A stretch of 64,000 bases of DNA, from contig NW_026782190.1 in NCBI RefSeq assembly GCF_031769215.1, forward strand, positions 1,736,001 to 1,800,000, in the 5' to 3' direction. Numbering within the stretch: position 1 is the stretch's first letter; each line of letters starts with the position of its first letter. The DNA comes from Ylistrum balloti. Its lineage: Eukaryota. The notes beneath the pieces are model-generated. The model saw only the letters and a program-made list of their open reading frames with translations, was not told where the DNA came from and searched no databases. Of the stretch, positions 1-64,000 are shown in pieces. Position numbers and translations under genes: made by a program.

Positions 1-193
1 GACCTTCATACATGATGTGGGTGTATTTACAACAGTACGAACTTTAACAAATAAAATATAAAATCACGTTTGAAATAAACATTTACGTGTTACAAACTAA
101 ATTGTCTGGATGATGTTAATTCTATTAATAATTTAACAAATTAATTCTATACTAGGATACCAAAGAGGTCTTCAAAAGAGAAATGTACCTTCA

Positions 194-825
194 TTAGCCC
201 GAATTTGATCTAAGAAAGCTTTCCATCAAGTATAGATTGTGCAAACATGATCTTGAAATAGCCAACTGTGGAATAAAAAAACATTCCCAGAATGCCAAGA
301 TTATGTACAGACCGTAATTCATTGGATAATGCCTTTCTGTTTTCATGTTCATCGATAATCGCTAAGATCAAAGTTCTATCTCCAAGTGAACCATTGTACC
401 CCTACTTAAAGTGGTCACACAACCTTAAGAAACATCATGTTGTCATCCAATATAAAACTCTTACCTCAGATCTGTTTATTGAACTATTGATGTCTACCAA
501 TTACGTACGATAAAAGCATTTATCACTGTTTTGCGTGGATAAAGCCCTAAATATACTCTCGCATTTAGAAATGACCTTCTTTAAAAACCATGATTCACTA
601 TGTACCCTCGTATGAAGGTAAATTATCGGATGGTCGTTTTATATAGCACCGGGTCAATAATATACCGATGTTAAGAAAAATTCTTAAGGACTAATGCATT
701 CATGTGAACACCATAAATAACCTTTCCTACTATTAAAAACTGAAATATTGTTTGTTATTAAAGAAGCGGCACGAGGAAAGAAACAACTTAGTGAAAGTCG
801 TGTCATTTCAAAAAAAATAATTATA
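194..825 (-). pseudogene. Toll-like receptor pseudogene, 3' part (end of LRR-CT, TM, TIR domain)
   Basis: Manual minus-strand translation with frameshifts and stops gives RLSLSC (last LRR-CT Cys), a hydrophobic TM-like stretch, H*SLRIFL (juxtamembrane W-x-L-R), DNLPSYEGT (627-601, box1 YDAFxSY-like), SESWFLKKVISKCE (599-558), DINSSINRS, CDHFK and GDRTLILAIIDE..LSNELRSV, in canonical TIR order. Frame ends at TAA 196-194. Confidence 0.6.
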
Positions 826-3800
826 TAGTCGTGGTTATAATGTCTTCTATCACCACATGTAGTGATCGTTATAATGTCTTTTATCACCACATGTAATGAT
901 CGTTTTAATGTCTTCTATCACCACATGTAATGATCGTTATAATGTCTCCTATCACCACATGTAGTGATCGTTATAATGTCTTTTATCACCACATGTAATG
1001 ATCGTTTTAATGTCTTCTATCACCACATGTAATGATCGTTTTAATGTCTTCTATCACCACATGTAGTGATCGTTATAATGTCTCCTATCACCACATGTAG
1101 TGATCGTTATAATGTCTTTTATCACCACATGTAATGATCGTTTTAATGTCTTCTATCACCACATGTAGTGATCGTTATAATGTCTCCTATCACCACATGT
1201 AGTGATCGTTATAATGTCTCCTATCACCACATGTAGTGATCGTTATAATGTCTTCTATCACCACATGTAGTGATCGTTATAATGTCTTCTATCACCACAT
1301 GTAGTGATCGTTATAATGTCTTCTATCACCACATGTAGTGATCGTTATAATGTCTCCTATCACCACATGTAGTGATCGTTATAATGTCTCCTATCACCAC
1401 AAGTAGTGATCGTTATAATGTCTCCTATCACCACAAGTAGTGATCGTTATAATGTCTCCTATCACCACATGTAGTGATCGTTATAATGTCTCCTATCACC
1501 ACATGTAGTGATCGTTATAATGTCTCCTATCACCACATGTAGTGATCGTTATAATGTCTTCTATCACCACATGTAGTGATCGTTATAATGTCTTCTATCA
1601 CCACATGTAGTGATCGTTATAATGTCTTCTATCACCACATGTAGTGATCGTTATAATGTCTTCTATCACCACATGTAGTGATCGTTATAATGTCTTCTAT
1701 CACCACATGTAGTGATCGTTATAATGTCTCCTATCACCACATGTAGTGATCGTTATAATGTCTCCTATCACCACATGTAGTGATCGTTATAATGTCTCCT
1801 ATCACCACATGTAGTGATCGTTATAATGTCTCCTATCACCACATGTAGTGATCGTTATAATGTCTCCTATCACCACATGTAATGATCGTTATAATGTCTC
1901 CTATCACCACATGTAGTGATCGTTATAATGTCTCCTATCACCACATGTCGTTGATCGTTATAATGTGATCCTATCACCACATGTAGTGATCGTTATAATG
2001 TCTCACCACATGTAGTGATCGTTATAATGTCTCCTATCACCACATGTAGTGATCGTTATAATGTCTCCTATCACCACATGTAGTGATCGTTTTAATGTCT
2101 CCTATCACCACATGTAGTGATCGTTATAACGTCTTTTATCACCACATGTAGTGATCGTTATAATGTCTCCTATCACCACATGTAGTGATCGTTATAATGT
2201 CTTCTATCACCACATGTAGTGATCGTTATAATGTCTCCTATCACCACATGTAGTGATCGTTATAATGTCTCCTATCACCACATGTAGTGATCGTTATAAT
2301 GTCTCCTATCACCACATGTAGTGATCGTTATAACGTCTTTTATCACCACATGTAGTGATCGTTATAATGTCTTCTATCACCACATGTAGTGATCGTTTAG
2401 TGATCGTTATAATGTATAATGTCTCCTATCACCACATGTAGTGATCGTTATAATGTCTCTATCACCACTATCACCACATGTAGTGATCGTTATAATGTCT
2501 CCTATCACCACATGTAGTGATAATGTTATGTAGTGATCGTTATAATGTCTCCTATCACCACATGTAGTGATCGTTATAATGTCTCCTATCACCACATGTA
2601 GTGATCGTTATAATGTCTCCTATCACCACATGTAGTGATCGTTATAATGTCTCCTATCACCACATGTAGTGATCGTTATAATGTCTCCTATCACCACATG
2701 TAGTGATCGTTATAATGTCTCCTATATGTAGTGATCGTTATAATGTTCCTATCACCACATCGTAATGTCTTCTATCACCACATGTAGTGATCGTTATAAT
2801 GTCTTCTATCACCACATGTAGTGATCGTTATAATGTCTTCTATCACCACAAGTAGTGATCGTTATAACGTCTTTTATCACCACATGTAGTGATCGTTATA
2901 ATGTCTTCTATCACCACATGTAGTGATCGTTATAATGTCTCCTATCGTCGTTATAATGTCTCCTATCACCACATGTAGTGATCGTTATAATGTCTTTTAT
3001 CACCACATGTAGTGATCGTTATAATGTCTCCTATCACCACATGTAGTGATCGTTATAATGTCTTTTATCACCACATGTAGTGATCGTTATAATGTCTCCT
3101 ATCACCACATGTAGTGATCGTTATAATGTCTCCTATCACCACATGTAGTGATCGTTATAATGTCTCCTATCACCACATGTAGTGATCGTTATAATGTCTT
3201 CTATCACCACATGTAGTGATCGTTATAATGTCTCCTATCACCACATGTAGTGATCGTTATAACCTATCACCACATGTAGTGATCGTTATAATGTCTCCTA
3301 TCACCACATGTAGTGATCGTTATAATGTCGTTATAACATGTAGTGATCGTTATAAGTGTAACCACTATCACACACACATGTAGTGATCGTTATAATGTCT
3401 CCTATCACCACATGTAGTGATCGTTGTCACCACATGTAGTGATCGTTATAATGTCTTTATCACCACATAGTGATCGTTATAATTCTATCACCACATGTAT
3501 CGTGATCGTTGATAATGTCTCACCACATGTAGTGATCGTTATAATGTCTCCTATCACCACATGTAGTGATCGTTATAATGTCTCCTATCACCACATGTAG
3601 TGATCGTTATAATGTCTCCTATCACCACATGTAGTGATCGTTATAATGTCTCCTATCACCACATGTAGTGATCGTTATAATGTCTCCTATCACCACATGT
3701 AGTGATCGTTATAATGTCTCCTATCACCACATGTAGTGATCGTTATAATGTCTCCTATCACCACATGTAGTGATCGTTATAATGTCTCCTATCACCACAT

Positions 3801-6800
3801 GTAGTGATCGTTATAATGTCTCCTATCACCACATGTAGTGATCGTTATAATGTCTCCTATCACCACATGTAATGATCGTTATAATGTCTCCTATCACCAC
3901 ATGTAGTGATCGTTATAATGTCTCCTATCACCACATGTAGTGATCGTTATAATGTCTCCTATCACCACATGTAGTGATCGTTATAATGTCTCCTATCACC
4001 ACATGTAGTGATCGTTTTAATGTTATAATGTCGTTATAATGTTCCTATCACCACATGTAGTGATCGTTATAATGTCTCCTATCACCACATGTAGTGATCG
4101 TTATAATGTCTCCTATCACCACATGTAGTGATCGTTTTAATGTCTCCTATCACCACATGTAGTGATCGTTATAACGTCTTTTATCACCACATGTAGTGAT
4201 CGTTATAACGTCTTTTATCACCACATGTAGTGATCGTTATAATGTCTTCTATCACCACATGTAGTGATCGTTATAATGTCTCCTATCACCACATGTAGTG
4301 ATCGTTATAATGTCTTCTATCACCACATGTAGTGATCGTTATAATGTCTTTCCTATCACCACATGTAGTGATCGTTATAATGTCTCCTATCACCACATGT
4401 AGTGATCGTTATAATGTCTCCTATCACCACAAGTAGTGATCGTTATAATGTCTTCTATCACCACAAGTAATCGTCGTTATAATGTCTCCTATCACCACAT
4501 GTAGTGATCGTTATAATGTCTCCTATCACCACATGTAGTGATCGTTATAATGTCTCCTATCACCACATGTAGTGATCGTTATAATGTCTCCTATCACCAC
4601 ATGTAGTGATCGTTATAATGTCTCCTATCACCACATGTAGTGATCGTTATAATGTCTCCTATCACCACATGTAGTGATCGTTATAATGTCTCCTATCACC
4701 ACATGTAGTGATCGTTATAATGTCTCCTATCACCACATGTAGTGATCGTTATAATGTCTTCTATCACCACATGTAGTGATCGTTATAATGTCTCCTATCA
4801 CCACATGTAATGATCGTCACCACATGTAGTGATCGTTATAACTTCATCCTATCACCACATGTAGTGATCGTTATAATGTCTTCTATCACCACATGTAGTG
4901 ATCGTTATAATGTCTCCTATCACCACATGTAGTGATCGTTATAATGTCTTCTATCACCACATGTAGTGATCGTTATAATGTCTCCTATCACCATCGTTTT
5001 AATGTCTCCTATCACCACATGTAGTGATCGTTATAATGTCTCCTATCACCACATGTAGTGATCGTTATAACGTCTTTTATCACCACAAGTAGTGATCGTT
5101 ATACTGTCTCCTATCACCACATGTAGTGATCGTTTTAATGTCTTCTATCACCACATGTAATGATCGTTATAATGTCTCCTATCACCACATGTAGTGATCG
5201 TCGTATCACCACATGTAATGATCGTTATAATGTCTCCTATCACCACATGTAGTGATCGTTATAATGTCTCCTATCACCACAAGTAGTGATCGTTATAATG
5301 TCTCCTATCACCACATGTAGTGATCGTTATAATGTCTTCTATCACCACATGTAGTGATCGTTTTAATGTCTCCTATCACCACATGTAGTGATCGTTATAA
5401 CTTCTTTTATCACCACATGTAGTGATCCAACATGTAGTGATCGTTATAATGTCTCCTATCACCACATGTAGTGATCGTTATACTGTCTCCTATCACCACA
5501 TGTAGTGATCGTTATAATGTCTCCTATCACCACATGTAGTGATCGTTATAATGTCTCCTATCACCACATGTAGTGATCGTTATAATGTCTCCTATCACCA
5601 CATGTAGTGATCGTTATAGTGATCGTTATAATGTCTCCTATCACCACAAGTAGTGATCGTTATAATGTCTCCTATCACCACATGTAGTGATCGTTATAAT
5701 GTCTCCTATCACCACATGTAGTGATCGTTATAATGTCTTCTATCACCACAAGTAGTGATCGTTATAATGTCTCCTATCACCACATGTAGTGATCGTTATA
5801 ATGTCTCCTATCACCACATGTAGTGATCGTTATAATGTCTTCTATCACCACATGTAGTGATCGTTATAATGTCTCCTATCACCACATGTAGTGATCGTTA
5901 TAATGTCTCCTATCACCACATGTAGTGATCGTTATAATGTCTCCTATCACCACATGTAGTGATCGTTATAATGTCTCCTATCACCACATGTAGTGATCGT
6001 TATAATGTCTTCTATCACCACATGTAGTGATCGTTATAATGTCTTCTATCACCACATGTAGTGATCGTTATAACTTCTTTTATCACCACATGTAGTGATC
6101 GTTATAATGTCTTCTATCACCACATGTAGTGATCGTTATAATTTCTTTTATCACCACATGTAGTGATCGTTATAATGTCTCCTATCACCACATGTAATGT
6201 CTTCTATCACCACATGTAGTGATCGTTATAATGTCTTCTATCACCACATGTAGTGATCGTTATAATGTCTCCTATCACCACATGTAGTGATCGTTATAAT
6301 GTCTCCTATCACCACATGTAGTGATCGTTATAATGTCTCCTATCACCACATGTAGTGATCGTTATAATGTCTTCTATCACCACAAGTAGTGATCGTTATA
6401 ATGTCTCCTATCACCACATGTAGTGATCGTTATAATGTCTCCTATCACCACATGTAGTGATCGTTATAATGTCTCCTATCACCACAAGTAGTGATCGTTA
6501 TAATGTCTCCTATCACCACATGTAGTGATCGTTATAATGTCTCCTATCACCACATGTGTAGTGATCGTTATAATGTCTCCTATCACCACATGTAGTGATC
6601 GTTATAACGTCATTTATCACCACATGTAGTGATCGTTATAATGTCTTCTATCACCACATGTGATAGTGATCGTTATAACAAGTAGTGATCGTCTCCTATG
6701 TAGTGATCGTGATCGTTCTATCACCACATGTAGTGATGTATAATGTCTCCTATCACCACATGTAGTGATCGTTATAATGTCTCCTATCACCACATGTAGT

Positions 6801-7193
6801 GATCGTTATAATGTCTCCTATCACCACAAGTAGTGATCGTTATAATGTCTCCTATCACCACATGTAGTGATCGTTATAATGTCTCCTATCACCACATGTA
6901 GTGATCGTTATAATGTCTCCTATCACCACATGTAGTGATCGTTCTATCACCACATGTAGTGATCGTTATAATGTCTCCTATCACCACATGTAGTGATCGT
7001 TATAATGTCTTCTATCACCACATGTAGTGATCGTTATAATGTCTTCTATCACCACAAGTAGTGATCGTTATAATGTCTTCTATCACCACAAGTAGTGATC
7101 GTTATACTGTCTCCTATCACCACATGTAATCGTCGCTATAATGTAATCGTCGCTATAATGTCTTCTATCACCACATGTAGTGATCGTTATAAT
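826..7193. repeat. 34-bp minisatellite array, ~185 copies (CTATCACCACATGTAGTGATCGTTATAATGTCTC)
   Basis: Directly visible head-to-tail repeat with period 34 (e.g. 1201 to 1235), recurrent point variants and scattered truncated units. Confidence 0.99.
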
Positions 7194-7748
7194 AACATGC
7201 ACAGATAGGGAATTCCAAAGATTTACAGCCGAAGGAAGAAAAGAGTCTTTGTATAGCTTTGTTCTTCATGCAACTGGACGGAAGTTCGCTGCGTCTCTAG
7301 TGTTATGGTTATGCAGGTCGGATTGACGAGGTGGAAGGAGGTCATGAAGGAATGACGGCGATAAACCGTGAATTATATTACTATGTTTGCGTCTGGTGGA
7401 AAGACTAACCCAACCAGTTTCTTTATAAAGTATATTTATACTTGTAAGCTTGGTTCCTCCAGTTATGATTCTAGCCGCTTCTAGTTGAATACTTTCTATT
7501 GCATTTGACTGGGTTGTCGTTATATTATCCCAGACGATATTGGCGTATTCTAGAACTGACCTTATGAAAGAAAAGTACATAGTCTGCAAAGACTTTCTAT
7601 CCACTTTAAATTTTAGTTTTCTCATAAGTCCTATTTTTTCACTAACCTTTTTGATTATATTATCAACATGATCTGCCCAACCCCCATTTTCAGATAGTTC
7701 AACGCCAAGATGTCTATGGGAGAGGAATATTGTTCATAAACAAAGTGT
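7194..7748 (-). mobile_element. Internal fragment of a CR1/L2-clade LINE ORF2 (RT C-terminal region)
   Basis: HRHLGVELSENGGWADHVDNIIKKVSEKIGLMRKLKFKVDRKSLQTMYFSFIRSVLEYANIVWD...RTKLYKDSFLPSAVNLWNSL; truncated at both ends, no tail. Confidence 0.9.
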
Positions 7749-7822
7749 GTCTTCTATCACCATATGTAGTCGTCGTTATAATGTCTTTCTTCACTATGAG
7801 TTATTCTCGTAATGATGTCTCC
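7749..7822. repeat. Orphan 34-bp monomer plus a degenerate progenitor-like unit beyond the LINE fragment
   Basis: GTCTTCTATCACCATATGTAGTCGTCGTTATAATGTC continues the monomer cut at 7193; a more diverged unit ending ATGTCTCC follows. Confidence 0.8.
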
Positions 7823-9806
7823 ATCTGGCCAGCCATTTTGTGTCTTGTTTATGATAATTGCCACTGCAACAAAAGTATCCTGAAAATGGTAAAATTATTT
7901 ATAAAAGTAAATCCTAAATGCGTTTGTTAATATCTTTCACACCTGAACAAGGAAGCAACTCTAACACGAATCATCTCAGTTCAGATGTGTATAAAATACA
8001 CATACTGAGAGTGTTAGTCACGTAATTGTAAAATGTGTGGCATTAAGCTGACACGATGTAAGAAATATTACAACTGACACATCATATTATTGTCTTATCA
8101 CGTTTGACATCTTCAACGTCTTATATATCAAATCAAATAATATACACCTGTGAAAAAAACACCAATCATAAACAGATATTGCCTTTGAATTCGGGGAAAT
8201 GCCAGAAATGTTTTTTGTCAAAATCTAGTAAGTAATATCGGCGGTATGGTTCAATATTGGTAGTGGATCCTAACAAATTTTCGTTAGATTGGTATTACTG
8301 GAAAAGATATATGATCTGTGAAGTATTACGACCGTACAAACATATAAACTGTCAGCTTTTCGTGGGAATTTATCCCTTTATCCAGACATATTTGATTACA
8401 TAAGTTACATCACATACATAGAACATAAAACAAAGACATAAACTATGATTGAGAGCGGTGGTGCAAATCTAGGTGTCTCGACAATCCCTTCAGGCGATGG
8501 ATGCAGAAGGTCGTTTATACTGAGCATAAAGTCATCTTAAGCTGTTGTATGAAAGACGGGGATTTCGCACGAATTCCCGTAACACGGTCCATAAACGTTG
8601 TATAGTTTAAAACTGTACTATTGAAATAGTAAAACTGAACGTATTTTTTGCATTACAATAAATACATTTATATGAACAAAGATCGGAACATCTTGCTAAG
8701 TCCCTGTGGATTTTAATTATAAAATCACTCTTCTAGAACGTAATGGCTTGTCGGTAAATCTCGGTCCCATGCTAAATAAGAATAAAACAATGGACCCCAG
8801 ATCAGTCAACCGAGTCAGTCAAAGAATTTAGATTGTCTACTTCCAATATAGAATTCAATATCGGCACCAGTTTTAAATATGAACGAAAGTGAAAGTAGAG
8901 ACTTAAGAGCCATATGATAAGTATAGTCAAAATAAAAACGGGTAAGTGGGGAGAGGGCAATCCTGCTGTACTTTACGAGTTGCCGCATGTAGGATGTACC
9001 GATCATCAAGTGTGTCTGATCGAACCCGTCTGAAGTAGCAAGATCATCTCTAGTTCGTGTCGAATGGGTAGCAGGTTTGAATATGAATATACATACTCTA
9101 TAATGATATTTAAACTCTTAACTCCCAGCAATATGTATGACACTAAGGAAAATCTGTCCTTTTGCTTCAACATAAATTTTCACCTTTTTCCAGTCAAATT
9201 TTTGGTAATCATCCCTCTTATATTTAGAAACATGGGAATACAAGCTATCCAAACCTTTTGACAAAACTTTTTCGGCTTTATAATGACGTAACCGTAGCAG
9301 CCAGAATTTTAAGCATTTGAAATAAATATCACTTTCATAACATTAGTAAGTGTTTTCGACGATTGAAGTGAATAAAAAATATCAGAAATTCGTAGTATTG
9401 TGATATATTGGATTAGGAACCTAAGAATATGTATATGCCAGAAATTTACTAATTCATGGTTGTTGCCATGGTTACTAGTTCGTTTTTCGAATAGTTGATG
9501 TTGTCTAAATACGCATTTGCTTTTTTTTTGTTTTTTTTTTTGGTCTGTCCAAATTTCATTACATAAGAAAATCTTTGCATATAATGAATAATAGTTTAGT
9601 CAACCACCAGAATATAAAATAGGAAACTGAAAACTTGTTTGTTAGAATTTCCCAGCAGTTATTTCTTTCCTTATATCGGTATTTATATTTGTCTAAGTAT
9701 GGATGAAATGGGACCAATAATCTGTGATCACAATAGTACAAAGATGGTCTACTCCAGTACAGGTATTAGACCAAAACAAAGTCATCACGGATATCACTAA
9801 CTACAA
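7790..9806 (-). pseudogene. Toll-like receptor pseudogene, 5' part (signal peptide, LRR-NT, LRRs, start of LRR-CT)
   Basis: Broken frames give LVISVMTLFWSNTCTG (signal-like, after acceptor CTACAG), YCDHRLLVP (9735-9709, LRR-NT-like), KGLDSL, LKSLLSLS, LSYNSLR (8555-8535), IFSSNTNLTKI (8308-8276) and FSGYFCCSGNYH..KWL (LRR-CT-like). Together with the 194-825 part this is ~2.7 kb, a typical TLR size. Confidence 0.5.
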
Positions 9807-10639
9807 TTTCGTTAAAGCAATCTGCCTGTAGTATTACATAATGATGAAAAGTGGGAAGACCGCTTGCACCGGATGTTCACTACTTAAAATTTGAAAATAA
9901 ACAAATAAATAAAAATAGAAATTGGAAGTCTACATGGGTGGCGAAGAAGATGTTCGTGTATTCTTGTCACCGATTGCTGTCAGCTTTTCAACACAATGTG
10001 TTTATGAAGCTATGGTGATCTATTAACCTTGATTCTAGTGATATAGGCAATTTAACACAGTAATTGTCGTAGTCTTGCTGACTATTGCTATCAGCAAACA
10101 CATTGATGTGAGAAAAACCGGATGACAACAACATTTCATTTAAACCTGTTTGTATTGGGAACAAGTTCTACAACTTATATAAAGCCCTTTCTGCGCTTAA
10201 TACACATAAATTATATTTACAAGGTGGCAGTATGATACAATGATTAACAATTACAAACAAGTTTAGAGAGAGGGGAAGGAGGTGTATGTTTAGAATACTT
10301 TATATTGAGTTAGATCATGCAAACGAAACATGTGACACACTGTCCACATGCCTAAACTCACAACTTGTCAATGTCTATCACTTCTCGTGCTTTGTATACT
10401 TCCTCCTTGACACTCGTTGCTTTCTGAAATCTCCGTTTCACTTGTTCGTTTACACAGAGAAGGAGCAGGTACATGGTACACCCATACAAATGCTTTCCCA
10501 TTATGACTATTATATTAATTTCTTTCATAAAGATATCACTGCAGTGATATCATTCACAAATAGTAATAGTATAGAATACATGACTTCAGAAGAGTGAGGA
10601 AGAGAGGGACAGAGAAATTAAAAAATATGCTTGTTAGAT

Positions 10640-11700
10640 TCTGTTTGTTATATTGCTGAGTACGCAAAAAATTGTCCAAAAATACATTTATGTCCGCATA
10701 AAAAATCTCTTGTCCTGTTCTAAGATTGTTTGCGTAATTTCGATGCTTCCTGAAGCTATTTAGCTTATTAGGAGTGCGTGTAATAATCTGTTTTTTTTCT
10801 AATTTCGCGTTTTAAGTCCGAGTTGAACCATGGTTTGTCATTAGGTATAATTGTAACTGTTTAAGAAGGAATACACTCATAAGTAATTTCTTAGTACCTT
10901 GTAGTAAAAATGTCACACATGTCGTCATGTTAATGTTTGTCCATAAAAAGTTCAGTCCAAAATGTATCTAAAAGTCGATTGTTCATAATCTGCATCCTTA
11001 TAACATAAAAAACATTTTATAACTTTTTACAATGTTAATCCCAACAGTCACGTTCACAGTTGTTGCTTGATGATAGGAATAATCACGATCTATATCGATT
11101 ACGACTGTCGCTGGAAAAGTGCACGTGTCAGAAATAAGAATTGGGTCAAGAAGCGGGTTCCGCGTGGGTCCAATCCATATCGGTCTGTTGATCACGTTAA
11201 CCAAATTGTAGGATTTCATTACATCAACGAGTGCGTGTTTTTATCTTATACTACAAAGTCAACATTCATATCACCAAGTATAACTACATGAGGAGTTTCA
11301 GTCAAAACAGTTAAAATTGAGAAACGGAAAAGAAGTTCCACAAAGTGTGATGAACATTTGGTGGTCTATAGACTGCATACAAGGATTTTTTACTTGGAAA
11401 CTGGACCTCATCCTATACAACTTCACCGGACGGAAATTCCAAGTCATTTCTACTACACGTGCGCCAAAGACTGTAAGTGTACACATTCGTGTTTCCACGG
11501 TCCTTTCGGTACATAATCAAATTCACTAAGAGTACGTCATCGTCAGCTATATATGTAAGTCAAGATGAGTCTCTGTAATACAAACTATAACAAAATCAGA
11601 TGCTATGTGTTCTAGATATGATAACTTGTTTCTTAACCTACGTATGTCAGATGAAAAATAAAAAAAAAGAACAAAAGTTGTTCAGCATTTTCTCCAAACT
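10640..11700 (-). mobile_element. Decayed CR1/L2-clade LINE ORF2 N-terminus (APE endonuclease and linker)
   Basis: IRRLRNKLSYLEHIASDFVIVCITETHLD, MYRKDR, VYRPPN, VVILGDMNVDF, PLLDPILISD and TVTIIPNDKPWFNSDLKREIRKK motifs across broken frames. Confidence 0.85.
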
Positions 11701-11889
11701 TATGAGATACAATCAGAGATCAATACCTCCACAACTAAGGGAGATAAGTCTGTTTTCCCAACATCGTCGTCACAATGCGTACAAATGCGTAGTTGGGAGT
11801 TAAACTTTAAACTTTATTTTACAATAATTGCGAAACAAGTTATTTAATTTACGCTATTAGTAGTATTGCAAGTAGGTTTAGTGGTTAGT

Positions 11890-12190
11890 TTTAACCGCCT
11901 GCATGTCATGCCACGTATTGTAATGTCTTGCTACAGCAGGTCTGGTCGTGTCTGTGTGATGCAATACCATTGATTGTTGATCCCGAGATGAAGTGTTTTT
12001 ATGTCTTCCCTACATGCTACAAATGGAACTAACCACACGTAATTACTAATATTACATTGACAGCTGTGTATAATACTGGAGGGGGTGGCAGGTCTGACTG
12101 TTGATTTCATACAAGTCAGTTGGCTGCTGATTTGCAAGAAAATAAAGATCAACACAGACAGTGTAGTTTTGAAAACTATCTGATACTATT
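11890..12190 (-). mobile_element. Possible Penelope-like element GIY-YIG endonuclease remnant (target of the RTE-X insertion)
   Basis: CQCNISNYV...TLHLGINNQWYCI...PAVARHYNT resembles the PLE endonuclease pattern (C-SSNVVY...RINNH...PVARHFN); heavily decayed. Confidence 0.35.
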
Positions 12191-12217
12191 GAAGCTGAAC
12201 CTGCTTGATGCTCGATA
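12191..12217 (+). repeat. Left target-site duplication (27 bp)
   Basis: GAAGCTGAACCTGCTTGATGCTCGATA, identical to 14358-14384. Confidence 0.95.
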
Positions 12218-14357
12218 GTAGAGTGGTAGAGGCCATACATAAAAACAATTTACGTAAAGCGCCAGGAATTGATAGACTGACCAATGAACATTTCAAATAT
12301 GGAGGAAGATCCCTCATCACTTACCTCGTGGAATTCTTTCATCTCATAACGAGAAGTGCGGTAATTCCTGACGTCTGGAAAAAAGGTATCATTATACCTA
12401 TATATAAAGGGAATCACAAGCCTAGATCAGATCCGGAGAGTTATCGACCTATTTCGCTCCTACCTGCTATGTACAAACTGTATGAATCCGTTATCCATAA
12501 ACGACTTAAACTATGGCTAGGTGAAAACCACCCAACGTTCCCAAATGAACAGCAACAGGGATTTCAGCAACTACTTGGGTGTCAAACAGCTTCTTTTATA
12601 CTACAAGAAACACTTAACGCGAATATTGAAAAGCACAACAAAGTATACGCCGCTTTCCTTGATATAAAGAAAGCATTTGATACCGTATGGCACGAATGAT
12701 TAATGCAAAAACTTGAAATGAAAGGAATTCATGGGAAAATGCTTACCATTATCCGGAATACGTATACCGGCCTTGAAAGTTGTGTCCTTTGCAACGGGAT
12801 CCGCTCACGTTGGGTGGACATGAAACGTGGATTGAGACAGGGAGGGATATTATCCACATTGTACTACCTTATATTTATTGACGATCTCCTGAATAACCTC
12901 TCTGAATCGAAGTTCGGTGCCCCACTGTCAACGATAAACTGTGGAAACCCCGCGCTTGCCGATGATATTACACTGCTAGCCTTGTCACCACGTTCTCTTC
13001 AGCAGCTCCTTAATATTTGTCAAAATTACTCGACTCGGTGGAAATTTGCCTTTAATTCTAACGAATCTTGCACCATGGTGTTTGGTGGCAGATTTGATGT
13101 CAACAGCTTCAGTTGGAAACTAAACGGTTCAAAGTTGGATACTAAAGAAACTCAAGAACATCTTGGAATACCGATATCTGAGGACATGACATGTTCTAGA
13201 AAGATAGAAAAAAAGTTGTAAAAAAGGGCGTGCTGCATTGTTTTCTATTCTTGGTATAAGATCAACCAATAAAATCTTGAACCCGCTTACACTAGTCAGT
13301 ATGTACAAAAAAGTTATAATGCCGTCCATCCTTTACGGATGCGAAACATGGAATACGATGAGACAATGTGACATTGATAAACTCTCACGATATCAGCATC
13401 TTGTAGCAAAAAACTTCAAGATTTCCCCACACGTACACGCTCGGACATAGCAGAAAGTATGGTAGGTCTATTTCGGATTACCGCTGAGATAGATCGACGG
13501 AAACTCCAATTTCTTTACAGACTTATTAAACTTCCCATTGACATTCTTGCCAAGAAAGTGTTTTTAACTCGATTATACTCTTACCTTCACTCAGACACCA
13601 CTTGCCAAAAAGGATTTATACCGGACATCTACTCGATACTAAAAAAGTACAATCTCTTTGATCTACTCACAAAATATATGACTACCCGAATTCACTTTCC
13701 GTCCAAAAAAGCATGGGCATTGCTTGTTAACCGTGCCATTAAGACTGTGGAAACTAGAATGTGGCGGGAAAGAATGGAAAACGACGAGCGTTTTGACCGT
13801 TTCAGTGGGGTTCATACTCAGATATATCCTTATGTATTATGGTCTGCACCAGAGACAACAGCAGACCTTGCGTGCGTTCGTTTCGTATCAAAGCTTGTTA
13901 CATACGCTCCACAAAAGGAACAACACAACTGTAGTAAGTGTGGGAAATCAATGACTGATCTCATTCAGCACTACGTTTCTGATTGTGACGTCACATATGC
14001 TGTCAGAGACTCGTTTATGACAGAAATACTGAATGTATGTGGAATACAAACATTCCTTGCCCTGGACACTCAACAAGAAGAAGGATTTGTCCGAATGTTA
14101 TTTGGTCGTCACCACCCAGATGTGGAAGAAAACAGACAATATCACATGATGGCCGCTCGATTTCTGAGAGCAGCATCGCACACCTACCTGACAGCGCAAG
14201 ACAGAATATAAAGCGCGTATCCTAACGCGATCGCGTACGCGCTATCAAAATTACAAGAGACTGAGCCAAGTTTATGGCTTTAATTGTGTAATTATCTTTT
14301 TTGCATTTTCGCATTTTTTGTATCTCTAAAAGAGGAATTAAAGAATGAATGAAAATC
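12218..14357 (+). mobile_element. 5'-truncated non-LTR retrotransposon, RTE-X-like (RT plus C-terminal CCHC-type region)
   Basis: KAPGID, YRPISLL, FLDIKKAFDTVWH, RQGGILS, LADDITLL, CSKC..D.IQH.V..C. One nonsense codon (12697-12699) and frameshifts near 13210 and 13445. 3' end GGAATTAAAGAATGAATGAA. Flanked by a 27-bp TSD. Clade assignment is from motif recall. Confidence 0.92.
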
Positions 14358-14384
14358 GAAGCTGAACCTGCTTGATGCTCGATA
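14358..14384 (+). repeat. Right target-site duplication (27 bp)
   Basis: Identical to 12191-12217. Confidence 0.95.
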
Positions 14385-14459
14385 ATTTGTCTGTTGGTTC
14401 CGTTGTTTTATACTTTGTTCTCATTTGAAAACGTGACATTACTTGCAAAAATGTACTTG

Positions 14460-14620
14460 GATTGGCCAAGGTTTACACAGAGGGTGTCGTCGATGAAGAA
14501 GAAGACGCTTACTCTTCCGGAACACCTGTTTTTACTCTCCTTGTACTATTCAGGTGTCTCTATGTAAATATTTCTTTTGTTTATATTTTGTCTTTGTTTT
14601 ATTGCTTGAATTTTAATTAT
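14460..14620. mobile_element. Interspersed repeat of probable Penelope-like origin (GACGCTTACTCTTCCGGAACACCTG family)
   Basis: Shares the GATGAAG.AGA.GACGCTTACTCTTC..ACCTG core with 56385-56530; resembles a widespread bivalve PLE-derived terminus (recall). Confidence 0.45.
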
Positions 14621-14704
14621 GATTATGTTGGTATTTTCTTCTTGTTTTTACTAAACAACGCCATTGCAGCATTAAACTACTTCGGGCAAAACCAATACAG
14701 GATG

Positions 14705-15135
14705 AAAACTATTTTTGACTAAACCACTCCATTGCATGATTAAAACTATTTTGACTAAACCACTCCATTGCATAATTAAAACTATTTTTGAGTAAACCAC
14801 TCCATTGCATGATTAAAACTATTTTTGACTAAACCACTCCATTGCATGATTAAAACTATTTTTGAGTAAACCACTCCATTGCATGATTAATGATTAAAAC
14901 TGTTTTTTTGATTAAAACCATTCTGACTAAACCACTCCATTGCATGATTAAAACTTTTTGAGTAAACCTCTCCATTGCATGATTAAAACTATTTTTGAGT
15001 AAACCACTCCATTGCATGATTAAAACCATTTTGACTAAACCACTCCATTGCATGATTAAAACTATTTTTGAGTAAACCACTCCATTGCATGATTAAAACT
15101 ATTTTTTAGTAAACTACACCATTGCAGGATTAAAC
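14705..15135. repeat. ~37-bp minisatellite, ~11-12 copies (AAAACTATTTTTGACTAAACCACTCCATTGCATGATT)
   Basis: Direct tandem periodicity. Confidence 0.95.
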
Positions 15136-15975
15136 TAAAGACCACAAACTCATTGAGAATCGATCATGTACATTTCCTTGTAATATTTGATATCTTATCC
15201 CGAACGACTGACATCAGTTTGTAGATTATTATACAGGAATATTCAAACAAGGTCCATTCACCATGTGAATAAATTATATCAGTTAAAATATGTTGTGACT
15301 GTGTAAGTCGAGATTCTTTAGATACATAATAATCATAATTTGTGTCCATAGATAACAGAACAGGAAACTGTTTTATGTATTTTTTATTGATATGATAAGT
15401 ATGTATGGAGAAGCACGGGAAACAATGGTTAAACTCTAATTGTAGCGTAACAGCAATGAAATATCAGATATAGGGCATAAGGTCAAATAATTAGATTACG
15501 AAGAAAGATCAAACGTTCCATTCCACGTCTGTTTGTTCTCCTTCTGAACTGAGAAGTGGGCTGGTCTGTAATGTTGATGTTATCCTGCAAGAACACTTTA
15601 CCCTAATTTGTCTGAATGACATATGATGGGCCTCTTGTATGTTGTTCAGTGAGGTAGTCACAAGGTGCGACAAGGAGATCTCTCCTTAAAAGAACCCTAC
15701 ATTATATAATTGATGGGTTATGTTACAAATAGGTTGTAGCGGATATAGCAATAAAATCCAGGAGGGTTAAATATAACGGATACTGAATTTTTTTATTTTT
15801 TTATTTTTTTTTTTGTTTTTTAAATATTTCCATGAAATGGACATGTATTGTACTAAAGTACTTCTTCGTTAGGGACCATATCCTATTTTGTCATCAGAAA
15901 TGGTTTACTATTGATCGACATGTTTTGCTGGATCTCGTTGTGGTTCTAGCTAACTTCGATATACAAGTTTATGCA

Positions 15976-18900
15976 CTATTCCGACTCCGGTAGGCGGTAT
16001 TGTCGGAATATGAGATTGTTGTACTCCAGCACCGACTTAACGGATTCAAAGTAAACAGAGGATCCAGCATACCAAATACCGTACTTCCCTTGCATGTCAA
16101 AGATATCCCAAGTTATTCCTGACGCTATGTCCTTAACAGAAAACTGTGGAAAGTAATCCCATACATTGGTATCCAGAATATTAACAACTTCTGCATTTTC
16201 CCTCTGACGAATATGGTCAACCAACTCCTCCAACAGATCTTCTTTCTCCGGCAATGATTTTGAGAATTGATAATATACGGATGTTTGCTCGAACCTTCCA
16301 TCAGGAGCCCCAGGAACCAATCCGTCGGTGTATTGTTTTCCCACGTTATATACTAGGCTGTTATAGGAGTCTCTTTTCCCCCACACCTTCCCGTCGACTT
16401 TGGATTCTGTATTATCAGCGAAGAAGCTTTGCGGTGTGAAACCTCTATTTGTCCCGTATGTGGTGTCTACTAGCGTTGTTGCGTAGTAATGATGGTTCAT
16501 TCTCTCGAAAAGATTCATCTCCTCGTCGTTGAAGTCGATGATATCTAAATCTGAAAGCAGTTTCATTTCCGGTGTCAATACAAGGAAGTCAAAAGGCTCT
16601 CCCTTTCTAAAGCCAGTCCGGTCATCATAGTGTATCTCGAACGCCGCACGACGCTTGCCACCCTTGCGGCGATTCTCTTTCTTCCGCCGATATATCTTTC
16701 TTACTGGAGATGAATATCGAACGTTGATATTTTCCTGGTCTACTATTTCCTTCCATAACGTTTGATAACCTTTACTTAGTATTTTGACAGCCGAGAGTTC
16801 ACCTTCTGGAGGTTTCAGGAGGTTTAGTAAAAAGTTCGAAGTCATCCATGTCAACCCATACAAAGCTGGAATTTCGTCTAAATGCCCATAGCCCTGAATT
16901 GTTTGTATCTGCAGAAAAAGGTTTGCGAGAATATCTACATTATGTTTTGTCATGAATTCTAATAATGTCATGTTAAGGTCATGCTTTAGAGTATATCTAG
17001 ACGGGCGTGGCATCAATTCCCCTTCGTAATTTCCAAACAGATCATTATGTACGTCCAAGTACCTATGTATAGCTTTCATGAACTCGTCTTTGATTTCCAA
17101 CAGGGAAGCATCGGGCAAGTGTTCAGCTGCAGGAGCAAGCATGTTCTGGATGGATGTCAGTTTATCTGTAATTATAAAGATATCATCATCGTCGGGAGAA
17201 TTTACGATAAAACAAGTGAGTGCATTTTGCCTGTAATTTTGGAAATGGAATGTCCCGCAAAATAATTTGTTTTAACAAAACCCAGTTGAGTGCAGAACAT
17301 TTGGATGTAGAAACCGTATACTGACCACAACAGATATGAAATTTGAATATAGACATTCCTATATACCCAGACGTTCCACAGTCTTAACAAAACCATATTA
17401 TTTCACCTACACATTGTTGGTCACGTGATGTTGTTATGGTAATCACTGGCTACCTATAACAAGTGTTACATTTACAACGCTCTTCTGTTATCAGCCAATC
17501 CACAGATAACATTAGAAATATATTTGTGATATGATAAATTAGTCCTTTCTTAACATTAGAAATGTATTCGTGATATAATAAAGTAGTCCTTTCTTAACAT
17601 TAGAAATATATTCATGATATGATAAATAAGTCCTTTCTGTTTCATTTATAATTACCTTGTCCTCTCCATACTGTAGGACTAGGTAAGGGACGAAGATCTC
17701 CGGCATTGTAAGTTTCAAGGAGTCTGTATAGTTCCGTGTAGTCTGGCTGGGAATAGCAGGTCCCCATTTCATGAACGACATCTCGGTACAAAAGTGTCTT
17801 CGATTTTCCGCCTACTTCTTCTTCCTTCTCAAACACAGTAACATCAGAGAATCCAGCTTCCTTAAAATGTTAACAAACCAAGGCATCATTTTACATTTAC
17901 ATCAAATCCTGAAAAGGTCAATAATGAATGAGAAGTTACTTCAACATCTGAAATTATTTTATACGTCAGATTATGTTCGGATGAATGTATTTGCAATAAC
18001 ACCTAACCACCGGGTTTATAAGTTGAAGTGATGTAAATTGCATTTTCCCCTAGCAGCGTTTAACTTTTACCAAACTTCAGCACTACTACAATAAAAGTAT
18101 ATTAATATCAGAGAACATACATTCACGTTTGGTTAATTCATTTCGACACGGAACGGTTTTTGCAGCAGCGCCTATGATTACTTGGTGAAAATCTTTAAAC
18201 GACAGTTCATGAAGTACTCGCTATATACAACACAATAAAATTTCACATGAAAATGTAATATACGTAAGAGTGTCTATTAAATCTTCGTTAAACATGGGCA
18301 ATTAAAGATTTAAAGATGGTAAAAATGAATTTCCTTGCTATTTTAGCACATAACATGAAGTAGAAATAGTTCCTTCATCAAAAAGTGCATTGTGACGTAT
18401 CAAGGGATGGTGTTGTTCCTACTAGCTAGTTCTGCTACTAGTTCAAAGGTTACTATTCAACTAGCTGTTGTCAAGAGGAAAGATTAATCCCAATGGAATA
18501 TATCTGAGTGTATATATAGCTAAAGAACCTTTCATTTTAGTTATTATTATTTTCAGTCATAAATGACTGATAAGATATTAGCAAAAAAATGATGTAAATA
18601 GAATTTTCGAAAATTTGTTTAATCTCTGACGTCAAAGTCTGTTCCCCATTATACACCATAAACTACAGGTAGTCACTAGAGACCTCACAGTCAAATAATA
18701 CAGGTGTACGTATTTTAAGTTTCAAGGTGTCTTGCTAACATCAGTAAATTATAAATAGTCCAAAACCTCATTGAAACGACCCATTTCTTGATCAATGTTG
18801 ACATGTGTATGTTTTGTACAATCTTTAAGTGGTAGACACAACCGGATCCCCGAGGTTTATCATAACAAGAATATAAGTACTTATACTGATAGGTTAAAGG

Positions 18901-21900
18901 CTTAAGATGTCATTTTGTGAACAGACTATATTTTGTGGTGAGTAGTTGATGTGTTGATTCAGGTAATAATTTTTACGATTTCAATACGCTTCAGTTGTCA
19001 AGTAATTTTCGTGAGTATAACTTTAACATGAATAATGTTAATCATGACACGGATGATAACATTTCTTCATTTTTAGAAAACACGATAAATATTCAGCTGA
19101 TCATTCATTTTACGCATTAAAGATATTCCCCAATATTTCTCTACCGAAGTTGAAAGGTTTTTTTTAAAAGGATCTGTTTCTTGATTTTAGTTTGTTTACC
19201 TGACATCTTTATTAAAAACACCTAAAATTGATATACTAGATCGTGATGAATGGGCTTATTCACACGCCTGATGGATGCGAAGTGGCCTTAAAGAAATGTT
19301 TGATCAGTCGATAGTTGAGTGCACATTATCCATTATGGTAGTTTAAAGATAAATAAATTGATGTGAAGTTAGCCTTCTACAATTCCCACCAGTACCCTTG
19401 TGGAACGGATTATGCGTCCATGATGTACCTTAAGTTTCAGTGCCATGTGCACACCAGACGGCCCCGCCCCAACAATGGCGATCCTGTCCGTGAAACTCTC
19501 TGGACCTTTAATATAAGGAAATCCTGATGTCGAACTCCCTAAATAATCCTCCTCCTCCTCCTCTGATGATGATGATGATGATGATGACAAAGAATCATTA
19601 TGATGGCTTCTTTTTTCCAATATTTGATCCAGTTCGCCTGTCAATATATGTATATACTAGAATTATGACACCATTAAAACACACAATAGTTAACTAACTA
19701 CAGACACCTAATCACACAACTAATGACAACATGTTATCTCATAATAGTTCACTAATTATTGTCAGCATGTTTACATACAATAAATTACTAACCTCTGACA
19801 CCATTACAACACTAAACAGTTCACTAACTAAAGACACCTCCTCACACATTAGTTACTTTAACTTCTAACACCATTACACCGAACAACATTTAACTAACTT
19901 CTGACACCATCAAACCACACAACAGTTAACTAACTACTGACACCATGTTATCACACAACAGTTAATTAACTTGTGACACCATTACAATACACAAAAATTC
20001 ACGAACTACAGACACCATATTATCACACAACATTTAATTAACCTGTGACACCATTACAATACACAAAAGTTCACTAACTACACACACCATGTTATCACAC
20101 AACAATTAATTAATTTGTGACACCATTACAATACACAAAAGTTCACTAACTACAGACACCATGTTATCACACAACAGTTAATTAACTTGTGACACCATTA
20201 CAATACACAAAAGTTCACTAACTACAGACACCATGTTATCACACAACAGTTAACTAGTAACACCATTACAATACACAAAAGTTCACTAACTACAGACAAC
20301 ATGTAATCACACAACTGTTAATTAACTTGTGACACCATAACAATACACAAAAGTTCACTAACTACAGACAACATGATATCACACAACAGTTAATTAACTT
20401 GTGACACCATTACAATACACAAAAGTTAACTAACTACAGACACCATGTTATCACACAACAGTTAACTCACACAACAGTTAATTAAACACCATTACAATAC
20501 ACAAAAGTTCACTAACTACAGATATCACACAACATGTAATCACACAACTGTTAATTAACTTGTGACACCATAACAATACACAAAAGTTCACTAACTACAC
20601 AAAACAGACAACATGATATCACACAACAGTTAATTAACTTGTGACACCATTACAATACACAAAAGTTAACTAACTACAGACACCATGTTATCACACAACA
20701 GTTAACTTGTAACGCCATTACAATACACAAAAGTTCACTAACTACAGACAACATGTAATCACACAACAGTTAATTAACTTGTGACACCATTACAATACAC
20801 AAAAGTTCACTAACTACAGACAACATGATATCACACAACTGTTAATTAACTTGTGACACCATTACAATACACAAAAGTTCACTAACTACAGACACCATGT
20901 TATCACACAACAGTTAATTAACTTGTGACACCATTACAATACACAAATGTTCACTAACTACAGACACCATGTTATCACACAACAGTTAATTGACTTGTGA
21001 CACCATTACAATACACAAAAGTTCAGTAACTACAGACACCATGTTATCACACAACAGTTAATTAACTTGTGACACCATTACAATACAGAATAGTAATTAC
21101 TTATATCTTGTTAACGTTCAAACGCATTGGTTTACTAACGTCTGGTGCTGTTTCATCACCAGAAATTACGAAAAATAATTATAAACTTACGTTCCAATAT
21201 TTCCAGGAAGTCTTCGTTTAAAACCGGCAGCATGCTTACAACCTAAACAAAAAAAGAGGGTTGTACTATACAATCATATCCTATCTAAAATACTACTGGT
21301 CATAAAGAAACTACGTGACCAAATTTGGTCTGAAGCATCTTTGTGGAAGAAAGGGAAATGAAGTAAGTTCTTTCAAATTCTTCTTCTGTAGGAATGATTA
21401 ACTTTGTCCGAAATTGGTCTGAAGGATTCATGCGTGATAGGGGCCCCCGTAGGACCAGAAGATCGGAGAACGATAGAGTTACTTTCAACTGTTGAGTGAG
21501 GTGTCCGAGCGGGGAATGAGAGTGTACTCACTTTAAAATCCTGCTGAGTGGGGAGTCCGCTCGGGGAACGATAGGGTTACTTTAAACTGTTGAGTGAGGT
21601 GTCCTTAAACTGTTGAGTGAGGTGTCCGAGTGGGGAACGATAGGGTAATTACTTTAAACTCCAGCTGGGTGGGAGGTCCGAGCGGGGAATGATAGAGTAA
21701 TCACTTTAAACTGTTGAGTGAGGTGTCCGAGCGGGGAATGAGAATCCTGCTGGGTGGGATGTCCGCTCGGGGGACGATAGTGTAATCACTTTTAACTGTT
21801 GGGTCGGGTATCCGAGCGGGGAACGATAGGTTAATCACATTAAAATCCCGCTGGGTGGGGTTCACGAGCGGGGAACGATAGTGCAAAAACTTTAAACTCC

Positions 21901-22880
21901 TGCTGGGTGGGGTGTTAGATTGAGTTACTAGTACTTCAAATTACTTCAGCATTATGCCCTATAAATCTTTTAACTAAAGTAATGATAAAGAGTTTTAGCG
22001 CTCAATGATGATATTTTTTTGCTTGAAAACGCTATAATGCACTTTAAAGTCTCCTATATTGCTTGTTTTATGACAACATAGAGAATATTGAATGATCGCC
22101 CGTTTGATATCATATTTTTCACAAGTGAAGTATTTGATTTTAAGGAAAATCGTCTTTTTACATTTTGAAGGGAAAACAATTGAGAAAAGCCGATTCAAAC
22201 AAAATTCTGCTTTTTTTTAAAAGTCCAGTAATTATTATCGCGCTCTCTGATGGCAGATAATTTGACGTTACGCTTGACAACAAGACATCGCCATTTTGAG
22301 TAAGCTGCTTTACGTTTTACTTTACCATTTTTCGCTGTTATCTGAATCGCTTAAAAAACTATTTTATATACCAAATGAGAGAATAACAGAAATATACAAC
22401 GTAAATGTTGGATATGCATTGGTGTCATTACAGGAAAATCGGCAGGCGAATTTCAATGCAGTGATTAGAAAGCATTGCTCTGGTTGTCAAAACAACAAAA
22501 CTTATATTATCATTTGAAAAGTTAATATAATGATATTATATTTATCATATCATCACTGCAGTGATGCTGTAAGTGTTTAGCAAGTTGATCAATAGAGATT
22601 ATGTAATGGTTTCCAGTTTAATATAATTAATATTCAACGAGTATGAAGGAATATCTATTTCTCGAAAGTATTAAGAACGAATGAATATATTCATATTCAG
22701 TAGTGATGCTATAAGTTTGTATCTCATTTGTAAATTTCTATATTTCAAAAGCAGAATATAATAAACGATACATTTATTATACAATAAAGCTAATGATGCG
22801 TGAATGAATGGAATACTTTGTTTACCTACCTGAAAACACCCTATCAGAATAGAAAGTAGCACTACCGCAGTACGCTTCAT
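15976..22880 (-). CDS. Secreted FAD-dependent oxidoreductase, polyunsaturated/polyenoic fatty-acid isomerase (PAI/PFI)-like, 552 aa; exons 22880-22826, 19637-19429, 17860-17656, 17165-15976
   Basis: All introns GT-AG with matching phases (1,0,1); 1659 nt open. Signal peptide MKRTAVVLLSILIGCFQVG; Rossmann motif RIAIVGAGPSG; EAGFSDVTVFEKEEEVGGKS; HEMG; QGYGHLDEIPALY; WDYFPQFS; MQGKYGIWYAG. Confidence 0.9.
17509..17640. repeat. 44-bp triplication next to the exon 3 donor
   Basis: ACATTAGAAA.. at 17509, 17553 and 17597. Confidence 0.9.
19660..21090. repeat. 72-bp dimeric (2 x 36 bp) minisatellite in intron 1, with degenerate monomeric left edge
   Basis: GACACCATTACAATACACAAAAGTTCACTAACTACA + GACACCATGTTATCACACAACAGTTAATTAACTTGT; period 72 (20119 to 20191). 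Confidence 0.95.
21470..21915. repeat. GC-rich ~49-52-bp minisatellite, copy A
   Basis: ACTTTAAACTGTT..GTCCGAGCGGGGAACGATAG.. units. Confidence 0.9.
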
Positions 22881-22997
22881 GCTGCTTATTCAATATACGT
22901 GTGTATTACATGGAGCGCGCCACAGCTCAATTCAGGTGAGAAATGCGATCAATTTGGCCTTAATACCTTATCTTTCCGATGTAATATACAAAATGTG

Positions 22998-23035
22998 ATT
23001 GGCTGACAGTTTCTATAATTTCTATGGTGATGTAA
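22998..23035 (-). promoter_or_regulatory. Proximal promoter elements of exon 1A: CCAAT box (22998-23002) and TGATGTAA
   Basis: Motif match ~120-150 nt upstream of the ATG; positionally conserved in copy B. Confidence 0.35.
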
Positions 23036-24394
23036 TATTCACCGCAGGTTCACTGTATTAAAAATTTATGAGAGAAAATATCGCCCATCTAGATTTCATA
23101 TCAGTCTGATAACGCGCTTCTTACAAGTGTTTTCAAAACCGGATCTAAGTCTGGTGATAAACACAATCATATTTACGTTTTCATTACATGTAAAGTACAT
23201 GAAACCAAACCTCGCATTATCCACAGCAACATAATATATACTAACGAGGAATGACAATTTATGTAGAGAAATATCTGCCATTGATTATACTGATGTGAAT
23301 GTATATACCAAAATATATTCACAAAAGTTTCCATGTCAATCTGGAGATACAAGCATGCATGAATATATCATCTTCATAGTCGAAATATCTGACTGTATTA
23401 CACTGCATATAGAGATAATTATATAAGGTAAAGTGATGAACGAATGGTTCATCAATTAACAGGAAATTTAGATATGAATATATGTACCCTTAGATGTATA
23501 ATTGTTACTGAATTGCAGATAGAGAAAATCTATTTTCAAATGTTGATTTAAGATTGTTATATATGTGAGTTTATTTATAAGTAAATACCAAATTTAATGC
23601 TGGAAACTCTACATCTTAATATAAAGAACACGAAATCTAGTCTTTTCAGATCAATTTTCTAAAAGATATTAATGTAGATATGTGTAGATGGAAACCAGTA
23701 TACGCTTCGTAACTGGGCTCATTTCATTGTGTTCTTATGCATATATTTATCAAATGTGGAGATAAATACTTTTTTCATATCTACACTAACACACAATATG
23801 TTTGAGTAATATTTCGGAACATTCTCTTCAGGTTGGTAATGTCAATAAAATAGAAGTTCTTTCTGCACAACCAGTATCAGATTAAAGTGTAATGTTTTGA
23901 TGACTTCACGGCCACCTTCATGACCAAATGACCAGTGTGGAACGTACTAGCAATAACGTAAGAAGTGCACGAGATTGCCAGGAATCGACCAATATTTTCA
24001 ATTGCACTATAAACCCATGTAAATAGGTCGAAAAAATTGTGGTCTATGATCTGTATACCATCTCGTCACACTGTTTGCGACTTTAGTGTACATATGGTTG
24101 TGCCATACGAACTTATATTCTATATGTTTGTGGAATGACAGGACAAAGCAGATATTAGCGTTTGCATACAAGAACAAAACATCATGGGCATTAGTAAACA
24201 ACAGTGTTAATAATACGTGAAATTACAAATACAACCATGTTTAAAAAACTCTGACAAAATCCAAAGGTTACAACACTACACTTTGCCATTGGCATAGCAT
24301 GAAACACACGATACAATGTCAGGACACTGAGCGAAAAATCCAACACAGGATATTCAAACACATTGGGGTAAAAACAAGACGTCTGCAAACCAGG

Positions 24395-24550
24395 ACAAAT
24401 CCCAACACAGCATCAACAAACAGGAATTAAACCCCAACACAGCATCAACACAAATGAATTAAACCCCGACACAGCATCAACACACAGGAATTAAGCCTCA
24501 ACACAACATCAAAACAAAGGAATTAAACCCCAACACAGTATCAACAGACA
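24395..24550. repeat. 32-bp AC-rich minisatellite, ~5 copies
   Basis: CCCCAACACAGCATCAACACACAGGAATTAAA variants. Confidence 0.9.
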
Positions 24551-24552
24551 GA

Positions 24553-25375
24553 ACTGTTGGATCGGGTATCTGAGCGGGGAAGGATAGGTTAATCACTTTA
24601 AACTGTTGGGTCGGGTACCCGCGCGGTGAACGATAAGGTAATCACTTTCAACTGTTAAGTGGGGTGTCCGAGCGGGGAATGGTAGGTTAATCACTTTAAA
24701 CTGTTGGGTCGGGTACCCGCGCGGTGAACGATAGGGTAATCACTTACAACTGTTAAGTGGGGTGTCCGAGCGGGGAACAATAGGTTAATCACTTTAAAAT
24801 CCTGCTGGGTGGGGTTCACGAGCGGGGAATAATAGGTTAATCACTTTAAACTGTTGGGTCGGGTACCCGCGCGGTGAACGATAGGGTAATCACTTACAAC
24901 TGTTAAGTGGGGTGTCCGAGCGGGGAACAATAGGTTAATCACTTTAAAATCCTGCTGGGTGGGGTTCACGAGCGGGGAATGATAGGTTAATCACTTTAAA
25001 CTGTTGGGTCGGGTACCCGCGCGGGGAACGATAGGTTAATCACTTTAAAATCCTGCTGGGTGGGGTTTCCGAGCGGGGAATGATAGGTTAATCACTTTAA
25101 ACTGTTGGGTCGGGTACCCGCGCGGTGAACGATAGGGTAATCACTTACAACTGTTAAGTGTGGTGTCCGAGCGGGGAATGATAGGTTAATCACCACTTTA
25201 AACTGTTGGATCGGGTACCCGCGCGGTGAACGATACGGTAATCACTTTCAACTGTTAAGTGGGGTGTCCGAGCGGGGAACGATAGGTTAATCATATTAAA
25301 ATCCCGCTGGGTGGGGTTTCCGAGCGGGGTACGATAGGGCAAAAACTTTAAACTCCTGCTGGGTGGGGTGTTAGA
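24553..25375. repeat. GC-rich ~49-52-bp minisatellite, copy B (~16 units, ordered variants)
   Basis: Three variant types recur in A-B-C order. Confidence 0.95.
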
Positions 25376-26292
25376 TTGAGTCACTAGTACTTTAAATTAC
25401 TTCAGCATTATGCACTATAAATCTTTTAACTAAAGTAATGGTAAAGATTTTTTAGGGCTTAATGATGATATTTTTTGTTTGAAAAAGTTATAATGCGCTT
25501 TAAAGTCTCATATATTGCTTGTTTGATGACAGCATATATAATATTGAATGATCACCCGTTTAATATCATATTTTTTACGAGTAAAGTATTTTGTTTTAAG
25601 GAAAACCATCTTTTTTACATTTTGAAGGAAAACCAATTGAGAAAAGCCGATTCATACATAGAATTCTGCTTTTCATAAGAGTCCAGTAATTATTATCGCG
25701 CTCTCTGATGGCAGATAATTTGACGTTACGCTTGACAACAAGACATCGCCATTTTGAGTAAGCTGCTTTACGTTTAACTTTACCATTTTTCGCTGTTATC
25801 TGAGTCAGTTACAAAACTATATTATATACCAAATGAGAGAAAAACAGAAATATACAACGTAAATATTGGATATGCATTGGTGTCGGGACAGGAAAATCGG
25901 CAGGCGAATTTCAATGCAGTGATTAGAAAGCATCGCTCTGGTTGTCAAAACAACAAAAGTTATATAATCACTTGAAAAGTTAATGTGATGATATTCTATT
26001 TATCATATCGTCACTGCAATGATGCTGTAAGTGTTTAGCAAGTTGATCAATAGATAATATTTAATGGTTTCCTGTTTAATATAATTAATATTCAACGAGT
26101 ATGAAAGAATATCTATTTCTCAAAAATATTAAGAACGAGTATATTTATATTCAGTAGTGATGCTATAAGTTTGCATCTCATTTGTAAATTCCTACATTTC
26201 AAAAGCAGAAATGTAATAAACGATGCATTTATCATACAATAAAGCTAATAATGCGTTAATGAATGGCATACTGAGAGAAGAACTGTGTTAAC

Positions 26293-26347
26293 CTACCTGA
26301 AAACACCCTATCAGAATAGAAAGTAGCACTACCGCAGTACGCTTCAT
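26293..26347 (-). CDS. Duplicate (alternative) first coding exon of the PAI/PFI-like gene
   Basis: 55 nt identical to 22826-22880 (MKRTAVVLLSILIGCFQV-G); phase-1 donor G|GTTAAC. Confidence 0.7.
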
Positions 26348-26464
26348 GCTGCTTATTCAGTTTTCGTGTGTATTACATGGAGCGCGCCACAGCTCAACTC
26401 AGGTGAGAAATGCGATCAATTTGGCCTTAATACCTTATCTTTCCGATGTAATATACAAATTGTG

Positions 26465-26502
26465 ATTGGCTGACAGTTTCTATAATTTCTATAGTGACGT
26501 AA
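26465..26502 (-). promoter_or_regulatory. Proximal promoter elements of exon 1B: CCAAT box (26465-26469) and CRE/PAR-like TGACGTAA (26495-26502)
   Basis: Motif match only. Confidence 0.35.
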
Positions 26503-27404
26503 TATTCACCGCAGCTTCAGCAGATAGAGAAAAACTATTTTTAAATGTTGATTTATGATTGTTATATATGTGAGTTTATTTATAAGTAAATATCAAATTT
26601 AATGCTGGAAACTCTACATATTAATATGAAGAACACGAATTCTAGTCTTTTCAGATGAATTTTCTAAAAGATATTAATGTAGATATGTGTAAATGATAAC
26701 CAGTATACGCTTCGTAACTGGGCTCATTTCATTGTGTTCTTATGCATATATTTATCAAATGTGGAGATAAATACTTTTTTCATATCTACACTAACACACA
26801 ATATGTTTGAGTAATATTTCGGAACATTCTCTTCAGGTTGGTAATGTCAATAAAATAGAAGTTCTTTCTGCACAACCAGTATCAGATTAAAGTGTAATAT
26901 TTTGATGACTTCACGGCCACCTTCATGACCAAATGACCAGTGTGGAACGTACTAGCACTGACGTACGAAGTGCACGAGATGGTCAGGAATCGACTAATGT
27001 TTACAATTGCACTATAAACCTATGTCAACTAAGGTCGAAAATATTGTGGTCTATAATCTGTATACCATCTCGTCACACTGTTTTCGACTTCAGTATACAT
27101 ATGGTTGTGTAATATGAAATTATATTCTATGTGTTTGTGGAATAACAGGACAGAGCAGATATTAGCGTTTGCATACAAGAACAAAACATCATGGACATTA
27201 GTAAACAGCATTGTTAATTACACGTGAAATTACAAATACAACCATGTTTAAAAAACTCTGACAAAATCCAAAGGTAACAACACTACACTTTGCAATTGGC
27301 ATGAAACGCATGATACAATATCAGCACACTGACGGGAAAATCCAACACAGGGTATACAATCATACTGGGGGGAAAAGACGTCTGCAAACCTGGCCAAATC
27401 GCAA

Positions 27405-27915
27405 AGCAACATCAACAAACAGTAAGTAAACCCCAACACAGCATCAACACAAAGGAATTAAACCACAACACAGGAATTAAACCCCAACACAACATCAACA
27501 CACAGGATTTAAACCCCAACACAACATCAACACACAGAAATTAAACCCCAACACAGCATCAACACACAGGAATTAAACCCCAACACAACATCAACACACA
27601 GGAATTAAACCCCAACACAGCATCAACACACAGGAATTAAACCCCAACACAGCATCAACACACAGGAATTAAACCCCAACACAGCATCAACACACAGGAA
27701 TTAAACCCCAACACAGCATCAACACACAGGAATTACACCCCAACAAAACATCAACACACAGGAATTAAACCCCAACACAGCATCAACACACAGGAATTAA
27801 ACCCCAACACAGCATCAACACACAAAGGAATTAAATTCCAACACAGCATCAACAGATATGAATTAAAGCCAACAAAGCACCAACACCCAGGAATTAAACC
27901 CCAACACAGCATTAA
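27405..27915. repeat. 32-bp AC-rich minisatellite, ~16 copies
   Basis: Period 32 (27601 to 27633). Confidence 0.97.
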
Positions 27916-28399
27916 CACACATGATTTGAATTCTACGCAGCGTCAATACACCTAATTTAAATTCTACGCAACATGCATGACGAAATCCCATAGAGCGGCT
28001 GGGACAAAATACACGAAAATATTACATTTTTAGCAGCAGTAATGCATTATTGTAAATATGTTTGTGTAAGTAAACGTAATCTTACATGCATGTCATGATC
28101 AGCTCACACTTGGACCCATTGTCAAAAGGAACGCAGTTTCTAAATAAAGATTTGTGGGTCTTCAATGTGACAAATCATTACAAAATGTCGAAGAATAAGC
28201 ATTTTTACAAAACATCTCCCTATTTCTGCCGTAAGTTCGTTCGCATTTCTAATATTTACATGAATGACAAATTAAAACGAAGCAAATACAATTTCATTTT
28301 CATCAAGGTTTAGTTCTATTGAAGTAATCACCATTAATGTTGCTTTTCAATATTGTGCTGCTGAAAAAAACACCACCTTTCCATTTCATCGTTTTCTAG

Positions 28400-30911
28400 C
28401 CAGCACAAGTCTTAAACACACTGATACAGGCTACCCAGCACAGGTCCTATACACACTGATAGAGACTACCCAGCACACGTCCTATACACACTGATACAGA
28501 CTACCCAGCACAGATCCTATACACACCGACACAGACTACCCAGCACAGGTCCTATACACACCGATACAGACTACCCAGCACACGTCCTATACACACTGAT
28601 ACAGACTACCCAGCACAGATCCTATACACACCAATACAGACTACCCAGCACACGTCCTATACACACTGATACAGACTATCCAGCACACGCCCTTTACACA
28701 CCGACACAGACTACACAGCACAGGTCTTATACACACTGATACAGACTACCCAGCACAGGTCCTTACACAACGATACTGACTACCGAGCACACGTCTTATA
28801 CACACCGATACAAACCACCCAATACACGTCTTCTACACATCGATACAAATTACCCAGCACAGGTCCTATACACACTGATACAGGCTACCCAGCACAGGTC
28901 CTATACACACTGATAGAGACTACCCAGCACACGTCCTATACACACTGATACAGACTACCCAGCACAGATCCTATACACACCGACACAGACTACCCAGCAC
29001 AGGTCCTATACACACCGATACAGACTACCCAGCACACGTCCTATACACACTGATACAGACTACCCAGCACAGATCCTATACACACCAATACAGACTACCC
29101 AGCACACGTCCTATACACACTGATACAGACTACCCAGCACAGATCCTATACACACCGATACAGACTATCCAGCACACGCCCTTTACACACCGACACAGAC
29201 TACACAGCACAGGTCTTATACACACTGATACAGACTACCCAGCACAGGTCCTTACACACCGATACTGACTACCGAGCATACGTCTTATACACACCGATAC
29301 AGACCACCCAGCACACGTCTTCTACACATCGATACAAATTACCCAGCACAGGTCCTATACACACTTATACAGACTACCCAGCACAGGTCCTATACACAAT
29401 GATACAGACTACCCAGCACAGGTCATATACACACCGATACAGACTACACAGCACAGGTCCTATACACACTTATACAGACTACCCAGCACACGTCCTATAC
29501 ACACCAATACAGACTACCCAGCACAGGTCCTATTCACATCGATACAGACTACACAGCACAGGTCCTATACACACTGATACAGACTACCCAGCACAGGTCC
29601 TATACACACTGATACAGACTACCCAGCACAGGTCCTATACACACTGATACAGACTACCCAGCACAGGTCCTATACACACTGATACAGACTACCCAGCACA
29701 GGTCCTATACACACCGATACAGACTACCGAGCATACGTCTTATACACACCGATACAGACTACCCAGCACAGGTCCTATACACACTGATACAGACTACAAA
29801 GCACACGTCCTATACACAATGATACAGACTACCAAATACAGGTCCTATACACAATGATACAGACTACTCAGCACCCGTCCTATACACAGCGATACAGACT
29901 ACCCAGCACAGGTCCTATACACACTGATACAGACTACACAGCACACGTCCTATTCACATCGATACAGACTACCCAGCACAGGTCCTATACACACTGATAC
30001 AGACTACAAAGCACACGTCCTATACACAATGATACAGACTACACAACACACGTCCTATTCACATCGATACAGACTACCCAGCACAGGTCCTATACACACT
30101 GATACAGACTACAAAGCACACGTCCTATACACAATGATACAGACTACCAAATACAGGTCCTATACACAATGATACAGACTACTCAGCACAGGTCCTATAC
30201 ACACCGATACAGACTACCCAGCACACGTCCTATACACAGCGATACAGACTACCCAGCACAGGTCCTATACACACTGATACAGACTACCCAGCACAGGTCC
30301 TATACACAATGATACAGACTACCCAGCACAGGTCCTATACACACTGATACAGACTACCCAGCACAGGTCCTATACACACCGATACAGACTACCCAGCACA
30401 GGTCCTATACACACTGATACAGACTACCCAGCACAGGTCCTATATACACTGATACAGACTACCCAGCACAGGTCCTATACACACCGATACAGACTACCCA
30501 GCACACGTCCTATACACAGCGATACAGACTACCCAGCACAGGTCCTATACACACTGATACAGACTACCCAGTACAGGTCCTATATACACTGATACAGACT
30601 ACACAGCACACGTCCTATTCACATCGATACAGACTACCCAGTACAGGTCCTATATACACTGATACAGACTATCCAGCACAGGTCCTATACACACCGAAAC
30701 AGACTACACAGCACACGTCCTATTCACATCGATACAGACTACCCAGTACAGGTCCTATATACACTGATACAGACTATCCAGCACAGGTCCTATACACACC
30801 GAAACAGACTACACAGCACACGTCCTATTCACATCGATACAGACTACCCAGCACAGGTCGTATACACACTGATACAGACTACCCAGCGTAGGTCCTTACA
30901 CACCGATACAG
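28400..30911. repeat. 35-bp minisatellite, ~72 copies (AGACTACCCAGCACAGGTCCTATACACACTGATAC)
   Basis: Period 35 (29581 to 29616). Confidence 0.99.
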
Positions 30912-32398
30912 CCACTTAATGTACATCTTCCTTCACACTAATTTGTATTTTGGATTATACACATATTTCTTGACATTACATGACAGGAAAAAGCTAACAT
31001 TAAGTGACATAGTTATGATACAAAAGTTTTTATTCAATTTAAAGGAAATCCATACAGTTATGTCTGCTGCAGCTAGATTTTTGAAAACTATCGTAATAAA
31101 ATGCATGTTAATTTTCATAATTTAAAAACATATTCACTGAATGTTCTGTCAGCCTTTCCATGATAACATAGATACATTGTAAGTAGATGTCGTTTTTAAC
31201 CATATTTGGTTTACTTAACTATTCATTATCAGTTAGTCAATCGCCGAGAATGGAATTCATCCCGTTGTCATCGCCGACACCGATAGGAAAAAACAATAGT
31301 GATTGATAGTATTATCCAGATATTACGCAGCCCTTAACTTTTTTGCAATGGTGTTCATGATAAAATAAATTTGGGAGCAAAGATACGAGTTGTTGTACAG
31401 TTGTACTGGGACTCTGAACAGAATGGTAGAGTATTTGACAATCACACGAGAGTATACAATGTTTCATGTAAAAAAATACAAGTATGTAAAAGTATCAGGT
31501 TTTTGTTTTGATATTAATGAAATATGAATTTTAATCTATAAATGACTAACCTATTCTTTGTATTCAGGTTATGAGAGAGCGTTTTCTTGACCGAAGAGGA
31601 CTCGGATATACCTCAGAAATAGACTGTCGACGAAAAAATCTCATTAGAATATCTTAAGACGGCCAGGATTTGGAAAATATGAATTTTGCTTCTTGCACAG
31701 ACCATTATGCCTCATTTAGGTCAAAAAAGATTGACTTCAAATGATTGTAGACGTAAAGAAAATGTATCAGTATTTCACAATGTATCTATTTCTTTTCTTA
31801 CAAAAGCTGGTATACGAAATTATATTGTTACGAACTGCGAACCAAATAGTCGTGAGCCTGGAATTTAAATGTGTACCGAGGGGTATAGGCTGAGCACGTT
31901 AGATTTTTTATACAATTATAAATATATTATTGAGTCAGGAGAACTAACTCTTGTGAACATTATACATATCTTAGGACTTAGGGAGAATACATTTCTATAT
32001 TATATTATTTTAATATAGATAAATGGATCCACTTCAATCATAAAAATAAGTAATTTCTCTTGTAATTTTGGAATGCTTTTTTCAGTTTGTAAATATTTCT
32101 TTTCATATTTTTGTAGTTTTAACATGTTTGTAATGTTATTATATCTTTATGTATTGTTAATTTGGCAGTGTGTCCTGAAAAATAAAATTGTTGACATAAT
32201 GACACTAACTTTGTGTTGTATTCGATATGTTCTTAATATCCTTGAAGACAATGAAAAAAATCGTATATAACGTACAGTCCAATCCAATCTTCAATATATC
32301 ATAGAAACTCATAAATATCCATAGAAGAAGTTTTTTGTGTTTTTATTTTATACCATTACAAAAGAAACGTAGATATATGTGATGATAATTAACATGGT

Positions 32399-35300
32399 TC
32401 ACACAATATTGCTGAAGGTGGACAGGGCTAACATCGTAACAGCGTATGTGTACGGCTCTGAGGACCAGAACGGAAAGTATCTATTCTGATTGTTAAATCC
32501 AGGGAAGTCGATAGGAGATCTCATTGTAGCCTCTTCTTGTTTGTACCAGGTTTCATTCGGAACCCCTTGCATTCCTCGGATGGTAGCAGAATGGTAATGA
32601 TGATCTGGAAGAACCTTGGTCCCATTGAAATATTCATGCCGATTCGCTGGATACTCTGACCAAGACGTCTAAGAAACGGAAGAAAAATAAAAGATAATAT
32701 GCTATTTATTTACACATATTTATTTTAATCCAACTTCAGTGAAGATCTAGGATCCTTGTTATGAAATATTCACTTAAAATGAAGAAAAAACAGTGAATAA
32801 TGCATGTAAAAGGTATGACTGATTACATATACATCATGCCTCAATAGATGAAAATTTATTTTATTTCAAACGATGAGAAAAAAATTGTCCTGAACCTTCC
32901 TTTCAAAACTCCATGGTACTATAACAAAAAACGACAACGCCCATCATATTATAGTATCAGTTTTAAGGGATTTTTTTTATTTCTTTATATATGTTGATGA
33001 TACAGTTGATACTGTAATTAAGTGAGATAATATTTTTTCTGGTGATACACCCTGAAGTGAAATTATTGTAAAAAATAACAATATTGAAATAGCTGTAAAA
33101 CACAATAACAAAATAACAACATTGAAAAAGCTGTAACAAATAATAACAATATAGAAATATTCTGACATACACACTAGAACAAATACAATTATATTAATAG
33201 TCTACACCACTTACCCCTGATCCTTTGACGGAGCCAGAAAAGAAAGCATTCCAAGGTTTATACTCTCCAGACAATATGTACGTATCCAGGAACTTCACAG
33301 CACGTGTTACGACGTCTTTAACCTCTTTTGGCGTAGCTGAAAAGAAACTTTATGATATGAAGAGAGTACCTAGTTGCAACAATGTTCCATTACATACCCA
33401 TAAATGATGTTAATTTATTTGGAAAACGGTATTAATTATTACTTTGTAGCCAGATTACTCAGTAACTTGTATGTCTGATTACGATAACTAAGGTGTGTGA
33501 CGTCAGTAACCAACGACGTTAATTTCAACAATGACATTGCAAAGGTCATGAGACGTGATAAAGGAACACTGATTATCACCACTTCATGTATTTGAATCTC
33601 GCTTTTAATTATATTATGTTATGTTTTGTGTAACAAAGCATTTATAAGTCTGACTATCTTTGTAGTGTACATTCATCGACTAATTACCTTGATATCTAAT
33701 GAAAACATAAAGAATAGGACAGTTTACCATGTACCAGAATGATGAAATTGTTGATTTCAGTTATAAAGTTTTGAACTCGGCCTTTCTTAATTGTTAAAAC
33801 CTGCTTAAAATTAAAATATTAAAACTAATCTGATAATCAGTGTCACTGACGTAATGTTTTGAGATATGACTCAAATAATGATGGACGAAAGTACAGTAGC
33901 GGGCTATCATCGTGGTAAGTAAGTTTAAGGTTTAATTATATAGATAAATGTCTGTCTGTGTTTAAATTACAATGAAGAACTTTCATGCCCGGATTCAAAC
34001 AGGGAATACCGTCTTTGACTTAACTGTGTGAGTGTTTGCACCTATAGATACACCACATATATAATATCAGTGGAACGATCTGGACTACCAATGTATCGTA
34101 GATGTTAAAATGTTATAAAACGAAACTTAAGATATTCAACTTTGTCGTCTAATGCTCCTCAGCACCTCAGCCACTTAAACTCACTCTGGTTCCAGATCAA
34201 TGTTCCTGATTTTTCCTCAAAAGATGTCCAGATTGTTATGAGTGCATTCGCGGCCATTGCTGTTGTAAACAAGCGGTCCTCGCCGTATTTCTGTGAAGGA
34301 AGATTATATATAATACAGAAAATGTAGATTTATCGAAGAGAGGAATGGATTTTAACGACAATTGTAACAAAAGTCAATTTAACGTTAAAACGTTACTGTA
34401 AATATAGGGTAGCTACATGACAGCACTAAAGTAACCCATATAGTTTACAAGGATTTAAAACATTTCCAAATAACTTTATGCATCCTCCAAGAATGATGTG
34501 AATGAATATGGTCAACCGTATGATGACTTTTAATGCATTTTGCAAACATATTTATACATAGTCATAATGGTGACACACATGAAAAATGCAGTATGGCATT
34601 ATTCATATAAGATGGGGAAAACAGTACAAGATTTGTTAGAAATATGTAAATGTATAATCATCATTGATGAAAAGCATGAGTAGGTGTTGTCAAACTCCGC
34701 CACTAAACCAAAATGTGAAGTATCGTACCCACACAGTTTTAAAGAATTTAGACTATTTCCAAATAGTTTTATCAAATACAGTCGGCACTGACCAACAGAA
34801 GTTGCCGTTGTCAGTATAATCATATCGTTGTCCAATTTTGGCAGGAAAATTATCTATAACCGATGGTTTCTTCTTGACGAAGAAAACAAGAAAGTTGATA
34901 TGGTTGTCAATTTACATTTAGATCGTTCAAGAGAGATTCGGCCGTTTGATTGGTCCTTGGCGCTTCTATAGATATATGTGTGCCACGTTTAAATTCACAG
35001 GAATAGTGAACACGGTTCAGAAAATACACAGGTACTTGACCCTATTCTAAAATTATCTGGTGTATGGAAATTACGAAATTAATACGACTATGGGGCTGCT
35101 GCACCTCCCCGTCTAGATTTTGACTTTCCTTTTGATCATTTTGTATTTTCTTTAGTCGCCTCCTAGGCTTCAAATTCTAGGCCCTTAGCACTACTGACGA
35201 GTCCTAGAAGGATGCTACTGTATCTCGCTCTAAATTATGAAAAGGTGTTATTCACTTGTGTGTCTTTGTACAATCACATAGAAGAGTGCTTTATAATGTA

Positions 35301-38300
35301 GTTTCTTGATTGAAATATTTATAGGACAAAGCTCAGACAATACTATCCATACTATATCTTTTTATGTCATCCTTATGAAATTGCTTTTCTGAACGTTTTG
35401 AGAGGCAATTGTGAGAGACTTCGTTGGGTTATGTCAACCTTTTAACAATCGTCAAAATTGATTGTCAATACGAATACAATTTGGGTGACATAGAATTAAA
35501 ATAGCGTGGTCTCTTTTATCCCAGTGCAGCATACATCTGATAACACAACTATCGCTTGAATGCCGATTTTTCCATCACATTTTGTTGGACAGAAGTTATG
35601 GTATTCATTGACTCCAGTCTGATGTGTATTTTCGATAGAACGTCAGAAAAATTTGGATTATTTTTCCCCACAGTTGTAGTCAAATGGACAATAAATACAA
35701 TCTGAAGATTACTAAGAAGTTATATATAGCAATGTACGAAATGGTGTTTACTTGTACATCTATTTATAGGAAATGTTTCCCGCAAATAACTTCTTTCTGA
35801 ATGATTGACGTTAAGCTACAAAGAATGCTTACTTATGCGGATTGCATTGCGTTTAAATAACGTAGATCAACATGACGCCAGACTGACGTCATAGTATTGC
35901 CTGTTGATTTAGAACGTATCTACACAACCTTAAATAGAATACGGATTAAATGTTAGTTAACTGGAAGCCATGATGCAAAATCAATTTTCAGTCTTAATGT
36001 GTATGTTTTAAATAACCTAGTAATGTACAAACCACTGGTTTGCCGTCAGCGTCGATATCCCCATCTCCGAGAAAATCATCATAATACACCATATCAGTTC
36101 CTTGTGGTATAGCTTCCTTAAGCATTATTGTTGTAGCGTTGTTTCTCAGTACGTCTCCGAGAATATCCATCGCCGCTTTCATTGTCTGTAAAACGAAAGG
36201 AAATAAATGTCATATCGAATTTGATAATACACCAGTACATTTGTAAGTGTTGGAAATGATGACGTTGAAAGAAATCTTGATTATCTAAAACTTTTTGAAA
36301 CTATTCATAGGGTCACATATATATAGTGATAATGTCCTTATTTCAAACTTGTTAGTGTGCCTTAGGCCTCCCATAAGTTGCATAAGAACTTAAATATCAT
36401 GTAATTGTTTGCCTATAAACTGTTGAATCCAATATTCTAAACTGCCTTTTCCCTATAAAAATTGAATTCATGCATATTTTCACGGGAAAGCAAACGTCAT
36501 TATATCTTAGCATTGATGACTTCCAAGGAAACACTCCTTAAAATATTCACTGATAATTAATTATAGATATTTACGTGATGACAAAGACCATTACAGATAT
36601 TTAGATGATAGTGAAGACCGTTATAGGTATTTAAATGATAGAGGAGACCGTTATAGATATTTAAATGATAGTGAAGACCGTTAGAGATATTTAAATGATT
36701 GTGAAGACCGTTACAGATATTTAAATGATAGTGAAGACCGTTATAGATATTTAAATGATAGTGAAAATCGTTAGAGATATTTAAATGATAGTGAAGATCG
36801 TTATAGACATTTAAATGATAGTGAAGATAGTTAAAGATATTTAAATGAATGTGAAGCCCGTTATACATATTTAAATGATAGTGAAGCCCGTTATACATAT
36901 TTAAATAATAGTGAAGACCGTTATAGGTATTTAAATGATAGAGGAGACCGTTATAGATATTTAAATGATAGTGAAGATCGATATAGACATTTAAATGATA
37001 GTGAAAACCGTTATAGATATTTAAATGAATGTGAAGACCGTTATATATATTTTCCTGTTGATGAAGACTGTTACAGATACTCACGTGGTGAGGAAGACCA
37101 TTATATGTGTATCGTCTTTGAAGCTGACTGTATGTTCTGGCCACGAACCAATAAAACTCTATAGCTGATGGATAGTAGGTCAGTGCTAGGTCAGGACGGC
37201 TAGAGAAGTTGGTGTTGATCTGAAAGGCTATCATCGATGTCGTGTTCAGGTAGATTTGCTAGAAGTTTGAAGAAAACAAAACAAATTCTGAATATCGTGC
37301 GTTTCATTAATTGAAAACAACATGTCCTTCTCTCGAGTATACCACCGCTGGACAAGTTTGTGTTGCTAGATATGTCAGGAAGGGGTTATTTCATTTAACA
37401 CCCTTGCGCTCATACGAAATCTAACAAAATTCCATTCAAATGAAAGTGTAACATCCTTACAGTATTTGTTGGTGTCATGAAAGGTGACATAAATGAAAAT
37501 TATCAATAACATAAACTTAGATTGCTATTATTTCAACATATTCAATTGTGACACGTATTTTTCATGACATGTCACCTGCATTTCCGGGTCCTCCAGGACC
37601 TCCGCCGTGACAAGACCCGTAAGTATACTGTTGGTGATACCGAATAAGGCGTTGGCCGCTACGGTTATGTCAACGTTGTTTACGTTACCCGGGGTAACCA
37701 CGCCCGTGTAGTATTGGGTCTTTATATCCTCCAGATCTTGTACCTGAAGTTAGTATACAAATAAATCTCATCTTCAACGTTCAAAGTACAATAAAAGCAA
37801 CAATGTACATCTTTTTTATTGTTCTTTGGCAATTCTGATTACATCAAATTATAAATGGAATAATATCTTGGAGAAATATCTCCCCATATATATTGCGAGG
37901 TGTTATCTGATATCATAACTCAGATCACAACTGCTAAGATTTATCACATTAAGTGATACAAAGTAATCAACCGCTAGAAGTAAGCTGCTGTAAGTTCAAA
38001 AGTGTGGCGTCTCGAAAACTTCGAAAATTGACACACCAGAAAGGGCCCCGCAATGAGTTATGTTCAAACTTTTAGAAGGGCACATAGATTAAGACGTAAT
38101 GATTATATACTTCGAATGAAAACAATATTTCATAAACCAAAATATCATTAACCTTGATGGGAAATTACATACATGTGAATTGGTATCCAAATTATGTGAA
38201 CTGGTTGTGACAAATTTAGCTTTACACAAACGTATTTCCATTACAGTAATAGTAACATTGCCTGTCGACCTCAGGATCTTTCTTCGAGGAAGCACTGGAT

Positions 38301-41300
38301 AGCGTGCAATTGGCCCTTCAGAATTTTGCGATAAAACCAAAATAAAAGAGACAAATAGATGGACAAACTGATTACAATATGGCAGACGTTTTGGAAAGAT
38401 AATGAAAACGGAATACCCATGTTGTTACTAAAGCTACGTCTTCATTTTTTGACTTTGCAAGTTCTAGGAATCTACGCATGTAGACGTAAGTCCTCGTGTC
38501 TATAGTATCCACCCGCTTGTTTCCTGACAGAGGTCGGTAGGCATAGTGTTTGATAGCGCTGAATACGGATGACAGATTTGTGTTCCGGGACTGCCACAAT
38601 GCATTGGATTGTGGGAAATCTACAATAGCTTCCTTCAACAATGACCCCAGGCCAAGATTCACAGACGTATCATCAAAATCTGGAGGTATCCGGAATACGC
38701 TTTCGTAAATAGATCTGAAAAAGATTTTTTGTGTAATATCATATCGTCCATCATGATTCACCAATACGATATTATATTTGAGTTCGATGTCAAAATGAAA
38801 TGTAGCATTGTAAGTAAATAAAGCTCTGGATAACCAAATATGCGTGTTATCTATATCTGGAAAATGGCATGGCAAAAAAGCAAACTAAGACACCTCATCA
38901 TTTCATTTCCCCAAATAATACAAAATACAATATTTTTCGCCAAATTTAGTTTCGATTATGTCTATCACATAACCAGTCGGTAGAAGTAGTATGCATTTTT
39001 TTATTGTGGTTAAACGTGAAACATACAGAAAGGTAGTCATCAACAGAAAAAGGGTGATTGATCACACGGTTAAGGTTTCGTCATTTATAACTGATCTGAT
39101 TTATGTTTAGTGAAATTCATTACATAAATTGTGTAAAACACCTCGCGTAAATGTGACTGCTGGAAAATCACATTGTTTCAATTATAAACTTCTCACTAAA
39201 GAGATATGGAGTGAGAACATCGCCCATTTAGACATTTTTTTTAATTAATAAATGATGGAATATTATTTGGTTATCAGAAACATTCATTTCCATTTCATAT
39301 GAGTTTTATTTACTAGCTAGTCATAGAGTTTTCTACTTTTCCAAGACTCTTTATAAATAAAGGTTAAAGGATTGTGTTTTACTGGTTCTAGTGTTTGTGC
39401 ATAGCACTTCAAATTAATAACAATCTTCCTATCCTCGCCGTCCCTACAGGTGTAGTGTCACCTTATCCTGACACAGGAACGAAGTATACTATAATCAACA
39501 CATTTTTTCGCGAGTATGGTTAATTTTTTATTCAATCCCAACTCTTTTATATCGAAAATTATAATCTGTTAAACAAACATTACAAAAATCTTTGTCAATT
39601 GCCTCGGACGTCTAAGCTCATAATGGTAGTTTTACCTTGTTAAACTTTGAAAATGTAACCATTTATCATTTTATGACGTCATTACACGTCATTTTCACTT
39701 ATCGAAGTTTAATACCTCAGTGTTTAGTCTACTTTAGTAAAAATGTGTCGTAACTAAAGGTAATAGTATGTAAGTATAAGTATACTTAGTGGCGAGAAGT
39801 CCCTTCATGATGTCCACTACGTCCTTTAGTCCAATCTTCTCCATCTCCTCATATACTGCATTCCAGTTGACAAGATCAGTGGCGTTAAACATTGAGAGCA
39901 AGTTGATTGGAGTGCTGACCCAGCCCTAAATGAAAACCAAAAGCACTAAAAAGTGGTGGGAGTGCGGACCAAGCCCTGGATGATAAACAAAAACACCAAA
40001 AGCTGGTGGGAGTGCTGATCAAGCCCTAGATGATAAACAAAAACACCAAAACTTGGTGGGAGTGCTGACCAAGCTCTCAAGAAAAAAACCCAACTGTAAG
40101 TCGATGTGATTGCTGACCTCACTTTTCATGAGAAACAAAAACACTAAAAGTTATAAGAAGTGTTGATCCAAAGATTTATTTTCTGCGTCTATCGTCTAGT
40201 TGCTCATGATATCTTAACTGTACGATGAGATTTCTCTGTAATCTAAGAAATCATATACCTGCATTGTATAATCTTCATTGGCAGCTTACCAACCCCAATG
40301 TGTGATTTGTTAATATTTACGTAAGGCTTGTGTAAGTATATACTGCCTTATCGTTACTTACACAGGTTGTGAATGTACGATGTTTGCTTACATCTCTTAA
40401 TCTAAAGTTTTAAATGTAAGAAAACTAGATTTAATGTAACATTTTATATGCATTTACAAATAATTATAAAATATGGATTTAATTTTGTGCTTTTGTAAAT
40501 ATTTTGTTGTAGTTATATCAACAATATAACAATTCAAATGAATTCCCCGCTGTTCTACGGAGATAATAAAACAATTCATTTTTAATTTTTGGTTTTTGGT
40601 TTTTTTGTTTTTTTTTTTTAAATGTATCGCTATCAAATGGAAATTTATTTATTATGCCCCTCGAATTTTTGGGGATGCACATAGTCGCCACCTTTCCCGT
40701 CTATTGTCCTTTTCGTGTCCGGAGTATAATTTTGTCAACAGTTATTCATCAGTTACGCCGACATAATACCTTTCTTAAAATTTCGTTTCCGGAGCTTATC
40801 TTTACATGCATTTGAACTAGGATCGTGAAACTTTGTACACACATTGGTCATATTAAGACAAGATGTGTTTACCAAAGTCAGGGCCTGCAATCCTTTAATT
40901 ACAGAGTTATCGCCCTTTGATAAAATGTTGTGTCCGTAGCATAACGGTGCTCACATTTAAACTAGAATAATGAAGTTATATTATATAAAATAGATGATAT
41001 GATCACACTGAATGCAATTTGCACTTAATATCATATCTCAAGCAGATGTATTTGGTATTTAAACCGTTGGTACATTAGATATTACGAATGTAGCCACAGT
41101 GACTTACCTTGTATTTTTCGTCATACTCCTGAGGCCAAAATGCCATGATTGAGTTAGTATAGTTTGTGTTTTTGTCGTTGTGATTGTCCATTAAAATATC
41201 AATCGACATACTGATTTGCTCCTCGGAAGGCTTCGGTGCTTTTCCATATCGATAAGCTTCCATGAGGCACGATGTTATCCAGGCAGTTGCAAACATGTTA

Positions 41301-41554
41301 TTATCAAATACTTTAAACTCATAACGGAGGGCGCTCATGTCAGGGTTTCCATGAAAATACTGTCGAACATCGCTTTCATAAATTCCGCGAAATTTCCCCC
41401 AGAAAAATGGCGGTATTGAGGGCACCGTCCGTTGTACCTGCATCAGCTTTATTCTTTTGAATAGTGCTTCGACCGTTTCCTCCACGTCTCCATAAGTAGG
41501 ACTAATAACGGTAAAACATCCTAACACGATTAATGATAATGTGATTCCCTCCAT
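32399..41554 (-). CDS. Uncharacterised secreted protein, 625 aa, with PDxDDT (class II terpene-cyclase-like) motif, copy A; exons 41554-41108, 39925-39786, 38714-38417, 37743-37576, 37258-37085, 36185-36033, 34290-34185, 33336-33215, 32668-32399
   Basis: All eight introns GT-AG with consistent phases (0,2,0,0,0,0,1,0); uninterrupted frame; signal peptide MEGITLSLIVLGCFTVISPTYG. The gene structure is high confidence; the function is inference. Confidence 0.9.
35188..35215 (+). ncRNA. Deleted remnant of a minimal hammerhead ribozyme
   Basis: GCACTA CTGACGA GTCC TAGAA GGA, then loss of CGAAACAGCTG relative to 48161-48204. Confidence 0.65.
36560..37084. repeat. 30-bp intronic minisatellite derived from the exon 5 donor region, ~17.5 copies
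   Basis: Minus-strand unit ATCTATAACGGTCTTCACTATCATTTAAAT, homologous to the exon end ACATATAATGGTCTTCCTCACCACGTGAGT. Confidence 0.95.
39926..40085. repeat. ~47-50-bp minisatellite made of the exon 2 splice-acceptor junction, ~3 extra copies
   Basis: Repeats of (minus strand) TTTTTGTTT.TCAT..AG GGCTTG.TCAGCACTCCC. Confidence 0.9.
40648..41040. mobile_element. Probable non-autonomous Helentron-associated (HINE-like) element with internal ~150-bp repeats
   Basis: Starts TTATTATGCCCC..GGGG..CATAG; internal repeats of GTGTCCGGAG(T/C)ATAA. Family assignment from recall. Confidence 0.4.
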
Positions 41555-41994
41555 GTCTAATGGGCGAAACTAACGACCATCAAACTCTAGACCTATTCCT
41601 CGCAGTGGACCACGTCAGACTTGTAGAATAGGTGTTCTTTATCCGGCACATAAGGTCACAATACTTGTCTGAAAGCCTTATCGCAAACGATTACACATAA
41701 CAAGACATTCAAACCATTGTAAAGTGATTCGTTAGTTGGTTTGTCCTGCTTCCCATTTGTTTCTGTCTTGTCTTGACTTCAAACATTGTCATGTTTTGTG
41801 ATTAGTAAGCTATTTTGTCTTGTTTTCCATTTTTCTTGTCTTGTTTTCTAATATTGTCATGTTTTAAACAATACCAATTTAGCTGCAATGTATCTTTGGA
41901 TTGGAATTTAGGATTGAAAGGCGCAGTTATTTTCTGTGTCTTTTATAGAATATCTTACAAACATGAAGTATGCGATGAGAAGTTATTTATTTGA

Positions 41995-43060
41995 CCAGGT
42001 ATACACACCGATACAGACTACCAGGCAAAGGTTTTATACACACCGATACAGACTACCCAGCACAGGTCCTATCACCGATACAGACTACCCAGCACACGTC
42101 TTAAATACACCGATACAGACTACCCAGCACAGGTCCTATACACACTGATAGAGACTACCCAGCACAGGTCCTATACACACTGATATAGACTACCCTGCAG
42201 AGGTCCTATACACACCGATACAGACTACCCAGCACAAGTCTTATATACACCGATACAGACTTCCCAGCATAGGTCATATACACACCGATATAGACTACCC
42301 AGCACCCGCCCTATACAAACTGATACAGACTATCGAGTACAGGTCTTATACACTTTGATACAGACTACCCAGCACACGACCTATACACACCGATACAGAC
42401 TTCCCAATACAGGTTCTATACACACCGATGCAGACTACACAATACAGGTTCTATACACACCGATGCAGACTACACAATACAGGTTCTATACACAACGATG
42501 CAGACTAACCAGCACAGGTCTTAAACACACCGATACAGATTACCAAGCACAGGTCTGATACACATCGATACACACTCCCAGCACAGGTCCTATACACATC
42601 GATACAGACTACCTAGCACAGGTCTTATAGACACCGATACAGACTATCCAGCATAGGTCTTATACACACGGATACAGTCTACTCAGCACATGTCCTATAC
42701 ACACTGATACAGAATGCACAGCACAGGTCTTGTACACACTGATACAGACTACCCAGCACAGGTGCTATACACACTGATACAGACTACCGAGTACAGGTCT
42801 TATACACACTGATACAGACAACCCAGCGCACGACCTATACACACCGATACAGACTACCCAATACAGGTTCTATACACACCGATGCAGACTAACCAGCACA
42901 GGTCTTAAACACACCGATACACACTCCCAGCACAGGTCCTATACACACCGATACAGACTACCCAGCACACGTCTTATACACACCGATACAGACTACCCAG
43001 CACAGGTCTTATACACACCGATACAGACTACCCAGCACATGCCCTTACACACCGATACAG
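41995..43060. repeat. 35-bp minisatellite, second array (~30 more diverged copies)
   Basis: Same monomer as 28400-30911. Confidence 0.98.
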
Positions 43061-44444
43061 CCACTTAATGTACATCTTCCCTTACACTAATTTGTATTTT
43101 GGATTAAACACATATTTCATGACATTACCTCACAGAAAAAAACAAACTTTAAGTGGCATAGTTATGATACTTTTATTTCATTTAATTTAAGGGAAATCCA
43201 TATAGTAATGTCGCTTCAGCTAGTTCTTGAAAACAATCCACATACAGTGTATGTTGATTTTCATAATTTAAAAACATATTCACTGAATGTCCTGTCAGCC
43301 TTTCCATGATAACATAGATACATTGTAAGTAGATGTCGTTATTTAACCATATTTGGTTTACTTAACTATTCATTATCAGTTAGTCAATCGCCGAGAATGG
43401 AATCCATCCCGTTGTCATCGCCGACACCGATATGGAAAAACAATAGCCATTGATCGCATTATCCAGACATTACGCAGTCCTTAACTTTTTTACAATGGAG
43501 TTCATGATATATTAAAATTTGGGAGCAAAGGTACAAGTTGTTGTACAGATGTACTGGGACTCTGAACAGAATGTTATGATGGGTAGAGTATTTGACAATC
43601 ACATGAGAGTATACAATGCATGTTTCATGTGAAAAATACATGTATGTAAAAGTATCAAGTTTTTGTTTTGATATTAATGAAATATGAATTTTAATCTATA
43701 AATGACTAACCTTATCTTTGTATTCAGGTTATGAGAGAGCGTTTTCTTGTCCGAAGAGGACTCAGATATACCTCAGAAATAGACTGTCGACGAAAAAATC
43801 TCATTAGAATATCTTAAGACGGCCAGGATTTGGGAAACATTAATTTTGTTTATTGCACAGACCAATATGCCACATTTAGACGAAAAAAGATTGACTTCAA
43901 ATGATTGTAGACATAAATAAAATGTAGCATTTCTTACAATAGCTAGTATATAAAATTATATTGTTACGAACTGCGAACCGAATAGTCGTGAGCCTGGAAT
44001 TTAAATGTGTACCTAGGTCGATAGGCTGAGTTTTATACAATTATAACATATAACATATTATTGAGTCAGGGGAACTAACTCCTGTGAACATTATACATAT
44101 CTTAGGACATAGGGAGAATACATTTCTATATTATATTATTTTAATGTAGATCAGTGGATCCATTTCAATCATAAAAATAAGTCATTTCTCTTGTAATTTT
44201 GAAATGTTTGTTTCAGTTTGTGAATATTTCTTTTTATAATTTGGTAGTTGTAACATGTTTGTAATGTCATTATATGTTCTTAATATGTTAAGACAATGAA
44301 ACAATTCGTATATAACGTACAATCCAAGCCAATCTTCAATATATCATAGAAACTCATAAATATCCATAGAAGAAGTTTTTTTGTGTTTTTATTTTATACC
44401 GTTACAAAAGAAACGTAGATATATGTGATGATAATTAACATGGT

Positions 44445-47400
44445 TCACACAATATTGCTGAAGGTGGACAGGGCTAACATCGTAACAGCGTATGTGTATG
44501 GCTCTGAGGACCAGAACGGAAAGTATCTATCCTGATGGTTAAATCCAGGGAAGTCGATAGGTGATCTCATTGTAGCCTCTTCTTCATTGTACCAGGTTTC
44601 ATTCGGAACCCCTTGCATTCCTCGGATGGTAGCAGAATGGTAATGATGATTTGGAAGAACCTTGGTCCCATTGAAATATTCATGCCGATTCGCTGGATAC
44701 TCTGACCAAGACGTCTAAGAAAACGGAAAAATTAAAAGAAAATATATTATTAATTTATACATATTTGTTTAATCCAACTTCATTTAAGATCTAGGATCCT
44801 TGTTATGAAATATTCGCTTAAAATGAAAAAAGTGAATGCGTGTAAAAGGTATGAATGATTACATATACATCATAGAGATAAACTATCAATCATTGCCTCA
44901 ATAGATCGAATACGCCTTATTTCAAACGATGAGAAAAAATTGTCCTGAACCCTCCTTTCAAAATTCCATGGTACTGCAATAAACAATATGACCACACCCA
45001 TCATATTCTAGTATCAGTTTTAAGGGATTTTTTTTTATTTCTTTATATATGTTAATGGTACAGTTGATATTGCAATTAAGTGAGATGATAATTTTTCTGG
45101 TGATACATCCTTAAGTGAAATTATTATGAAAAATAATTTAATGATAAAATATAATATATAAATATAATAATAAAGATAATTTTGAAATAGATGTGATAAA
45201 TAATAACAAAATATCAAAATTTCAGAAAATCCTTTTAAGTATTTCGGGTTAGACACTGCAATTGGTTTTAACCCTTCAAACACTGTATTAATGACATAAT
45301 TAGGACAAAAGATGTATTAAACCCAGACTTATTTTTCAATAATCAAGATACACTAAAGAGAGTGAATGGTAAATTATGTATATATCAGAAAGCTTTTAAA
45401 AAGTTCCCTGTATTGAAATAATTAAAAACCTAGTCTCAAGAAAAACGCCTTTAAAATATATATTTCATATACTCTATACTAGAATCATACCAGGATTTCT
45501 TTTTTTCAATGAAATTTATTCAATCGAATATTTTCTAGTATATCTCTCCACCAAATTCTATGACAAGTAATATATAAGCGAGATGTTTCCATTTCCCTCT
45601 TTTGGATTTTCCATTTCATATTGATAATAATCTTGTGCGTGTTCACATTTACCATTCCTTACAATATCCAAACGGTTAGACACTATTTCTACGAGACGTA
45701 GGTAGATGAAGACGTAAGAGTAGTTTAAAGGCTGCAACGTAACGCTGAACATTCCTGCAGTGCAAAAATTGGTTTTGCCTTTCGTCAGTATAATCTGATT
45801 GAAAGTTGTGTCCTGCTTTGGGATTCGACAGTTTATTTCAGTATGGTAACACTATAAATTCGGCATCACTTCCGCACTGTCACAAGAAGGGTCTCATGAA
45901 CACATCGTAGCAGAAATGCAGGTACTCAACACATAAACATAAATACTTAGGGAAGGAGGCCATCTTTAAAACGATTCTATCTGTTGATATCAAACCAAAT
46001 CACAAACACCCATTTTTCTGTTGTATCACTAATTTTTACCGTGTTCTTATTCAGGAACGTTATACTATTTAGAGAAGGACACGTTCAAATAATGTAAATA
46101 TTTCATTTGGTTTTAGCTTGCCTTCATCGATTTTGTTCAGATATTCGTGTTTTTCTCTTCATGAGATCAACACCATTACGCTCATTACTTCTGTTTTAGA
46201 AACCCTTTTTTTTGCCCTTATAACATGAAAAACCTTCAATTGACATGAATTTACTAAAAACTAATGTTGTAGAAATCATATCCGATTTGTTTCGTAACTT
46301 TCAGGGTAAATGTTGACATACACATAGACTCTAGAACAAATACAATTATATAAATTGTCTACATCATTTACCCCTGATCCTTTGACGGAGCCAGAAAAGA
46401 AAGCATTCCAAGGTTTATACTCTCCAGACAATATGTACGTATCCAGGAACTTCGCAGCACGTGTTACGACGTCTTTAACCTCTTTTGGCGTAGCTGAAAA
46501 GAAACTTTACGATATGAAGAGAGTACCTAGTTGCAACAATGTTCCATTACATACCCATAAATGATGTTAATTTATTTGGAAAACGGTATTAATTATTACT
46601 TTGTAGCCAGATTACTCAGTAACTTGTATGTCTGATTACGATAACTAAGGTGTGTGACGTCAGTAACCAACGACGTTAATTTCAACAATGACATTGCAAA
46701 GGTCATGAGACGTGATAAAGGAACACTGATTATCACCACTTCATGTATTTGAATCTCGCTTTTAATTATATTATGTTATGTTTTGTGTAACAAAGCATTT
46801 ATAAGTCTGACTATCTTTGTAGTGTACATTCATCGACTAATTACCTTGATATCTAATGAAAACATAAAGAATAGGACAGTTTACCATGTACCAGAATGAT
46901 GAAATTGTTGATTTCAGTTATCAAGTTTTGAACTCGGCCTTTCTTAATTGTTAAAACCTGCTTAAAATTAAAATATTAAAACTAATCTGATAATCAGTGT
47001 CACTGACGTAATGTTTTGAGATATGACTCAAATAAAAATGGACGAAAGTATAGTAGCGGGATATCATCGTTGTAGGTAAATTATGTCTGTCTGCGTTTAA
47101 ATTACAATGAAGAACTTTCATGCTCAGTTTCAAACAAGGAATACCGTCTTTGACTAAACTGCGGGAGTGTTTGCACCTATAGATACACCACATATATAAT
47201 AGCAGTGGAACAATCTGGACTACCAATGTATCGTAGACGTTAAAATGTTTGAACCAAATTATAAAACGAAACTATGTTCCTCTGGGCCTATTATATAGCT
47301 AAGAAGCAAGTTTTCAGATAGGATCGACACTTCAACTCACTTTGGTTCCAGATCAGTGTTCCTGATTTTTCCTCAAAAGATGTCCAGATTGTTATGAGTG

Positions 47401-50400
47401 CATTCGCGGCCATTGCTGTTGTAAACAAGCGGTCCTCGCCGTATTTCTGTGAAGGAAGATTATATATAATACAGAAAATGTAGATTTAACGAAGAAAAGA
47501 ATGGATTTTAACGACAATTGTAACAAAAGTCATTTTAACGTTAAAACGTTACTGTAAATATAGGGTAGCTACATGACAGCACTAAAGTAACCATATAGTT
47601 TACAAGGATTTAAAACATTTCCAAATAACTTTATTCATCCACCAAGAATGATGTGAATGAATATGGTCAACCGTATGATGACTTTTAATGCATTTTGCAA
47701 ACATATTTATACATAGTCATAATGGTGACACACATGAAAAATGCAGTATGGCATTATTCGACAAATATATCACTGGCGTTGTCAGTATAATCATATCGTT
47801 GTCCAATTTTGGCAGGAAAATTATCTATAACCAATGGTTTTTATGTTTACGAAGAAAACAATGAAGTTGATATTGTTGTCAATTCACATTTAGATCGTTC
47901 AAGAGATATTCGGCCTTTTGCTTGGTCCTCGGCGTTTCTATATATACATATGTTTGCCACGTTTAAATTCACAGTAATAGCGACACGATTCAGAAAATAC
48001 ACAGGTACTTGACCCTATTCTAAAATTATCTGGTGTATGGAAATTACGAAATTAATCCGTTTATGGGGCTACTGCACCTCCCCGTCTAGATTTCGACTTT
48101 CCTTTTGATCACTTTCAATTTTCCTCAGTCGTCTCCTAGGCTTCAAATTATAGGCCCTTAGCATTACTGACGAGTCCTAGAAGGACGAAACAGCTGAATG
48201 ATGCACTAAAATTCATTGTTTGACTCTATTGTATCTCACTCTTATTATGAAAAGGTGCTATTCACTTGTGTGTCTTTTGTACAATCACATAGTAGAGTGC
48301 TTTGTAATGTAGTTTCTCGATTGAGATATTTATAGGTCAATACTATCTATACTATACCTTTTAAATCATCCGGATGAAATTGCTTTTCGGAACGTTTTGA
48401 GAGGCAATTGTGAGTGACGTTGTTGGGTTATGTCAACCATTTAACAATCGTCAAAATTGATTGTCAATACGGATGCGATTTGGGTGACTTTGAATTAAAA
48501 TAACGTGATTTTTTTTATCCAAGTGCAGCATGCATCTGATAACACAATTATCGTTTGAATGCCACTTTTTTCATCACATTTTGTAGGACAGCAGTTAGGG
48601 CATTCATTGACTCCAGTCCGATATGTATTCTCGATAGAAAAAAATTTGGATTATTTTTCCCCAACGGTCTTGGTCATATGGACAATAAATACAATCTGAC
48701 GATTACGCAGTAGTTATATTCAGCAATGTGTATACGTAATGGTGTTTACTTGTACATCTATTTATAGGAATTGTTTCCAGAAAATCACTACTTTCTGAAT
48801 GATTGACGTTAAGCTACCATGAATTCTTAATCGGATTGCATTGCGGATTGACGCCATATTTTGTATGTTGATTTAGAACGTATATACACAACCTTAAATA
48901 GAATACGGGTAAAACGTTAGTTAACTTGATGCAAAATCATATTTCCGTCTTACTCTGTATGTTTTAAATAACCTAGTAATATACAAACCACTGGTTTGCC
49001 TTCAGCGTCGGTATCCCCATCTCCGAGAAAATCATCATAATACACCATATCGGTTCCTTGTGGTATAGCTTCCTTAAGCATTATTGTTGTAGCGTTGTTT
49101 CTCAGTACGTCTCCAAGAATATCCATCGCCGCTTTCATTGTCTGTACAACGAAAGGCAATAAATGTCATATCGTATTTGATAATACACCAGTACATTTCT
49201 AAATGTTGGAATTGATGACGTTACAAGAAATCTGGATTATCTAAAACGTTTTTTAAACTTTTCATATGGCCACATAGATGTCGTGATAATGTCCTTATTT
49301 CAAACCAGTTAGTGTGCCAAAAGCCTCCCATAAGTTGCATAAGAGGTTAGATAATTAAGTAATTGTTTCGCCATAAACTGTTGAACCAATATTCTACATT
49401 TCCCTACAAAAATTCGTGCATATTCTCAAGGGACAGGGATTTCCAGGAAAACACTCTCTTTAAAATATTCACTGATAATTAATTATACATATTTAAATAA
49501 TAGTGAAGACCGTTATAGGTATTTAAATGATAGAGGAGACCGTTATAGATATTTAAATGATAGTGAAAACCGTTATAGATATTTAAATGAATGTGAAGAC
49601 CGTTATATATATTTTCCTGTTGATGAAGACTGTTACAGATACTCACGTGGTGAGGAAGACCATTATATGTGTATCGTCTTTGAAGCTGGCTGTATGTCCT
49701 GGCCACGAACCAATAAAACTCTATAGCTGATGGATAGTAGGTCAGTGCTAGGTCAGGACGGCTAGAGAAATTGGTGTTGATCTGAAAGGCTATCATCGAT
49801 GTCGTGTTCAGGTAGATTTGCTAGAAGTTTGAAGAAAACAAAACAAATTCAGCATATCATGCGTTTCATTAATTGAAAAGCAGCATGTCCTTCCCTCGAG
49901 TATACCATCGCTGGACAAGGTTATGTTGCTAAATCTGTCAGGAAGGTGTTATTTCATTATACACTCTTGTGCTCATACCAAATCTAACAAAATATATTGA
50001 CTTTTATATGACCATTCTTTTCAAATGAAAGTGTAACATCCTTAAATTATTTGCTGGTGTCATTAAAGGTGACAAAAATGAAAATATTCAATAACATAAA
50101 CTTAGATTACTATTATTTCAACATATTCAATTATGACACGTATTTGCCATGAAATGTCACCTGCATATCCGGGTCCTCCAGGACCTCCGCCGTGACAAGA
50201 CCCGTCAGTATACTGTTGGTGATACCGAATAAGGCGTTGGCTGCTACGGTTATGTCAACGTTGTTTACGTTACCCGGGGTAACCACGCCCGTGTAGTATT
50301 GGGTCTTTATATCCTCCAGATCTTGTACCTGTAGTTAATATATAAATCAATCTCTTCAAAGTTCTTAACTCAGATCACAACTGCTAAGATTTATCATATT

Positions 50401-53400
50401 AAGTGATACGAAATAATGTTATCAGCCGCTAGAAGTAAGCTGCTGTAAGCTCATAAGTTTTGCGTCTCGCAAACTTCGAAAATTGACACACCAGAAAGGG
50501 CCCTACAATGAGTTATGTTCAAACTTTTAGTTTAACAAGACTGGCACAAAGATTACGACATAATGATTTTATGCTTCGAATGAAAAAGATATTTGATAAA
50601 TCAAAATATCATATACCTTTTTGGAAAATAAAACATATATGTGAATTGATATCAAAATTATGTGAACTGGTTGTGACAAATTTATCTTTACACAAACTTA
50701 TTTCCATTACAGTAATAGTAGCATTGTCTGTCGACCTCTGGAACTTTCTTCAATGAAGCATTGGATGGTATCCAATTGGCCCTTCAGAATTTTGCGATAA
50801 AAACAAAATAAAAGAGACGGATAGATGGACAAACTGATTACACTATGGCAGACATTTTGGAAAGATAATGAAAACGGAATACCCATGTTGTTACTAAAGC
50901 TACGTCTTCATTTTTTGACTTTGCGAGTTCTAGGAATCTACGCATGTAGACGTAAGTCCTCGTGTCTATAGTATCCACTCGTTTGTTCCCTGACAGAGGT
51001 CGGTAGGCATAGTGTTTGATAGCGCTGAATACGGATGACAGATTTGTGTTCCGGGACTGCCACAATGCATTGGATTGTGGGAAATCTACAATAGCTTCCT
51101 TCAACAATGACCCCAGGCCAAGGTTCACAGACGTATCATCAAAATCTGGAGGTATCCGGAATACGTATTCGTAACCAGATCTGAAAAGGATTTTTTGTGT
51201 AATATATCGTCTATCATGATTCACCAATACGATATTATATTTGAGTTCTATCTTGAAATGAAACGTAGCCTTGCAAGTAAATAAAGACACATCTTCCTTT
51301 AATTTCCTCAAATAATACTAAATGACAATATTTTCGCCGAATTTAGTTTCGATAATGTCAATCAAATAACCAGTAGGCAGCAGTGTTTTCTATTTATTAT
51401 TGCGACTAAACGTGAAACATACAGAAAGTTATTCATCAACGGGATGCTGGACCAACCGGTTAAAGTTTGGTGATATATAACTGCTCTGATTTAAGTTTAA
51501 TGAAAGTCATTACATAAATTAGTAAAACACCTAGCGTAAATGTGACTGCTGGAAAATCACATTGTTTCAATTATGAACTTGTTGCTAAAGAGATATGGAG
51601 TGAGAGCGTCGTCCATTTAGATATCATGTTTATTAATAAATGATGGAAAAATTATCGAAATAATTCGGTTATCAGAAACATTTATTACATTTTATTTACT
51701 AACTAGTCAAAGAATTTCCTACTTTTCCAAGACTATTTATAAATCAACTCCAAAGTAAATGATTGTTTTTATTGGTTTCTAGTTTATGCATAGCACATAA
51801 AATCAATAATTATCATCCTATCCCCGTCCCTCCAGGAGTATGGTCACCTTATCCTGACACAGGAATCAATTATACTATAATCAACACATTTTTGTTTTTC
51901 CGCTGTTATGGTAAAACAAACATTACAAAAAACTTGGTCAATTTCTTCGGACGTCTCAGATAATTTTACCTTGTTAAACTTTGAAAATGTAACAATTTAT
52001 GATGTTATGACGTCATTATCACGTCATTTTCTCTAATCCAAATTCAATGCCTCAGTGTGTGTAAATAATTTGGATCACGTCATTTTCACTTATCGAAGTT
52101 TAATACATCAGTGTTTGGATCTACTCTAGTAAAAAGATGTTGTAACTAAAGGTAATAGTATGTAAGTATAAGTATACTTAGTGGCGAGAAGTCTCTTCAT
52201 GATGTCCACTACGTCCTTTAGTCCAATTTTCTCCATTTCCTCATATACTGCATTCCAGTTGACAAGATCAGTGGCGTTAAACATTGAGAGCAAGTTGATT
52301 GGAGTGCTGACCCAGCCCTAAATGAAAAACAAAAAGTACTACAAATTGTTGGATGTGCTGACCGAACCATAAAGGATGAACAAAAACACTACAAATAGTT
52401 GGGAGTGCTGACCCAGCCCTAAATGAAAAACAAAAACACTCAATGTTGGTGGGAGTGGTGACCAAGCCCTTAATGAAAACCAAAAGCAATATAAATGGTT
52501 GGGAGCACGGACCAAGCCCTTGATGATAAACAAAAACACCAAAAGCTGATGGGAGTGCTGACCAAGCACTCAAGAAAAAAAACCCACTTTAAGTCGATGT
52601 GATTGCTGACCTCACTTTTCATGAGAAACAAAAACACTAAAAAAGTTATAAGAAGTGTTGATCCAAAGTTTTATTTCATGTGTCTATCGTTTAACTCCTC
52701 ATGATACCTTGACTGTACGATGATATTTCTCTGTAATCTAAGAAATCATATACCTGCATTGTATAATCTTGATTGGAAGCTTATCAACCCCAGTGTGTGG
52801 TTTGTTAATATTTACGTCAGGCTTGTGTAAGTATATACTACCTTATCATTACTTACATCGGGTGTAAATGCGCGATGTTTGCTTAGGTTTAAATGTAAGA
52901 AAATTAGATGTAATGTAACATTTTATATGCATTTGCAAATAGTAATAAAGATATGGATTTGATTTTGTGCTTTTGTAAATATTTTGTTGTAGTTGTATTA
53001 ACAATATAACAATTCAAATAAATTCCCCGCTGTTCTACGGAGATAATAAAACAATTCATTTTTTTATCGTTATCGAATGGAAATATAAGAATTTGTTATC
53101 TATTATGCTCGGCTAATTTTTGGGGTTGCACATAGTCGCCACCTTTCCCGTCTATTGTCCTTTTCGTGTCCGGAGCATAACTTTGCCAACAGTTATGTAA
53201 GAATCGTGTAACTTGGTGCATTCATTAGTTACGCCGACATGATACGCCGTGTACTAAAATCAAGGCCCACAACCCCTTTTTTAAATATCCTTTCTTAAAA
53301 TTTCTTGTCCGAAGCTTATCTTTACATGCATTTAAACTAGGGTCGGGAAACCTTGTGCACACATTGGTCATATTAAGACAAGATGTGTGTACGAAAGTCA

Positions 53401-54084
53401 GGGCCTGCAATCCTTTAATTACAGAGTTATCGCCCTTTGATAAAATGTTGTGTCCGGAGCATAACGTTGCTCGCATTTAACGTAGGTTAATGAAAGTATA
53501 TTATACAAAATAGATGACATGATTAAAAAGTATCATACTGAATGTAATTTGCACTTAATATCATATCTCAATCAGACGTATTTGGTATGTAAACCATTGG
53601 TACATTAGATCTTACGAATGTAGCCACAGTGACTTACCTTGTATTTTTCCTCATACTCCTGAGGCCAAAATGCCATGATTGAGTTAGTATAGTTTGTGTT
53701 TTTGTCGTTGTGATTGTCCATTAAAATATCGATCGACATACTGATTTGCTCCTCGGAAGGCTTCGGTGCTTTTCCATATCGATAAGCTTCCATGAGGCAC
53801 GATGTTATCCAGGCAGTTGCAAACATGTTATTATCAAATACTTTAAACTCATAACGGAGGGCGCTCATGTCAGGATTTCCATGAAAATACTGCCGAACAT
53901 CGCTTTCATAAATTCCGCGAAATTTCCCCCAGAAAAATGGCGGTATTGAGGGCACCGTCCGTTGTACCTGCATCAGCTTTATTCTTTTGAATAGTGCTTC
54001 GACCGTTTCCTCTACGTCTCCATAAGTAGGACTAATAACGGTAAAACATCCTAACACGAATAATGATAATGTGATTCTCTCCAT
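44445..54084 (-). CDS. Uncharacterised secreted protein, 625 aa, with PDxDDT motif, copy B; exons 54084-53638, 52317-52178, 51180-50883, 50328-50161, 49820-49647, 49141-48989, 47446-47341, 46493-46372, 44714-44445
   Basis: Exon lengths identical to copy A; frame intact; only scattered substitutions (MERITLSLFV, SGYEYV, EDPDMQ, GDTDAEG, RAAK, NHQDRY). Confidence 0.9.
48161..48204 (+). ncRNA. Minimal type I hammerhead ribozyme (cleavage triplet mutated) in a Penelope-like/retrozyme-type repeat
   Basis: Stem I GCATTA/TGATGC, CTGACGA, stem II GTCC-TAGAA-GGAC, GAAA, palindromic stem III CAGCTG, then AA where canonical UH is expected. Confidence 0.8.
49480..49646. repeat. 30-bp donor-derived minisatellite, copy B (~5.5 units)
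   Basis: Shortened version of 36560-37084. Confidence 0.93.
52318..52575. repeat. Acceptor-derived ~47-51-bp minisatellite, copy B (~5 extra units)
   Basis: Includes a near-perfect duplicate acceptor TTTTCATTTAG|GGCTGGGTCAGCACTCC at 52419-52420. Confidence 0.92.
53100..53550. mobile_element. Duplicate of the HINE-like element in intron 1 of copy B
   Basis: Homologous to 40648-41040. Confidence 0.4.
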
Positions 54085-54633
54085 ATCTAATGGGCGAACC
54101 TAACGACCATCAAACTCTCGACCTATTCCTCGGAGTGGACCACGTCGAGTTTTCAGACTTGTAGAATAAGTGTCCTTATCTCCGGCACATAAGGTCACAA
54201 TACTTGTCTGAAAGCCTTATCGCAAACGATTACACAAGTAACAAGACTTTCAAACCGTTGTAAAGTGATTAGTTAGTTTGTTTGTCTTGCTTCCCATTTG
54301 TTTCTGTCTTGTCTTGACTTCAAACATCATGTTTTGTGATTAGTTAGCTGTTTTGTCTTGTTTTCCAATATCGTCATGTTTTAAACAATACCAGCACAAT
54401 CAATTATCAATGAAATATCTAAAACCTTTGTCAACTTTATAGAATCATTCCTCGCAAGTCAATAATTTATAAATTGCTTTCAATCGTTTCATTATGCATT
54501 TCGTTGTTAAGACTACGATTTTGTCTAACCCTGATTATGAAAACTCTTTATTAATCTACTGAATTACAGGGCTAATCTACCCTTATAGATTTTGACATTT
54601 CTTCCGATCAATTTTGGTTTCTGCAGGCTCTTA

Positions 54634-54677
54634 GCATCATTGGCGAATCCAATAGGGAGAAAACAGCTGTATTATGC
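54634..54677 (+). ncRNA. Diverged third hammerhead-like remnant (core mutated, GUA triplet retained)
   Basis: GCATCA TTGGCGA ATCC AATA GGGAG AAAA CAGCTG TA TTATGC; upstream flank (TAGATTTTGAC.TT..TT..GATCA..TT) matches the other two copies. Confidence 0.55.
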
Positions 54678-55804
54678 AGTTTACATACATAATTTAGTTG
54701 TAATTTATCGTAGTCTTAATTTTGAAAGGAGCAGTTCTTTTCTCTGCCTTTTGTAGAATTTTTTACCAACATGAAAAATGAAAAGTTATTTATTTGACCA
54801 TTGTCAACTGAAACTATTGTTATCATGTTTGTGTACAGATTAATGGATTAATGTAGAGGAAATATTGCTATATTTAAATGTGATATTCTTGAGGAGGTCA
54901 TGGTGGTGAATATCCTGTGGTCTTCGTCAAACTACATCTCTGGGAACCATGTGTTGCATGATATTGGGAACAAGCCATAAATCATTGAATTAATTATTGT
55001 ATGCTCCTCCCTAAGTTAGATACACAGGATTGATCTTATCTAGAAATGAACAAAAAAATCCACAAGGGAATAGAAATCATTACACTTCTCAAATCCATTT
55101 GGGAAATTGTATATGTTGAGTTAAGAGTAAAGACTGTGGTAAAACGAAGAAAGAATATATCGATAAACAATGTTTATATACTTACTGTCAACTTTCATCA
55201 CGAACCGGTTTTTACTGCTGTCGAACCTATCACAACAATCATGATCCCTAACGTAAGATATAGTATAAATAAACTATCGCATTGATATTTATGAATAGAA
55301 CGTTCAAAATAAGAAAATTACGACCATTTTAGTAATACAGCTTAGCGACCGAGTGTCCATTACATCGTGAGTACTACTTACCACGTGGTAGTAAGTAAAC
55401 GATGTACCTAAAAAGAGACGTTTTACTTGTGGCGTCTCTGATTTTGAATTTGTATTGAAAGTTATTCACGTGACTGTCTTATGTTTAGTATTTCGACAAT
55501 CAATTCGATAAATCATACTGCATTTGTTTTACTTGCCTTTTTACAATCGGCGTAAATCGACGGTCCACAAAATTCTGGTGAAGGTGATCGCTACAACTTA
55601 TTTTAGTGAAATTAGATAGATTGATAATTATGGACCATTTTATTTGAAATTATGTTTTCAACCTAGCAATCATTTTGTTTTGTAGCAACCAAGATGAAAC
55701 AAAAGGCGTCTGTATTTCGACATAAACAAACGTGTGGACATATGGAATACGATATTGATCAAACTGGGGTTTTATTGATAACCTAAAAACAAAGTACCTG
55801 TCAT

Positions 55805-55945
55805 AGCAAAATTCTGTAGCACATATGTGTCCCTAAATTCTGTAGCACATTGGTGTACATAAAGTTCTGTAGCACATAAGTGTACATAAAATTATGTAGC
55901 ACATAAGTACATAAAAATTCTGTAGCACATAATTGTACACATAAT
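55805..55945. repeat. ~27-bp tandem repeat, ~5 copies (AAATTCTGTAGCACATAAGTGTACATA)
   Basis: Direct periodicity; lies 3' of the collagen-like CDS. Confidence 0.85.
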
Positions 55946-56067
55946 TCTTTAACAAGTACATAATGTCAAAGATATGATTCAACGGCATTTTATTAGTATT
56001 TTGTCGACGCTGTGTTCGTACCGGAGCAACTGGCCTGGTCATTGTTAATAACCGCTGATCAAACAAA

Positions 56068-57013
<946 letters not shown>

Positions 57014-58380
57014 TGATAAAGGATGCAGTTTAACTGCTTGTCGATGTTATACTTACTAGTACTATCAGCAATAACTATTTATTTGGAGAGAAATATCTGC
57101 CGTTAACCTGATTCCAGTATTTGTTGTATGAGTGGCTGACGGTCCGTACAATGATGATAATTACAATAAGAACAATACAGAATAATCAAGGTTGAGATTC
57201 TCTGTTTTATAACGAATGTGCTGTTTCGTTAGGTACGTTAGTCAAATAAAGGGTTCAATATTCAGAGCTTTTAAACAATAGCATATATCTCCATGTGTCG
57301 ATTTCGGATATCTGTCTATAATTATGGTTTATTTTATCTATGTTATGGGTAGAGTTTGTCTCCATGGTGACCTGATATCAACCAAAAATATTTGTGTCCT
57401 GTGATCAAAGGTCACTATTTACAATGTCTTAGTTTCAAAGGTTCACCTCTATAACAAATTGTAGATAAAAAAAAATCTTAAACAGTTTGTCGAACTGAAT
57501 TGACAAAATGGTGCATAAGCTTTGATGTCGGAACTTACTTCAGGAAATAGAATATATATAAAAAAGATAAGTTCGCTCAATTTTTGGCGGTAAAAACTAG
57601 CGTATTATTTTGAAATTTTTAAAACCCACAATTAGCCAACAAATATGATTGATAAGTACTATAAAAGGTCTTGCTAAAGATTCTGTCGACATGGCGAAAT
57701 TTCTTCGTTGTTTTAAACTTTAATATTATGGATATCAATGTAAGTAACTTTATAAGCATTCATTTCAATAGACGTAAGCATATGTTACCTATACTACAAT
57801 CATAGGTCGAATTACAGGTTAATTTGCTTCATGTTTTGTGTCCTTGCTACTATGGGTGTTATGTGACAGGGGTGTAACGGTTACGGTTTTAGTTTAAAAA
57901 TTTTAAAAAGAAAAGTTTGGAAAATTGAATCGTCCTAAAAATATTCATATGACTGATGATTTCAAAAGCGACTTTTCTTAAGTAAACTTGTATGTTCCTA
58001 ACCATTTTAACGTTATTTAGTTGGATGCTTAGCTACAAAAATATATTGGTTTTTAAAAATCCGTCATCTTACAACAAACAATCCTTAGTATTACACACAG
58101 TAAACTTTAAACCATGATAAACAACTTTATAAATTTTTCATACGGCATTCCTTCTATGGCTTTTCGGTCATGTTTGTAGAAAATCCAGACGGAAAGTTAA
58201 GAAAATTCCAATCGACCTTAATAAAATTCAGGATTAAGGAAGTAAAATGCATTTCACTTTTTTAAAAATGTCTTGAATTGTTACAGCTTTCTTAATTGAC
58301 TTTTTAAAAAAAATCTTATGGCTATGCCATAAAATCATTAATTTTCGTTGACGAGGTGGGGACATTTTCGTTTTATGTGT

Positions 58381-58381
<1 letters not shown>

Positions 58382-58422
<41 letters not shown>

Positions 58423-58438
58423 TATCATCATCATCATC
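58382..58438. repeat. (ATC)n microsatellite, ~19 units
   Basis: Direct. Confidence 0.98.
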
Positions 58439-58576
58439 AATTAATTCATGAGTCCACTATTCAGTAAAGTGCTGAAGACGTAACATGGGTATTGATATCT
58501 AGAGAGAAAGAATAACTGAAGCGATAAGATTCCATGTCAATGAAAAGACAAGAACTAGCATGCTGCAAATACTTAC

Positions 58577-58654
58577 CAGTGATGGACTAGACGAATGGGG
58601 ACGTCAGACTGAAGCAAGTCCGCAGTTTACAGAGGTGCCCTGTTCCTTTATATA
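58577..58654 (-). promoter_or_regulatory. TATA box (TATATAAA, 58654-58647) and non-coding first exon ending at a CTG|GTAAGT donor (58577), probably of the collagen-like gene
   Basis: TATA, a short ATG-free exon and a consensus donor in the right orientation; next acceptor at 56999. Confidence 0.6.
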
Positions 58655-59396
58655 GTTTAGTGTGAACAGAGCCCAAAGCGATTTGTGTATCCCGCCCCTT
58701 GTGGTATTGTGTCCCGCCACATGTGGTACCGTTTCCTGTAATCTGTGGTATTCAAACCATCACACATCGATTACCATGGTACACGATCACCAACCACTGG
58801 CGACTGCTTATTTACTTCAGGTCTGGAGAGTACGGCTGTAGGTGTAAGGTTAAAGCTTGATTTGGGGACTTTTTTCTCGTAGTGCTCCTCCATAATTGAA
58901 CTGACTAAGCACGACTTAATGTGCCAATGCATTACGCCCCCATCCCGTTTTCCTTCTTGAATTGTTTCTCTTGGTATCTTGACACTCCTGATATTCAATT
59001 ACGATGACCAAACTTCAATATCAAAAATATGTTTTGCTAATATCATGGTGTTGAAACGTAATGGCTTGAGCGACCCAAGTTAACACTGATGAACAGAAAG
59101 AAACATAATTAAATCGTATTTTAGAACCTTCTTGATTAATAAGATATTTCCATTTATTTAAAAGACTATTCAAAAATATTAAATATAAATATATGTCTCC
59201 CCCGATATTGACTAATACTGTATAACACATATCTTAAAAAATTAAACTTCATTTATTTTCTGTTATTTGACAACCATTGTGAAACAAGTTATTTCAACTT
59301 ATATCAATCATTCTTGTTAACCAGATGGAAGTGCGCTATAAGTCTTACTGTGGAAGGATACTGAAGGACCCCGAACAATCCACGAGAGTTACTCAC

Positions 59397-59471
59397 CAGT
59401 CCTGAGTCTGTCCCGTCGCCAGAACAATGAGACTATACCCGGCAACGGGAGGAGTCGCGGAGACGGAAAAC
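59397..59471 (-). other. Possible alternative 5'-UTR exon (75 nt)
   Basis: GC-richer island bounded by TACAG| and CTG|GTGAGT; no transcript evidence. Confidence 0.3.
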
Positions 59472-59865
59472 CTGTACATGATTAACCTAAGCTGACTGTA
59501 TTTTATCCACTAAAACATGGTCATCGTGGCAAAAGAGAAGAACATGTGTCGTAAATGTTATTAAACTCCAGTTGAAGTCGTGGAATCAATAATATAATGA
59601 ACAATATGAACTGTAGACTTATTTACCTGACATAAGGCTTCTATATAAGAGAGATTGATTGTCTTTCTCACCGTTTCACCAAATATTAACTAAATCGGAA
59701 TTAGCCTTCTATCTGCCAAACTCTATCCCTACTACTCTATTCCTGAATAAACGCTGACTAATACATGAACACATATACATACCCTCCTTTCAAATATACT
59801 TCATTATTTAACATTGCTAATTATCACTTAATTAATTGTCTCAAATTTACAGCTACTTTGTCAAT

Positions 59866-59955
59866 ACCTTTTCACGTCTGTATCGGGAATCGAACCCCGG
59901 GCGCCGAGGTCACAGTGAAATGCGAGTGTGTTACCACTTCACCATCTGACCATCC
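59866..59955 (-). mobile_element. tRNA-derived SINE head
   Basis: A-box-like TGGTGAAGTGG and B-box GGTTCGATTCCC, followed by non-tRNA body ACAGACGTGAAAAGG. Confidence 0.7.
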
Positions 59956-59964
59956 AAGTAAAAA

Positions 59965-60430
59965 TTGAACCTTTAAGCTTTTATGGACTGATGGTATAAA
60001 GAATGATATTTTTAAGAAAGATATAGGGTATTTGTGGGGAAATGGTAATAATAGCAATGAAAGTCTTCTTACTAAATTTGATTAAATGTAGAATGAGTGA
60101 TGTTTTTCAGGAAGAATATATGGGTTTGACTGAGTTATCATAAATTGTGTATTGAACCTGGTAATTTTAATGATATTTATAGAATAAATAGAGTTTGCGC
60201 ATATTGTACTAGTGGCGATATTGATGATATTGAGGATGAATATCCTTGTGAACATCATACAGAAATAAGAAAATGTTTTATCAAAAGGTATTATCATTTG
60301 AAGCCTAGTGTGGCAAAATTTATCCAACTCTTGCTAACAGAAAACTAAATATTTGCCGAATTTAGGAAAACATATTAGTACGAATAACAAAATTCTGGAG
60401 TGACGAAAGGGAATATTTACTAAGAAATTA
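59965..60430 (+). mobile_element. Old 3' fragment of an RTE-X-like LINE
   Basis: LSYHKLCIEPG...RINRVCAYC...DIEDEY.C...EIRKCFIKRYY.LKPSV.KFIQLL.TEN, the typical C-terminal Cys/His region. Confidence 0.75.
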
Positions 60431-61495
60431 TTAAAAGCTTTATCATTCAAATTTGTAAAACTTCTAAAATTTCTCTTACCTGTATGCACATGCTTGATAT
60501 GTCAGTTGTGATCATATTGTGCCAGTCATCAATACCACAGTCAAAAGACATTGTGCCGAATGAATATTTTTCTGCTGTTAAAATTACATTAACTAGAAAG
60601 TGGAGGGTTGCAGTATTTCTTTCATAAAACAAGTCGGACGCCTTAACAATGTTGTACATATCAAAGTGATTACATACCTCTAATAAAGCATCTTTTTTTT
60701 ACTCGTCTCTTCACTAAGGAATTGATACTCCAATATCAATTAAACAAAAACAGCGACAGGTCAACAAAATCCGCATATTCCTAAAGAAAGTAGATAAAAT
60801 GTCATGTAATGAAATGCAAATTTAAACAAAAATATATTTAAAAAAAATATTTGATGGACATTGAAAAGATTATTTTTAAAATCTTATAACGGTCCATAAG
60901 TGAAACATTTTAAACGTTATTTCCAATTGGCTTGCATCATTATTATTCCCTGAATCTTTCTTCAACATACATCCTTTTACCTTTCTGTCTGACCTGTTTG
61001 TTTACCTGTCATTTAATAAATCCAAAAATATCCGGAAAGTACCTTGTTTGTAAGAAGCCTAACTAGTTTATAAGTAAGTTTTTACAGCAAAGTTATTTCT
61101 AACAATAACAGTGGTAATATTAATCCTTCCTAATCGCTCCTGTCTTTACGTGATTTTGCAAGAATGATGAAGTAATATGGAAATAGTTGTAACACGATTA
61201 ATATGCAATAAAAATGAGTTTGACCCACTTATATGGTATCTTAAAATGTATGATGAAACAGAACAATGAAAATAAAGAATTAATATAAAGAATAACAGCG
61301 AAATACAAAAACTATTTACATAAAGAAATATATTTAAAATGTAACAATATAGATACAAAAGAAATGATATGTGTCCGCCCTGGGCGTCGAACCTGTTGTT
61401 ATTATTTAATGCTTTACTAGGGGAGATAATCGAAACAAAAACAAAGTTGACGGATCATCAAGCTGCGTAAGAACAGTGCACAGTTATGTGTCTAA

Positions 61496-62874
61496 ATGTC
61501 TGTTAGTATGTTTGATGATTTCATATTTGAAATCATGGAAGCTGGAGGAGATTTAAGAGAAGCAGTTAACAGCTCCAAAATGGAAAATATAGAGGTTTTG
61601 TTAGAGTCTGGTCAATACGATGTGAACGAGCCAGACGGAAGTGGTCGGACCGTTCTCTTTATTCCAGTGTGTCGGGGGCAGGCCTCACTAGTGAAGCTGC
61701 TGATTGAACATGGGGCTGATGTACATGTTATTGACAACAATTACAATTCTGCTTTACACTGGTGTGGAAATACCGAGGTTCTTGAAATGCTAGTCGCCAG
61801 CGGTGCTGACATCAAACAACGGTTTGTATCGTTATGATCGACTATTACAGGATATCCTATTTTGACGCATGTCCAAAATTATTTTCAAACAACATCTCAC
61901 TGAAAAATCTTCAGTATCTTCACTGATAACAGGAACATTAAAATGGCCAGGGGTTGAGGTCTGTTTATAAGGAAATTTGGGAATTAAGCTTTTAAATTCA
62001 TATTTGGAGGGCAGTTATAATCTATATAACTGAAGATATTGAAAACCCAAAGGGTGAGGCCAGTAAGAGAAATTTTGGTAATTAAATGAATATGATTCAA
62101 CATCTGTAGATAGAGGGGTTGGGCCCTAAAGGAAAGTTTGCTAAAGTTTTGCTTTTGAAGCTGTAATGGATTTCAAACATTATTGGGGAGAAGGTTATTA
62201 TTTCTTAAATAAAGAAAATGACTAGACCCCTGTGGACAAGATTCAACTTGGGACTTCATTAGTGGTGGGCAACCATTTTTATATAAATGAAGTTGATTTG
62301 ACCCTTTGGGACAGGTCATGACTGTAAAGGGGAACATTTTGCTTCATTTTTTTTAAAAACTGAACTCCTTAATTAACACCTTGTACCTCAATGAATTTCA
62401 TTGCCTCATCTCCCATTTCTGTCCGAGATATATCAGACTTGTGATTGTTAGTACTTCAGTATGTTACTTTGATGTTTTACTTTATAATGTATAACAGTGA
62501 AGTCTGCTTCTGCACCTCCCTTTACTACTCTATCATGTAATAAGTCTTGTTATATTGATCTTTGCTTGATTATCATTTTTTCCTCTTTTAACAGAAATAA
62601 GCTGGGACTGACACCAAAAGAGATGGCTTTAAGACGTGGAGTGGCTTCCTATGTCATTGATGTATTTTCACAACTGGAGAAGCAAACTGATCAAAAAGAA
62701 AAGACTGAATCCAACTTGACTATTTTTCAGGAGTTCTGTCATGGAATTGGTCTCCGCAATCAGTGTCTCCTCATTATAGGGATTTTTCTCTTGTCGTTAC
62801 AGTTTGCTTATATACTCACTGGTGCTTCAAGACAGTTGGAGGTGATGGAGCCAGTGACATTTTCAAGTGGATGA
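61496..62874 (+). CDS. ANKRD46: Ankyrin repeat protein with C-terminal TM segment, ANKRD46-like, 201 aa; exons 61496-61821 and 62595-62874
   Basis: GRTVL..CRGQ..LVKLLIEHGAD, NSALHWCG, GLTP..MA.RRGV, FQEFC.GIG..LLIIGIFLLSL..AY; phase-2 GT-AG intron. Confidence 0.8.
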
Positions 62875-64000
62875 CCTTTACAATAATTGGCAAAACAGTG
62901 AAAACTGATTTACAGATAGTAGTATAGTGGTAGATTCTCTAGTCACACAGTACAGTATTGCCTCTTGAAGAGGAAACCGTCTGACTGTGTCAGTTCTAGT
63001 CATTCAATATGATCTGCAATTCTGTTTGTAACATTGCTACTGTTGTGTACAGTGTACTGATTGTGACAGGATAGTGTGCCAGTTAGGATCTATATTCTGA
63101 TTTGCTGTCATGAGCTTAACTGACCCAATCTGTCTACAGAGTCAAAGAATTTCATGTAGTTGGTGGATACTAACATCTGACTCTTCATACAAACTGCAGC
63201 TTTTTATATTTTAAAAGGCATTGAAATTTTATATTGAGTTTTGCTGTATATAACAATGGCTATAGATAAGTTTATTTCATATTTTTGAAGAAAATATGAA
63301 ATATCAAAAGTTTGATGTATAACTTTTTGCAACAAGGAATTGATGGTTTTATAGATACACGTAACAGAATGTAAACAAATAGTCATTGCCTCAAGTGAAG
63401 AATTATCTTATGGAAGACTGGACACACTTGATGAATTGGAGATGAATATGTACCACTATACAGAATGGGAACACTTTGCAATATATATTAATATTGTGGT
63501 AAAGAACTTGTAAAACTGTACATGTATCAATAATAGGGATTTTATTGTTTTTATTGTCTTGTTTTGCTGGCCTTGGTGTTTCAGAAAAAGATATATGAAA
63601 AGAATTTATTGATCCAAGTTCTGCTGTTTTAGCATCATTGTGAAGAACTGGACACAGACATCATTTAGAACCACAGACCTGTATAACTGTGAAACATATT
63701 TAACTGCCATAACTTGAGGCCTTTGCAATTGTAAAAAGAGCACCACAGGGCAAAACAATATATGACTGTCGCATGCCAAAGAAATATTCATGATTTAATG
63801 TATGAAAATAAATGCAAGTATAGAAATTGAAATATTGAGTCAAATTTTTTGAAACAGAAAACAGCGCTACATGTATTTTTTTCAAATAATAAGACATACC
63901 AAAGTTTAAAGAACACTGAAAAAAAAAACAGGGCGATACTGTTCCAAACATTTTATATCAATACCATTGAAGAAAACACAATTTTATATAAAGGTTATAA

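What the first reader, a model, noticed from the sequence alone, without database searches (positions are those of the whole stretch)
15976..22880. Animal gene for a secreted polyunsaturated fatty-acid isomerase (PAI/PFI)-like flavoenzyme
Seen: an intact spliced gene. From recall of the Cutibacterium acnes linoleate isomerase PAI, similarity runs the whole length: RIAI(V/I)GAGP, xAGFxDxTxxE..VGGK, (H/Y)EMG, GYGH.D..PA.Y, D.LVLT, W.YFP..S..D...G, MQG....YAG. The red-algal PFI is a related secreted enzyme. Such conjugated-fatty-acid-forming isomerases are known from bacteria and algae, not as characterised animal enzymes, so this is a candidate for unusual lipid chemistry and possibly an old horizontal transfer (72% of the CDS is in one exon). 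The activity may differ from PAI.
Basis: partly seen in the sequence, partly recalled or inferred. Interest (0 to 1): 0.8.

Follow-up and report, generated by a model that had tools for sequence, protein, structure and literature searches.

The report
Scallop PAI/PFI-like secreted flavoenzyme gene
This is a real, intact five-exon scallop gene for a probably secreted FAD enzyme whose closest solved relative is the bacterial linoleate isomerase PAI; it belongs to an uncharacterised family shared by bivalves, cnidarians and a copepod, and is not a scallop-specific gene transfer.

Summary
Window 15976-22880 (minus strand) carries an intact GT-AG spliced gene, LOC132552013 of the scallop Ylistrum balloti, encoding 568 aa.

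PAI (2b9w) is by far the best solved match:
- By sequence, profile E 3.6e-38, against 2e-11 for the next hit, which matches only the Rossmann part.
- By fold, Z 35.8, rmsd 2.4 A, 418 of 423 residues aligned.

The protein has an N-terminal signal-like segment and is under purifying selection (dN/dS 0.36 against its tandem paralog).

The transfer idea is not supported:
- The scallop genome has at least six paralog loci, and four of them share intron positions with this gene.
- Bivalve sequences are monophyletic inside a strongly supported clade.
- Every named member of that clade is an animal (octocoral, anemone, hydrozoan, oysters, copepod).
- Named chytrid and dinoflagellate relatives fall outside that clade, and bacteria lie further out.

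NCBI already labels scallop and anemone orthologs "polyenoic fatty acid isomerase(-like)", but I found no paper on an animal member. The likely function is FAD-dependent PUFA double-bond isomerisation; this is inferred, not shown. No RNA data were available. I rate it a new member of a known kind, of moderate interest.

The parts
22830..22880 (-). Coding exon 1 (51 nt): ATG and the signal-peptide-like segment MKRTAVVLLSILIGCFQ. Donor GTAGGT, phase 0.
   Evidence: It holds the only strongly hydrophobic 19-aa stretch of the protein.
21191..21242 (-). It encodes VVSMLPVLNEDFLEILE plus one base, part of an acidic helical segment after the signal peptide.
   Evidence: Acceptor TTTAG, donor GTAAGT. 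The homologous segment is present in P0002 and P0003.
19429..19637 (-). Coding exon 3 (209 nt): dibasic EKR, the Ser/Glu-rich low-complexity linker (residues 50-65) and the start of the FAD Rossmann fold, with RIAIVGAGPSG at residues 86-96 (GxGxxG at 19453-19470).
   Evidence: The AlphaFold model is disordered over residues 46-70 and confident from about residue 78.
17656..17860 (-). Coding exon 4 (205 nt): EAGFSDVTVFEKEEEVGGK...HEMG, the second half of the FAD-binding motif.
   Evidence: Pfam Amino_oxidase and NAD_binding_8 hits; alignment with PAI residues 4-76.
15976..17165 (-). Coding exon 5 (1190 nt including the stop, 69.7% of the CDS): substrate and cap domains and the C-terminal FAD-binding part. 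It contains QGYGH (16882-16896), the basic loop RRKKENRRKGGKRR (16648-16689), WDYFPQFS (16138-16161) and MQG...WYAGSSVYFES.
25457..26519 (-). A roughly 1.06-kb duplicate (91% identity) of the exon 1 and promoter segment 22000-23053. It includes an identical 55-nt stretch from the ATG through the donor site (26293-26347). It could be an alternative first exon or a remnant of duplication; its use is unknown.

Best explanation
The locus is a functional Ylistrum balloti gene (LOC132552013) for a secreted FAD-binding enzyme of about 63 kDa. It belongs to the PAI/PFI branch of the amine-oxidase fold. After the signal peptide come a short acidic helix and a Ser/Glu-rich linker; the catalytic fold runs from about residue 78 to 567.

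The most likely mechanism follows PAI. A free polyunsaturated fatty acid enters a hydrophobic channel that reaches the flavin. The oxidised FAD then shifts a double bond without net redox change, giving a conjugated diene or triene. The abundant C20-C22 marine PUFAs (ARA, EPA, DHA) are the likely substrates.

The gene is one member of a family expanded in scallops (at least six loci, including a tandem paralog about 26 kb away). It was inherited within a secreted-enzyme clade shared by bivalves, cnidarians and a copepod, not recently transferred from bacteria or algae.

Shown: gene structure, family and fold assignment, FAD motifs, signal-like N-terminus, purifying selection and phylogenetic position. 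Inferred: secretion, FAD occupancy, isomerase chemistry and substrate.
For: - Gene: the five GT-AG exons translate exactly to P0001.
- Constraint: dN/dS is 0.36 against the tandem paralog. Both coding SNPs seen in DNA run X1 (possibly the assembly's own sample) are synonymous.
- Family by sequence: the large exon alone hits only PAI 2b9w in the PDB (E 2.4e-9). The family profile A1 hits PAI at E 3.6e-38 in three stretches spanning the N-terminal, middle and C-terminal parts (PAI 4-76, 119-299, 343-422). The next best hit (putrescine oxidase) is 2e-11 and covers only the Rossmann part.
- Family by fold: the AlphaFold model has pLDDT 81 and pTM 0.81. PAI ranks first by Foldseek (E 1.8e-27, TM 0.85 by target; next about 5e-19). 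PAI ranks first by VIA-align (Z 35.8, rmsd 2.4 A, 418 of 423 residues; next is CpaO at Z 28.8, others at 26 or less).
- Pfam Amino_oxidase is above its gathering score.
- FAD motifs and the family motifs (GYGH, W-YFP, MQG..YAG) are invariant across 17 animal-clade proteins.
- Animal-clade proteins carry hydrophobic N-termini, whereas chytrid and dinoflagellate relatives start directly at the Rossmann fold.
- At least six paralog loci exist; four of them share exon boundaries near residues 104/105 and 173/174.
- Careful IQ-TREE: the animal-named clade has 100/99 support, Mollusca are monophyletic at 97/91, and bacteria are separated at 99/97.
- The unnamed nearest clade is octocoral-like: P0228 of Dendronephthya is 72% identical to P0021.
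- The PAI mechanism (FAD-assisted, no net redox change) is as summarised in PMC13076199. PFI activity on ARA and EPA is as described in PMC7700177.
Against: - No activity, cofactor or expression data exist for any animal member. The only public run holding the locus is genomic DNA.
- Identity to PAI is only 20-22%. Close fold relatives such as CpaO and LkcE carry out quite different chemistry, so fold and motifs do not fix the reaction.
- PAI Phe168, in its TAFGYGH motif, corresponds to an invariant Gln (Q263) in the animal clade.
- The stretch of PAI that holds Arg88 did not align, so conservation of the substrate channel is unproven.
- The Ptilota PFI sequence could not be retrieved for a direct comparison.
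- 26 of the 46 rows in the 'animal' clade were unnamed when the tree was built. A later search shows that the eight-row subclade nearest the scallops is octocoral-like.
Confidence: 0.6

Rival explanations
1. The fold and family are the same, but the chemistry differs. On this reading the protein is a secreted flavin oxidase or dehydrogenase, or a cyclase. It would act on some other lipid, polyene, amine or amino acid, for example producing H2O2 for defence as molluscan L-amino-acid oxidases do. The PAI resemblance would then reflect ancestry, not function.
For: - Pfam classes it simply as Amino_oxidase.
- The next structural neighbours are oxidases and cyclases: CpaO at Z 28.8, then PPO, MAO, LAAO and LkcE at Z 23-26.
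- PAI Phe168 is replaced by an invariant Gln in the animal clade.
- Identity to PAI is only about 22%.
Against: - PAI stands about 7 Z units and 27 orders of magnitude in profile E-value above every oxidase.
- Oxidase hits by sequence cover only the Rossmann part.
- NCBI's automatic naming of orthologs points to the algal isomerase PFI as their best characterised match.
Confidence: 0.27
2. The gene family reached animals by horizontal transfer from a bacterium or alga. This could have been into the scallop lineage or, much earlier, into an ancestor of several marine invertebrate phyla.
For: - Distribution among named animals is patchy: bivalves, cnidarians and one copepod, with no vertebrate or insect names among the hits.
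- Octocoral-like genomic copies are intronless single ORFs.
- Most of the scallop CDS lies in one exon.
- The characterised relatives are bacterial and algal.
Against: - A recent transfer into scallops is contradicted by four spliceosomal introns, which four paralog loci share in position.
- Bivalve sequences are monophyletic (97/91) inside an animal-named clade with 100/99 support.
- Bacterial homologs are only 22-24% identical and lie outermost.
- The named rows between them and the animal clade are eukaryotes: chytrids and a dinoflagellate.
- Patchiness can equally be explained by loss.
Confidence: 0.1
3. The locus is a decaying or unexpressed duplicate, and its tandem paralog LOC132552011 is the working copy.
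For: - No RNA evidence could be obtained.
- The duplication is recent and tandem (dS 0.39).
- A duplicated exon 1 and promoter segment lies upstream.
Against: - The ORF is open over 568 codons with all splice sites canonical.
- dN/dS is 0.36, and both coding polymorphisms are synonymous.
- All family-invariant residues are retained.
Confidence: 0.03

Closest known systems
PAI, polyunsaturated fatty acid (linoleate) isomerase of Cutibacterium (Propionibacterium) acnes, PDB 2b9w
   Same: It has the same three-domain amine-oxidase-type FAD fold, aligned over 418 of 423 residues (Z 35.8, rmsd 2.4 A). It is the best and only whole-length PDB sequence match. The two share GxGxxG, E..VGGK, EMG, GYGH.D..PA.Y, D.LVLT, W.YFP and MQG....YAG.
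   Different: Identity is only 20-22%. PAI is a cytosolic bacterial protein of 424 aa. The scallop protein has a signal-like N-terminus, an acidic helix plus Ser/Glu linker of about 75 aa, and a basic surface loop (residues 332-345). PAI Phe168 corresponds to an invariant Gln. The region holding PAI Arg88 did not align. Activity is untested.
[quoted passage not shown]
   Same: It is a eukaryotic marine enzyme that converts ARA and EPA to conjugated trienes. NCBI names scallop and sea-anemone orthologs of this gene 'polyenoic fatty acid isomerase(-like)'. That implies PFI is their best characterised sequence match. From memory, unchecked here, PFI is also made with a signal peptide and is a glycosylated flavoprotein.
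   Different: None of the three word searches returned the PFI sequence, and it was not identified among the hits of the exhaustive search. Identity, tree position and residue conservation relative to PFI are therefore untested here.
CpaO (PDB 9kp8) and LkcE (6f7l): amine-oxidase-fold enzymes with oxidative cyclase chemistry
   Same: They are the next-closest folds (CpaO Z 28.8, LkcE Z 23.5). They show that this fold branch hosts unusual non-amine chemistry on hydrophobic substrates.
   Different: They match much less well than PAI. By sequence, no non-PAI PDB hit extends beyond the Rossmann part; CpaO and LkcE are not among the 60 sequence hits shown. Both are bacterial or fungal secondary-metabolite enzymes.
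Molluscan secreted L-amino-acid oxidases (achacin / aplysianin / escapin type) and snake-venom LAAO
   Same: They are secreted FAD enzymes of the same superfamily in molluscs, and could provide an alternative, defensive role.
   Different: LAAO structures match only through the N-terminal dinucleotide-binding part by sequence (E about 1e-9, against 3.6e-38 for PAI). They have lower fold scores (Z about 22-26).

Membership tests
PAI/PFI-type FAD-dependent PUFA double-bond isomerases | Three-domain amine-oxidase-type fold with PAI as the nearest structure | tested here: met
   Foldseek ranks 2b9w first (E 1.8e-27, TM 0.85 by target). VIA-align gives Z 35.8, rmsd 2.4 A, 418 of 423 residues, about 7 Z units above the next entry. 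The model has pLDDT 81.
PAI/PFI-type FAD-dependent PUFA double-bond isomerases | Sequence homology to PAI across the N-terminal, middle and C-terminal parts, beyond the generic Rossmann motif | tested here: met
   Profile A1 against the PDB gives 2b9w at E 3.6e-38, in three stretches covering PAI 4-76, 119-299 and 343-422. All other hits are at 2e-11 or worse and cover the Rossmann part only. Exon 5 alone, which lacks the Rossmann part, hits PAI at 2.4e-9.
PAI/PFI-type FAD-dependent PUFA double-bond isomerases | FAD-binding motifs (GxGxxG, acidic end of beta-2, GGK, C-terminal YAG(E/S) segment) | tested here: met
   G91, G93, G96, E115, G121, G122, K123 and G540-S542 are invariant in 17 animal-clade sequences and align to the PAI equivalents.
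PAI/PFI-type FAD-dependent PUFA double-bond isomerases | PAI substrate-channel residues. The list is recalled from Liavonchanka et al. 2006 (Arg88 and Phe193 at the entrance, Phe168 near the flavin); the paper is not held in the library. | tested here: inconclusive
   PAI F168 (in TAFGYGH) aligns with the invariant Q263 (in TIQGYGH), so it is not conserved. PAI 77-118, which holds R88, was not aligned by HMMER. The F193 region aligns only loosely. Model coordinates could not be superposed residue by residue with the tools available.
PAI/PFI-type FAD-dependent PUFA double-bond isomerases | Direct sequence relationship to the characterised algal PFI | not tested
   The PFI sequence was not returned, nor identified among the representatives. 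The only support is indirect: NCBI names for orthologs in Mizuhopecten, Pecten and Actinia.
PAI/PFI-type FAD-dependent PUFA double-bond isomerases | Redox-neutral isomerisation of methylene-interrupted PUFA to conjugated polyenes | not testable with these tools
   This needs recombinant enzyme and UV, GC-MS or NMR assays.
Secreted (PFI-like) form | N-terminal signal peptide and no other membrane segment | tested here: met
   The only 19-aa windows with Kyte-Doolittle hydropathy above 1.5 lie within residues 1-27. Scallop, coral-like, anemone and copepod members have similar N-termini, whereas chytrid and dinoflagellate relatives lack them. No dedicated signal-peptide predictor was available.
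Classical flavin amine oxidases (MAO / PAO / LAAO; Pfam PF01593) | Match to the Pfam Amino_oxidase model and to oxidase structures over the substrate domain | tested here: inconclusive
   PF01593 is above its gathering score (44.5 bits against 19.8), but only over residues 95-377. PDB oxidases align by sequence only over the first roughly 80 residues of the fold. So it is a superfamily member, with no sign of belonging to an amine-oxidase subfamily.

The most novel reading that the evidence does not exclude
Bivalves, cnidarians and copepods share a clade of secreted PAI/PFI-type flavoenzymes, expanded to at least six loci in scallops. These would isomerise dietary or endogenous C20-C22 PUFAs extracellularly into conjugated trienes or tetraenes. 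That would make them the first animal 'conjugases' of this type, and a source of unrecognised lipid mediators or antimicrobial or antifeedant lipids in marine invertebrates.
Probability: 0.4. Interest if true: 0.6.

Novelty: new member of a known kind. Interest (0 to 1): 0.4.

Why it matters
Enzymatic formation of conjugated polyenoic fatty acids by this flavoenzyme type has been demonstrated for a bacterium (PAI) and a red alga (PFI). I found no animal member studied in the literature library. This gene shows that scallops carry an intact, constrained and expanded set of PAI-like genes with secretion signals. Related genes occur in corals, anemones, hydrozoans, oysters and a copepod.

If these enzymes are isomerases, marine invertebrates would have their own route to conjugated PUFAs. 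That would bear on lipid signalling, defence and seafood lipid chemistry, and the enzymes could serve as eukaryotic biocatalysts for C20-C22 substrates.

The claim is limited. Automated annotation already labels the orthologs PFI-like, the transfer angle is not supported, and the function is inferred from homology only.

Tried and rejected
1. Expression. The single public run holding the locus (X1) covers the introns continuously, so it is genomic DNA. I obtained no RNA evidence. It may also be the sample the assembly came from.
2. It stays in frame with an alternative donor at 22826. I rejected it because the NCBI protein and the paralogs and orthologs contain the exon-2 peptide.
3. The Ptilota PFI sequence. 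It was not returned by three word searches (the last using a 94-sequence C-terminal-only alignment). It was not identifiable among the 150 representatives listed by the exhaustive search. Direct comparison was therefore left out.
4. Naming of representatives. 30 look-ups gave only 7 organism names. Most relatives are unnamed metagenome or transcriptome proteins, so taxonomic statements rest on few labels.
5. The PAI structure paper (PMC1413795) is not held in the library. The PAI channel residues are therefore from memory and marked as such.
6. Fusarium FgLAI12 (PMC5384231). The paper gives no fold or homology information, so I could not confirm it as a family member and do not use it as a relative.
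7. Bacterial relatives from 185,579 species genomes. The best is 24% identical (Hyphomonas MAG), and most hits cover only the Rossmann motif. I found no close bacterial donor.
8. Earlier scan notes on this genome hold nothing on this family.
9. I did not attempt a complex prediction, because the report makes no binding claim.
Full report
**What is there.**
The minus strand between 22880 and 15976 carries one intact protein-coding gene. ORF listing and direct reading of the sequence gave the large terminal exon and three upstream coding pieces. A first four-exon assembly was in frame. However, the database protein that matches the large exon at 100% has 16 extra residues after the signal peptide. 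That protein is P0001, 'uncharacterized protein LOC132552013 [Ylistrum balloti]', 568 aa. The extra residues are encoded by a 52-nt exon at 21242-21191 with good splice sites.

The final model has five coding exons:
- 22880-22830
- 21242-21191
- 19637-19429
- 17860-17656
- 17165-15976

The introns are 1587, 1553, 1568 and 490 nt, all GT-AG. The 1707-nt CDS translates exactly into P0001. The last exon holds 69.7% of the CDS. The window contains no N. It is G000:C333:1736001-1800000 of a 648-Mb assembly. NCBI places the protein on a 2.1-Mb contig. Contamination is therefore not an issue.

**Is it alive?**
The ORF is open and every residue that is invariant across 17 family members is retained. 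Against its tandem paralog, which lies about 26 kb away and outside the window (LOC132552011, P0002), exon 5 gives dN 0.141, dS 0.391 and dN/dS 0.36. The contigs of run X1 span the introns, so X1 is DNA, not RNA. In the stretch laid (17000-22950, exons 1-4 and the first 166 nt of exon 5), its only two coding differences are K116 AAG>AAA and V19 GTA>GTG. Both are synonymous. X1 may be the sample the assembly came from. No RNA run was available, so transcription is not shown here.

**What family?**
- Pfam sees only the generic Amino_oxidase (PF01593, above its gathering score) and NAD_binding_8. NCBIfam has nothing above its cut-offs.
- Against all PDB sequences, the large exon, which lacks the Rossmann motif, hits one entry only. 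That entry is 2b9w, the C. acnes CLA-forming isomerase PAI, at E 2.4e-9.
- A profile of 17 family members hits PAI at E 3.6e-38. The match runs in three stretches covering PAI 4-76, 119-299 and 343-422.
- The next hits (putrescine oxidase, PPO, LAAO, MAO) are at 2e-11 or worse and cover only the dinucleotide-binding part.
- The AlphaFold model built with that alignment has pLDDT 81 and pTM 0.81. It is disordered over residues 1-29 and 46-70.
- Foldseek ranks 2b9w first for this model (E 1.8e-27, TM 0.85 by target).
- VIA-align also ranks it first: Z 35.8, rmsd 2.4 A, 418 of 423 residues, 22% identity. CpaO follows at Z 28.8 and all others at 26 or less.

One difference stands out. PAI's TAF168GYGH reads TIQ263GYGH here, and that Gln is invariant in the animal clade. 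The part of PAI that holds Arg88 did not align. Conservation of the substrate channel is therefore open.

**Protein anatomy.**
The only strongly hydrophobic stretch lies within residues 1-27, as expected for a signal peptide. After it come:
- an acidic helical segment (exon 2 and the start of exon 3) ending in a dibasic EKR;
- a Ser8-Glu5 low-complexity linker;
- the catalytic fold, from about residue 78.

There are two N-glycosylation sequons (N48, N237) and two cysteines, one of them in the signal peptide. The mature protein is about 63 kDa with pI about 5.0. A strongly basic, poorly modelled loop (RRKKENRRKGGKRR, residues 332-345) occurs only in this scallop subclade. Signal-like N-termini occur in scallop, coral-like, anemone and copepod members. 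The chytrid and dinoflagellate relatives begin at the Rossmann strand.

**Relatives and the transfer question.**
*Relatives found.*
- The word searches found orthologs and paralogs in Mizuhopecten, Pecten, Argopecten and Ylistrum. Several are named by NCBI 'polyenoic fatty acid isomerase(-like)'.
- They also found relatives in Actinia tenebrosa (same name), Oithona nana, Saccostrea and Dendronephthya gigantea, plus many unnamed metagenome and transcriptome proteins.
- The Ylistrum genome has matches at six or more loci: C333 twice, C47 twice, C559 and C62, plus a distant one on C233.
- Four of the paralog loci (the C333 tandem copy, both C47 copies and C62) share exon boundaries with this gene near residues 104/105 and 173/174. 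Those introns therefore predate the duplications.
- The exhaustive profile search found 624 cluster representatives at E below 1e-30.

*Where the gene sits in the trees.*
- In a FastTree of 145 rows, the scallop proteins fall in a well-supported clade. In a careful IQ-TREE of 68 rows under LG+C20+F+G4, that clade has 100/99 support.
- The named members of that clade are all animals: Pectinidae, Saccostrea, Actinia, Hydractinia and Oithona.
- Mollusca are monophyletic at 97/91.
- The unnamed clade that is 38-41% identical to the scallop protein is octocoral-like: Dendronephthya P0228 is 72% identical to P0021 and 63% to P0029.
- The named rows outside the animal clade are chytrid fungi (Terramyces, Rhizoclosmatium) and a dinoflagellate (Polarella).
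- Bacterial homologs from a scan of species genomes are at most 24% identical and lie outermost.
- Contigs carrying the octocoral-like proteins (P0019, P0021) and a sister-group protein (P0064) are gene-poor and eukaryote-like. The gene on them is an intronless ORF.

*What this means.* The picture is an old eukaryotic family with a secreted animal branch that is patchily retained. It does not look like a transfer into scallops. An ancient transfer into early animals cannot be excluded with so few labelled rows, but nothing positively supports it.

**Function.**
The characterised relatives I know of are PAI and the algal PFI. In PAI, FAD assists a redox-neutral shift of a double bond of linoleate, stabilising a cationic intermediate (summarised in PMC13076199). 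PFI converts arachidonate and EPA to conjugated trienes (PMC7700177). I found no paper on an animal member.

By homology, the best reading is a secreted FAD-dependent PUFA isomerase, and I give the whole reading about 0.6. The main rival, at about 0.27, is a different flavin chemistry on another hydrophobic substrate. Three facts keep it alive: the neighbouring folds CpaO and LkcE are oxidative cyclases, identity to PAI is low, and Phe168 is replaced.

**Verdict.**
The family assignment is supported and the transfer idea is not. Because orthologs already carry the PFI-like label in public annotation, this is a new, uncharacterised member of a known kind. It is moderately interesting, mainly as a testable lead to conjugated-lipid chemistry in marine invertebrates.

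Noticed in passing
window 25457-26519 (compare 22000-23053): A segment of about 1.06 kb holding exon 1 and the upstream region of the gene is duplicated 3.5 kb further upstream at 91% identity. The 55 nt from the ATG through the splice donor are identical (26293-26347). It could be an alternative promoter and first exon encoding the same signal peptide, or a relic of the tandem gene duplication.
   Followed up: partly
window 12205-13221 (+): Two adjacent ORFs (164 and 172 aa) match the two halves of Pfam RVT_1 (E 1e-12 and 1e-9). This is a broken reverse transcriptase of a retroelement about 3 kb beyond the 3' end of the gene.
   Followed up: partly
window 16648-16689 (-), residues 332-345: A highly basic surface loop, RRKKENRRKGGKRR, is modelled with low confidence. 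It is present only in the scallop subclade containing this gene (P0001-P0005) and absent from the other scallop paralogs and from cnidarian members. It might be a polyanion- or membrane-binding patch, or a convertase site.
   Followed up: no
window 19546-19593 (-), residues 50-65; also residues 43-45: A Ser8-Glu5-Asp low-complexity linker is preceded by a dibasic EKR. The serine run is much longer in the Mizuhopecten ortholog P0003. It resembles S-x-E secretory-kinase phosphorylation tracts or a cleavable pro-region. The read-laying tool skipped this stretch as repetitive.
   Followed up: no
G000:C333:1725071-1732452 (outside the window, about 26 kb beyond the gene's 3' end): The tandem paralog LOC132552011 (P0002, 74-78% identical) lies here, with dS 0.39 and dN/dS 0.36 against the window gene. 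In the tree, the two Ylistrum copies group together and the Mizuhopecten ortholog is their sister, so the duplication followed that split.
   Followed up: partly
L002:8001-12447 and L001:8001-9617: Octocoral-like metagenome contigs carry the homolog as an intronless ORF. L002 has a second copy just downstream, split into two ORFs, and a reverse-transcriptase fragment upstream. So tandem duplication of this family also occurs outside molluscs.
   Followed up: no
G000:C233:1249590-1250708: A distant (22% identity) single-exon relative of the family sits elsewhere in the scallop genome. I did not examine it.
   Followed up: no

Follow-up and report, generated by a model that had tools for sequence, protein, structure and literature searches.

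Introduction

To our knowledge, oxidosqualene cyclase (OSC) is the only class II terpene cyclase known in animals, and we know of no enzymes behind many of the drimane, labdane and meroterpenoid skeletons that animals contain. Among the systems closest to the locus described here are the monodomain (beta-only) cyclases MstE (PDB 6sbb) and the small 'squalene-hopene cyclases' 8paj and 8pak. Further points of comparison are AsDMS, a HAD-fused drimenol synthase (9mhs), SsDMS, a drimenyl diphosphate synthase (8zg0), and the enzymes SHC and human OSC. The middle aspartate of the DxDD motif constitutes the strictly conserved general acid in class II cyclases (PMC12232559), and the word 'metazoa' does not occur anywhere in the text of a survey from 2025 on the diversity of these cyclases (PMC12414744).

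We analysed a window of 64,000 nucleotides from the scallop Ylistrum balloti, which holds two intact tandem genes on its minus strand, each encoding a protein with a DxDD motif. They belong to a family that has no name and is widespread among eukaryotes. Its predicted structure appears closest to class II terpene cyclases, and the acid motif would be kept in place.

Results

The two genes span positions 32399–54084, with the stop codon of copy A at one end and the copy B start codon exactly at the other (Table 1). Gene models were built by splicing open frames at GT-AG sites, with collinear matches to the homolog P0037 in tblastn as further evidence. Each copy proved complete, with 9 exons, GT-AG introns and 625 codons for a product of 625 aa, which confirms the duplication noted in the original prediction. 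The two proteins differ at 15 residues, while nucleotide identity amounts to 97–99% in exons and 81–94% in introns. The pN/pS between the copies is ~0.17, and the gene pair is under purifying selection. The product of copy B is identical to P0159, which is NCBI LOC132552031 of Ylistrum balloti.

Table 1. Positions of the two genes, their exons and the motif-bearing segments within the window
Feature	Position	Strand	Remarks
Gene copy A, secreted class-II-cyclase-like barrel protein (putative)	32399..41554	-	9 exons, 625 codons + stop
Gene copy B	44445..54084	-	9 exons, 625 codons + stop; product = P0159
Copy A exon 1, residues 1-149	41108..41554	-	signal peptide encoded at 41554-41489
Copy A exon 2	39786..39925	-	
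Copy A exon 3, with DxDDT motif	38417..38714	-	
Copy A codons D208-F-D210-D211-T212, putative general-acid motif	38666..38680	-	predicted N-terminus of fourth barrel helix
Copy A exon 4	37576..37743	-	NNVDITV motif 37680-37639, predicted N-terminus of third inner helix
Copy A exon 5	37085..37258	-	TYYPS motif 37180-37136
Copy A exon 6	36033..36185	-	DDFLGDGD acidic loop; weak EF-hand-like profile matches
Copy A exon 7	34185..34290	-	EDRLFTTAMA motif 34284-34240
Copy A exon 8	33215..33336	-	
Copy A exon 9, with stop codon	32399..32668	-	
Copy B exon 1	53638..54084	-	
Copy B exon 2	52178..52317	-	
Copy B exon 3	50883..51180	-	DFDDT codons 51146-51132
Copy B exon 4	50161..50328	-	
Copy B exon 5	49647..49820	-	
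Copy B exon 6	48989..49141	-	
Copy B exon 7	47341..47446	-	
Copy B exon 8	46372..46493	-	
Copy B exon 9, with stop codon	44445..44714	-	

A signal peptide is visible at the N-terminus (MEGITLSLIVLGCFTVISPTYG), in agreement with the proposed routing into the secretory pathway, and the protein carries 9 N-glycosylation sequons. The stretch RIPPDFDDTS could be located in both copies, and the three additional motifs for which invariance had been claimed, NNVDITVAANALFG, TYYPSAIEFYWFVAR and GEDRLFTTAMAANAL, are all present and identical in A and B. QxxxGxW was sought in the window protein and is absent, in agreement with the lack of QW repeats noted originally.

Among the fetched relatives, the first and the middle aspartate of the DxDD motif are present in 188 of 188 occurrences, and both D208 and D210 are invariant in an alignment of 131 sequences with a mean column identity of 25%, as would be expected from the predicted conservation of these residues in homologs; the motif is more than chance. 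Its third aspartate position is occupied by D, C or T among relatives, with the second Asp of the D210/D211 pair changed to Cys or Thr in some full-length members. The natural variants DxDCT and DxDTS resemble those of OSC and of drimenol synthase. Aromatic side chains account for 18 of the 72 highly conserved residues, many of the remainder being Asp, Asn or Arg, and neither a His nor a Cys is invariant in the family alignment.

Family members were found in molluscs, a starfish, amphioxus, a sponge, rotifers and many phagotrophic protists, with several paralogs per genome, and a few are located on Bacteroidota-like contigs. The idea of an animal-specific family could therefore not be upheld, since diverse protists and a few bacteria also carry members. 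All named relatives are labelled "uncharacterized". The bacterial members P0093 and P0280 have housekeeping or T9SS-cargo genes as neighbours, which give no hint of a pathway; P0281 is located on a eukaryotic contig. The longer relatives, among them P0172, P0151, P0234 and P0055, display no recognisable fused domain. Three matches of the exon-1 search (P0111, P0136 and P0143) turned out to be spurious, being TPR or other repeat proteins.

At the level of sequence, no relationship to a described family emerged. Pfam gave no match for the exons, for 10 full-length members or, even at E<=10, for 60 members, and the NCBIfam search of the family gave none either. PDB searches with a single sequence and with a profile returned no cyclase, the profile yielding only hits to the DDFLGDGD loop that were EF-hand-like and insignificant. 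For a direct comparison, 37 SHC-type genes were fetched from genome contigs by a DNA pattern for D-V-D-D-T-A. The HHpred-type check that had been suggested was run as hhalign of the family against 16 of these 37 SHCs only and spoke against sequence homology, with a probability of 0.4%; in the only stretch that aligned, the D-D-T-A helix of the SHCs was paired with the E-D-R-x-F-T-T-A helix of the family and not with its DxDD helix. A gibberellin-operon CPS, wanted as a cyclase reference, was not found on pNGR234a at 200–350 kb. The literature search found nothing on this family, on its accession numbers or on animal class II cyclases.

Structure prediction was performed on the homolog P0037, not on the window protein, and gave an (alpha/alpha)6 barrel with class II terpene cyclase beta domains as the best structural matches, as had been proposed from the motifs. 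The six inner-helix N-termini are conserved. Cyclases matched at up to 15% identity, compared to 10% or less for glycoside hydrolase (GH) families, and with the truncated model described below the rmsd values were 2.7–3.1 Å for cyclases and 3.9–4.6 Å for GH families. The alignment with SHC covers only 319 of 619 SHC residues, and the window protein therefore has one barrel. For the position of the motif, a model truncated three residues before it was used, with alignments starting at residue 1, and D210 would be placed on D323 of AsDMS, D109 of MstE, D376 of SHC, D303 of SsDMS and D455 of OSC, a residue mapping that holds if the alignment has no gap within its first six residues. The middle aspartate thus superposes in the model on the general acid of all five reference cyclases, and these alignments show the motif position to be structurally equivalent to that acid.

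It should be noted that Foldseek E-values were weak (best 5.7e-4), with cyclases mixed with GH9, epimerases and complement TED domains, and that with the truncated model Foldseek could not separate the families. GH88 and GH105 lie only 3–4 Z units below the cyclases, and GH88/GH105 and GH76, barrel enzymes of the kind allowed for in the initial caveat, score only somewhat lower. The protein is extracytoplasmic, and polar residues dominate among the conserved ones, so that an enzyme of the glycosidase or hydratase type has to be considered a serious rival. A carbohydrate-active enzyme that is secreted, forms a new (alpha/alpha)6 family and works in digestion is an explanation that we regard as rather unlikely and nevertheless ahead of the further alternatives below. 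Such an enzyme could be a GH88/GH105-like unsaturated-uronate hydratase, which would also start by Asp protonation of a C=C bond and whose catalytic Asp residues presumably occupy the barrel position of the motif, or a glycosidase of the GH76 type that employs the neighbouring residues D210 and D211. One GH76 entry would put catalytic Asp residues at this position, while another, 9r4k (catalytic D163 according to the title of 9r4o), does not map onto the motif. In addition, none of 60 members matches Glyco_hydro_88, GH76 or another glycosidase family in Pfam, cyclases score higher than GH matches at lower rmsd and higher identity, and D211 is replaceable by Cys or Thr. By contrast, the family keeps the first Asp of DxDD invariant, although GH76 is not known to need it.

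It seems improbable that the scaffold carries a different acid-base activity, such as that of an AGE/YihS-like isomerase or epimerase, of an alkene or alcohol hydratase-dehydratase comparable to the linalool dehydratase-isomerase of the periplasm, or of a hydrolase of vinyl-ether lipids. The AGE/YihS-type and related acid-base families use His or Cys as catalytic residues, which are not among the invariant positions, and those families score clearly below the cyclases. A further alternative is a non-catalytic secreted binding protein with an alpha/alpha toroid like that of complement/alpha-2-macroglobulin TED or transcobalamin. We consider this the least probable explanation: the thioester motif is absent, the cluster of invariant Asp residues lies precisely where barrel enzymes have their catalytic site, and the conserved inner-helix N-termini, the residues invariant from protists to animals and the low pN/pS between the window copies likewise speak against it.

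Discussion

We propose, with a probability of roughly 0.45, that each gene encodes a secreted or lysosomal cyclase-type (alpha/alpha)6-barrel enzyme with D210 as acid; from the evidence above we infer its cyclase catalysis, substrate class and compartment. The enzyme would be a single-domain barrel with the architecture of the beta domain found in class II, i.e. protonation-initiated, terpene cyclases, with ~300 residues of insertions where other cyclases have the gamma domain or a capping loop. D210, the middle Asp of P-D-x-D-D-[T/S], located where the fourth barrel helix begins, would act as Brønsted acid. It would donate its proton to a C=C bond or an epoxide in a lipophilic substrate, probably an isoprenoid, that sits in the barrel mouth, and conserved Arg and Lys residues may hold the polar head group of this substrate. 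Several observations stand against this cyclase reading. Comparisons with Pfam, NCBIfam, PDB and, by hhalign, SHCs did not connect the sequence to any cyclase family, the signal peptide separates the enzyme from the cytosolic FPP, GGPP and squalene pools, and many of the conserved residues are Asp, Asn or Arg, a polar character shared with carbohydrate-active enzymes.

The host invertebrates and phagotrophic protists digest food inside cells. The occurrence in both groups and the several paralogs per genome point to a role in digestion or in the phagolysosome more than to a pathway dedicated to natural products. A more far-reaching version of the cyclase reading, which we put forward as doubtful, is a first extracytoplasmic class II cyclase family, ancient in eukaryotes, ranging from phagotrophic protists to molluscs, echinoderms, amphioxus, sponges and rotifers, and missed by all annotation based on sequence, acting on dietary, prey or membrane isoprenoids. 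Its site of action would be a secretory or phagolysosomal compartment, with polyprenyl phosphates, squalene and carotenoid-type or prenyl-quinone compounds as candidate substrates, and animals would then possess a second class II cyclase lineage, hitherto unrecognised, besides oxidosqualene cyclase.

If the family is isoprenoid-active, the terpenoid chemistry of animals and protists, as well as biocatalysis, would gain a new enzyme family, and proton-initiated cyclisation would be seen to work outside the cytosol. If it is instead a glycosidase or hydratase, it would constitute a new carbohydrate-active family, structurally closest to cyclases, and bear on the relation between the two barrel superfamilies. 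Either outcome would give a testable function to a protein family of many marine invertebrate genomes.

Compared to the monodomain cyclases MstE, 8paj and 8pak, which are bacterial and ~350 aa long, the window protein is larger (~625 aa), adds ~300-residue insertions, a signal peptide and N-glycosylation sequons, shares only 12–15% identity and belongs to a eukaryotic family with few bacterial contigs; its motif is DxDD[T/S], whereas MstE uses DxD (PMC12414744). AsDMS and SsDMS are cytosolic and use FPP, AsDMS with R368, R370, R415 and Y416 as diphosphate residues, while the window protein has a signal peptide and neither a HAD nor a gamma domain. The beta-gamma didomain with QW repeats that characterises SHC and human OSC is likewise absent, both the gamma domain and the repeats being missing, and in contrast to these monotopic membrane enzymes the window protein is apparently soluble and secreted. 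Towards the GH88/GH105 unsaturated uronyl hydrolases and the GH76 alpha-mannanases, the similarity is lower in Z score and identity and the rmsd is higher, and the variation pattern of DxDD across the family fits cyclases better than GH88, GH105 or GH76.

A tandem gene pair for a secreted protein

Between positions 32399 and 54084, the minus strand of the window carries one gene in two collinear copies, A and B. Minus-strand translation of 38500-38800 reads ...ESVFRIPPDFDDTSVNLGLGSLL..., a six-frame scan returned a set of nine open stretches twice, and blastn aligned the two halves collinearly at 81-94% similarity, introns included. Spliced models rest on open frames, GT-AG sites and the tblastn alignments of full-length relatives. 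The exons of the two copies are 97-99% identical without gaps, with 39 nucleotide and 15 amino-acid differences, and pN/pS of about 0.17 indicates purifying selection on both. Copy B translates exactly to P0159 (NCBI "uncharacterized protein LOC132552031 [Ylistrum balloti]"), and on contig JAUZWB010000274.1 two 625-aa genes are called next to each other. The DFDDT codons lie where the original prediction placed them, and its three further motifs were recovered unchanged between the copies. A typical signal peptide forms the N-terminus, in keeping with the proposed secretory routing; the protein has nine N-x-S/T sequons and no C-terminal anchor. In Pecten maximus, two 626-aa genes with these nine exons likewise lie in tandem; either the duplication is older than the split between Pecten and Ylistrum and the exons were homogenised, or duplication recurred.

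Features of the window and of related loci
Feature	Position	Strand	Remarks
Copy A	32399-41554	minus	9 exons, 625 codons, all introns GT-AG
Copy B	44445-54084	minus	9 exons, 625 codons, all introns GT-AG
DFDDT codons, copy A	38680-38666	minus
DFDDT codons, copy B	51146-51132	minus
Exon-5-adjacent minisatellite, copy A	36560-37085	minus	open, 233 aa
Exon-5-adjacent minisatellite, copy B	49482-49646	minus	open, only 113 aa
Long minisatellite	~27300-30900; 41900-43100	plus	open in several frames
Flavoenzyme gene	15979-19656	minus	multi-exon
Reverse-transcriptase-like frames	12199-14208	plus	166, 173, 276 aa
Collagen-like open frame	56536-57006	minus
Pecten maximus pair (L127)	10001-16142; 17978-24877
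Haliotis rufescens P0152 (L128)	10001-19419
Polysacc_lyase_14 gene (L128)	24332-25780		same strand as P0152
P0281 (L126)	3108-5015		intron-less
641-aa gene (L126)	7600-9525		no Pfam match

Directly past the exon 5 donor lies a His/Tyr/Asn-rich minisatellite (N-I-Y-N-G-L-H-Y-H-L units) through which the reading frame stays open; it is removed by splicing in the RefSeq model (P0159). A long minisatellite (unit approximately Y-R-L-P-S-T-G-P-I-H-T-D-T-D-Y-P-A-Q-V-L-Y-T-L-I-Q-T-T-Q-H) sits just 3' of each copy and thus belongs to the duplicated unit, which measures about 12.5 kb; it overlaps the regions of strongly negative GC skew (28-30 kb and 42-44 kb). A flavoenzyme gene neighbours the pair on the same strand, with one exon matching Pfam Amino_oxidase (E 6e-7) as well as NAD_binding_8, while a second exon holds a G-A-G-P-S-G dinucleotide-binding motif. 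Elsewhere, open frames with a Y-R-P-I-S-L-L type motif look like a non-LTR retrotransposon reverse transcriptase, and a further open frame carries a long collagen-like (G-P/A-T)n repeat with a hydrophobic stretch after it.

Family distribution and conservation

Neither the exons nor the full-length relatives matched Pfam, including 60 members scanned at E<=10, and the family found no match in NCBIfam, or in the PDB by single sequence or by profile. With exon 1 as query, exhaustive HMMER searching gave 148 clusters, about 55 of them full-length (600-700 aa); nearly all of these are hydrophobic at the N-terminus and have D-x-D-D-[T/S] around residue 210. Relatives are named "uncharacterized" or "hypothetical" except for two UniRef cluster labels, "Hexamerin" and "Capsid protein", taken to be spurious. 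They occur in every major class of molluscs, in the starfish Patiria, amphioxus, the sponge Amphimedon and rotifers, in Dictyostelium, Phalansterium, Mastigella, Anaeramoeba, Alphamonas, Ancoracysta and Chromosphaera, and as a handful of genes on contigs judged bacterial by T9SS-cargo and housekeeping neighbours; several paralogs per genome are common. With this distribution the family is not recent, nor is it specific to animals, and the original suggestion of a possible animal cyclase family does not hold in that sense. On a eukaryotic metagenome contig, relative P0281 is followed by a 641-aa gene that may be a tandem paralog.

Across 131 aligned sequences (25% mean column identity), R78, D85, F89, D208, D210, Y255, D268, R270, T294, Y379, Y380 and G453 show no variation, and some 60 further positions are conserved at >=90%, all retained in both copies. 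The aspartates on which the original prediction turned are indeed conserved, the first and middle Asp being unchanged in all fetched sequences, where the motif takes the forms DxDDT (147), DxDDS (34), DxDTS (4) and DxDCT (3; Elysia, Dictyostelium). In the otherwise full-length members P0031/P0276 (Elysia crispata), P0107 (Dictyostelium dimigraforme) and P0040 (metagenome), Cys (D-T-D-C-T) or Thr (D-Q-D-T-S) stands in place of the third Asp. D-C-T is the form of oxidosqualene cyclase (OSC). DxDT is that of drimenol synthase (PMC12232559), and the variation follows the cyclase pattern, with variants that resemble these two enzymes.

Predicted fold and position of the motif

AlphaFold2, run with the 131-sequence alignment on P0037, a Haliotis relative 45% identical to the window protein, gave a mainly helical model (pLDDT 94.8, pTM 0.94). 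Foldseek against the PDB matched alpha/alpha-toroid proteins only, headed by a small "squalene-hopene cyclase" (8pak), at weak E-values (5.7e-4) and with GH9, YihS-type isomerases, GH76 and complement TED domains intermixed. In a VIA-align search of 48,161 chains, independent of Foldseek, ranks 1-9 were nine class II terpene cyclases, followed by GH88 (20.9), drimenyl diphosphate synthase SsDMS (20.7) and GH105 (20.4), all others scoring <=19. The model thus predicts the alpha-barrel originally proposed. Alignments span model residues ~22 to ~634 while covering only ~300-350 (318 of the 347 residues of the monodomain cyclase MstE), so the protein consists of a single barrel carrying ~300 inserted residues and lacks the beta-gamma didomain build. 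The DSSP string, read with the pattern of conservation, puts the probable starts of the six inner helices at D85, D208, N317, Y379, D469 and W613, so that conservation would be strongest at the N-terminal ends of these helices, where the active site of barrel enzymes lies.

The family was also folded from residue 205, three residues before D208 (alignment A4, pLDDT 95.4), and the wide VIA-align search was repeated with this truncated model, in which D210 is residue 6. Provided that the first six residues are ungapped, D210 would fall on the general acid in five of five reference cyclases, the active position anticipated for the motif; with no gap assumed, register accident cannot explain five exact coincidences. 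Chain starts at 308 (ent-CPS) and 290 (Rv3377c) are consistent with D313 and D295, the general acids of these enzymes.

Cyclase matches: full-model VIA-align scores (Z units) and truncated-model register
Entry	Protein	Score	Chain start	Opposite D210	General acid
9mhs	HAD-fused drimenol synthase AsDMS	24.8	318	323	D323 (PMC12232559)
8paj	small "SHC"	24.0
6sbb	MstE	23.6	104	109	D109 (titles of 6sbe, 6sbd)
1gsz	squalene-hopene cyclase (SHC)	23.3	371	376	D376 of D374-x-D376-D377
6ij1	Actinoplanes protein	23.2
5bp8	ent-CPS	22.6
7xkx	Tpn2	22.2
1w6k	human OSC	22.0	450	455	D455 (PMC9634032)
6vpt	Rv3377c	21.0
8zg0	SsDMS		298	303	D303 (entry title; PMC12232559)

Proposed chemistry and alternatives

We put class-II-cyclase-like chemistry for the family at roughly 45%. 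The protein would be a barrel enzyme, either secreted or lysosomal, whose D210 serves as the Bronsted acid for a C=C bond or epoxide with help from D208 and from the residue at position 211 (D, C or T). Its substrate, most likely an isoprenoid, would be bound in the barrel mouth with the polar head group held by conserved Arg and Lys residues, and the insertions could stand in for a gamma domain or for a capping loop, which in MstE excludes water (PMC12414744).

Several observations count against a plain cyclase label. Profile-profile comparison with 16 SHCs obtained by DNA pattern gave a probability of 0.4% and so shows no sequence-level homology to these cyclases. The conserved residues include many Asp, Asn and Arg, and the protein, being extracytoplasmic, is separated from the usual pools of prenyl diphosphates and squalene. 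Other families, too, have a catalytic hot spot at the motif's position in the barrel: with the truncated model, D136/D137 of GH76 entry 6shm would fall on D210/D211, and the GH88 and GH105 alignments start six residues ahead of their Asp88, which we take to be catalytic. A new glycosidase or uronate-hydratase family is on these grounds a serious if less likely alternative; GH76, GH88 and GH105, however, give lower scores and higher rmsd than the cyclases, and a second GH76 entry maps differently, the motif not being matched in the same way. Some other acid-base enzyme seems improbable, and a non-catalytic binder more improbable still.

Invertebrates within the family's distribution digest food intracellularly. 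Occurrence in phagotrophic protists and invertebrates, with multiple paralogs per genome, also tells against a plain cyclase label and suggests a digestive or lysosomal family rather than a dedicated natural-product pathway. In Haliotis rufescens, a PL14 alginate-lyase gene lies 5 kb downstream of paralog P0152, a single observation and weak evidence in the same direction.

Comparison with known cyclases

Our literature search found no mention of the family or of its accession numbers, nor of any class II cyclase in animals besides OSC, and the word "metazoa" appears nowhere in the text of a survey of class II cyclase diversity from 2025 (PMC12414744). QW repeats are absent from the window protein, as first noted, and the gamma domain is likewise missing. 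By sequence homology it does not qualify as a class II cyclase. Its I-P-P-D-F-D-D-T is locally similar to the SHC consensus Y-P-D-V-D-D-T-A. From monodomain class II cyclases it differs in size, insertions and compartment, whereas in predicted fold and acid motif it would be alike.
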